Shown: positions 1-64,000 of the stretch, piece by piece
Numbering within the stretch: position 1 is the first letter of the stretch
Layout: every line of letters starts with the position of its first letter
NCBI GenBank assembly: GCA_002633005.1
Contig: NMRA01000013.1
Span: 1,550,185-1,614,184 of the forward strand
DNA: 64,000 nucleotides
Source of the DNA: Phoronis australis
Lineage: Eukaryota > Animalia > Phoronida
Direction: 5' to 3'
Notes under the pieces: generated by a model
Seen by the model: the letters and a program-made list of their open reading frames with translations, nothing else
The model's database searches: none
Told to the model about the DNA's origin: nothing
Position numbers and translations under genes: made by a program

Positions 1-719
1 TTCTTGGATCCTACAGAACTGCATCATTTTTGTGCGGACGGTTTGTTTTCAATATGGCGGCAAAAATACCAACAAAAATGCACTTAAATTTCTTCAATAA
101 AGACTTACCTAACTCAGTAAATTATCATCAGCGAGGTTTAGTGTTTGCTCATGGATGTAATTTGATGGAACTGGTTACTTAAGACACGAATATTTTCAAC
201 TTTAATCGTATTATTTAGTCCCTAACAACGCTTCCAGCTTCTCCAGTAACAATTCTCGCGTCTTCTCTAGATTTCTCGAAAACGCTTTGGCCCTCCTCGT
301 AAGAGGGCGCGTCAGGCAATTTCTTTCAGTACGGCCCGAGCATATTTATCTCATTGGGCATGAGAGGGTTTCGCGGCGGCACGATGAGGCCGACTGTTAA
401 GCTCAAAACGTTTTTTTGTTCCGTGTTACTCTGGTTGCTTTGAGAATAGTTCGGTAGGCAAAGTGTATCAATTTTCCTTTTTTATTGTGGGTGGGCATTC
501 TGTTGCATCAACTGCCTAAGCCTCACTAGTTGCAATGTTGGTTGAAACTGACTCCAGTAAACCGGTTCGGAGTGCGGCAACTGATCGACACAAAAACCAA
601 GTTGGCTACATTTAAGTTCATTTCACGATCGGTCTCGGTATGGAAAACAATTGCTCTTTCGGGCTTTGATCAAGAACGTAGGATTAAGGAAATATGAAAA
701 TAAAAATGTTAAAATTATA

Positions 720-994
720 CAGGGGCGGATCCAGGACTTGAGTTAGGGGGGACAGGGCACGGGAATAACCAGAATTTAGGCCCAGCCTAAAATGTGGGGA
801 CGCAGAAGCCTCGAATGTTTGGGGTTGGGGACCTGTTGACTAAAAAAAAAACGGGGTTTGTGCAGTTTGCTCAGGGCCTATGCATTGTTTATTCCCCGAC
901 GAGCCCCTGCTTGCGCGCACCCGGACTCCCAATGGTATCTGGTAGAATTTTAGGGGGGGGGGCATGGCCCCCCTCCCCCCTAAATCTGCCACTG
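720..994. mobile_element. MITE, hAT5-like (5-bp TSD)
   Basis: Imperfect TIRs CAGGGGCGGATCCAGG...CCTAAATCTGCCACTG. TTATA duplicated at 715-719 and 995-999. Confidence 0.7.
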
Positions 995-1577
995 TTATAT
1001 ACTAGGCGTGTTTTCATATCTTCAGAGAAACTTGATGATACTCAGGTAGGCTTGTTCAGAGTATTCCGAGAATATTTTTATGCAGAGTAATTTTTGGCTC
1101 CGCCTACAATAAAACAGTTTGAAAAAAAATCCAGAAGTTCTTAGATAACGCTGGAACTAGCGTATTTTCGAGAGTCCACTGAGTTCCCACATGATATAAG
1201 GGATTACATGACCTTACAGTCAATATGCGTGGGCCGTCTAAGGCCCATCTATCATCTTAGAACTGAGTGAAATCTTTATTCCTTAAACAATCGAACACGT
1301 ACCTTAATTACACGAGTTAGCTTCAATTCGTGTATACTTTACGAAGATACGCTCGTAGAGTGTTTTGGCTTGTTTATTCCTCCGTGAGTCTGAACTCGAC
1401 AAACCCGGCCCGGGCCAAACCGAGTAAACCTCGGCCAAAGATACTATATCTATAAAATCTTTGCCTCGGCTCTGGCCATACTGCACAACCGTCTACAGTG
1501 AATGACTAATTTCAGAAACTGGTGAAGAGCCTGGACAGACTAAACACATAAACAAACTGGACATGTGTTACATAATT

Positions 1578-1958
1578 GGAAAGCCAAATCTGAAAAATCC
1601 AAGCATGACACATGTTTTCCATTAAAATCGACGCAGGACTAAAAAAACAACTCAAAATCAGAATTTTTAAGCTAGGACCTGCAATTTATCACGTCAGGAC
1701 CAACATTTAAAGGTCAAGTGTACAATGACTTCGGTTCTATGAGACAAAAGAAATTAAACCTGATAACTAAAGTCATAAATTTTTATTTGTGTTTTCCGTC
1801 TTGCAGAGTGAAAATATTACTTTGGACTATTTTGCATAAGTGAAAATTCTGATTTTGAGGTTATTTGTTTTGGGTCCTGGACAGTAAAAATTATATTTTT
1901 GTCTTGTTTTAATCTTGCATGGATGTGTCCTGGATTTTTTCGCTTAGGTTGGCTTTCC
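1578..1958. mobile_element. Old palindromic MITE-like inverted repeat
   Basis: GGAAAGCCAAATCTGAAAAATCCA pairs with TGGATTTTTTCGCTTAGGTTGGCTTTCC. CAGGACTAAAAAAACAACTCAAAATCAGAATTTT pairs with AAAATTCTGATTTTGAGGTTATTTGTTTTGGGTCCTG. Confidence 0.6.
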
Positions 1959-2551
1959 TGGACTACCCCTGTTGACCTTAGTTCAATGGTAGGGATACTA
2001 TCATCTCCAATAGTGTTGTATTAGTATCTCAATGACTGGGCTATTTCAAAACAATCGTACACACCTTTCACTCGTTTCTCAAATTCACTCCGTGTGTACA
2101 TCACTGTGATAAACATGCAGCTATTTGTTTGTTTGTTCGTTTTCTGCCAATGTGATGGACTGAAATGACGACGTTGGAAACCCGCCTTTTAAGCAAATTC
2201 TACTTTTTTATTAATTTTGTACTGAATCCAAGTGTCTTTATCAAATTGGCTTCAATTCATTTGTTTCTCATAGATGAGATGTGCTTTACTGTAGATGAAA
2301 TATGATATCTGAGGTCGAGTAGACAATAGTCAGTACAGTGGATTTGTGCATTCACAGAACAAAACTTACCCGCTCTGTCAAGCCTGTTCTCAACAAGTCT
2401 CAGTTTTTCAACGGAAGGGAGGTTCACATGTCCACAACCAACCTCCGAAACAAAAATAACTACCAAATTTCCCCAAACGCACGATGTGTCGGTTTTAGCA
2501 ACTAACATAGTTAAAATTCTGACTTATATTATAAATAGAAGCGAATCGTGA

Positions 2552-3744
2552 TACGGTGGCCCGAAAGTATCATCGCTACTTCAGTTTATTAATTTTTTTA
2601 TTTTTCCTTTTCCACCTAGGTGGAAATAATTCAACCTAGGTGGGAACTATTTTCACCTGGGTGGAAACTATTTTCACCTAGGTGGAAATTATTTCAACCT
2701 AGGTGCAAAATATTTTCACCCGGCTGGAAACTATTTCAACCTAGGTGGAAACTATTTCAACCTAGGTGGAAATTATTTCAACCTAGGTGAAAATTATTTC
2801 AACCTAGGTGGAAATTATTTCAACTTAGGTGGAAATTATTTTCACCCGGGTGGAAACTATTTCAACCTAGGTGGAAATTATTTTCACCCGGGTGAAAATT
2901 ATTTTCATGCTTGTACGCCGTTTGGTTAACGTGGCGTCATCTACTTTCGCTAGGAACAAGTCACGTGTCAAGCCATAGCTGCACACCCTTTTGTAGCACT
3001 CTAAAAACAATGCTCTTTGTTTTGTTTATTCATGTCAATCGGTTAGATCATTCTGCCACCACATGTTTGCAGACATATGTGTTAAAAGTGTTAGCATATA
3101 CAGGACAATCTGTGCAAGGAATTTGTATCCTCTTGTGAATCCATAAGATGTGATTCACCGTACGTCTTTTACCATTTGTGGGATATTTATAACACTATCT
3201 GTGCCTTTTGTTGCTAGTTGTGTAACTTTAAGTCTTTGAAACCTGTCAGCACGGGAAGGGTGAGGCTTTTGGACAACAACAATAATCTGTCATTTATTTA
3301 TCGGAAATTTCTCAATATTCTATACCATATACTATATTTGTTAATGGCTTGGGTTCGTTGTTGAAATCCGGCAACTTTATTCAGAGAGTTGTTTTGGAAC
3401 TAGGAGTAATACGTAATCACGCTGTCTCTGTTAAAGTCCGCGGCAAATCCAAGAGGCAGATAAGACGCCGACATTGCAACCAAATCTGAACTTTGTTGAA
3501 CAAAATGGCTGGCCCAATCGGCCTTCACCTACAAGACTTCATCCAATCACAACACAGATGAAAATAGGTGCCCGGATGTATAACATTTTCACTCAGGTGA
3601 AAATAATTTCCACCTAGGTTGAAATATTTTCCACTCGGGTGAAAATAATTTCCACCTAGGTTGAAATATTTCCTCCAAGGTGGAAAAGGAAAAATAAAAA
3701 AAATTAATAAACTAAAATAGCGATGATACTTTCGGGCCACCGTA
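2552..3744. mobile_element. Non-autonomous IS3EU-like DNA transposon with long TIRs
   Basis: Termini TACGGTGGCCCGAAAGTATCATCGCTA...TAGCGATGATACTTTCGGGCCACCGTA. Perfect 6-bp TSD TCGTGA at 2546-2551 and 3745-3750. No transposase ORF. Confidence 0.85.
2608..2908. repeat. Subterminal tandem array of ~21-bp quasi-palindromes (TTTCAACCTAGGTGGAAATTA), mirrored at ~3585-3685
   Basis: Roughly 14 head-to-tail units on the left arm and fewer inverted units on the right arm. No unique spacers. Confidence 0.85.
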
Positions 3745-4522
3745 TCGTGACCTTTGGTCTGCTAACAAAAATTCTCGAGTTTTCGCATTCTCTTGTAACA
3801 ATCGCGAAAATTTTAAGATCCTTCGGTGTTTTTCGAAACGTCCGAAACATTGACAATCTAAATGTGACCTCAACGTGTTCCTGGAAAAATCAAAACATAT
3901 CTTGTAAATTCGCAAGATCTAGTCCAGTTTCAATTCCAGAGTATTCAAAACCACGAACCAACGAAATATGGTAAACAACAAGAATTCGGGGATTTTAAAA
4001 AGCCAAGGTTGTGGTTTGTAAACAAAGCCTGCCCACGGGACGGTGTCTGAGGCTGACTATTAAATGTAGCGTTGTGGTTCGTTGAGTGTTCATTCTTATA
4101 CTAACCTTAAACTTCGTTTGTGTACAGCGACGATAACTCAACCTAACTTTTTAACTAATTGGTAGCTGGAATTATTGTTGTCTGTCGGATGTGTGTCGTC
4201 CCCATGGCTCTCCCACACTCCACTCCCCCACCCGGTGATGTCGCTGCGCGGGTAGTCTCTCCCTGGTCGTTACCGGTTATGCCGGCCTATCTTTGTACAA
4301 ACCCTGCCCGTCATTGGTAGGCCATGGCAAAACACTATATATAGTGCATGGTATGTTGTTAAACGAACGTGTTCATATGAGGCTTTATTATAGAACCTAG
4401 TGTGTTGTCACGCGTGTGAACAGTTAATTCCACGTGATTCAAACAAATTTTATGAAAGACATGCTTAGTCAGTGACGTGTGTTTTAGAAAGCAACGACTG
4501 TCAGCGTAAATTGCCGTAGTCG

Positions 4523-5774
4523 TTATCGGGGCTTTCCAAGAAAGGCACACTTCAGTACAAAGTCCGGGGTATTCTCAGTTTGCCTTCGTCCGTTGGCGCA
4601 TATTTCCTCGCAGAATTCCTTGTCCTTACAACCTTCGAAAGCCTTGCCGTCTTTTAAACACTTCCTGATTGTTGCGGGAGTTTCCTGTTGGCATAAAAGA
4701 AAAATTAGTCGTCATCGATCTCAGTCTACTTAAGTGGGTGCCTTTCGTCAACACAGTACTCTCACCCACTCATTCGCCCGGCCCGCTCGATAAATGCATG
4801 AAACTCTAAGAATTGATTCGCGCGCGGAATCCGAAGCGCGTAGCGACGAGCGGAGGGAAGGTCGGGAGGGGATTTCTCTCCTCCCGTGTAAGATTTTTTT
4901 GTAGATGATTTCGTTTTCCTGGCGTCGTTTTTTTATTTTATTTTTCATAGTTTTGATCCTGTCCCTGGAGGGTTTAAGCCCCCTGCTCCTCCCCCCCGTA
5001 GATCCGCCTCTGAGGCATCAGCGAGAATTGTCGATTTGCAAAAAAAATCACAGTGTTTTGTTGTTTTAAAGCTCACCTGGTCAACGCTTAGAACTTTAAA
5101 AAGTCTATCCCATACAATAAACCCAAAGCGTTTTGGCAATAAAACTGACAATGGACTTTTTATGAACAGTTGACTTGGACAAAACATGAAGATTAAGCGC
5201 GTGCATCTGTGTGTCGTGAACAAAAATATTTTTTAAGATGCGTCTTCACAAATGTAGGCGCACGGGCCTAAATGCGGCGGGCAACCAAACTTAGAGTTTC
5301 AACGAACAATTGTGTTCATACCTTCGAGCTTTCTATCAATGGTCTGCACCACTTCATACACTCAGGATCTTTGGCACATATGGATGTCGGCTTGCCTTCG
5401 AAGAAACAAGATGAGAATTCCTCGGAGTTTCCTGATATGTATATGTTACTGGTAAACGTGGCGTTAAACGAGAAGCACCATGATCGACCACTTTTCCCAA
5501 TGTTGCAAACTTCTGTCACCTCGGAGCAGTTGAGACGATTTTTCAGTCCATACACGCATAGCGAAGGCGTAATGGTATTCAAGACGTACATGTGTCGGAC
5601 ATAAGGGCAGAAAGTTTCACACCAAAAGTTGCGTGATCCATCTGGGTTTCGACAAGTTTCGGCAAAATCCAGATATAGGCGTTGACTCGGGTCAAAGACG
5701 TATGTCGCCGAAGAGCCGCCGATGCAGTAAAATAAAACGACGATTATGAAGTGGCGTGACTTTATGGGCGTCAT
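4523..5774 (-). CDS. Secreted cysteine-rich four-repeat protein, paralog A (204 aa; coding exons 5322-5774 and 4523-4684)
   Basis: Acceptor tttactttcag lies directly before the ATG at 5774. Signal peptide MTPIKSRHFIIVVLFYCIGGSSA. Phase-0 donor AAG|gtatga at 5321. Acceptor ccaacag opens the exon ETPATIRKCLKDGKAFEGCKDKEFCEEICANGRRQTENTPDFVLKCAFLGKPR*. Minus-strand AATAAA at 4384-4389. The 16 mature Cys align with paralogs B and C. Confidence 0.85.
4800..5012. mobile_element. 3' remnant of a hAT5-like MITE in the intron of paralog A
   Basis: Ends in CCCCCCCGTAGATCCGCCTCTG. The internal GGGAGGGG..CTCCTCCC hairpin resembles 10135-10160. No left TIR found. Confidence 0.5.
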
Positions 5775-7689
5775 CTGAAAGTAAATCTGTACCAGTTTCA
5801 GGAGAAAATACAATAAATCAGGTCCAGAAACTGTTGAAGAGGTGAACTGCTATGAAGTTATACGCTCATGGTTTTCTTTAAACTGTGTCGTCCTTGACAC
5901 CCACTATGAGGTAATTAGAGGTGATGATGTTCATTTTTTACACTTTCGGGTTAATAGTTAAAGGGGATACAAAACTCACCGTTCTGTCCAACAAATGATC
6001 CGCTTAGGACAAGAAGTATGTGTACTTCGACTCACTTTGAAACCTGTAAAAAACTAACACCCGCCCCCATCAATTTCAGTCAAGGCCTGGTGTGAATATA
6101 TTTTTTGAAAAGATTTACAAAAGCAAAGGCATGATTTTCAAAATGATCGGTAAAAAATAAAAAACAGCATCATTTTGCTCCTCTCGGGTGGTCTTTCTGT
6201 TTTGAAAAGCTGAGGAACTCAAAAATACCGCACCACCGGCTCGAATTTCTGAAAAAAAAAACACAGATTAGACCAGAACTAACTTTGTAGTTTTGACTTT
6301 AGTTCCATACTGAGAGGAAAAGTGTTTTTTGTGTTTGCAATAAACTGATGGTTTGTCATTTCTTGATACCATGCTTGAACGATTGTCGAAGGATGTCGCC
6401 GGTATGTCATAAATCGGATCGCGCAGACCGAATTTTAACTCACAATTATGTCTCAAATTAAACAGACGACATCAGCCGCAGTTCTTTGTTCCGCTCGGTA
6501 GACCAGCAACACTAGGCTTGTCATGAAATTACTGTCAAGCTATTCAGTAAAAATGTTTGCGAAAATAATTTATTAGAACTAAAAGTAGTAAGTAGAGTAT
6601 AAAAATTTAAAGCTAATGCAAAAATCATTGGAATATTATGAAAACAAGCCGAATTCACACAAGCAACCACGAACGACTTACCTTTGACGAAATGACTTGA
6701 ACACTATCATGGACCAGCATAAAAAGTATTAGTGTTTTTTTTTTAACGAAGACGCAGATGCCCGACAATTAACCTCAAATAACATTTGCAGATTTCACAC
6801 AGGCTCGATTTAGTCATTAGACGGTTTGTTGAGAACTAAAGGGAGGCTCACCAACCGCAATTAAGATATCACTAAAATAGCGATCTTAAATGTCATCAAC
6901 AATTTCTAGTCGGGTGTTATAAAAAGGATAGTGACGTCACGGAAATAATACGTTCAGGTATCAGCGAAACATTTGTTTAATTCTGTAATTTTTAAATGTT
7001 CGAGTGTTATTACTCGGAAGGTGGTTAACTCACAAGTCTGGAGCGTAGTACATTGCGACGCAAAATAATACGCAAATGAAATTTTAAACAATTAACGTGG
7101 AATTTTTTTTTGCAAAATCGCCATGTGTAATTCAGAGACACGGAGGTATTGCCTAAGGTGTTAACTTTGTTTTGTTAATTATATAACTTTAAATATTGAA
7201 ATAACTTCCAATTGTTTTGAAAATGATAGCATTGCTTAAAAACAACACAAAGATTGGACATTCTATTATAAATAGAGGGAAGTCACGAGATGAGGCGCTA
7301 CTTTTTGTGTTGCACCTCGCTGATAAGGGAATTTGGTATATAAATCCTTTTGATGCATTGCATTAAATGCTCATATTAAACATCGCTGACTTCGACGTTG
7401 GCGGTTTTTGTTCCACTATGATGCAATTCACTTTCAATGAAACCTAGATCAAATCATTCTGTTAAATCACAGAATATTGGGGCCCATTCCACATTAAATC
7501 GTCGCGTGTTTTGTATGTCCGTTACCAGCTACTCTAATGACCTTGTGACCGCAGCCGACTAGTCGTTAGTCTCGAAAAATGTCTGCCTCCAGAGTTCAAA
7601 TTAACGAAATTTTTGAACTTACACATCATCGTGAAACGATCCCCAGTTCTTTGACAAGGAATGTTTTCAACAAGTCAGAGATAATATTG

Positions 7690-8079
7690 CGGTCTGAATT
7701 CAGTTCTTCGTGGCAAACTACAGATGGATATAGTTATATTTGCCGATAGTTCAGAAATAATAAATTTTTGAAGTTGGTGCACGCCTAAACAAGATTGTAA
7801 ATCTCAGCCTCCTCGTTTCCAAAAAGTAGGCCAGCTCTGCACCCACAGCTGTCAAGACGTTCCTCACAATATCGTTAAAGCTGAACATAGGGGCCCCTTT
7901 AAATCCTTTTGGAATAGCACTCGCTGTCCGTTATGGAAAGCCCGAGGACAACGTTGAACTATAAATGAGATGATTTTAAAATCTTTGACGACCATGATAT
8001 ATTGGCACTTTGCTGAACATGTATTGTGTCCTCAATAAATAAATTTAATAATAATAATAATAATAACAACAACAACAAG

Positions 8080-8143
<64 letters not shown>
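7690..8143 (+). mobile_element. Possible decayed LINE (CR1/L2-type) 3' end with (AAT)n tail
   Basis: Broken frame ...RGPFKSFWNS... resembles the RGPxLWNSLP C-terminus of such ORF2 proteins. It is followed by AATAAA and an (AAT)n microsatellite. Confidence 0.35.

Positions 8144-8145
<2 letters not shown>
8046..8145. repeat. (AAT)n/(AAC)n microsatellite
   Basis: Directly visible trinucleotide run. Confidence 0.95.
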
Positions 8146-8575
8146 GATAACGAGTAATACTAGTGATAGTGGTAATAGTATTAATAGTAGTAACAGCAGT
8201 GATAGTAACGTAATACTAATAAAAATGATAATAGGTCGCCAAATTCATGTCGTTTCAGCCCGTGCCGTTCCTGCAGAAGATGTATTGGAAAAGTGCAGCC
8301 CAAAAGGGTGCTTTTTCACAGAAAAAATACTCTCCAAAATGGTGCCATTTTCGAAAAAAATATACCTAAAAGGTGGCTTTCCTGAATGTCTGGAACAGAA
8401 GTAAATTTTTACACAAATTAGTCTCTAAATGGGTCACTTTTTTGTTCGAGCCCACTCTCTAAACGGGTAGGTATTCAAATTTTTCTGGTGGCACTCCTCG
8501 TCGAAAAATACTCCAGTACCTCCCGGCCGTGTCAGATACCACTTGTTCGTGATTTTGGTCATTTTCTTTACAATA

Positions 8576-8748
8576 TGACGTGGGTTTCGTAAAATGTAAC
8601 AATGGTACATTTCTTGCATGTGCGTTCGACGTGAAATGTAACAACTACGTAAAATTTAACAACTTGTTACACTTTAGGAGAGGCTTAGCAACGTAAAATG
8701 TAACGATTTTTACATTTTACGAAATTCCTACATTTTACGGCGTATCAA
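8576..8748. mobile_element. Short MITE-like element built of CGTAAAATGTAAC motifs in both orientations
   Basis: Four direct CGTAAAATGTAAC-like units are followed by inverted TACATTTTACG units. Confidence 0.45.
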
Positions 8749-9330
8749 GGCTCGTCGATTTCCATCGACCCAGTTATTTGACGTAACTAGCTTACGCAAA
8801 GCCAATTCATGTCACAGACGAGGTAAGTCGAGATCAGTTCTGCACTAGTATACCTACATGTATTTGACCTTAGCGATAGATACTCGTTAAGCTGTGTATG
8901 GTGTAATTGTTATGTTGATGCATTCATTGAAAATGACTAAACAACAATGAGTACCGTCATCGAAAGCAGCTGCTCCCTTACTCCACACCAAAAGTGTCTA
9001 ATGCAGGCACTACGAAACAGCTAGTTCATTGTCAAAACGCGTTTTATAAAACAAAACTCCTACAACATGTTCTGCCCACTGCGCTTAAGCTGCATTTTCT
9101 TGTTTAACTGGCTCATCTAAAAACGAAAATAGAATTATATTGTTTACTCTCACAAAATTGGTCTCCTAATGGTCCTTACGGTCCCGTGATCCAGAAAACA
9201 ACTTTTCTCATATCGGGTTTCCCAGCCGCTGTAGAATGCTATTTCTGAAATTAACCAGATCATCGAAACCACAGCGACTCAAAGGTACGGCTTCAGAGTT
9301 TTAACACACACACACACGCACGTACACAAG

Positions 9331-10269
9331 CATAGGCGGATTTAGGGGGGGCCCAGGGTGCCCGGGCCCCCCCTTTGGCTACCGCAAAAAATAAAACAGT
9401 AAGAGCGTAGGGAAATGGTGATTTTATTAATTAACCCCGGTAATTAAAAGTATACGGGGGCTAAAATCCAATTTCAAGTGTCAAATTCGGAACACGGCGC
9501 ATCCGTAACGGAGCTATGGCTAAGTATAGGCTCTTCCGCGATATCCCAGGCGACCGGCAGTGGCGCTGCGCACTACGACTCCGTTTCCGTCGTCTGCTCC
9601 ACTGTGCAATGAAGAAAATTTACTTCATTTTTTAAAGAAAATGGAATCTGAGTGACGATGAAAAAACAGAAGCTGCTGGCAAGTTGTGAATTTTAATCGA
9701 AGCCTTAGTGAATCACTCAGAATCGCGCAATACTCTCTTTGTCAAACCTTATCATAAGACGATTTCCAAAGCAATCCAGTCATTATTGCCAACACGAAAA
9801 ATGGATTTGGTCTTTTGGGCATTTGAAGACTATTTCAAATACGACAAATTTGTTAAGAATTGATGGCACAAAATATAAAACGTGTAATACGCATTACAAA
9901 AAGAATTAGGTTTCGCGCGCAAACGCTGTGAACCATAAACAAGTAGGTATTTTAGTATCAGTTTAGTAGTAAAGTCGTGATGGTGTAGTGGTAACGCACT
10001 GGAAAATCCAGTTTTTCCTGTTTCACACGTTCTCCATTTTTTTGTTTTTTTTTTGCCTTTTTTTCTTGGATAATACTTCAGGAATCAAGGAAAATGCTTG
10101 ATTTTTAGAGGTAAAAACAGAAAAATTTCCTGGGCGGGAGGGGGGCAAACCCCCCTCCCGACCTCCCCCCATTCGGTGCTATGCGCATCTACAATCGTTC
10201 AGTTTGCGCAAATGCTTGCAGCCGGACATAATGTTGCCCCCCCCTTGTGACATCCTAGATCCGCCACTG
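9331..10269. mobile_element. MITE, hAT5-like (5-bp TSD)
   Basis: TIRs CATAGGCGGATTTAGG...CCTAGATCCGCCACTG. ACAAG duplicated at 9326-9330 and 10270-10274. Internal GC hairpins. Confidence 0.8.
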
Positions 10270-12027
10270 ACAAGCACACACTCACATGTATCTTTTTATA
10301 TGCTGAGAACTTGATTGTTTTCAAATTTATTCTTGGTTTATAAATCTCTCTGGTTTGCACAAACGACAAAAGATGATTCGGAACTGGTCAAGCGTAAAAA
10401 ATCCGACTCAGGTTGACGTCTGCACCCAGCGTCCACTCATCCAGAAGTGAGCGGAATTTTACTTTCGCGATACACGAAAGCAAACACTCGAAACTTCCTG
10501 TAGAGTCACATAACACAACTTCACAAGACCACCAAAGCAACAATCGGAAAGGGAAGTCCTCGAACACGTGGTCGATGGGTTAGAATTTGGTACCATGGAA
10601 GACAAAAATTAATTTGTGTCCCCCCTTCTTCCATATAATGGTTACCGGCTTCCTACGGGCATACGTTTACGCCATGCGGAAGAATGCCACTCTTCAAAGA
10701 TCTGCGCCATAACTCGAAATGTTCGTGATAGAATCTCAGAGGTTACAGGGACTATAAATTTGACACGCTTTTATGAGCGATTTCAATTAGTTGATTACCC
10801 ATTCGGGCAGTAGAGGCAGTAAACATGGTAATTACGCCTGGTCTGGCAATGGAACTTAACGCCATTAGGTAGTGTATAGACGTGACATCGCATGTTACTG
10901 GCGAAACAAAGGTTTGGGGTTTTCTCAGGAATTGCCACAGACCCGAAAATGAGCGAGGTTTTTTCGGGTCGGTCTATCACGACCTAAAAGCGATATGTGT
11001 CCGCGCGGCCTGAACTTTCGGAAGCTAAGGGAAACATACCATATACGTTTTCTACTTCCACTAGACAGGAGAGTTGAATTCGGGACGTGGTAATTGCTCA
11101 GTGCACAGTGTTGGTACCGCTCGCTTGGGAGTACAGCCTGATTGTTTCTACAGTAGTTGACGCGAAAATGAAATTCTCTGTTGTTTGAAGAGAAAGAGCG
11201 AGCGCGAGTGAAAACTGATTAACAACCTTCATGAGTTTTTATTAAGCCATGTAATTTCAGATAAATTTGTGTAAGTGGTATATACCAAGTGATTTATCTT
11301 TAGTAATGCATGTCTCTGCATATATGTCAAATATACAACACCGTGCCCATCTCTTCGTTTGACAGCTTTTTTAAAGCCACTCAAACTATTGGAAATTTCT
11401 GATACTAGGCCTCAGGGCTTATACACGGAAAATGTTTCTACAACCCCAAATGTAACATAGATCAGGCCTGTAAACGTTAGAATGTGCCAACGGCATCAAC
11501 ATGCGATGAGAATAAATGCACGGAGTTTACCGTATGGTTCAGATAAGCGTTTAAAAAGTTGATATTTTATCTTGGCGAAATTTGGAAGCAAAAATTTAGA
11601 GTTATATTTCGTCTCTCTTCCTTCTGGGTTTTCTTCGACTTCGATGAAACCAGCCGAATTGTGACGAAACTCCTTAACTTTTTGAAATACCTTCTGCCTA
11701 GTTTTAGCTTTACATTGTTCATTTCGAGAAACTATAAAACACAAGAATCTAGCTGTTAATTGTGGTTCCAAAAGTATGCCATGGTCCTTTCTTAAAATAT
11801 TCCCAATACAGCCTGGCCTACGTGTATACTAGTTGGGGGGAGGGGAGTAGCTCTCGGTCGCAATTTAATTAAACTGAACATGCAAACCCCCGCCACATTG
11901 AAACATGCAAGAAAGCACAGGAGAATATAGGATGGAAACTATTATTATTATTCAACGATGTACACGCTATTATCTGAAATGTCCTAAAACATGTTATGGG
12001 CCCATTTTGCAGAGAACGCCTTTAGAT

Positions 12028-12954
12028 TTAAGGCCACGGCGCGGTGCCCTTTATTCCGCATTTGAATACGATTTCACTGGCGTAGTGGCTTTGTTTCTCG
12101 GACGTGTCACATACGTCTTGACAGAACTGTTCGTCGTTGCAGTCCGGTGGAGGTTGCCCGGTTTTCATACATCCGACAAGAGCCGAAGAGGCATTCTGAA
12201 AATAACGACGTGACTAATGAAAATATCGTATACTTAGTCATTATGTAGGCTCGCTGCTGTGATCGCACTTTTTCGTTGAAAATGAAGGCGTGATCATACT
12301 CGTTTAATACGATACAAAAAAATGTTGGCCAGGAGGGCCGGGTGTGTCCGTCTGAATCCGCGCCAGTAATTGCAGTTTAGTAACAATTAAATAGTGACGC
12401 AGGAATTACCAAAACTAAATTCGAATATTTGGAGGTGTAGTGCTGAAATTTTCAACGTTGTGTTTTAACATTTAAACACTGAGAATGTTGACACGTTGTT
12501 TGCATCATATGTATGATAACACACAAACCTGGTAGCTCCCGTAAACCATGTCGCACCAACGGATGCAGTTGCGGTCCTTGTCACATCCCAGTGGTCTCTC
12601 TCCGTCGGCGCATATGTCCCATTCCTTGGGTCTTTGGTGTAAGTAGAACATGTTCAGCTGATCATACACATGGGTGCACCAATCGTTACACGCGTTGGTC
12701 TCTTTGGAGCAATCGATACTGGACTTCATTCCAAACGCACAGGCTACCGGCTGCCGCAGTGAGTAGAGGAACAAGTCGTGTAAAAATGGACAGAAGACCA
12801 TACAATAGAAATCGCGATCGCCATTTTCGTCCACGCAAACGTCTTCATATAAAACATCAATCTCGTGCTGACGTTTGACTCTCTTATGCGCGTTGAAGCC
12901 ATCGCTAGAAACGAGAAGCATCAGCGCGACTGCCACGTACACTAAGCGATCCAT
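12028..12954 (-). CDS. Secreted cysteine-rich four-repeat protein, paralog B (197 aa; coding exons 12529-12954 and 12028-12195)
   Basis: Signal peptide MDRLVYVAVALMLLVSSDG, then KRVKR-Q. Acceptor ttgttttag at 12973. Phase-0 donor CAG|gtttgt at 12528. Last exon after ttttcag reads NASSALVGCMKTGQPPPDCNDEQFCQDVCDTSEKQSHYASEIVFKCGIKGTAPWP*. Same Cys scaffold and intron position as A and C. Confidence 0.88.
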
Positions 12955-14483
12955 TCCTCTCTGGGGGACGTCCTAAAACAAAAAAGCGCTCGCGCATTAT
13001 TGTTAAACTTTTAACACCGAGGTCTCGCTATGTCATCGAAGTCGCCCAAGGTGTTTGTATATAATTTCTATTGATACATATCAAAATGCAGAAAGTCAAG
13101 CTTCATATGTGAATATTGCTGATAGGTATTTACATGCTTTACTTGATACGCCATGCCTTAAATTGCGTTTTACTTCACATATCATGCCATAAATTAGCAC
13201 ATGTCATCAATATCGCTTTAATTAACTTCTTTTCTACTAAAAATTGAGAAACAAACATTAGTTTTTGATTAAGCCGACAAACTTTGGAACTATCACTAGG
13301 GAATTTTCTTCATAGCTTCTTACCGGTACACTGACTACATCATATCTCACCTTTGAGATTTCTCAGTTCGCTGTTCTTGGAGCTAACTTCATGTCAAGTG
13401 AGTATTCCACGATGTTCGATTTCCAACGCCCTTACGATGTAATTATTGCATGTCTTTGAACCCGCATTCAGGCAAGGGCAGGTTTAGCGAGTCGATTGCC
13501 GTCCTAGTTTGAGTCGCTGGTGATTATTATCGGCATCTGCTTTGCCTTTAGGATTTTCATAAGCGATATTGTCGGCTATTAAAAATCGCGTCGTGTACTC
13601 TTGCCTTATGCTATCTTTTTTTAAAAATTCAACAGTTATTTTAATAGAACCTCTAATTTGAAATAGATTTCCCTGGTATGGGCTCTATCAGGGAACGAAC
13701 CCGAAGTTGTCACTGATACGATCTGACGAAACACCTATCGTTTCAGTGCAGTTGCATTTGGAGGGCCAAACTTTCAGGAAAAAATATCAGTATGTCAGCT
13801 GAAAGTGTGGGAATACTTTATCTAAAATACCAAGAATTAGTGATGTTTCTGTTGTTTTTCCACAAACGTCAATGGAAAAATTGCAACAAGGTACATATAA
13901 AAGTCAACAAAACTTGTTCGATATAACTTCACACGCTTTAGCGGCCATTTTTATTTTCTTATACGAACAAATAGTATCACGCAGTTACAAAAATTATTTC
14001 TTACACCCTAGAATTTCAGTGTGGGGGCAAGAACGGCAGACGACCGCTATGTGACAATAATACCCGCAGGAGTGGAGTAATTGAGCTATTGATAATTGAT
14101 ATAGTCGAGAAACGGTAGTTCAGTGGTGACTAAAGTCACGTAAGGTTTTGGCCGGATTCTAATAAAATATGAAGCCTTGACTTTGTCAAGAAAGGTATCA
14201 AGGTAGGTAATGCCACTCTGTATTCTTTTATGTATTACTGTTGTGACTGGGGTTTTAAGTTTCTAAATAAGTAAGCATATTTCGTACAACGACCATGCGT
14301 AGTATTAGAAAACAACGATGTCTCAAAATATTTAGGGTGAATTCTCCGGGGCGACGAGCCACTGTATGGGTTTGTTTATATTCGACCCCAGTTTTACTGT
14401 ATGATTTGTTCATGATTTCTATTTATTGTTCCGCTGATCTATAGAGGTAGTACTGATATTCTAAAGTAATTATTTACTTTCAG

Positions 14484-15811
14484 ATGTTATTTCGACTGTC
14501 CGTATTGATCGGCGTGTTATGCACACTGACGTTAGCATACGTCGATAAGCACGTCGACTTTCTGAAATTGTGCAACGGGGACACTTACTGTGTCAAATTT
14601 TGCCCCTACATGCGCTCAATCTATCTGTCCGCTCTACCCGTCGTGGCGCCCTGTGCCCTTGGGGTCTCCCATATCGTGCGCTGCGACGAGGAAAGGCACG
14701 TGTGCTCCCACTGGTGTGCTCACCTGCACGCGCAGATGCACGAGACACTGGGCAAACCGGCGGAATGGGAGCCGTGTGCTAGTGGCGAGCTACCCGATGG
14801 CTGCGACCAGGATCCAAACTGTGTCAAGTGGTGTGACTACGTTAAATACGCTTACCAGGTAAAAGTTACATCTTTGTATAATACTTTGCATGCACATACT
14901 TGTACTTAAATTGGGACACTTCCAACTAATTACTTATGAACGTGACAATTCTGAGTCACAATTTATTAAAAATTCCCAAACCTAGTAAGCCGGGCCATAG
15001 AAAATGAAAGATCAACAAAGATTGAAAGAGTTTAATTTTGTAAGAGGTGGCCATAAAACAGTCCATTCTAGTGAAATTCTTTTTCTTTTTGTTAAAATTT
15101 GAGGTGCCTTATGCATGGCTAAATAATAGTTTGTTACTTGTACATTAGGTAGAGAATTAAACAAGTTTACTATTAAACAAATACTAAGTCCAAGTTTCAT
15201 GATTTCGACTCTCCGGCTGTGCTGGCTGCACAATCAGCGGCATTGACCCCGGGAGTTTTTATTAGTGTTCCAACATTTGAAGGCGACGAGATCGAGTTGG
15301 AACATTTGTTTCGAAGTGGTGACACAGAGACTAACATAATACATAAATTGATTTAAGGAGGGGGTCCCCACCCCCACGGACACCACGAAAAAAGCTCGCC
15401 GTCGGTATTAAACAATTTCTATGATGCTTTCTCTTTCAGAAACTGTGGTTAGGCCCCCATACGACATCCTAAATCCGCCAGTGCTGTATCCTTAACAGCG
15501 TACACAAATCCATCGCCTATGTTTCTGCTATGAAGAGGATTTCCATTGGTTTTATTTAATTGATGTAGGTGCTCGGCCCCTATAAAGATAGGCGATCGAT
15601 GTTTCGTGCCTTTTTCACTGAGACCCCTTGTACATGTTTATTGTAGAACACGACTGCTCAAGTCCGGAATTGTTTGAAGACTGGCGTTGCTCTTCCAAAC
15701 TGTAACGATCAAGAACTTTGTCAAGACATCTGTTCTACCAGCAAAGAAGGCATGCTCAGCCCCAAAGTTCCTCTCTTGATAACGAACTGTTTGGCTTTAG
15801 GTCATCCGTGA
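14484..15811 (+). CDS. Secreted cysteine-rich four-repeat protein, paralog C (179 aa; coding exons 14484-14858 and 15647-15811)
   Basis: tttactttcag|ATG, the same context as paralog A. Signal peptide MLFRLSVLIGVLCTLTLA. Phase-0 donor CAG|gtaaaa at 14859. Last exon after ttattgtag reads NTTAQVRNCLKTGVALPNCNDQELCQDICSTSKEGMLSPKVPLLITNCLALGHP*. Confidence 0.88.
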
Positions 15812-16703
15812 ATGTGACAGAAATTTGCTTTAAAAATGAATAAGATTACCGTAAAATCTCAACGTTAATTTTGTACTCAATGCGCGCAACCAGGGGGAGT
15901 GGACAAAAATTAAGGTCCGCCTCAGAGAAATAAAAACTACGAAAAAATGCAGAAAACGAGACAAAAGTCCGTTAAAAGGCAGGAACAACCAAATTTCGGC
16001 GAACGCACAATTCATGGCTCTGGACGTAGTACCCCGTTAAGAAATCTCAGTAAAAGGTCCACGCTCTCAAAAATTCGAGCCCTCATTTTTAAAGCTGCCG
16101 GGTGCGCGCCTGTCAAGTGACATTTTTGACATTTCCATGACGAATATGTATTAAGATCAACTCTTTTATATGTTAAAGGTTTGTACCATAGCTGCCACCA
16201 GACAGCAATTGTGGGCATTCCGAAAATATTAAAAGCTTTTAAAAATGAAAAAAGGTTACTTTGTTAATTACTTTTAGTTGCTGAAGTTGGTGAAATTTTA
16301 TAATACGAATCTTCGTTTTGTTTAAACCCATGCACTTAAAACAGTACGGTAATGTTTTATTGGGATATCTGCATGCGTGAGGTTTGGCCAAAAAGAACAA
16401 GAAGGAAAATCAGTCTGAAGGTCGTCAGTCAGAAATGCACGGTCAATGAAATGATTTCAGCTATTTTCAGATAAATCACTGTCTTGTGTATCATACGCAA
16501 ACACTAAAACTATGTGCAAAACAACTTTATTCTATGATAATTAAACAGTGTCAATCTCATCACTTAGATACTTTAAAGTAAAGTAGATCCTGTGTAGTAA
16601 TACCTTGACTTACATTATTACAACTGGTCAGTGTGAAGTGCAACTATATGAAACAATTTTAGCATGAACTTGTGCCTGAGAGACCAGTGATTATGCACAA
16701 AGA

Positions 16704-16915
16704 CATTGGCATAGCCACTGGGAGAAGGGCACAATGGGTCCATGGCCTCCTTGTTCGGTACAAAAGACCATCTCAAGGTTTAAACTCATTCTAATTTTGC
16801 ATTTGCCTGCTCATTGCAAAGTGCACCCGAGTTGAATCAAACCTCCATCTCCCCCAGGTAACCAACAAATTCGCATTTAGTGCCCCCCTGCTGAATACTT
16901 CCGGCTATGCCAGGG
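16704..16915. mobile_element. Degenerate hAT-like MITE (second copy at ~19245-19457)
   Basis: Imperfect TIRs CATTGGCATAGCC...GGCTATGCCAGGG. No clear TSD. Confidence 0.45.
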
Positions 16916-17172
16916 CATACAAAATACACTACACAATGCAGCAGCTTCCCATACTCCGGATGCGTTTTGTCAAATTGTTCAAAGACGTGGAATTCGCATT
17001 TTACAAAACTACTTCACAAGTGGTAGTACTGAGCAGCAGCCCTTGGCCAAAACTCAGTCATAACATTTTTATTGCCATTGTTTGTTGCCACAAGGAAGTC
17101 AAACCTTGAAAAAATAAAATGTGAGCACTTTAGCAGTTCTAGTGGGACATAATTGAAGAGTTATGGTATATA

Positions 17173-17176
<4 letters not shown>

Positions 17177-17209
<33 letters not shown>
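17177..17209. repeat. (GT)n microsatellite running into the assembly gap
   Basis: Directly visible. Confidence 0.95.
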
Positions 17210-18243
17210 NNNNNNNNNNNNNNNNNNNNNNNNNNNNNNNNNNNNNNNNNNNNNNNNNNNNNNNNNNNNNNNNNNNNNNNNNNNNNNNNNNNNNNNNNNN
17301 NNNNNNNNNNNNNNNNNNNNNNNNNNNNNNNNNNNNNNNNNNNNNNNNNNNNNNNNNNNNNNNNNNNNNNNNNNNNNNNNNNNNNNNNNNNNNNNNNNNN
17401 NNNNNNNNNNNNNNNNNNNNNNNNNNNNNNNNNNNNNNNNNNNNNNNNNNNNNNNNNNNNNNNNNNNNNNNNNNNNNNNNNNNNNNNNNNNNNNNNNNNN
17501 NNNNNNNNNNNNNNNNNNNNNNNNNNNNNNNNNNNNNNNNNNNNNNNNNNNNNNNNNNNNNNNNNNNNNNNNNNNNNNNNNNNNNNNNNNNNNNNNNNNN
17601 NNNNNNNNNNNNNNNNNNNNNNNNNNNNNNNNNNNNNNNNNNNNNNNNNNNNNNNNNNNNNNNNNNNNNNNNNNNNNNNNNNNNNNNNNNNNNNNNNAGG
17701 TGCCTTATGCATGGCTAAATAATAGTTTGTTACTTGTACATTAGGTAGAGAATTAAACAAGTTTACTATTAAACAGATACTAAGCCCAAGTTTCATGATT
17801 TCGACTCTCCGGCTGTGCTGGCTGCACAATCAGCGGCATTGACCCCGGGAGTTTTTATAAGTGTTCCAACATTTGAAGGCGATGAGATCGAGTTGGAACG
17901 TTTTTTTTGGAAGTGGTGACACAGAGACTAACATAATACATAAATTGATTTAAGGAGGGGGTCCCCACCCCCACGGACACCACGAAAAAAGCTCGCCGTC
18001 GGTATTAAACAATTTCTAAGATGCTTTCTCTTACAGAAACTGTGGTTAGGCCCCCATACGACATCCTAAATCCGCCAGTGCTGTATCCTTAACAGCGTGC
18101 GCAAATCCATCGCCTATGTTTCTGCTATAAAGAGGATTTCCATTGGTTTTATTTAATCGATGTAGGTGCTTGGCCCCTATAAAGATAGGCGATCGATGTT
18201 TCGTGTCCTTTTCACTGAGACCCCTTGTACATGTTTATTGTAG

Positions 18244-18408
18244 AACACGACTGCTCAAGTCCGGAGTTGTTTGAAGACTGGCGTTGCTCTTCCAAACTGT
18301 AACGATCAAGAACTTTGTCAAGACATCTGTTCTACCAGCAAAGAAGGCATGCTCAGCCCCAAAGTTCCTCTCTTAATAACGAACTGTTTGGCTTTAGGTC
18401 ATCCGTGA
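18244..18408 (+). other. Second copy of the terminal coding exon of paralog C, inside the duplicated segment
   Basis: Near-identical to 15647-15811, with one Asn->Ser change (AAT->AGT) and a silent TTG->TTA. Acceptor and stop are intact. Confidence 0.75.
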
Positions 18409-21116
18409 ATGTGACAGAAATTTGCTTTAAAAATGAATAAGATTATCGTAAAATCTCAACGTTAATTTTGTACTCAATGCGGCGATCGAGCATGCGCGCA
18501 ACCAGGGGGAGTGGACAAAAGTTAAGGTCCGCCTCAGAGAAATAAAAACAACGAAAAAATGCAGAAAACGAGACAAAAGTCCATTAAAAAGGCAGGAACA
18601 ACCAAATTTCGGCGAACGCACAATTAATGGCTCTGGACGTAGTACCCCGTAAGGAAATCTCAGTAAAAGGTCCACGCTCTCCATGATGAATATGTATTAA
18701 GAGCAACTCTTTTATATGTTAAAGGTTTGTACCATAGCTGTCACCAGACAGCAATTGTGGGCATTCCGAAAATATTAGAAGCTTTTAAAAATGAAAAAGG
18801 TTACTTTGTTAATTACTTTTGCCGAAATTGGTGAAATTTTATAATACGAATCTTCGTTTTGTTTAAACCCATGCACTTAAAACAGTACAGTAATGTTTTA
18901 TTGGGATATCTTCATGCGTGAGGTTTGGCCAAAAAGAACAAGAAGGAAAATCAATCTGAAGGCCGTCAGTCAGAAATGCACGGTCAATGAAATGATTTCA
19001 GCTATTTTCAGATAAATCACTGTCTTGTGTATCATACGCGCAAACACTAAAACTATGTGCAAAACAACTTTATTCTATGATAATTAAACAGTGTTAATCT
19101 CATCACTTAGATATTTTAAAGTAAAGTAGATCCTGTGTAGTAATACCTTGTCTTTACATTATTACAACTGGTCAGTGTGAAGTGCAACTATGAAACAATT
19201 TTAGCATGAACTTGTGCCTGAGAGACCAGTGATTATGCACAAAGACATTGGCATAGCCACTGGGAGAAGGGTACAATGGGTCCATGGCCTCCTTTTTCGG
19301 TACAAAAGGCCATCTCAAGGTTTAAACTCATTCTAATTTTGCATTTGCCCGCTCATTTCAAAGTGCACTCGAGTTGAATCAAACCTCCATCTCCCCCAGG
19401 TAACCAACAAATTCGCATTTAGTGGCCCCCTGCTGAATACTTCTGGCTATGCCAGGGCATACAAAATACACTACACAATGCAGTAGCTTCCCAGTAGTCC
19501 CGATGCGTTTGATGCAAATTGTTCAAAGACGTGGAATTCGCATTTTACAAAACTACTTCACAAGTGGTAGTACTCAGCAGCAGCCCTTCGCCAAAACTCA
19601 GTCATAACATTTTTATTGTTTGTTGCCACAAGGAAGTCAAACCTTGAAAAAATAAAATGTGAGCACTTTAGCAGTTCTAGCGCAAAGAGAGTTGAAGAGT
19701 TATGGTATATATATATATTTTGCTTACATTCAAGTAAATCATTAACATTTGAATTGAGTTCATTTTCAAAATGATTCCCATCAAACAAAATATTCCCCTT
19801 TCAGGTTACCTCAGGCCATGTAATGAGCACTTCCACCAATTTACAGTCAAAGACACTTATAAAAAAAAGATTTAATTGTGTTTGGTTTAACGCCATCTTG
19901 ATTTTTTATTTTTTATTTAAAAATTCAAAATTCGTCCTATTTCACAGCACCCTGTATTTCGTTGACAGATTTGTACAAGAACTGTTGTCATCAAGAAGCC
20001 TGCTTGAAATCTGATATCCAGACTCTATTTGTGTGGAGCCCAGTAATTACTGCATTAGCGATGATTTTACGGCAATAAAACACTGGCTGAAATAAATTTG
20101 GGTATAATGGACTAAAAGTGGTGATTTTTCAAACTACCTGAATTCATCCTAAAAAGTTATGTTAGGGTCCTTTCTACATAAAAATATGGATAAAAATTAG
20201 ATGTGTTAGGTTTCGTATCTCTGACGTCCCTTGATGAAAGGTTTTTGTAACTCTTTGAACCTATAAATCGTGATGCCGGACAAAAAGCCATGGGAACGCT
20301 TAGTGATGGACCAGACAGATATCTGGATTTAGAAACTGCTGTTGTCTGGAGTTGTAAATAAACAGGAGATTCTTGTAATGGCTTTGAACATTATGAATGG
20401 GCAGTATAGTAGTAACGCAATAAAATGCTCAAATTCTCAGGCAGAGCCAGTAAACAGGCACGATCTCTACAAGCCAATTTAGGTCGAGTCGTAGGTTTCA
20501 ACGACGCTGACAAAGTTTGATCAGTTATCGAGCATACACAGTTAAAACTAAGCTGATGACCTGGTCAACTCAGTGATGACCTGGTCAACTCAGGTGCTCA
20601 AATGAAGGACCACACGAGACCTAGACAAGCCTCCGTCTGCCGGAGGTGGGATGACCTATAATCACCATCAAACTAAGTAGGTTATTTTCAAAAGATTAAC
20701 ATTAGATAAATTAAATACCACAGGCAGTTCTCTCTAATTTTACTTGTGTTACAAGAATATTATTAAATGAGTAATTAACAAGATACAGATACCCACGAAT
20801 ACAATAAACAGTCTTTGCAAATGAGAAGCAGGTCGTCTAAGTTGGGGCAAGACTTTGACAGAACTATCCCAGTTTTTGCTGTAGCACAATGATGCCCTTG
20901 TAATGCTTCTCTTAAGCTGTGGTGCTAATGTCCCTAATGAAAATTTCACTCAGAAAAGTACCGGACACACGGTAGGTCACCCGAGTTTGTTTAGTTCGCA
21001 GTCTGCCAGAAGAAAAGATTCAGTGTAAAAATCGTCTATTGCAAATCCCGATGACAGTACTGCACCATGAAAGGAAGGCAATCGGGAATGTTCCAACGTC
21101 ACCAAGTACACAATAA

Positions 21117-23278
21117 TCAGTCATCATCCTGCTTCTTGGCCTTCCTCGTCTGTGGTGTAGTCATTTTCTGAATTGTGTCTGCAGTTGTTCTCTCTGCCTT
21201 AGTCACCATACTGAAGTCCAGTTCCCGCAGCTGAGGCAATTTGTCCAGTACGTATAGTCTGTAGTGCTGTAAGGAATGAAAGTGGGGCAGATTTATTTCC
21301 TGTTTTCACTTTGCGTCTCCTAGAAATGTGTGTGACAAACGTCACTGCATAGTCTAGTTTATGCGAAATTATTCGTATTTCCTCCATGATACAGTTTTTC
21401 AAAAACTAAAGGAAAGCGCAGTACCAGACTGCCTGCAATTATTTTTTTACCATGTTCCACTGTTTTGAAGAGTCACGTGCCAATTGAAGAGTAATTACAG
21501 TTGAGAAGTTAGCATGCGCTTAATACAATGGATCTGCAGTGTACAACAGAGTGAATAAGACAGTTCAGAAGTTTTAGCCACAAGTGATTGCTACAAAAGC
21601 AATCTTAACCTTACCTTGATTTGTTCAATGGGATTCCCGTGAAGACTGAGTTTCCTTAAACTTGTCATTTGTGCTAGCTTGTCGACCTGTTTAATATCTT
21701 GAATATGGTTTCCATGCAAGTAAAGGATTTGCAAGTTTTTGTAACATAATAAAACCTGAAAAAAACAGATAACACTAGGTTTGAATTTAATTTCAGCAAT
21801 TGACAATTTAATATTTAAAACAAAGATGAAGCAAAAGGTAAATTTCATTATCATCAAAATGCCTTCAAAATTACGTCATGATTGTAGTGCAGTGTACATC
21901 ATGGGGAGAACAATGTCAGGGTGGCCTGCTGTCATTAATGTCCCTGAGTTTAGTGCGGCTGTAAAACCATATTGCACTCAAGAAGTGATCTCCTTATTTA
22001 CCCCACTTATCGTTATAAAATTTGTTTTTTGCTTTTTACACAGAACTGACAGTTTGTTATTCCTTGAGACCATGCATGCTTGGTGAATAAAGACAATGGC
22101 AATAAGCCAACTCGCAAAGTCTGGTCTTATTCAATAACAAAATGTCGGTTCTTTCTAAACCCTGAAATCAACTCTAAATTGACTAAGGCGCAAATTGAAA
22201 CTAATTTTGCATTGGTATAAGGACTAAATCAAAGCTGTTCTTTTGTGTTGGAAGGTGCATTTATTGCAAATTTAACAAAAGCGTACACACTTAACCAGCC
22301 AAGTCTCAAAAGCAAACAATTAATGTGAACCAACCTCATCGATTGTTGTGAGATCGTTGGATGACAAGTCCAACCATGCCAGTTCATTAGGCTCAGCCAT
22401 GAGCTGATCTATGGTGGAGCACAGTGTGCTGCAGTCTGCAACATTATTGTTACACAGCTTCAAAGACTTGCTCAGAGACTTGCCATCCTTCGAGGTTGTC
22501 TTCTGCTTCTTTGGGCTTTTCCTCGGTTCTTCATGCAAGCAATCTGTTACACATCAAAACATGCCTTAATGCAGTAGAAGTATAGATCATAGACAGAAAG
22601 ATTTGAAACTACAATATTTTCTCATGGAATTCCCAGAGGAGGCGCCACTCTCTCCCTGTGTATAACTCGGTTTCTGATTAGAGAGCTGATGATGTACTTG
22701 ACGGAAGTAAAATGTGCATCACAACAAAAGCCGCAAGTGAATAATGATGTCACAGCCAATAGTGGTAGTCTCGACTTGCGCACAATATCACAGATTTTAT
22801 GCACTGAGAATATCCAGAGTTGACATTGGCGGACCATATATTATAGTCTATGGTAAAATGTATTAATGTGCTACCACTAAAGACTTCTAGCACATGGCCA
22901 GCGTACCCCAACGAGGCCAACCTGAGAATTGCGATAAAACTTCTTGAGTGCTGGGTGATGTCAAAAACAACACTACATCTTGTGGCTAACATGTAGCAAT
23001 GGACAATAAAGAATTTAGAATGTCTTAGAGGGTCCATCCAAAAAGAAAAAATTATGAAGCTCTAAAATTTTTTTTCTCTTTTGGTTGTGTCCATAGGGAC
23101 CCCAATAAATCTGCCTAAGAAGTGTTCAATAAGAATGAAAATATTATTTTTCATCACACATACCTTCGAATGTAGTTAAATTCATGAAAGAGAAATCCAA
23201 TGGAGGGATCGTTCCTTGAAATTTTTGTCCTTTTGTTGAGTCTTTGCTCTCCGGTTTCCTGGGCGATTCTACAGACAT
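21117..23278 (-). CDS. LRRC51: Leucine-rich repeat-containing protein 51 (204 aa; exons 23164-23278, 22335-22543, 21615-21755, 21117-21266)
   Basis: Recognised motifs PPLDFSF, SKSLKLCNN, LAWLDLSSNDLTTID, NLQILYLHGNHI, LRKLSLHGNPIE and the LRRcap YRLYVLDKLPQLRELDFSMVTKAER. All introns are GT-AG with consistent phases 1,0,0. Confidence 0.9.
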
Positions 23279-24539
23279 CTTGACAACTGTATGGTCAATT
23301 TCTGAAAATAAATAAATCGAGTGTACTGTGGTGCTACTACTGGCATTTTTACCAAACTCTTCTTTACTTCTAAAGTCTGTTTTCTTGTCAAGTGAACGCA
23401 ATCAAAACTTTGAGTTTTAAGTCACTGCCTACAACAACAGTAAACAAATATGACTTAACAAACAAAGTCTAAATTCAACCATAAAAAACAAGAAAAACTT
23501 GTGATGTCAATCCGCGTACAGTGCAGGGTCAGTAATTGCAGTAGCTGCAGAAGACTGAGATATCGCAGACAGAACAGTCCCCATGTGCCAAAAGGGTTAT
23601 TGTCAAATATTTGTGGGTTAAGCCTGGGGTGGTTCTTGAGATTGATGAGACAAGACAAATATGAACTTGGCAACTGTCCCGATTTTGGCTGACAATCTAG
23701 CTTTATGAAGCTCCATCACCCCTAAGCAAAAAACAATTAAAAAAATGTGATGTCAATCCATCGGGATTTCGCGATCAGAAACTGCAATACAGTAGTGAAA
23801 TAGTTCAAATTTTCAAAGTCTGAAATGTTCCATTTCCATTAACAAACAGACAGTGGTCCTCTTGCTGACAGCCATCTCTTTTCCCTAACCCCGAAACAAA
23901 AGAAAGTGGTCATCTAAGTCCAGCTGCTGTGGTAAGTGGATACTGAAATCCCAACCGGTAAGAAGTATAAAAATCACAGTTGCTGGTTGGTAAATGAGAT
24001 GAGGCAACTCTAATGAAGGTTATTTCGAGTTTGGTTTACAAAACAAATGATTGAAATGATGTTGAGCATTGCTGAACACAAATTCCAGAACACGAGGAGT
24101 GTTTCTGAGGGTTAAGTCCAGGAAGTATTCCTGACATATGATGCTGGCACAGCGCCTGTTCTACAGAATTTGTATCACGCGACTTCTGCTCTTCAGGTGT
24201 GTCGTATAGTCGAGTAAAGCTCTAAATTGCTCATCAGAATGCAATTTTTAGTCTTTTTTGTTGTCAGATCGGTTTGGACACCAGACATATCAGAACCCCT
24301 CCATTGAACAAGCGGATTTTCCACACCATCTCAAACTGAGAGTCAGAGGGCAGAAGTTTGTGCTGCTAACCGCTAGTTATGCCCGTTTTTCAATTCAGAA
24401 TAAAGATTAAAGTCACTGCTGCACCCTGATAAGTTATACTGAATTTTAGATATTTAAAGTCTCCAGACAGACAAATACATACAATCAAACTTAAGGTGTC
24501 GACAGAAAAAACACAATCACCGACACAGCTCAAATGTAA

Positions 24540-24660
24540 ACACGATTTACGCCGCCATTTTTGTTGTTGCGGACAACCGAACTCGCAATATCTCGGGATT
24601 CACGGGACTTTTATTTCAATATGGCCGCGCCCTTGGTCCTGGATTGTTGTAGTCGGTAAA
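24540..24660. promoter_or_regulatory. Compact bidirectional promoter shared by LRRC51 and MTIF3
   Basis: CpG-enriched patch with outward-facing YY1-type motifs: AAAATGGCGGC on - at 24551-24561 and CAATATGGCCGC on + at 24617-24628. Each is followed by a splice donor (gtatgt on - at 24482; gtaaag at 24656). Confidence 0.65.
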
Positions 24661-24870
24661 GAACCCTGTTGACGATCGGTGCTTTTTGTTTTGGAGTGCT
24701 AGTCTATTTTTTCAAAGAAGGTAAACTGGATTTCACACGTCTGTTCTGACTTAATCGGTCTTCGGTCCAGAAAGCAAAACATGCATGTTTTAGAAGTTGC
24801 CTGATTCTCAAAATTTGGGACCGCTGCAGTCAGACTCAGAGCCAGAGCCAGAGGCAGAAGCACCTTTCAG

Positions 24871-25747
24871 CCCTCGACGATATGATATAATAAAGATAAA
24901 GGCATACAACTGCTATTCAGTATGGCCGGCTGCCAGGCACTTCAGGAATAACTCAAAGCATGTCAAATCTGGGAGTGATTTATGTCCCATTTTTTCCGTT
25001 CTGCGACTGCAGCACGTTCACGACACTAGTTACATTTGTTGACATGGAAACCAATAAATAACATAAATACCTCCATATTTACCTAGTTCAATCGGCAAAA
25101 TTCACGGCAAAGCGTAGATCCCGAAATGTTCCAATTGGCATCAACTAATGCGCATGGTCATTAAGGCCGCTGACAACATCACCAAAACGCTTACGCCAAC
25201 TAAAAACAGCAACATTATCTTTGTACTACTCCAGGAGCATACTGATTGAGTACAAGAAAATAGGTCAACATTTCAAGGGGACCTTCCAGTTTCCTTCCAT
25301 TTGCCCAAATCATGCTTGTATGTGAATTAATTTTTGTATTTGATTATTGTATTGGATTAGAATGTAAACAACAACATTGTAGTGTGAACTGCTCCATCAG
25401 TTTACTCTGCCTCTATTGTTGCTGTTTTTAGGCGATGTAAGCATTCTGAAGATGTTGCGAGGAGCCTTATGAGCATGCGCATTAGTTGATGCCAATTGGA
25501 ACATTTCGGGATCTACGCTTTGCCGTGAATGTTGTCGATCGAACAAGGAAAATCTGGAGATATTTATGGTATTTATTGGTTTCGATGTCAACAAATGCAA
25601 CTAGTGAACAGACTGCAGACACAGAAAAACGTGACTTAAATTACTCCTAGGTTTGACATGCTTTGAGTTATTGCGGAAGTGCCTGGTGGCTGGCCATATT
25701 GAATAGCAGTTGTATACCTTCTCTTTAAAATAGTATATCGTCGAGGG
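24871..25747. mobile_element. Foldback/MITE element with ~340-bp inverted arms in MTIF3 intron 1 (piggyBac-like CCC...GGG ends)
   Basis: Arm 24871-~25215 is the reverse complement of ~25410-25747, for example CACGGCAAAGCGTAGATCCCGAAATGTTCCAATTGGCATCAACTAATGCGCATG. Flanks tcag and ctaa may be a decayed TTAA. Confidence 0.8.
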
Positions 25748-25970
25748 CTAATTAAGTGTGCCTGTTGTCAGGGTAAAGTAACTACTAGTCTACACAAGTG
25801 TTCAGTAGCTGTCTCGGGGTTAGAAAAATGGTTGCCATCAAGACAGCATCGCTAATCATTGGGGACACTTGACATCTACTCCTTGCAACCCTATCTGGTT
25901 TGTCACAGTAAGTACATCATCATGTCCAATTGTTTTCCAGAACATTGGTCGCAATTCCCACGTAGCTGTG

Positions 25971-27534
25971 ATGTCACACACTGGAGTTTTACACAGAATT
26001 ACCAGCAAGAGCGTTGGCCTGTTATTGTGCAATAGATGGCGTTTGATGACTCCGCAGCTGTCCAAAACGCTGACCTCATCACGTTCGTTAGTGTTAGGCC
26101 AACAAAACTTCTTTTGTACGTGTGGTGCTTTGGAAAGTAAGCGAAAACGCGACAGAGATTCGTCTATGAGAGAAGTGTCGGCATCACTATCCTCTCGTAG
26201 ATTAGTCAAACTGATAAATGAAGAGGGGGCGCTGATGGGCGTGATGCAGAAGGATAAAGCACAAGAGATCGCTGCAAGACGCAATCTGAAGCTGTTCTGC
26301 TGGGACGAATCATGCCATCCGTCTGTGTATAAACTGATGACTGGGATGGAACAGTATGAAGAAACAATCCGAAGAAGACGTGAAAAGACACGGGTAAAAC
26401 TGGGTCCGGAGAAAATAGTGAAGGTGTCATCAAAAATTAGTGGACATGACTTGTTGGTGAAGTTGAAACACGTTCACGAAATGATTGGTAAACGCCACCC
26501 GGTGAAATTTGTGTCCAAAACAGCTGCCGATGAAGATTCTCAGGTACTGAGTTTGAGAAAAAGGTCATTTTAGAGGGTTCATCTTTGAATATTTCGTGCT
26601 TGTTATGCAGTTCTCTTGTTGCATTTCTAGATGACGCTTAGAACTTTCGCATCAGTAATTAGATTTGAAATCACTATGTTAAAAAAGAAAGAAAGCAAAC
26701 TACACCCTTTGTTTGATTAGCTTGAACTCAGGTAAATAATAATCCTGTGTGATAATTGATTTCACATTCATACTTCACAGGCCACTAAAATCTTGTTTGG
26801 TATTGTGCTCTAAATTGCAGTCAAAACTTTTATCTGCTGGTGATTGTATAAATGTTGTCTTGTCAGCCACGACCAACTTTTACCATTGCGTTTTATTTGC
26901 TAACATTGCCAGACTCTGGTGCAAAGTTAAGTTTTATCAGCTCTTATGTTTTTAATCTTTATTTATTCAACAAAAGATCCATGTTCGTTGTTATTTTTCT
27001 GCTCCAAGAGTGTCTTTTTACCTTTTTCCACTTCCAGACTGTTGAATTAACTTCTCTGCAACTATTGTCTCCTGACAATGTTGTCTGCTCCAACAACTAC
27101 CCGTCTTTTGAANCGAAGACTTGCACCAGGGAAATTAGCAGTAATAAGGCTTAGCGCGACGACGTATTTTGATAAAAATTCCATCTTTTACCAGTTGTTT
27201 ACATGCAGACAGCCACGCATGCGCAATTCAATCACCACTAGTACAGCAGCGACACCGCGAGGAGAATTCTCCGAATAGCCCCATTTTCATTGTATTTTGA
27301 ATACCGGCTTGATGAACGACTTTGGCCTATTATGACATATCGCACCCATCCAGTTTTCTTGTTTTCCAGGAAACTTTGTCCTCCAAACAGTCCAAGTTGT
27401 TTGAACAAATTCGTGCCGAGTTTTCTGCAGTAGGCAAAGTGACTGAAGCTTCACGCAAGTCCACAGAACTGACAGTTATGATAACACCAACAGTGAATGA
27501 ATCAGAAGACAGTAGAATTGCTGAAGAGAGCTGA
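25971..27534 (+). CDS. MTIF3: Mitochondrial translation initiation factor 3 (about 245 aa; coding exons 25971-26543 and 27370-27534)
   Basis: N-terminal presequence rich in Arg/Ser/Leu and lacking acidic residues. IF3-N signature VKLINEEGALMGVM..A...A....LKL...PSVYKLMTG. IF3-C signature KIVKVSSKISGHDLLVKLKHV.EMIGKRHPVK. Phase-0 intron CAG|gtactg...ttttccag|GAA. Confidence 0.85.
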
Positions 27535-30500
27535 TCGTTGTTGCTGACCAAACGCTTGTGGAGTAGCGATACGAGGTGTGAAAATGCATCAATACATGCA
27601 CTTGTTTACAAGAAACTGACTCGCTTAGGTCGCAGGTGGTTACCTTAGATTTTCTCCAATTTGTGTATTAGCACTTCATTCCGAGAAATTAAAAATTCGC
27701 CTTTTTGTATAAACCTTCGCAGTCTGTTTCGATTTCGACGAATGCAAGGTTTACTGTTGGATTAGCTGACCCATGTTTCAGTTGGCACAATTCTGTCACC
27801 ATGATTATATGACCCCGTTTAAGGGTCACTTCGATGCTTAAAACTCAGAACATTATCTTCCGCCAAGGGTAATAACAATCTGGCTAGGGCACAAGCTGCT
27901 TTACCATTTGGAATTGTCTTCACTCTTTTTATTGTCTCTAAAGTTAAGAATGAGGTGTTATTTTTACAAAGAATTGACACGGTGTGCCTGTGGAGCTTTC
28001 AATGACAAGACTTGACTAATGCTTGATGGGAGTTCCATCAATAAAACTGACTAAAGCTAAAGCCATAAATGGCTAATGGATCTTTATTGTTTTATTCATT
28101 TGTTTTCATAAAATTACATCATTCACATATTTCAGTATACACACACTCTTAAACTGGCATCTTTCTAATTAAAACCGTTCTGCCGTTTTAAATTCTTTTT
28201 TTCTCATTAACCAAAAGCTCTTTCCCGGTTTCAAACCCTTATTGCATGATTGGACCCAACTTCTATGAAATCACATTTCTGACAAACGTTTTTGGCAAGT
28301 TTAAAATGCCAGATTATTTAAAATTGAGACATTAAATCATACGATTAGTACTTCTAAGACAAGAAGATGGCACTTGTTAAAGCATTTTTTTGCTACAAAA
28401 CTGTAGCTTAGAAAAGCACCACTTGACCATAAACAACAAGCTCCAAGATAACACATTGCATCACCAGCTAGTATATAAGAGCTCTACACATGATTGACAT
28501 GGGAAATGCAAGTTCACCCGAAATATTTTACGATTTACACATCTCCACCTGTCCTCTTTCATACAAAATTAATCCCACGACTGAGACACAATTTGCACAA
28601 GCCCAAACTACAGAACGAGACAAAAAGTGATGAGAGACAAAATATCGTTTCCCTACCATGCTAATTCTGTCAAAAGCAAACATGACGGGTAATACCTTTT
28701 ATGGCGACAAAACTTAATTACAGAATGGTTTAGCAGCCTTACTAATTTTACAATTAATTCCCCTGTACTTTCAATCAAGGGAGACAACTACTCTGACAAT
28801 GAATTTGTCTTCCATCCAGCTGTCACGACGGGGGAATTCCGGGTCATTTTGTACGAATATTTTTAGCTTTTACTATACATGTAATATTTTTTCAATGCAT
28901 CCTGGAAGGATCTAAAGGGTCAATATTTTGAAAGATGCAAAGATGCAAATTACAAAATAATCCGTTGATTCACAGCACTTCTTAAACTAAACTGGATAAA
29001 GTCGAATGTTGACAAAATTTTGATACGCAAAAGAACAGCAATGAATGTCCACTTCAATACCAAAAAATCAATCCTGGGCACATTTTTAGTAGTAAAAATC
29101 TCCAAAGCTCCCGCACCTATCTATTTACTGGAATTTCTCTTATGCGCTTCCTCCGAATTATAGAATTACCTGCTAGGCACCATAACTGTGTCATGTCAAA
29201 CTCTTGCTAAAATTCGTCAATGTACTATTTCCTAACAATGTAAGTTCCATCTGATTGCTGAAGATTGACACAATGTACATCAAATTTTGGCAGAGTTCAG
29301 CCAAAGTTTATCCTGCTTACCTTGAACACTACTGTACAAACACTGGTGTAGAAATATACACTTAGCATTCAAAATAACAGATCCTTTAGTATATGCCAAA
29401 ATTAATCAGACAAAAATGAAATTCCTGCCAAGATGACTGGGTGCAAGTGGAATTCATAATGTAGTAGCCACCCGCCATGATTGGGAATTCACTGGAAAAT
29501 TTACATTAAAGTAGAAACGTTATTCAGCAGGCTTTTTGAGTCACCGTCTAGTCAATTTAACTTGCTGTAAACGACATAAGGTGTCATTTCTGGTAAATAG
29601 CATTTTGATTTTGCTTGATTATTTGTAGCATGCAGTTTTATTAGTACAAAGATGCAATGCATAGTGTGCAAGAGTGGTGGACTTATAGGGATTCATGAGG
29701 TTTAAACCCCTCGAGTACCCTGTTGACAAAATCACAGGTCCGTTGCTAAGTAGCCACATAACTTTCGACATGCATACTGCTGGCAGCATAAACTATTGTC
29801 CAGAGCTACACACGTCATAAGAAGAGAAAATGGAGTTTCAACAACTGATTGCTAGTATGATAATCGATTAATGATCAAAATATCACAATGCACCTATCAG
29901 CAGAGATCACGAGCAAATATTGAGCCCCTTTTATATGCAACAATCTACATGGTTATTAAGTTTGGCAAACAATAAAGATCGTAGTAATACAGTGATCATA
30001 AAATGAAATTGCAATCTTAACAATGGCATTACATTATGAGAGATCAAGACAAACCGACGGTCCCCATATACTTTAAAGCAATACAGTAATGGACCACAAT
30101 TAAAACGCTACAATCCAATGTGTACCCAAATCAAAATGTAAGATGGCAGACTATTGTCTAGTATAGACCACACACAAAAGTTCAATCATGAACAAGGCTC
30201 AACATAATCTGCACGGAGAGAAATCATTATGCAAAAACAATTTAAAGTGATTACAAACCCCGTCCTTAATCGCAAAACAAACTTCTCATTTAGACCATTT
30301 AGTCAAATTTGATGTGGTTTCAATGTTTTGAATGAACAGTTTGTTGTTGCGCGAGACCAAGCTTTGCAGGTAAACTTAACATGGCGTGTTATTTTGAGTG
30401 CCAAGTATGGTCTTAAGGAATATTGAACTTTGCAAAACTAGAAATCAATTCTCAGCTGAGTAAGGAAAAGGTAGAGACCAATTTTATAACGTTAAGTGAT

Positions 30501-31565
30501 GGAACTCGAAAGATTGCTTCTTGGATGTAACGCATCATAATAGTCACTTAAAATGAATACAGTGCATTAGCAGTGAACTGTAAAACATCGGAGTTCAAGC
30601 CTATAGGGTATGTGTCACACTAACATACGAGACATGTGTTTGTGACGAAGATGCACTGCCGGAATTTGTTTTCCTCGTTAGCGTACCTAGCAACAGGACA
30701 CCAGTGAGAGAAGAGATGAACGTGATATAGACTGAGAGGTTTCAAGAGGTGAATGTGATGTAGACTGAGAGGTTTCAAAATGCTGCATTTCGCTCTGTTG
30801 AGATGAAAATTGAATTAGGCCAGTTATTCTCTAACATGGTATTGTAACATTCCTTAACGTGATAGGGTTTTAATTACGTTACCAACTCATGTTACAGGCA
30901 ATGAGTAATTATATGCACCGTTTCGGATGTCCACTTTTAGGGTTGGCTATATCCAATAAACTCTGAGAAGTGTTTTCGTAAGTTGCTGATGGCTTTTGAC
31001 GTTCGATGTTCATAATGAATGTATATATACTCCTATCACGGTAAGGAATATTACGAGACCAATTTTATAAGTATAGAAGTCATAATTCAATTTTTATTTT
31101 TAACATGCTAAACAGGGCCAAATGGAACTTCAAAAGAGGTCGGGCAAGTGGAAGTCTATGCGAGATAAACCCGGGGACGGGGTTAGACCAGAACAGATAC
31201 GCTAACAGAAGAATTCACTGCAGTCGACATTGACTAGAATATTCACTGGCAGAACGTAATTACAGCATAAACCTGGGTTGTAATTAAAGACAGTCACAAG
31301 TTGATGTAATAACAGGAATTATTTGCCAAGGACAGAGCATTTTAAAAAATGCACCTTATAAAAGATATTAGCAATATTACTTCAAAATTAACATGACCAC
31401 CTTGTTATGGGTGTTCTTTTCCGTGCACTTGGCCATATAGTCAGATTTCAACTTGGATAAAATCTCTCAGAGTAGTTCGATACCACTTGATAAATTTTAC
31501 TGAGAGCACAAAAAAATCACTCATTTAGTATTATGCATAAGTTAATATTATTCCCATTTTATTTC

Positions 31566-34500
31566 TCACTTTGGGATTGATGAAGGCCTTGAAATTTGTT
31601 CCTTAATACGATGAACGCTCCTGTTCACAGGTTGTTGAGTGCTCTCACTTGAATTTCCTGCTCGTGTATGAAACCGAGGTCGTGGCACGGGTTGGTGGGT
31701 AAAGTTTGCTACCTGCAAATCCACGGCATCAGCTGAACCGCTTCGATGCGTTTTAACACTGGAACCTTCAGTTAATTCCAGTTCGCTGTGAGCTCGCATC
31801 AAGTGTCCGTGATTGGCAAACAGTGCCAGTGTTTCATAGCTGGGAGAAATCTCCGGCACACGAATGTTTTCCTGCTCTAAAACGTCTTTTGGGATTAATC
31901 CTTTCAACTTTGACACTGTGTCAAGCAGAGCTGCCCTTTCCACCTCCAAAGTATGCACGTGTTGTTGGAGTTTCGATGATGTCGTCTGCAACATTTCGAT
32001 CGTCTGCTCCTGCGCGTGTCCATGACTGTGGGCAGTGCGCAACTGTTCAATAAGCTCCGCGTTCTGGCGCCTCAAGTTCGTATTAGCTGTCTCCAGTTTC
32101 TGCGTCAGGTCGTCGTCATCGTCTGCTTTGCGTGGGGAGGCAACCATCTCCTCTTGTAACACGTGATACTCCACCTCATACGCCTGCAATTCCTGGGTGA
32201 TGTCTAGTGCAAACACCTAAACAAAAAGAAAGGTACCGCAAACTTGCGTTAGGCACACAATCATTCTAAACCGGTTCTACATATCAAATGCTGGTTTCAC
32301 ATTCACAATGAAAAGTTGAAGAATCAGTGAGTACAATCAAAAATGTCACCTGTAGTAAGAGAATAAAGATCTCCACACTTTACAAAAAACATTCTCCAAC
32401 CAGATTTTCACATAATATGTCTATCGACAGCATACAGTCGAGAAAACAAAGTGCGTTGCCAGACATTTTATGGAAATGGAACATTTCTTTGTAAATTTAC
32501 GTACACAGCACTTCCTGCTTCAAATGCAGCAAGATCACTTACTACTTTCAATCCATTTCCAAAGGCCTATGGTAAAAGTTCTTCGGTTTATGACACAGTA
32601 TAGCGGGAAAATTTCTCAATAAAAATAACTACCAAAATAATTTTGCTTCCTTGTAATTATGGTTGAGCTTTATAGCTGTCACTAAACAACATTTGCCATT
32701 AGTAAACCTTTGAAAAATGTCAATTTCAGCAATTAATATTGTCCCAAGAATTTATACCATAACATCTAGAGTTTACACAAACTGGGACAGCACTATAAAA
32801 CCATAACCACTACCTTTACCTCCCTGTTTGTTCCTTCCCTCTCCTTACTGCCACCCTGCCGCCAGTCCTTCATCCATTTCTCCCACCTCCATGTCCTTAC
32901 CTCCCTTTCTCACTACCTCACTGCCCCTTCCCTCCCACCCGTCTTCCATCCCTCTCTTCCTCACTCTCTACTTGCTCCCCTCCGTACCCACTCCTTGTCC
33001 TTCCCTCCCTCCCTCCATCTGTCTCTCCCTCACTCCCTTCCTGCTCTGCCCTCCCTGCCCCCTCCTTGTCCTTCCCTCCCTCCCTCCCTCCCACCCACCC
33101 TCCACCTGTCTCTCCCTCACTCCTCCCGCATCACTCCCACACTCCCTNNNNNNNNNNNNNNNNNNNNNNNNNNNNNNNNNNNNNNNNNNNNNNNNNNNNN
33201 NNNNNNNNNNNNNNNNNNNNNNNNNNNNNNNNNNNNNNNNNNNNNNNNNNNNNNNNNNNNNNNNNNNNNNNNNNNNNNNAATGTAGTCTTGAGGAACTGG
33301 ACGATGGACTCAAAGCTGTCACACTGCATGAGCAGCTCTTTGTTGTTGCCCAAGATGATAAGGGCCACTTTGAAAATCACCTCCATACCAAAGACAAAGA
33401 TGAGATCTGGAATTATAGTATTACTAACTATATGTGTGTGAAGTGTACTATGGAGTTCTTGAAGTCTTTCATCAGATTTCAATGTCCTTTGAGTTTGATG
33501 CAATACATCATAAGACATTCATTTCTTCATTCACTCATGCTTAAATACTTGTATGGAAGTCTACAAATCACAATGTTTAATTTATTAAAACTATAGAACA
33601 GGAATACTCCTTAACACGTTGACCCAAGGAAAGGTGGTGAGTTTGAACAGCTATAGAACATGTGTTCGTCAGCAACATTGCTTGAAATATGCCATGCACT
33701 ACATTTAGTTTAAGCTGGAGATTACAAGTCTTCATAGTTAGAAAAGCTTAATATTTTATGTTATTGGACAAACTTGCCTCTCAACAACATAAAGAAATAT
33801 CCCATGAAATTACAGCATCAAAAAATACCAGTAAATTGGTGTTTATTCATGGCATAAATGGAAATAAAAAGTGCAACAACGTGTTTACAAATACTAATAA
33901 AACCAGAAGAATTCTGCCTAAATTAAGCCTGACACATGAATAATTAAATGAATTGTGGAGAAAACAAAACACAATTCCTTGAAAGACTGGCCAACGAATG
34001 GTTTATTGGCACACATTAGTATCTCATGATAGTACTGGGGTATTCTAAGAAGGAATTACCTAAGTGACAATAATCACAACCTGGGGTCAAGATTAAATAT
34101 AGAAATTCACAAATAACTTGACAAATATCGAAGAAATTTTTTAGTAAAAATTTTGACTAATTCACTAATCATTTAATCTCCTTTGCCATAAATTCGACGA
34201 TGAATTGCGACGAAACTTGTCAACCTTTTCTTGAAAACAACAGCATGCAAAACTGTGCACAGGCACTTGAAAGAACAAGAACCTACCAAAGACACGGGCA
34301 ACAAATCCTAGTGGAAACTGCGATGCAAATAACGTCAGGAACCACGGGGCGGCATAGAGTGTTGGTACTATTTCGTTGTTCTCAAAATGTTCGTAGAGAT
34401 CTTTGTGGTGGTCGTGAAGCAATCGGGACAGCTGGTACATCTGAATCTGAAACATAAAGTTGTACGTTAGGGTAAGTATACATATGATCACGTGTCAGGT

Positions 34501-37500
34501 TTATCAAGATCTTGTTAATGAGAGAGAGCAAATTCTGAAGGAATGGGAAATAAACTGAACACCATACCTTTAATAGCTAGGATTTATTTATATTCTCATC
34601 CTCAACTTCTCAAGAACACAACTCTCATGTTACTCTATCTGCTGCCTATGTCTTTTTGTTCTACAGTTAGTTTTTTATTTGGACAATGATACAAAAAATT
34701 GTTAAAAGAACACCAAACCTAGTTTTGGCTTATTAACAGATATTAAAAACGACATTCCCGTCCAGTTTTTTGAAACAAGATAATGCTCTGTAACCCTCGA
34801 CAACCCTCAAAAGTTTGAAGCAAAAATTAGAAAACTCCTTTTGAAGTCTGCTAAATGGGCAGACGTGACCTATGCTTTCAGCAAATTGCCAAGACAATTG
34901 TACAGTACGATTGACACCAATGATGCATTAGCAGGTGACAGAACAAGAATTGGCTGAAATCATCAAAACAAGGTTTAATTTTCTATAAATGATAGCGAAG
35001 AAAGAAAAGGAACTCCTTCAACAGTCTCCCGCTCATTCGGTGGTTTGCAACCCCTGGCTTCTGTAGAGTGAGTCGACGAGAATCTCAGTTTATTACCCAG
35101 CCATGGCTTGTATTTGTTTACACAACCGAGTCAACTGCAGCAATACATGTAAGGTGCCTTGATCACTGACCCAACCACACAGCTGGAGTAACCAGGGATT
35201 GAATCCATGACTTTTCAGTAAAGAGTCTATCTCACTAACCATGAAACTCATAAGAGGATATGGGTGGTCAGGTGGCTCTGATAGTAGTTTATATAGCATC
35301 TTATGAAATGTTATGACCACTGATGGAACGTGGTACCTGTAAAGCCACCATGTCTGGTTTGTATTGTCTACGGAAGCCCAACTGGAACATTATGTACCTG
35401 TAAAGCCACCATGTCTGGTTTATATTGTCTACGGAAGCCCAACTAAAACATTATGTAACTGTAAAGCCACCATGTCTGGTTTATATTGTCTATGGAAGCC
35501 AAACTAAAACATTATGTAACTGTAAAGCCACCAAGTCTGGTTTATATTGTCTATGGAAGCCAAACTAGAACATTATGTACCTGTAAAGCCACCATGTCTG
35601 GTTTGTATTGTCTACGGAAGCCCAACTGGAACATTATGTACTTGAACATTTCAAACGAACGTTCCTCAGGTACCTGCAAGAACAGGATTGTTGTATCACT
35701 AAAAGAGAGAGTCATGCAAGGAAGAGAGCAGTTTTATGTGACATTTAGATAATAGAGATGCTTCGTCTTGCAATAGTGTCATTTATCTAAACTGTGAGTG
35801 GAGTCGAAAAACAAAGTCTGTACAATATTGTGTCCAGAGTAAAATAACAGCTTTTTTAATCAAAAAAGTTGACAAATTTTATCGAAATTTGTCTGACTGT
35901 CAAATTATGCTGAAAACTTGGATGCAAAACGGATAAAAAACAACACTAACCTTATTACTCGAGTATTAGACAGAAATGTTTACTTTGAAAAACTACAGAT
36001 TCTGGACGACACTAACACTAACTAAATGCACATTAAACAAGAAAAAAGGCAGACAATCCACACATCTCTGATTAGTGCCCTAACTTTTAAAGAAAGTATT
36101 GACATTGTGAACCTTGATTAGATAAAAATTTTCACACACTCCAACCTCTGTACATACATGCATAAGTAGGAAGCCAGCAACGAAACTGAGCCCTTGACAA
36201 TAGCCAACCTCCTTGTCCAGCAGAGAGTAGGCTTTCAATAGGTTGAACAGAGCCAACTGGCCGGCACCCGTTTGACTAGAGAAGTAAGGGTGACTGGGAA
36301 ACGTGCGACCTAGAATGACACGGGCAGAGAATATAGAGGTTTTTACCCTATTAGCAAACACGCGATTGACATGTGAAAATCGGTTCTGCCAAAGTTCACA
36401 TGAAAAGGACTGAGAAAATTTCACTCATTTTTTGCATGATATGTACTGGCAAATGTATAAGCTGTCATGAGACAGCTGGCAAAAATTTGATCTACATGGT
36501 AAACAATCTTAGGAAAGTGAAAACTTCCAGCTTAGGCAAATTCTTTTGTCCTTTGTTGACCGTCAGTAAAAAGGAAGCCACGAATATTATAAGTACTCAG
36601 GATACGCTTATGTTAATTTTTTGTTTGTCACAATCCAGTTTTCAACGCAAGATCACTTTGCTAGAAACAATCACATTTTTACCATGAATTATTTTTGACA
36701 GTTATAAATCATAATCCATCACATGCTAAACATATTGAAAAATATCATAACGTGTATATTTGATGAGAAATTTTGACAAGAATCATCTTTAGTGCTAATA
36801 AGTGATGAATCACGGTGTACACTCATTACATGTGAGTTTGAAGACGCTGTTGGTAAAAGATAAAATAGTAATAAAATTTTTCACCAACTGAACAGTCATC
36901 AGTTACAATCTAACCAATCCCTTACCTAAGTCTATGAGGATGGAGTGCTGATGTGTGGTGAGCTGCCTCAAGAGGTCGTGGAACTGTAGCCCGTGGTCAA
37001 TCCCCTGGGGCAGCTGCTGCAGACCTGGGTTGGACAGTTTGTGCTGGAGGGTGAGGAACTCCCAGATTTCGCCGCGCTTCCGTCGCGGCACACCTACAGG
37101 GGTGACGGTGTGAGTGAATTGAGGGGCAGAAATAGGGACATACGCAGATACAAATGCATATAAAAATTTACACAAAAACACAAGTTGAAGTTTTTTGGAA
37201 GACCCTCTTTCAGATTCATTTTTAGTTAAAAGCAATGCTAAAATATGCTTTTCAATATAAACTAATCTAATAAAAACATTTTTTCCAAAAGATGACATTC
37301 GAACAAGACATTAATTTTTTGAAAATAATAAAATCAACAGTTTTTTAAAAGACTTCTGTTATAACACAATAGATGCCAAAACTGAATGACAATGGAGTTT
37401 GCTTTTTACAACACATGCGATTAACAAAGAGTTTCTATCTTTGAGCTCAATTTCAATTAGATGAATGTTATGTGTGTTCTGATGAAAACAAATTGTCTAC

Positions 37501-40500
37501 AAAACAGAAATTACTAAATTTTTACAATCATTAAGAAACACAGCCCATTCCACTTTTACATTCCAATAATTCATTTACTCCCATCATTATTTTTCCAATA
37601 TGCCATAATTATTTCAAAATAAATAATACGAAGGCAAATCATTAGAGCCAAGTCAGTCATTAAACCACGTCAAGTCTTATAAAGTTTGCACTGCCTACAA
37701 ACTCTGCAAATCTCCTACCAGACTTGACAATGTCCACCAACTGTGAACGGTCCACTTTCACCATTCTGGACGTTGTGTCGGACAACATGGAGTCCCACCG
37801 AATAGTGACATCCTTTAGACATGGCGTGACCTCTTCATAGTCTAATTTGACCCTCAAGGACTCCGCCTCATCTTGATGGGCTGAAGACAGAAAAAATCCA
37901 ATTCTATATCCCATCCTGAAAAGTTGATCACACAATGACATGGAAAAAACAGAAAATCGAGTCAAACGGAAACAGAAAATCTCAACTAAGGGGAAACATA
38001 ATTCCTGTTACCAAGATACGTGTAAGAATATAATTATTTTATTGCAATGGAGTTTGAATTTGGAAAACGTGAAGAGCAAATAGGAGACAGACATCTAAAA
38101 ATATGCTGAAATTGTAAACAACAAGACAGTTCTTACACAACGTCAGACTTTTAGCCACTAAGAAACATTCATGATGAAACTATAGGAAAATCCTAATCTA
38201 CCGAGATGAAATTGTCAAACACAATTTGCTGAACCCTTAAGGACAACCCTTTTCATTCATAATACATTATGTAACAGGTTCGCCCAGTTGGACAGGACTG
38301 ATTCGCCAGAGATTTTCGCATGGAAATGCTAAGCGCTAATTCTAATAAAAAATTAATTACACTACAATCATTAAGTAAATGGTATGATATACAAAACACT
38401 GTGTACGTGGGAATTACTTGGTGAATTAAAGAATAACATGCTCTGTGCTTTCATGTATTTGAACTGTGATCAACGTTCACTATAACTACACCAAACAAAC
38501 CTACAGTTGTGTAAGAATTGGAAAGTGAGCAAGAAACTTGGACAGCGTAAAAATTTGTCGAAATTTCGGGAAAACAAAACACTAAAAATACTTGACAGTT
38601 TAGAACCAGATAGATCCTAAAGAATTTAACTAAACAAAAACACAACATACTTAGCGCCAATGGAAAACGATAACAGAAACTGAAAATTGGCAAAGTCAAC
38701 CCGAAACCATAGAAACAGTGACAGCCAATGACCGACACCACGACAAACTTACCCTCGAATACAACAACAGACCGCCGGCCAAATATTACAAATTTTCCTG
38801 TGCAGGCAAGTAAATATATCAGCTATAATTCTATCGAAATGATTTCAAAAAACAGTAAGAGTGCCTAATCAGAGCCTCAACAAAAACTAACATGCTACTT
38901 CTACCGCTGGTATCTAAGTTCTCTGAGTAATTATTTAAGCAAGCAAAATCTCTTTTTATTAATTAATAAATGAAAGCAGCTTCAGGTGTTTGGTGCAACA
39001 GGCCCAACTGAGTGTCTAACACCTCTGATGCAGGGAGTATCAGACCACCTGCACTGCGTTTTATAAAAATCTGTTTTAATACCTAGCAAAAGTGAGACAA
39101 GTAATAATCAGAACGGTGTGGTACTCAGACTTAACATCTCCTTTCATTTAAAGACAACATCGGTGCTGTATTGACATGCAATTGAAAATCTTCAAGTGGT
39201 TATACAAGCAACTGTAATTTGCGATTAAGGTAACAAAGGCATCATTCGTTGAGCTGTTTACATGAGACCTATAAAAATGTTGCTCTTGTTACTGATAGCA
39301 AAGGATTGTGGGATAGCAGTCATCCAATGCAGCATGGCTAGCACACATAAATACACAATCTGTAGAAATCACTTCGTTTCACTAGAATTTCAAGAGGCCA
39401 GAAGCTCAGTTTATCATCTATACAAGCAAACAGTTAACACTTATCCAAAATCTACAGCCACCTTACGAAGCAGACGATCGTCTGCATGGCTTCCTGGATT
39501 CTGGACTGACTGACTGGTATCCCACGAACCTATGATTTGGGATGTGCAGGCATTGATTTTCGCTATCTGTAAAAAGGTCAATCTGACTGACTGGTATCCC
39601 ACGAACCTATGATTTGGGATGTGCAGGCATTGATTTTCGCTATCCGTAATAAGGCCAATGGATCAGGACTAAATGATAACAGTCACAGCAGGTTACCTTG
39701 CAAGTTCTGATTCTCCTTCTCCATGCGTATAAGCAGTAACGTCTCCATTATTGCCTTTCTCCACAAACCACGAATTGACTCCGACGTGTGAAGGCGACCA
39801 ACACCAGATGGACCATACTCTTCGCCAGATTCTAGTGTGGAGAAAGAAAACGGACAGTTGAAACAAGTTACATTGTTTTAGAGAGAAATCCAATCCTAAC
39901 TGCATTGAGAGGTTAAAACTGACACTGTATGTAATTGGTGTTCGTTTTCAGACTTTTAAGTCAATGTAATGACGTGACCAATAGATGGCATGCATGAGAA
40001 TTTTTTTTTACCACGCTCATTTATACCAGCATATTCATATACACCAACAAGAAGGGTTAACTACAAAACAATGTCTTCTGCTTACAATTTTAATGGACAC
40101 TCTCTCAAACTAGCGAAACATTTGTCGATTCTTCTGGCTGATGGTGGGACACGGCCAGTCTCAAATTACTGCTTTCTTTTCAAATAATTATTTGTCATTT
40201 TCTCTTGGTCATCTACTCTGTTGCTGCTATTTGAAACAGACAACACTGACTTGTGCTTAACCGATTCCCTGCACAAAATGAAAGATTACAAACTACTCCA
40301 ATACACTCACCAGGCTCATTTTGTTAATCAAAAAATAAAATTGTAACAAAAACAAGTCTTTATGCCTGTTGTCAACATTAAAACCTTACAACAGACAGCT
40401 GAGGAAATGTTCCAATACTTGAAACCCACCCGCTATAGGCTGGCCTTGATTTCTGACAGGTGTCACTACTCTGTTGAATATGGCTTGTCGCCAGGAGCCC

Positions 40501-43500
40501 CGCCTCCTTATGGGTGTGGCTACACTAGCTGACCTTGTCAGAGGTACAGTGGGTTTCTTGACTTCTGGTTCACTGGTTGCCAGTGTTTCCCCTGCCTTGG
40601 ACAACCTAAACAGTACAAAGGAGAAAGTCAGTTTCGAGAATCTGCCACAGAAATATGATTTTATACTCAAGTGTTCCTGTACCCAGGGCCGACATCAAAC
40701 AGGAATTCCAAGAGTATATTTCTTAAAGTCAATCATCCAATTTCCACAATACAAGTATGACATGAAATTAATGGGGAACTTTGGATAAACAAGGTCAAAC
40801 CAACAAGCACATTATGAGCAATACAAAAGTGAAATAAATTAAGAAATAATATAATACTTGGAATGCATGACCGTTGGATTTCACAAGATACAGACCTTAT
40901 ATAATGTCAATCAAACTCACATGTACATTTTGGAGCCTTTTCGTGGAGCTGGCACAGGAGGGCGCTGCTGTGCCTCCTGCTGACTCACTGTAACATCTAT
41001 GACATCACCAGCAGGTGGCACCAACGGCTTCCTCTCCTGCGGCACATCACCGACAGTTGCTGCACGCGGTCTCGTCACAAGATGATGGTGTTGTTGTTGT
41101 TGATGTTGTTGATGATGTTGTTGCTTGGGTCGACGTGGACTTTCATCAAGAAGACTTGGAAACAGGTCGTGGATCTCGTTAAAGTTCTTGGCAATGGGTG
41201 AGGTGCACGGGGAGGGATCGGGCGTACCTTTGATGTCCTGCAAGTAAACACCGTGTTCACTCATTTGATAACACCCACATTTGGTATAACATCCACTCCC
41301 TCCCAGCGTAATTCTTCACATAGTAAGCACAAACCATGGCTGACAAGTAAAGTTCTATTTTGTGTAACTTCTCCACACAAATAAAGCTAAAAATAATTTT
41401 GGTCTATTACTAGCAAGGTTTGTAGTGTTTAGATGTCATACAATAGTAATTTTTGGGCAAAATAAGTGGACGGTCACCGTACACAAATTAAAAATTTCAA
41501 ATATCATTCTGCAGTTCACATTTCAAGTCCAACAAGAGATAAACTTACAACTGATATGCTCGTTTCTGAGTCAGAGTGTCCCAACTCTTTGGGTTTTGTT
41601 TCATCTTTCTTGGTCCGCTGCAAAGAAGGGAGCAAAACTAAAATTTTAATGATCTTAAAAAAATCCATTTGCGAAGTGACGTTAACACCGGAAAAATGAC
41701 TTATCGTACGGTGTAACATAAAGTTGCAAACAACCTATAGGTTAGAATCACCAAGTTGTCTCGCACGATACAAGAGGGTGATCTGAAGAATGGTAAATTT
41801 AACAAATAACGTAAGTAAACTTAGGGTTGGGTAAGGGTATTTCAGAATATTCGTAAATCAGCCCCACTTTCTGTTTTCAAGGTATTGACTTTGGTGCACA
41901 TTACTTTACATTTTGGTACAGATTACTTTATATTTTGATACTGTAAATCGTGTTCTGGCATTTTTTGTTTCTGCTTCAGTACAGTAATGGCACAGGGAAC
42001 CGGTGTCCAACCCTATTTTCAATAAGCCCCTCTAAAACACGACAGTCACTGACACTGAACTAAAAAGGCATATCTGAGAAAGACGGCTTTAAAACTGTAT
42101 CCTGGAGCGGAAAACTGTTACCTGAAAGAAGTTATCAAATGATGCTGCTAATGACTTCTTAGCTTTGCTCTTTAGCAAGTCAAACTTGGATGTCTTCACT
42201 CCTGTCAGGTTGAACTGTGCAACAAATAAAACAATCATGTTAGATAGAGATTCAAGTGAACATATTAAATTGACCGGTAACGAGACAAAATGTTGTTAAA
42301 GACTGTCAAGCTAGAAAATTGTTCTTAAATCTGTGATGTTCACCATCCTTAAAGCAGAATTTCTCACTGCTAAGCTGCTTAGAACCGAATATCAAAATGG
42401 ACCTTTTAGTCTCATAAAATCAGTAGTAGTGTGTACCACAATGATGTACTTACGGCACAAAAATGTAAAAATGGAAAATTAACTGATTTTCATCATGAAT
42501 CTTCATAAGGCCAGGGACACGCGTATGACATATTAAGAAGCACCTAGCTGCACTAAGTCAGGTTATTAATAGTTGGTAATAGAAAACAAACACAGATGAT
42601 GGCACCCAGATATGTACAGTCATGTGAACATATGATGATACACCCAGCAGTTGATTTAGCACCTCATTGATATTCTTCATTAAGATTGTAACCAGTCTTC
42701 AAGACGAAGGCCGCCGAGTTCCCAGAAGAGCCCGGAAGAAACCCTACTCAGGGTTTGGGAAACAATAATTCATGGAAATGTGGAACCGCATCTGCGACCT
42801 CTTGATTTTGTAGTCATTGAATACCCAGAGTACCACTGAGCACCCATACGTCATTGAATAACCAGAGTACCACTGAGCACCCATACGTCATTGAATAACC
42901 AGAGTACCACTGAGCACCCATACGTCATTGAATAACCAGAGNGTATGACATGATGAGACCATCAAACTTTGTTCAAATTGCCACTCGAAAATCAACAAAT
43001 GTGACTCGTGAAGTCTTGAGTAAAGTCAAAAGTCCAGTCACTGGTATGTGAACTAGAGACTGCTAAACAAACATTGGCTGTGGCTACACCTCTCAAGTCA
43101 GTCAACACTGTTGACACGTATTACTGCCTTCTCATTGGTAGGATAAATGCATTAACTTTTACCAAGTAATCGTCTTGCACAATGAGATTTAACCTTATGT
43201 ATATCTTTAAGCCATGCCCTAGTACCAAAAATGTTACAGAATTGTGCTGCGCTTTCCTGTCTACACAGGTAGCTGCATGCCTCCTATTGTAAAGGCAGGG
43301 AACCAACAGTGGGTAAAATTTGTGCTGACCTCATTCTTCACATCATTCTTGTTAGCGTCACTAATGTGCACGTGATCCTTCTGCCGTGTCTCGCACAACA
43401 CCCTCAACTGAGTCATGAGTACCTCATTAGTCTCCTGGTGGCTTTGTGGTGCCGCCAACTGTAACAAAAAGGCTCAGTAATACATCAAGTGATTACACAA

Positions 43501-46500
43501 CAATTACATTGATGTCTTTCTAACTCCATAAGGCCAGACCAAACTAAAATGCAAAGTGCGTGTGACTATGATACAGGCTTTTCAATTTTAATGAAAAATA
43601 ACGGCTAGAATTGTCATTTTTAAAGCTTACTACATTATTGCGAGATAAAGCTTAACCAAGAGCAGCGCACATTATAGAGCACCGTTTTCAAACATTAATG
43701 AAATGTTTTGTGACATGAGGGTACACAAAACATTGTGTTCTCATCCTTTATTTGAACTGAAATTGACTGGACTTCTGTGACAGCCATACTACATGTGCAA
43801 CTGAAACTAACTCGCCGAGACAAACAACTTAATTGGCGTGGTCTGAAGAAATAGTGAACTTTCAGCTCGTATCAAGCATGTCTAATCTTAGTAGGGAACA
43901 AATTGACCAATTTCATAATTTATGGTTCATGGCCTAAATCAAAAGTTAACCCTTTAAGGATTCATACATGTAATTTGAAATAAAGCTGTATGAATTAGTA
44001 TATTTTCTAAAATGTAGGAAACGGGCAGAATCTTTAGCCTAAGCACAAACAATATTTTTCATAAACCAAACTCTGATTAAGACGCATACAAGGCAGAAAG
44101 CAACCCCCAATTTTCTAGTGTATAAGCTTCTTCACTCGGGTATATCTACATGCCAAATAGCTCCTAGTTTGCATAGTATGAAACTTCAAACTGACTCCTC
44201 GCTCGTGCCTTCACAAAGCTTGCTCGGAAAACAGACAACGATAGCGTGCATTATTTGCAGATGGATAAGGTATAAAAAGTAAATGAAGGATCATAAAGCT
44301 CAATTAAAACTCTGAATGAAAATATCCATGCTTTGAACTACCTGTTCTGGATCGCTGTCCAACGTTACAACATTTGTAAAGACAAAATCGATAATTTCAG
44401 ACAGTGTGAAGAAATCCACCATGGTGGCAGGTACGTCCACACGAAGACCAACAAATTGGCAGGTCACTCAAGATACACTCATAATGGGTGTACCAATATC
44501 ACCAACTCACTAACGTCAATGGATGTAGTTACAATATCTGACTTATCATGAAGCCTGGTGGCCCACACAACAATTAAAATAATTGTTATACAGAAGGATA
44601 ATTGATATGGTGGCTCGTTAATGTCAATCGCACAGAAAGATCAACACAGACGGAGGATACGTAGGTCAAGGAGCAGAGCAGCTTTTGTTAGGAAAGAAAT
44701 GCATTAATTAGCTGCCATAAACTGAGGTCAAAGGTTGACTGAAAGGAACATCCTCAATGGCTATTACAAGACAGCGTAAGTCAAAGGTTGACAGAAAGAA
44801 GTATCTTCACTGATCATTGTTAGCGTAAGTCAGGTGTTGCTGGGAGAATTATGACATTTGGTGGGCTTGTCTTTAACCCTTTGGCCCTGTTTAATGGGCT
44901 AAACAACTAAAATTGAATTTCGCCATCAACTCTCATAAAATCAGTCTCATAATATGCCTTTTCATGATACAACTCTATTTCCATCACCACAAAGAACATC
45001 AAAACAATACATCGACTAAAAAAAAATGCGATCCAACCTAACATGGTTGATTCTAAAATCATTCATGTACACATTGCCTGTGATCTGGCAACAATGCCAA
45101 GATCGTATGAAGCACTCCGATTAAGTATTCAACCTTTATAGCTTATGAGGGACGATATGCAGCATTAACTACCATGTATGAGTACACTTAGGCCCATGTG
45201 CTAGTATGTACAATGAGTACACTTAGGCCCATGTGCTAGTATGTACAATGAGTACACTTAGGCCCATGTGCTAGTATGTACAATGAGTACACTTAGGCCC
45301 ATGTGCTAGTATGTACAATGAGTACACTTAGGCCCATGTGCTAGTATGTACAACGACATCTTTATCCAAATTGAAATGCGTGTATAATACTTGCATCAAA
45401 CGAAAGGAATAAAGTTTAATTTGTAAAACAGAGTGTGAGTGCAGTCAGACTTCCTCATTACAAAAAGGAGGATGTTGAGGTATTTTAAATTTATCATCAA
45501 ATAGATAATGAACAACCCCAAACAAAACAGTTCAAGATAAGCATATACACAGGATTCCTGCCAACTTGAGCAAGAAAGGTCACACTGACTTTTCGGCAAA
45601 AGGCGTGTATTTTATAGAATAAACACAATGACCAACTCACTATTGACCACAGTCCGTGTCGGTCAGTGTTTTATTTCAAGAGCATGAATGTATACATGAG
45701 ATGTAAGCATTTTGCTGACCCATTTATGTCACTTTTCTATTGCTGACTGCTTAGTTGCACAAGGAAACGGTAAAAAATGCTCAAAAATACCCTTTCACGA
45801 TAACCTACAATTTTTATTTTGAAGTAAGTTTTAAACATGAAAAGAGCTGTCCCCCCTTAAGAAGAGTGAAATTAAAGATAATAGTAGAAACCTAACTTAT
45901 ATAAAATTTTTTAGATGAATTGGGATCACGTCTAATCCAGATATCCAAAACCATCTAAAAAGAGTAATTTTTCCTAAAGTCATAGTTCCAAGTAACAAAC
46001 AACATAATGATAAACAGCTACTGTTCAATGCTCATAGTTCACACACTGAATAATTTTCTAACTAGTAAATAACCCTATTAATTCAAGGCAATTCTGGTGC
46101 GGGGTAAACAATCTTGTATATGCCTTCATAATCATCTGTATTCTTGCCTGACAAATAATACATGCAAAAGAAAGCAGACGCATAGTTTTAACGATGCGTT
46201 TGGGTGACCCACAGCACCGCTCAATGACATTCACAGGAAGGACAAAAGCATGTTGCATACCAAATTAGCCGAATATTCAAACATGGAGGAGGATGAAGTA
46301 CAAAGCAAAATAAATTCACCTTCATGACACTTCACATATATTTGTGATTTTCTTTACTAGTATCTGCAGCCAAAAAACAAAATATGAGAAACAGATGTAG
46401 GTGCCCACATGTAACATCGGGAAATGTGGCCCAGTGAACAACCAAAGATATTCTTCTTGTAACTTAGGGAAATATGGCCTAGTCGACAACCCAAGACATA

Positions 46501-49500
46501 TTTTGCTTGTAACTTAGGGACATATTCTTATTCCTATCATACTGGGAAATATGGCTTCAATGACAACCAAAAACACAATTATTTTTATTCCTGTAAACCA
46601 TCCCCTACCGTCAGGCCGGCCAAAACTTCATTGTAGTCTTTATCTTGGAGTCCTTCAACCCGAGTCTTTATAATTTCTAAAACCTTTTCTGGTTGTTGGC
46701 CTGAAACAAAAAAAGCGTGTCAACATTTGGATTTCAGGGGTGGAGAGTATGGGCTCTAATGAGACAGCATTGAATCATTCACAGGTATAATCTGCTCTTG
46801 TTACAGTAAATTTTTCAGCTCAGGACATAGCATGGCGGATATGTGTAATCGTCAAAAATTAAAAATATGTTGATTTTGCAAGGTATAGGTGTTACGAAAC
46901 AACATTAAGTAAATTGAGAGCATCTTGCAGAAACATTGTGAGGCTTTGAAAGAAAAAGAAACAATTTTAGCAATAATTTTGGTTTTGAAATGAGGAATTG
47001 TTACGTAGTATTGAGAAAGTGATAAATTACGAACAGGAGAAGTCCAGTTCGCAGATCGCCTCAAAAGCTTTTGAGTGAGCTTATCGCTTACCGTCAATCT
47101 CTTGACACAGTTTGTGCAGTTGGTGCATGGGACACTGCTCACAGACAACATGATTCTTCGTGCTCTGTTGGAATGCATTATGGAACGCCGTCTTTAGAGA
47201 TTGCATCACCTCTGACACCTGGTGGTGAAGCAACAAACTACAGTGGTGTTTTTAAAGGCCAACATTGAATCTCCAGGCATTTCTTTTACAGCATATACAA
47301 AACCCGTTATCTTATATGTTTTCAGTGTTGATTGCTGTTTCCCCGACAGGCACATCTGCTGTCGCTTCCACTGAGCAAACGCAATGGCTGATCCAAAGTG
47401 TGCTGAAGAGCGTTCAAAGGCTAGGGGAACAATAATTAAAACTGAAAAACAACTCTCACTGATATCCAGGAATTATTTTCTTAGTAATAAAATAAGAATG
47501 AAAACCTATGCTTTTCATTTCACATTATACGATAATAAATCACATAATCAATGTAATTGCAATAGGTCACAAGAGAAAGCTAGTGATGTAACACTCTGCA
47601 CTGCTAATACATGACGATATCTCGCTGACACACTCATGACCTTTGCAAACTCCCAAAAAGCCTAATTGGATGCGCCCCAGAAACTTGAAGAAGCGCAACA
47701 TCCTACTGTAAAGGCATAATAAATTTTGTAGTTGAGCAAATGTACTATCACTCGACAAAGGTGAATAAAGAAAGCAAAATAGCCATACTGCTTAGAGCAA
47801 AAACACAATGGAAAGCTGTGTTACAAAAGTCGGTAAGTCACGAAATCTAACTTTTATTTAAACTGCTGATACAATGCTTTGTTCAGTGAAGCCTGAGTAA
47901 CGCTCTGATGTGACAAAGGCTATGAGTTTACCAAAGGGAGACAGCAAAATTTGCCCAATTCAGAAAACCATATCACAGAGGTACATACTTATCAAATTAA
48001 GGCAAAAACAACAACGCTCTGGATACTGTAGGCTCGGACACTTTAAGATGAGACTGGTTTTGGTGAATGCATTTTTCTTACCACAGATTCAGAGGCACAG
48101 CGGAAGACATAACATATCAGCTTCTGAGATTTGGGGTCTCTGGAAATGAAGCCGAAGTGTTCTGGATGTCGAGTTCCCTGAAAATAATGAAAGTCAAGTA
48201 AAAATTGGACTGAAGAAATCACGTGTCCAATAGCCCCACAGAATTGAAAAATAAAAGTGCGATTATATTTTGTATAAATATGTTCGTTAACAATCATTAG
48301 AAGGGGGTAAATAATAATGCCAAATATTGACGCAGTATTACAAAATAATTGAAGGTGTAGAATTGCTAGCCGAAGAAGCATGAAAACCCCCATGTGTTCA
48401 TGCGACACCATAACCCCTTAACAGCCAAATACAATGTCACAGTGTTCCCGTCGACAAGTTCAAACTACTTGAAAGAAACTGTTGTTGATAGTATTTATAG
48501 GAAGGAAATACTTGGCAACATGCTTAACTGTAAATGCTTAATGTAGTATTTATGTACTATATTATGTAATAATCTGACACATGTTTACAAAACAATCAAT
48601 TTTCAACTAAGGGGTAGTAGTTACCCTAGACAAATGTCAAAATTTGACTTACTTCTGAACATAATATCTCAAAAACAGCAAATCGGATTCAAATGAAACT
48701 TTCACTCGCTATGGTTTATCCACTTATCAACTGTTTACCACATAGCTAGGAACTATTTTGTAATGTTTCGCTTTTGCAGAAGGTCCAATCAAAAAGTGAA
48801 ACTCAAGATTTTAATGAAAAAACCAAATTGCACAAGACAAAACAAAGCAAAAAAAAATTGAAAAATACGAAAACGCTTGTGTATAGATCGCATCTTACTT
48901 GTTTGCATAGAAGAATTTTGCTCTCGATTTTGATACTGATGTTTTGCAGTGAACGCATTTTTCATTGTTTTGTTAAATTGTAGTGAAAAACATGACCACT
49001 CAATCCAAACTATGACAGATTGGTATACCGACCAAAATAAAATTCAGCACAATTTTTAACTTAAGATTCTTTTACTGAGTCGCTGATGTAACTCATAACC
49101 TTTATTAGGACATAAAGACAAACCTGAGAACAGAAGGAGATGTCTTTAAACTTCCGCTCCAAGATGATGCTCTTCTTATCCAAACTGATGAAACTAATAT
49201 CCTGAGTGGCGATTTGAAAAATCATTGTTTTGTTCGTGTTATCGCACGTTACAGCTTTTTTCACAGTCTCCACGCCATCTTTTGCCATCCTCTTCCCCTC
49301 GCTCAATGGCGATGACTCTAATGCAGTGTTTACCTTCTTCTCTAGAGAATCGTCCGACTTTGATATAAAATCTGATTGATCAAGGTTTTCTGTTGATGAA
49401 TGATGCTCAACCAGGTTCTCCTCACTGTGGCCACTGCGGGGTGTGTCTGATCCCTGGCTACTGTCTGCACTGTTGCTATGGGCGGAGCTAGTTGTAAGCT

Positions 49501-52332
49501 CGTTCTCTTTGATTGACACAGTTTGTTCCAAGTTCGTAGGCAGGCTCTGCGTGCTAGCCCCACTATTGTGACGCGCACGTTCGCCGGGACTAACAGCGTC
49601 CGCCTGTAGTCTGTGCCTCCTCTCTAACTCGTGAGCATGGAATTTGTCGACGGATTCATCAATGAATGTTGGGTGTGCCTTCCTCTGACTGACAATCACC
49701 TTACCTGAGGTATAAAGAAATATAATTGTAAACAAGATGTCTACTTCAGTCATGCAGAACACCGTTATCAGCTCCACCTAGGGAGCCAATGGCAAAACGT
49801 ACTTTACATTCAATGACAGACTATAACCTTAAGGCACAGATAGACAATTTAAGGAACAAGAACACTGAATTGGTCTGAACATGTTTCAAGTAAATAATTG
49901 AAGTGGTTGTGTTGAAGTTGAGTGTTGACACTTCTTACTAACAAGTTAAATTTAAATCGCGGAAGTTTGAAGATACATTCTGTTTAAAAAGGCATATACA
50001 ATAAGATGCAAATTATTTTGTCTCGAACAGAACATTGCTGTGATGATTAATTAGCAGTTTTGGAGAAATGAGGAAGGTAGCACGCAAAACATATCCTGAA
50101 GATGACGTTGTCGTCAATTAGAAAAGAAGCAGAATGTGTGTGTTGTAGGATTTTCAATGTATTTAAAATTAGGAGAAAAGCCCATCCTTGGGTTTTTATA
50201 ATTTTTACTTCACTAGTTTGTAGTTTTCAAAACAGACGATGAATTTCATTGAAATTCAACAGGTTTTGTCAAAAGTATGGCAAAAAATTCAGAAGAAAGC
50301 TGGATGATCTTTAGACCATAATCTTCAAAGGTAAGTTAATTGTGTAAATTTGGTTCCTACAGTATGTTAAGAGCATCGCTTTTAACCCACTAGTGCCATA
50401 AACTGCCAAATGTAACGAACTGTTAGGCATATTAGCTTGCTTTTGTCTACGTCACTGTGAGAATCACCATTTAATTCAAACAGCTGCGAATAACACCCGA
50501 ACACAATGGTGTTCTATTCAGACCCCTATTAAATACAACCTTTTGTTGTTTGTGCTGGGATCTCGCAGTGACGCAACATGGCACGAGAAGGCAGCTTCAC
50601 TTATCATTTGTCGGGCTTACACTTGCGCGATTGAACTCGCGTTTTCTTATTTTACTAAATCTTTGCTAGGACTATCTGGTTATCCCAATACATCTAAAGT
50701 AACAAAATTCCGTTGAAGTTAGGCTTTAAGGTACTGAATCTGACATTTTGTTTTTTAGCCTGCTAAACAGGGCAAATGCAACTTTAAAAATTGTCAGATA
50801 ATGAGTTTGAACACAAATCATTTTCGTCAAAACCCATTCCCATTTCCTTTCAAAACATCATTTTTTTTCAAGCTTCACAACATTTTTATACAAATTTATA
50901 TAATATATAAAATAATGTAATATTTTCATAAAAATTTATATAATTTATAAAATAATACAACATAGGATTGTTATTTTGTGATATATACACATTTTAATGA
51001 CAACTTTTGATTGTAAAAATAAAGAAAATTATTAGCTCACAGCAGGCATTTCCGCTTCCCCCCATGTACCCATTTGAATGACAACTTTTGAATGTGAAAA
51101 CAAGCGTAAATTAAAAAGAATTGTTTCCTAAACTGTGGACCTTTTCATTCTCTCCCCCATCCAGCACATGCAGAGAATGTTCTACAATTAACTTCAAACA
51201 ATAACACAGACTTCTACAGGGTGGGGTGCTCAATTCTCTGTACAGTCAAGTACCAAAACACTTGTTGGTATGCTACACGCTTGTTTAGTCTCAAAATAAT
51301 CAACAGGGAAGTTATCTCAGCAAGGCGGAAGGATTTCCAAATGTTTGCAAATGCGAAACTGAGATTCACCTATTCTAAGAACATATGCTAAATTTACAAA
51401 ATGTTAAAGCAGCCAAATGAAACTGATACCCCATACCCGAAAGAGTACTGACGTAGTAAAATAAAACTTTACAACTCAAGACCAAAGAGTCAATTACAAA
51501 CACTAGAAGTACACAAAACTATCTACTTGTTGCTAGCATTAGTCACCTTCGAAACCACTTCAGATATGTTTACGACTATCCAAACAGTGAAAAGGGTCTA
51601 GGTGACCTGAAACCAAGGATTTCTTGAAACTGATAAGTAAGGTGAAAACTCACGGGATAGTTGGGATAGTTTCTGTTAACGACAGTTATAGGGTGTTTTG
51701 TTGATTCAAATGAACATTTTGAAATGGACTACCAAGAACAAAGTAACAAACAAGTTCTCTTCAGGTCTAACAAACAAAACACGGCAACAGAAGTCTAGAC
51801 TAACAGTCTCCCAGTCATAACTGATTCCAATTACCAAAAAACGACTCAAAATGCCACGGGCACCAAGACTTATAACAGTCCAGCAAAAACTTTACTATAG
51901 AACAGCATTTAGGGAAAATTCTCCATCATAACCGGCACGTCTGCTACAACAGAAAATTTAGCTAAGTTATGCATGGTCGTCACGAATGTGAAATCCAGTT
52001 CCCTTTGTCCATTATTGCTGGCACTACACAGTCAGCCCCTGTCGTTGTTCTTCCATACTTGCCAACAGTATTCTAATTTCTAAGTTTCATTCAAAGGCTC
52101 GGCTAAGACAAAAATGACAGGCACACAGTATCTGCTGCTTTCTCCAATATGGCATCCAAGATCCAAGTGTTGCCATTTTCATTTTGAAATGTTGGCAACT
52201 ATCTACACACTCACCTGTGTACATGACCTCATAGAAATGACTGCCTGGCTTCATCTCACATGCTCTGTCTTTGTTGAACTCCTTCACGGAGTCTTTGGTC
52301 GCCACGCGGATGGCGTTAAACAAGTCTTTCAC
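31566..52332 (-). CDS. TBC1D1: TBC1D1/TBC1D4 (AS160, pollux) family Rab GTPase-activating protein; 18 coding exons in window, N-terminus not resolved
   Basis: Exons: 52215-52332, 49124-49704, 48082-48177, 47092-47218, 46609-46700, 43330-43458, 42122-42214, 41549-41617, 40921-41237, 40430-40605, 39697-39831, 37719-37880, 36926-37093, 36158-36309, 35581-35673, 34287-34446, 33280-33406 (cut by gap), 31566-32216. Motifs: PTB domain ([26 protein letters not shown]), [41 protein letters not shown]-finger ILIDLGRTFP, Q-finger [23 protein letters not shown], and C-terminal coiled coil [14 protein letters not shown]. Confidence 0.93.
32815..33147. repeat. C/T-rich low-complexity tract next to the gap
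   Basis: CCCT/CTCC-rich sequence with internal duplications. It produces the spurious Pro/Ser/Leu-rich ORFs in the track. Confidence 0.85.
35337..35641. repeat. 61-bp x5 tandem repeat derived from the 3' end of a TBC1D1 coding exon
   Basis: Units start at 35337, 35398, 35459, 35520 and 35581. The two outermost units are identical. Confidence 0.95.
39507..39645. repeat. About 75-bp tandem duplication (x2), intronic
   Basis: TGACTGACTGGTATCCCACGAACCTATGATTTGGGATGTGCAGGCATTGATTTTCGCTATC occurs twice. Confidence 0.9.
42813..42942. repeat. 37-bp x3.5 minisatellite at the head of a putative tRNA-derived SINE
   Basis: Unit GTCATTGAATAACCAGAGTACCACTGAGCACCCATAC at 42813, 42850, 42887 and 42924 (partial). 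Confidence 0.9.
45178..45352. repeat. Perfect 35-bp x5 minisatellite, intronic
   Basis: Unit ATGAGTACACTTAGGCCCATGTGCTAGTATGTACA. Confidence 0.95.
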
Positions 52333-52511
52333 CTGCAACATAGACCAAGCAGTTTTAAACAAAACAATTAGCAGTAGTTGGTCGTTATGCTTATTTACTC
52401 CACCTCAACTTCAGCTTTTCAGCGACACCAGTTATGATGCTTTACACACAACCACAATGTGCAGTTATGATTGACTGAAAATCCCCAATACTCAGCCATC
52501 GAATTCAGGAG

Positions 52512-52675
52512 CAGGGATAGATCAAGGATGTTTTAAAAGGGGGGAGGGGGGTGGATCAAGGATTTTTTTAAAAAGGAGAATCCAAGTCAATAACATGGAA
52601 ATTCTAGATTTGATATCATTGAAATCAAGGGAAAAGGGGGGTCCGGACCTCCTAGACTCCCTGGATCTGCCTATG
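52512..52675. mobile_element. Degenerate short MITE of the same hAT5-like family, in a TBC1D1 intron
   Basis: CAGGGATAGATCAAGG...CCTGGATCTGCCTATG. Flanks AGGAG and AAGAG form a 5-bp TSD with one mismatch. Confidence 0.6.
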
Positions 52676-55556
52676 AAGAGATTTGTTAATGGTGTGAGAG
52701 AATTTCTGAAGGTTGCCCTGACAGAACTTAATCTGGGGCAACCAGCTGTTTTACACAGCTTGCAGACACAAGAACAAAGACACAGTCTCACACATGAAAT
52801 TAGTGGACCTCCGGGAGTCATCCCTAGCATAACATGAAGCCGAGCTACACAGTCACAAGCCACTGACATAACCAGACCAGTCAAGAAGAGGAAAATCTTT
52901 ACAAATCTTACTTCTCTGACCACCATGACAATAGCTAAAGGACAGCCAAAACATAAGACACTCGATTAGTGTTCAGCCACAAATGGTCTTGTCACACTTA
53001 GGATATAATCGAGACAAAAACTGTTAAAAAACACAGCTGGCCCAAGTCAAATGAAGCGGACAGGACACATTGAGACTATTTATGCCACATGATCCTTCTA
53101 AATTCTCAAAAGTCATGGTGACATGGGTTTTACCATGTATCTCTGGTTGCACCAAGAAATAGGCGTCTTCGTTATTCCACGAATCTGAGTGATTTACCAC
53201 ACTTTAGACACAGCTGTTTTTATTGGCTCTAATTGTACAAGTGTGTGACTGGCAGCCTTGCGTCATAGATTTAATCACCTTTAAAGTACCAAGTAACATT
53301 CTGAGAAACTAAATTTTTACACAACAAAAAATGCTCAGGGCAGACAACAACAGGAAGAAAAGTGACAGCTGCAATATATACTGTAATGAATGTTTCACAA
53401 CAGATACCAATACCTGGGGGTTGATAGGAACTAGTAATCAAGAAGTGCTTCCATATCAATTGAAAAAGGCCTCTAATGACCATTATATTACACAAAATCA
53501 ACGTATTTATCCCTTTCAAAGACAATGATGACATCAGTTGAAAAATGGGACGGCCATGCGCATTCTACAGCAGAAACATAGAACCAATTTCAATACCAAG
53601 ATTAAAAAACCTACCTGCGCCCAAACTAAAATCACGAAAAAACAACACCGGCACACAGATACACAGGCAAAAAATTTAGTCTCATACTTTATGTTTGTGC
53701 TGGCCAGTACCTCATAATTCGGTTGTGTTTTATTTCCAGCAAATTCAGCTGAATTCTTTTTTCGAGTTGGCACCATAACAACACAATGTAAATAAAACTT
53801 GTTTTACATCTTTATGATGTTCATTACACAGTTTCAATTTTTAGATTTACTGAACTGAGAAACAGTGACAAAAAATAATGAATTTAGAAAACCTATCATT
53901 AATTAGTAAAACTGCATTTAGTGGACAATTCTAAGAGAACGTAAAATATGTAAAAAACTGTGTACCTGCATGCCGTGAAGCTCCTTCATGTCAGCCACGT
54001 GCTTAAACACAGCAATTACTCTCAAAGACGTCAAGCAGAGAAGTGATAAAAAACAGGACATAAAACCCAGCTATATTTATAAGTGCATCCCCACACTCGG
54101 GTTATTAGTCATAAATCTGTGGTCAGACAGGACAGGATTAATAAGAAGCCTTCTAGAGGATTTGCGGTCAATTGGTATTTCCCAGTTTTCATGACACAAA
54201 TTATCGTTCTTTCAGATCAAAATAAACAAAAGTGACCCTACCTCCAACAAAACAAAAGAAATCAGGGCATAAGATTTTATTATCAGTGCGACTACTATAT
54301 AGAATGCCACACCTACCAAATCTTCCGCCACTGAGACAAGAGACGTTTTAGATTCATAACTAGTGGTAAGGTTTTTCTACAAGTAACCACATGGTGGTAA
54401 GTAGCGAGCACCACAGAGAAAAAACTAAAAACAGTTTTTCATGTTAACTCAAAAAATGAGAAAACAAGTTTTGCAAACAACACATGTGGCAAAAGCATTA
54501 ATTTTGCAAAGCCGCAAAACGCAACAGTCTATTTCTGCATTTAATCAAAATGTTATTTTCTGAATATTATCTACGAATTGATAGAACTAAACCTGTGATA
54601 CTGGCACAGAACAAACGAGAGCTACCAATGTACAGATAGCTTAACGATGCTGTTCGATTAATTAATGAGGAAGTATAACTGCCATGGCTTATCAAATTCT
54701 CCACAGCACTTAAAACCTCAGCCCAAACTTGGTTAGCCCTGAACAGATGGGGTATGCCAGATCAATTATCTCCCGGACCAGATGTTGACAGCATCTTCTA
54801 TCAGATAAATCCCTCCTCACAAGTGCAGCAACATATGGCTTGCAGACAACTCAAAACGCTATCTGCAGTCAGGTTACACTTTTGTCATGTATGGGAGATA
54901 TGCTATGGCCATCTCACAGATTGAGTTCCCTACAAATGGCCAGGAATATTCAGCAGATTTGTTTACTGGATTGGGAAGAAACAGTTACATGGTTACACTC
55001 CTCCTGGCTATATATCTGGGTTCTAACTTGTCAAAGAAACTTATCATTTGCATTACAATAATGGCGCTTAAATTGGGGACTAAAAATCAGGGGTTGGGCT
55101 TTAAACAGAGCATGAGTACTTATAAAAACATTAGAAGTCGCGAGGTGAACTGGTGAACTGCAACTCATTTCAATGCTCTCACCGTTTTTTGTACGTGAGT
55201 ACCGTTAAATGACATAAATTATAAAGGTTATTGGGCACGATAAATTAGAACGTACCCAAGCCAAAAGAAATGTATAATCCGCTTTTGTAGAGAGCAGGAG
55301 AGTGCAAGTGCTTATCCTGACAGTAACCCACAGCTTAGTGAGTTGAATTCTTTTAATATAAAAATTCAAACGAGACAGGCAAAGACAAGTGTTGATCGTA
55401 TGAATAGGGATTGGGTCAGCCGAACATGGGTGCATAAGAGTCAAAACTTAGAAACTTCTAGGGTAGGTGGTAAGCTGAGTATGGATGTCAACCAAACAAG
55501 TACAGTAATTATGTATTAGTTATGTAACAATGGCTAGTAGGAGACAATGACTTAAC

Positions 55557-55613
55557 AGACGAAAAATTTCCTACTAGACGAAAAATTTCCTACTAGACAA
55601 AAAATTTCCTACT
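55557..55613. repeat. 19-bp x3 tandem repeat
   Basis: Unit AGACGAAAAATTTCCTACT. Confidence 0.85.
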
Positions 55614-58600
55614 GGCCTTCTGGAGCAAAAGAACAAGCACTGTTGGTGACTGTAACTCAAGGCTACATTCGACTAAACATTCACGAGCAAAACTTCCAAA
55701 TTTTCACTTTTAAATGCTCATGTTCAACTTGCCATCCACCCTAATTTATACGATCGAGACTTCCTTGAAACGGCTCGCATCTAAGAGTTTCAATTACGAT
55801 AATTGTTCACTTAATGCGCACAAAAAAATTCTAACAATTGTCCTTTTCCTTTCCTCAAAGGTAAATTAACTAGCTGCAACTAGTGAAAAATTAATTAAAT
55901 GTTATTTTGCGACATCTTACACAGTACAAACCAAACCACCATAAAATCTCACTAATTTGGGAAAAAGTATAACCATTTTTCAAAAGCTTCTAACGTTGTA
56001 GCAAATGCCCACAATTTTTCAGAATTACTGTCAGATGGAAAATACAGTGCAGATCTTAAAATGGTAAAGCAGTTGTTTAGTGTTCCTTATCTTTACTGCA
56101 AAAATGAAAATGTATAATTTATCGAGCCGACTACATTGCGTCCTGCATTGGTCAGATTTTGCTGTTACTGTAGTAACCACTTAGAGAACAAAAGAGTATG
56201 ATACTCAAATTATAACTTCTCAAAAGAGGCATGACTGTTGCCGAGAGCTGCGCCAAAGGGATTTCCTCTAATCAATTTAAATTGTTGTCTGGCCTATGAC
56301 TCAATTTCTACCTAACTTGTCATTGATTGTCTGGCCTAGATACAAAGATTTTATCTCAAATGATGTCACACTCCCTCTACATCACAATGGTTTCAGAGAG
56401 ACACCCTCCTCGAGAGATTGAAAATTTTATGTTATATTCTCAGTAACTTCAGTCATAGAAAACATACAAACAACAGACCCCCTGTTCACAAACTGGCTAA
56501 AATGCTAACATTTTCACCAAAATGACAGTCAAGAATGGTTACCAGTGTCACTTTCGCTTGAGCTTTGAGTTACCACATAACTGCAGTTTCAGCTAGCACT
56601 TTTGTAGCCAGACGACTTGTAAATTTCAAAGGACACACATGCCCAGGGGTAACATGACTTGGGATCATCGTGGACGTCTTGAGAAATGGGAAAATCCACA
56701 ATCGACATCCTATTCGTGAAATTCTGGATACATACCGGTATATAGGGCATGTCGTACACTAAGCATTTATCAGTTCTCCATAACATGTCACAACAACCTG
56801 TTTATCGTCATTTTCATGTTTGAATAGTTTACGACCAGTTAGAAAAAATAGAAACTAATTTGGAAAAAAGGCATCGCTATCATTAACTTTACTTCATTTC
56901 TTTAAATTTTATTTTAACTTCAAACAGCAATATGATAATCCAGAAGTAAACTTAGTAACAAGGCAGGCAAATGACTGTATTGGGGTGTCTATGTATTTTG
57001 CCAAATATTTACAAAACCGAAGATTTTAACTCAGTTAAAGTACCGGTATATATTTTCTGAAAGCAAAAATTCTTTAGAACTTGATTTTTGACTTCATACA
57101 TATCTGCTATCAATTGGGTCACATGACCATACATTTTTAGTAAAAGTTAGCGAAAAATGCACTTCCATAGCAAAACATCAGTATCAATAGCATGACAAAT
57201 GTTCAAAAACACAACAGTTTAAGTTTTGCAAATTATTTTGTTTTCATTTTTGATTTTTTCATCATCAAATAATAAATGTCTTTTTTGATGGCCCTTGGCG
57301 CAAACATGAAATATTTTAAACACAACTCCAAACAGGGTTTTGCATAATATTGCATAACACATGGTGTTTGAGTTTCATATGAATCCCAACAGCCAGTCCT
57401 GAGATATGTTATTCTGACGTTTGAACAATGGCCGTCGTGTGCTTCCAGCACATTTGATGGAGTTTGCGCATTTCCGACACATTTCCCTTTTCAGCTGAAG
57501 AGTGAAGAGTATTGATTGATTAAATGACTAGTGGAACTTTTTTACGCAAAAATGTATCATATTCATTACACCATATCTTTTTTGTCAATTGTCATTTTGT
57601 GTTTGATTTTACTTTATTTCTGTTTTTGTTGACAAAGGAAGTTATTACATCCGAAAACTTCAAATTTCAGTTGATCCATTCTTGTTGTTTTATTTACCGA
57701 TTTAAATACGGTACAAATTCAGATAACGCTGGACTAGGACGAACAGGTCTAAGGACAGAACAAAAAATATTACGCTTTGAAATGAACAGTTTTCCAACAG
57801 AAGCCATCTCCACTTTGTCACTTCGATAACACCTAGCTATCATCTTTGGCCCGTGATATCCAAAGATTAGGGTATCAAGTGACCTGCGATAAGATTTTAG
57901 AACCTGATATTTCATGACCGAACAAATGTTTGTACCATTCTCACAAAGTCTGCCAGTAATTATGACATATGTGACATAACAATCCATAGGTCCAGAGGAC
58001 AACAAGCCTGGGTAAACCCCCCACACTCCGGTTTTTCAAGCATTTACCCTTCAACAAAAGTAGAAAACTTTTGACACGGAAAACTTCCGTTCATGTTGAT
58101 AGTAGTTAAGAGAAGACAATTATTTTAACAAAGTCACAATTGCAATTACAAACTAGCATTTCTGTACTCCATATACAAGCAAAATCATCAGCCAAGGAGC
58201 GGGCTGAAGAGGGGGTAGGGGTTAGCCTCACATGGAACTTTTATGAGTTCCAGACTGATGACACATTTTTTATTATCCCACCTCTACCTCCCCTGGTCAT
58301 TACTAATTAACCACCCTCACTAAAAGTTCCTCCTTGGTCATCCTGATACCAATTTTCTCTCAAACTCATGAAATTTGTACTTCCAGGAATAATTACAGAC
58401 CAAAAACACAAAATCACATTTATGGTGAACTTCAAATCCTGGCTCACGGGACATGAAAATGTCTCTTTCACATTAACAGAAACCTATTTAAAGTTACATC
58501 AATCTGGTACCCTGCACGTTTTACACCCTAGCGTGGCAGTTTTTCTACACAGATTACTCATTTTTGCCACATTTGACATACTTTTAGCGTTTTGTCATGT

Positions 58601-60957
58601 AAAATTCTCACCCGAGACCATCTCAGACAATTATAGTCTAGATTTATTAACAAAAAATAAGAATAATTGTCTTGATGCCAGCACAAGTGAACCATGCTAC
58701 GATAGGTTAGAAAATTGAAGCAAACGCTTTTTGAAATTAATGTTTACTGAAAAATTCAATGATGTTCCATTTTCTGTAATAGTTTAGTGTAAAAGCAAAC
58801 TGTTTAAAAATTACAATGACTGCACACTGTAAAAATTGCTATTTCTCAATTTTCAAAGGGTGATTACCAAGTTCCAAATATTGGATCACACTACAAACCT
58901 AGTGATGGACTAAATTATTCAAGTAATTAATATTTAAATAAAATTTCACTTGTCCCCCATGTTTTGTACTAAATAGGCGAAGAATCACCCGGGAACAGAG
59001 AAGAGTCAAATGATTATTTAAACATAAGATGGTTCTCATGAGTTTTGAATCGGCTGTTCTGTGCAATTCAGGCCCGACCTATGTGGCCAGTGCATATCCG
59101 ATGCATTTCAGACATTGAATGGCGTGAAAATTATTTAATATCATTTAGCACAGGGAACCAAGTCTTGCTGATCTTTTAATGGTAGAATAAGAAAGGTTAA
59201 CAAGATCAATACATGATACTCTCTCATACGGCAGAACCAGCAACCTATAACAAATCAAATTGTACCAAAATATTCATCAAATTGACCTACATAATCTACT
59301 TAGAGTGTTGATTGCTCATGCAAGTCTGCATGTTTCCTGATGACTCACCTGACTAATCCAAGCTCATTATAGAGAGGTGATACTGTGAACATGTAGTCTC
59401 CATTATAATATCCCAATGATGGTTCAGCTGGATTAGTCATTAAAACCATTGCTGTCAAAGAGGGAGAGAGACTACGCTGGTTTTATACAAGTGATGTGAA
59501 AACTGTTGTGCTCCCAATTTACATTATGGTTGTCATTGCAGAGGTACAGTACATCACTATGCCAGCAGAGGGTTCTGTCCAGAACACAATTTTAGCTGGA
59601 GGTGGCTTCACATGTGATCAGCAAACAATGTCACATCTTCCAAATATAGTAATACCCAGAGTATCTGTTAACACACATCCTGCAAGATGTGACCAATGCA
59701 ACGCACATCATTGCACACAACGTGGCCTTGGCCAAGGGACAAAAATTCTTTCACATAATGGAAATTGGTCACAGTGACATCCCTGCTTGAGATGAAGCCA
59801 ATGCTGCACTTACTAGCCAAGCACAAGTCAAAAACTTAAACTTGCTTTTCTAGGCCTTTCACTCAGATAAAACTGGTACCAACCCATCTCTTACTAAGTT
59901 TAGGCTTGTGAACAACTGACAGATCATTGTTGCACAACACCATGGGGGGTAAATCTTTGCCAATCTCGATCCTGATCTAAATATTAGATCCAAATTATCG
60001 CAAATTCCACCAGAATGCCTTATATTTGGAAATGCTACCTGATCTATCAAAAACATTCTTTTAAACAAAAAATGACATTGTGTGCTCATGGACACAATTC
60101 ACAAGTGTACATACATTACAATGACATGACTTTTTTAAAATTATGCAATTCAATCTTATTAATGTGCACTGAAAGTTCACCGCCACAATAATGCTGGTTT
60201 CAACATAAAGTTGAAATTGAGAGATGACTGACAAACTGTGAATTCAGAGCTTGCTGAGTGACTTATAACACATGCTCTTAATTATCATTCAGCTTAATTA
60301 CATGAACATCACCAAAGTCCTAAAAGTCTAAAAGTCCTATATCAAGGTAAGGAAATTTTCTGTGATTTAAACAATCACAAAAACTTTTTACAGAAAAAAA
60401 TACAATTTTAAAAGGCGATTAGCAACGCCTAAATAGTCAGCTCCTTGGACGATAACCTCACCTAAAATATGATGTATTTAGCTTTTTAATTTAACTGCAT
60501 GCTCACAAACCCAAATGCAGTAAAGGCGAGCAAGAAAATCATGCTTCCAGTGGAAGAACGAAACACAAATTAAAACCAAAATGATTGTTCACTGTGACTA
60601 CACACATGGCTTTTATGTTTTATTCCACATTAGTCGCTGCTGTTCTGGTATCCCCATTGAAGATAATACTCCACAGATAAGACAGCTGTAAAAGCAGTAC
60701 AGTTATAAAATCCTTAATGTTCCTAACCATTCATAAATCTTCATGAAGTCTTCATTTCTCCACATATACATTGCATCGTCAACAATCTGACTGTTGCCAG
60801 TTATGACGTTTTATTAACTTTCAAAACATCTTCTGGAAATTTGTCGAGCCAAAATTTATCAAATACCGTAAGTTTTATGGGCCAGTGTTTTCCCTACATG
60901 TATTTAAACAAGGGGAAACACCAAGTTTGACAAGTTCTGCATCAAGTTTGAGAATTT

Positions 60958-61095
60958 CGAGTCATGTTTGAAAACCTCTGAGCCATGTTTAATCTCATGG
61001 GCCATGCTTGAAAAGCTCCGAGCCATATTTAATCTCATGAGCCATGTTTGAAAAGCTCTGAACCACGTTTAATCTCATGGGCCATGTTTGAAAAG
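60958..61095. repeat. About 41-bp x3 tandem repeat with two related half-units
   Basis: GCCATGTTTGAAAAGCTCTGA / GCCATGTTTAATCTCATGG repeated. Confidence 0.8.
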
Positions 61096-64000
61096 TCCAA
61101 ATTTTGTTAGCCAATACTCAGCTCTGTTTGAGCTGAAGGGCCAACAAACATTTTCCACAAATTTATGAAATGGACATATAAAATAAAAAATAGGAGAAAA
61201 ATACTTGAGTGAGTGTTTTAGTACCAACCAAATCAAATTTCCTTCGCAGTAACACAAACGACTGAAATAGCTTGCATAGTGGTAGTTAACTATTATTCTT
61301 TTGTTGTAAACATAATGAGTTACATGTCCAATAAATGGGAATATTGTGTAACTGTTTATGTGAATCCCTAGAAAGGAGGATAAGGATGTGAAAACTCTAA
61401 GCACAAATTTCCACCATGTTTGAACTTTTGTTTAGCATGAGAGAGAACCTTGTGGTCATTCCATGGCTTTTTGTTTTAAGGAACAAACTTTTAGGAATCG
61501 AAGTTCATCATATAATTTAAAGAAGTCGAAGAATTGAATCAGTCAGCTGCTATAACTAAAAGAGGGTGTGTCGTTCCATTAAAACAGACTGTTATAGGGC
61601 CAGCACAGACATTTTCAAATTTCGTCAAATTCCACGGCCGCCCTTTGGTTGACACAAATTTCCACCACATTCATTTGTTGTCACAAATGAACCATGCACC
61701 AATAGCCACCCATGAACACATACCCCACAAGCTTGACATGGGTGCTGTTCACATTAGTGGGGGAAGCACGCCTCCCCTACTTCCTAGGGACCTGACCTTC
61801 GCAGTAAACAACATTGTAGAATTGGTGACTACGCAGACTATAGAAAAGTGTGATCAGCTTTCACATCACATTGATCTCATGCATTTTTAACAGAAAGTGC
61901 CTCATATTCATCAAGTTGGTGTTGAGCACAAATTAACAGTGCATTCAACAATGACTTTCAAGAGCGGATGGTGTTAACAAATTAAACATAATATGTTTCA
62001 TAAATTTGCATTTTATTAATGGACTTGCTTTTTTGGTGCCACTAAAAATGTCAAAGTTACTGTGAAAAAGGACTACACTGTCGTTATAATGGACATAAAA
62101 ACCTCCTGGATGAAGGTTTCCATTAATGTAATCTGGAAGGTTGTTCATGACAGGCATAAACCATTAGAGAGCTCTTGATACAACATGACATCTGCGATAG
62201 ATTATCAACTGAAGGGTTACAACTTGCATATAGCAAATAATGTGCTATACTGAACTCAAAACTTGTTTAGTTATAAATAGATACTGTTATTTGACAAGAA
62301 TTTTCTGAAAGGAACTGTTCTAAAAATGAAACCAATGTTACTTAGTACTTGTCTGGGTTAATGTCCATTTTTGACACAACATCTACCATGAAAATTTACA
62401 AATTTTTGCTATCACACCCACCCCTATCTGATGAGGTTGAGATTTCCTTTAAAGTGACCGTGTCTTAATGGATGCCGTCCTGTGCCGTACCTTGTTATTA
62501 ACAGTGAGCCCCTTACTACATTGTCCACATTCTGGCACCATATACCGTATGTGACTCAAAGTAAATGCAGGTCTCAGAGTGTTGGCCCAAATCAAATGTT
62601 CNGGTGGAGAGGGTGCAGAGGTGGAATGCCCATCCCCATCATTTGCAACAATTTCATTTTTATACATTTGCTCCCTCTCGTCCTTAATTTTGAATTTCCT
62701 AGTTTAAGCTCCTGTGGGTTAACATGGACAAATACAGTACTGTTCCCTTGAGCTCTTAATGTTTTCTACCAATAAATGTTACTGAGAACATTACAATCTG
62801 AAAGTTCTGGGGTGTCAGTTGTTACGTGAATTGGCACCTCCATATAAGGCAATACTTAACATGTACATAGTAAAGGCACAGACGCCAAGTCCATGGTACG
62901 GTTCAAGTACAGCTAAGCATAATATCCAAACTGAAACATCTAAAGGCTGTGATTCAAAATAATCTTAGATTTAAAATGCAGGCTGATGGTAATTTCACCT
63001 AGACATTATATCTTCCAGGAAATAAAGGCACCCAGCAGAAATGGTAATGGTCTGATATAACGTGCCTGAATTTTGAGAACCAGTTTTCTCCTCTGAATAA
63101 TGGGCATCGAACTGGTTCTCAAAATACGGGTATATTATGTCAAAGTATTGCCAAGCAAAAATCCCCTGCAGTATAACGGCTGCATGCAACAACTCAGTTC
63201 TTATGTTGGACACTCAGAACACGCTACCAGTCAAAATTACCAAAAGACAGGCCAAGTAAGAACCATGACACCAAATATATATATTAATGACCACTACTAA
63301 TATAACACATTAACGCTATTGTGAAGTTCAGTGACAAAGCCTACATGTTTTGGCTTCTCAAAAGGTACGATATCATGTTAGGTCAAGGAAGTGATCTTGT
63401 CTCAGTACTAGTGGAGGTTTTCATCATTTGACGTTGACTTGGGTAACAACTTTCCTGCAAACTTGTAAATGATATGATCAGGAGCTTATATGTGAGGCAA
63501 CACACTCTCTTACGATAAGGCTTAACAGACATTGAAAAAAGGACATACAGAATTACTTGAATATTCCGCACCATTAAAGAACAGATAACTAGCAGGTTGG
63601 CTTAACACCCCCTAAGATCCAGGGACAGATTGGGTGAGCATTGAGCAATATTTGGAGCAAGATGGGTATGGAATTTCAATTCTCCTTCTTGAACCAAAAG
63701 GGGCATGTTCAGGGGATGAATTATTTCTCATCAAATCGCCAAATAGCATGTACTGCCAAGAAGCAATGAAAAATGTAAACATCAAGTTATAGCTGAGATA
63801 ATACTTGCAAATTTAGAAAGCTAAAACGCAGGGCTACCAAATATAGCAAGAGTCAAAAAACAACATTGTTTACCAAATGTAATTACCTTCTCTTCACTGT
63901 ATGCTTCGAATACAAAGCAACAAAACGGTGCATCTGTGCTGGTCCTAGTTAGGTAGGCAAAGCAACAGAGATCCTGATGAGCCCGAGCAAACCGGGTCAG

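Follow-up and report, generated by a model that had tools for sequence, protein, structure and literature searches.

Three paralogous, predicted secreted proteins with a sixteen-cysteine repeat frame clustered at a lophotrochozoan locus

Gene organization and transcription of the locus

Within the window, that is, the whole stretch of 64,000 nucleotides that was analysed, lie three genes, here called paralogs A, B, and C, that make up a real, expressed, and conserved orphan family of lineage-restricted, predicted secreted, cysteine-rich repeat proteins. The preliminary description had proposed that a hidden second coding exon is spliced onto each of three open reading frames, and the resulting proteins of 204, 197, and 179 aa (A, B, and C) were reproduced upon joining the exon pairs, as a sequence check found the frame open, phase 0, and GT..AG ends in all six exons (Table 1). 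RNA of four runs (X1-X4, of which X1 is one contig) was mapped on 11930-15880, covering B and C. Junction 12529/12195 of B is spliced on the expected strand in all four runs (the X1 contig and 2, 7, and 19 reads), and junction 14858/15647 of C in three of the four (the X1 contig, six reads in X2, none in X3, and 10 in X4), bearing out both proposed splices. Totals of 70, 111, and 161 reads were recovered among 12.8, 11.3, and 11.0 million records, with B, C, and antisense reads pooled, and expression in these three runs is modest; a gland might nevertheless express the genes strongly. The preliminary description mentions neither the non-coding first exons of B and C nor the repeated last exon of C. 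The apparent 5' end of B is marked by seven molecule ends at 13387 in X4. In X1 alone, the first exon of C uses another donor, after 14270. Possibly, the region between B and C acts as a shared promoter. The product of the ATG-bearing exon of B combines a predicted signal peptide and 11 Cys with RVKR-Q at residues 26-30, presumably a furin-type site by the R-x-K/R-R rule.

Junction 5322/4684 of paralog A is predicted from splice sites and the paralog alignment. With its frame intact, its splice positions conserved, and its acceptor shared (the site immediately 5' of the ATG matches the acceptor of C exactly across 11 nt), A would be expected to be a spliced gene like B and C. Its putative non-coding first exon may end at 6681, the sole consensus donor match within 5775-9900.

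Table 1. Features of the paralog cluster, in window coordinates.
Feature	Position	Strand	Remarks
Paralog A, coding exon 1	5322..5774	-	151 aa; predicted signal peptide, 11 mature Cys; from sequence and paralog alignment
Paralog A, coding exon 2	4523..4684	-	53 aa and stop, 5 Cys
Paralog A, candidate non-coding first exon	6681..6720	-	donor-like site at 6681; upstream bound a guess
Paralog B, non-coding first exon	13351..13387	-	intron 12973-13350; RNA joint in X3 (4 reads) and X4 (22)
Paralog B, exon carrying ATG at 12954	12529..12972	-	142 aa; coding part 12954-12529
Paralog B, last coding exon	12028..12195	-	55 aa and stop, 5 Cys; 3' UTR runs on below 11930
Paralog C, non-coding first exon	14130..14202	+	intron 14203-14483; RNA joint in X2 (2 reads), X3 (6), and X4 (14)
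Paralog C, coding exon 1	14484..14858	+	125 aa; predicted signal peptide, 11 mature Cys
Paralog C, coding exon 2	15647..15811	+	54 aa and stop, 5 Cys
Head-to-head B/C region, ~740 bp	13388..14129	.	bounded by X4 molecule ends at 13387 and 14130
Duplicate of 15102-17177, ~2 kb	17698..19716	+	95-96% (blastn); beyond N gap

The duplicate holds a second C exon 2 (18244-18408), and its direct copies, 15102-17177 and 17698-19716, flank a gap of 488 N beside a GT microsatellite. C exon 1 is without a duplicate, and the two coding differences in the second copy (15669 and 15778) are alleles present in the RNA reads; the duplicate is probably an uncollapsed haplotype assembled in tandem. Unspliced minus-strand reads, antisense to C and extending across its intron (13118-15880), were seen in X2 and X3 and were absent from X4; they possibly represent read-through from a convergent leucine-rich-repeat gene or transcription of B from a start farther upstream.

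That small neighbouring gene (about 21115-24000, minus strand; Pfam LRR_4), which we take to be LRRC51-like, has its last exon end near 21115, convergent on C. Head-to-head with it lies a mitochondrial IF3-like gene (25971-26573, plus strand; Pfam IF3_N, E 1e-9), and a 349-bp inverted repeat pair (83%; 24869-25217 and 25414-25749) occupies the space between the two. A many-exon TBC1D1/TBC1D4-like Rab-GAP gene follows on the minus strand (about 31570-64000), in which a tandem repeat of ~61 bp (35333-35644) repeats a coding exon end several times. Its aligned pieces share 48-55% identity with proteins of Lineus, Lingula, Owenia, and Haliotis, the first three giving the best scores (50-55% across some 1000 aligned residues). 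A tree of 16 rows groups it with lophotrochozoans (99/99), off the molluscan branch and in no firm order relative to Lineus, Lingula, and Owenia; the host is accordingly read as a lophotrochozoan other than a mollusc. Arrays of a 21-bp unit at 2550-2907 and 3572-3746, inverted, about 670 bp apart, and contained within 87% inverted repeats, resemble a non-autonomous DNA transposon that carries subterminal repeats.

Cysteine frame and repeat units

Exactly 16 mature Cys per paralog had been claimed, and 16 were counted in each of A, B, and C. The secreted-type N-terminus likewise held up in all three, with hydropathy peaks (KD, window 11) of 2.9, 3.0, and 2.6 in A, B, and C as scored by a hydropathy scan rather than a dedicated signal-peptide predictor. 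The mature proteins measure 161-181 residues, with pI of about 7.9, 5.0, and 5.9 and net charge of +2, -9, and -5, and B and C contain 6-8 His and 7-8 Tyr. At least two C-x4-10-C-x3-C motifs are found in three frames of the window versus zero in each of 20 shuffles. C-x3-C, previously assigned to every unit, is present in 11 of 12, the exception being unit 2 of A, which reads C-x6-C-x9-C with a 6-residue insertion. The spacing after C-x3-C is x15-22 in all 12 units, the gap that follows is x9 in seven of nine instances and x8 in two, Gly stands 3-4 residues past every fourth Cys (12/12), and adjacent CC (zero Cys spacing) occurs in none of the six exons.

An intron of phase 0 is indeed shared by the paralogs; however, it sits between the third and fourth Cys of unit 3 rather than after that unit. 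The true unit boundary probably lies one Cys over, giving modules of the form C-x8/9-C-x5/6-C-x3-C, a shift that would place the intron between modules III and IV. The proposed fourfold repeat stands as regards the spacing of Cys and Gly; elsewhere in the sequence it is only partly borne out, and weakly or not at all for unit 4. With Cys fixed in place and the remaining residues shuffled, units 1-3 were alike beyond their Cys in three of nine comparisons (z-scores of 4.8, 5.2, and 5.7; I vs II, 1.8), while the five comparisons involving unit 4 gave z-scores of 0.45-2.4, and hhalign scored the exon 2 profile against that of exon 1 at E 0.14. Residues invariant across paralogs are the Cys, Gly, Pro, aromatics, and a few D/E/K. 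The invariant acidic positions, E111 and D127 (B exon 1) and D21 (exon 2), might serve catalysis or metal binding instead of capping helices.

Paralogy and selection

By sequence, A, B, and C are true paralogs, aligning mutually in tblastn searches (exon 1, E between 1e-12 and 2e-27; exon 2, E between 1e-8 and 1e-9) with 27-40% identity over aligned codons. Between them, dS is saturated (pS 0.82-0.87) and dN is 0.59-0.77; the gene copies are old and constrained and do not reflect a recent diversifying burst. Coding polymorphism of B and C is under purifying selection, as the 21 best-supported coding sites, taken from the best 40 of 65 RNA variant rows, comprise 13 synonymous and eight non-synonymous differences (pN/pS 0.16, binomial p 5e-5), and Cys is altered in none of these 21. 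Purifying selection, saturated dS, and the modest expression in three runs together argue against the toxin or fast-evolving effector implied by the preliminary description.

Homolog searches

Queries were single exons or exon parts of the spliced proteins, and exon 1 only for the search of representatives. In keeping with the earlier statement that no named domain could be matched, Pfam yielded no credible match to the six exons and nine module pieces at E up to 10 (with HMMER filters dropping weak matches), NCBIfam yielded none to the exons, and neither held an enzyme family match. PDB sequences gave no match (zero for the module profiles at E up to 10), an Atlas search with B exon 1 gave no credible homolog, and viral contigs (0 of 26) and metagenomes (1 of 339, spurious) were equally unproductive. 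A word-index protein collection also lacked a credible homolog; there, none of the 120 matches listed for a 55-aa TBC exon exceeded 91%, so the host's own proteome seems to be missing from it. When a profile built from the mature first exons of all three paralogs was searched against 1,835,955,588 representatives, the single match was to a repeat protein of bacteria that lacks the Cys frame, and it was rejected as a homolog. In a leave-one-out control at that library size, two-paralog profiles recovered the third paralog at E 1e-10, 7e-16, and 7e-23, and relatives at ~27% identity should therefore have surfaced if present. The family thus appears lineage-restricted, as had been suggested, with no true homolog in Pfam, NCBIfam, PDB sequences, or the 1.84 billion representatives under a control sensitive to ~27% identity. 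A literature search found no description of this family. The available parts of nemertean toxin papers (PMC11768458, PMC12846013, PMC9132205, PMC7460313) and of shell-proteome papers (PMC4453069, PMC13425148), supplements aside, describe no such frame.

Structure models and a proposed mode of action

Structure models of single exons of B are of low confidence (mean pLDDT 51 for exon 1 and 62 for exon 2), with the best values, 68-80, at residues 81-110 of exon 1, the C-x8-C-x5-C-x3-C stretch. Both are all-helical, exon 2 forming three helices, in agreement with the earlier expectation of a probably helical protein; they showed no fold match and no strand-rich catalytic region, and yielded no assignment of disulfides. 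There is a fair chance that the helical module is an undescribed one.

Taken together, these data allow a tentative model, to which we give somewhat less than an even chance, in which the three paralogs are predicted secreted, disulfide-stapled helical-repeat proteins that bind an extracellular or cell-surface partner and are non-catalytic. Upon secretion, the signal peptide would be removed, followed in B by furin-type trimming. Each repeat of ~45 residues may form two helices, the module C-x8/9-C-x5/6-C-x3-C comprising a short helix and a loop that disulfides would tether to the beginning of a longer helix. Module 1 would be without its first Cys and the chain end would have a spare one, so that the two ends may join, giving eight disulfides; the mature Cys count is even in all three paralogs. 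The mature protein could then act as a ligand or modulator at its extracellular protein or cell-surface partner, and the diverged surfaces between the Cys may suit each paralog to a separate partner or charge environment. A bolder version, which we regard as doubtful, would have an undescribed all-alpha, two-disulfide extracellular module, present four times and end-closed into an eight-disulfide domain, representing a new fold or else a four-Cys relative of the RECK CC repeat, with the paralogs serving as secreted ligands or modulators co-regulated from the head-to-head promoter.

Alternative interpretations

The signal peptide, fixed Cys frame, tandem clustering, and prepro-type site of B would also suit a component of a defensive or predatory secretion, toxin-like or antimicrobial, of mucus or epidermis. 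A nemertean, Lineus, ranks with the closest sequences to the neighbouring TBC1D1/4 gene, and nemertean mucus proteomes are rich in unannotated secreted proteins in the available text of two reports (PMC12846013, PMC11768458). However, this reading is unlikely given the purifying selection, the age of the paralogs with no recent burst within the window, the modest read numbers (70, 111, and 161 of 11.0-12.8 million), the neutral-to-acidic net charges (+2, -9, and -5), and a frame that is without the CC doublet of ICK frameworks in a protein exceeding the peptides of up to 100 aa in those papers. Decidedly unlikely, in our estimation, is an all-helical disulfide carrier whose cavity would house a hydrophobic small molecule (lipid, pigment, or pheromone), in the manner of odorant-binding or lipid-transfer proteins.

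A structural or matrix protein of tube, shell, cuticle, or adhesive, cross-linked via Cys, Tyr, or His, could draw on the 6-8 His and 7-8 Tyr of B and C, and lophotrochozoan shell matrices are dominated by lineage-specific secreted proteins in the portions available of PMC4453069 and PMC13425148. It is nevertheless improbable, as low-complexity tracts are absent, expression is modest, and the even Cys count and fixed spacing point to intrachain bonds. The proteins might instead descend, with strong divergence, from a known family whose mode of action they retain, either a Wnt or receptor modulator of RECK CC/DB type or the helical lobe of an i-type lysozyme, a possibility that overlaps the binding-protein reading and that we consider quite improbable. 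The C-x9-C-x5-C-x3-C spacing of i-type lysozymes would favour it, and the RECK spacing C-X3-C-X12-22-C-X9-12-C, as given in the available text of PMC12842694, fits x3, x15-22, and x8-9 here. However, the CC doublet is absent, each repeat has four rather than six Cys, a single phase-0 intron stands against phase-1 flanks (PMC7502776), the module profiles gave no PDB sequence with E up to 10, and no family of this kind turned up in Pfam.

Comparison with known systems

Several secreted Cys-rich systems offer points of comparison for the proposed binding proteins, and saposin-like proteins, defined by their fold, were also considered as a possible family. The DB module (PF01682) consists of tandem helical repeats in which a Cys is followed by Gly a few residues on and then by Cys and C-x3-C, a pattern similar to the present one; it has CC doublets and six Cys per half, 12 per module. 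Here, no CC is present and no Pfam match was obtained at E up to 10. The i-type lysozymes, including destabilase, are likewise secreted and Cys-rich, and their helical motif C-x9-C-x5-C-x3-C resembles module III; however, the motif is repeated in the present proteins, there is no Pfam or PDB sequence match, and the strand-rich catalytic region is lacking from the B exon models. Sources available in part give 12-20 Cys for i-type lysozymes (PMC4755537) and 14 for destabilase, with a catalytic dyad of Glu34/Asp46 (PMC10126035). Nemertean mucus peptides (nemertides, ICK, and conotoxin-type) share with the present family a secreted, Cys-rich, lineage-restricted, and lophotrochozoan character, whereas the proteins described here are 2-3 times longer, without CC, internally repeated, and under purifying selection. 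ICK nemertean toxins have the framework C-C-CC-C-C in the accessible part of PMC11768458, and membership in that type was rejected on 161-181 mature residues, 16 Cys, and no CC.

The RECK CC repeat, C2-X7-8-C-X3-C-X12-22-C-X9-12-C, forms a four-helix bundle reported in RECK only (PMC12842694), has three disulfides (PMC12842694, PMC7502776), and is encoded by phase-1-flanked exons of a domain confined to RECK (PMC7502776). Like it, the present proteins have tandem Cys repeats of ~45 residues, predicted to be extracellular and all-alpha, in which C-x3-C is followed by a Cys after 15-22 residues and by a further gap of 8-9, a likeness too loose to establish kinship. Unlike it, they open each repeat with a single Cys rather than a CC doublet, carry four Cys per repeat rather than six, and have 5-6 (or 10) residues ahead of C-x3-C; the four repeats constitute a whole small, predicted secreted protein without Kazal motifs, with one phase-0 coding intron and no sequence or fold match detected. 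Membership was thus rejected on the CC doublet, the six Cys, and the intron phase. Orphan secreted Cys-rich families are frequent in little-studied invertebrates, and the fold and function of this one are predicted; the family provides a handle on the lineage-specific secretions of an under-sampled lophotrochozoan lineage. All-alpha folds are under-represented among mobile extracellular modules (PMC7502776), and if the model holds, a conserved and expressed helical disulfide module would add a rare all-alpha member to them, together with a compact and stable scaffold.
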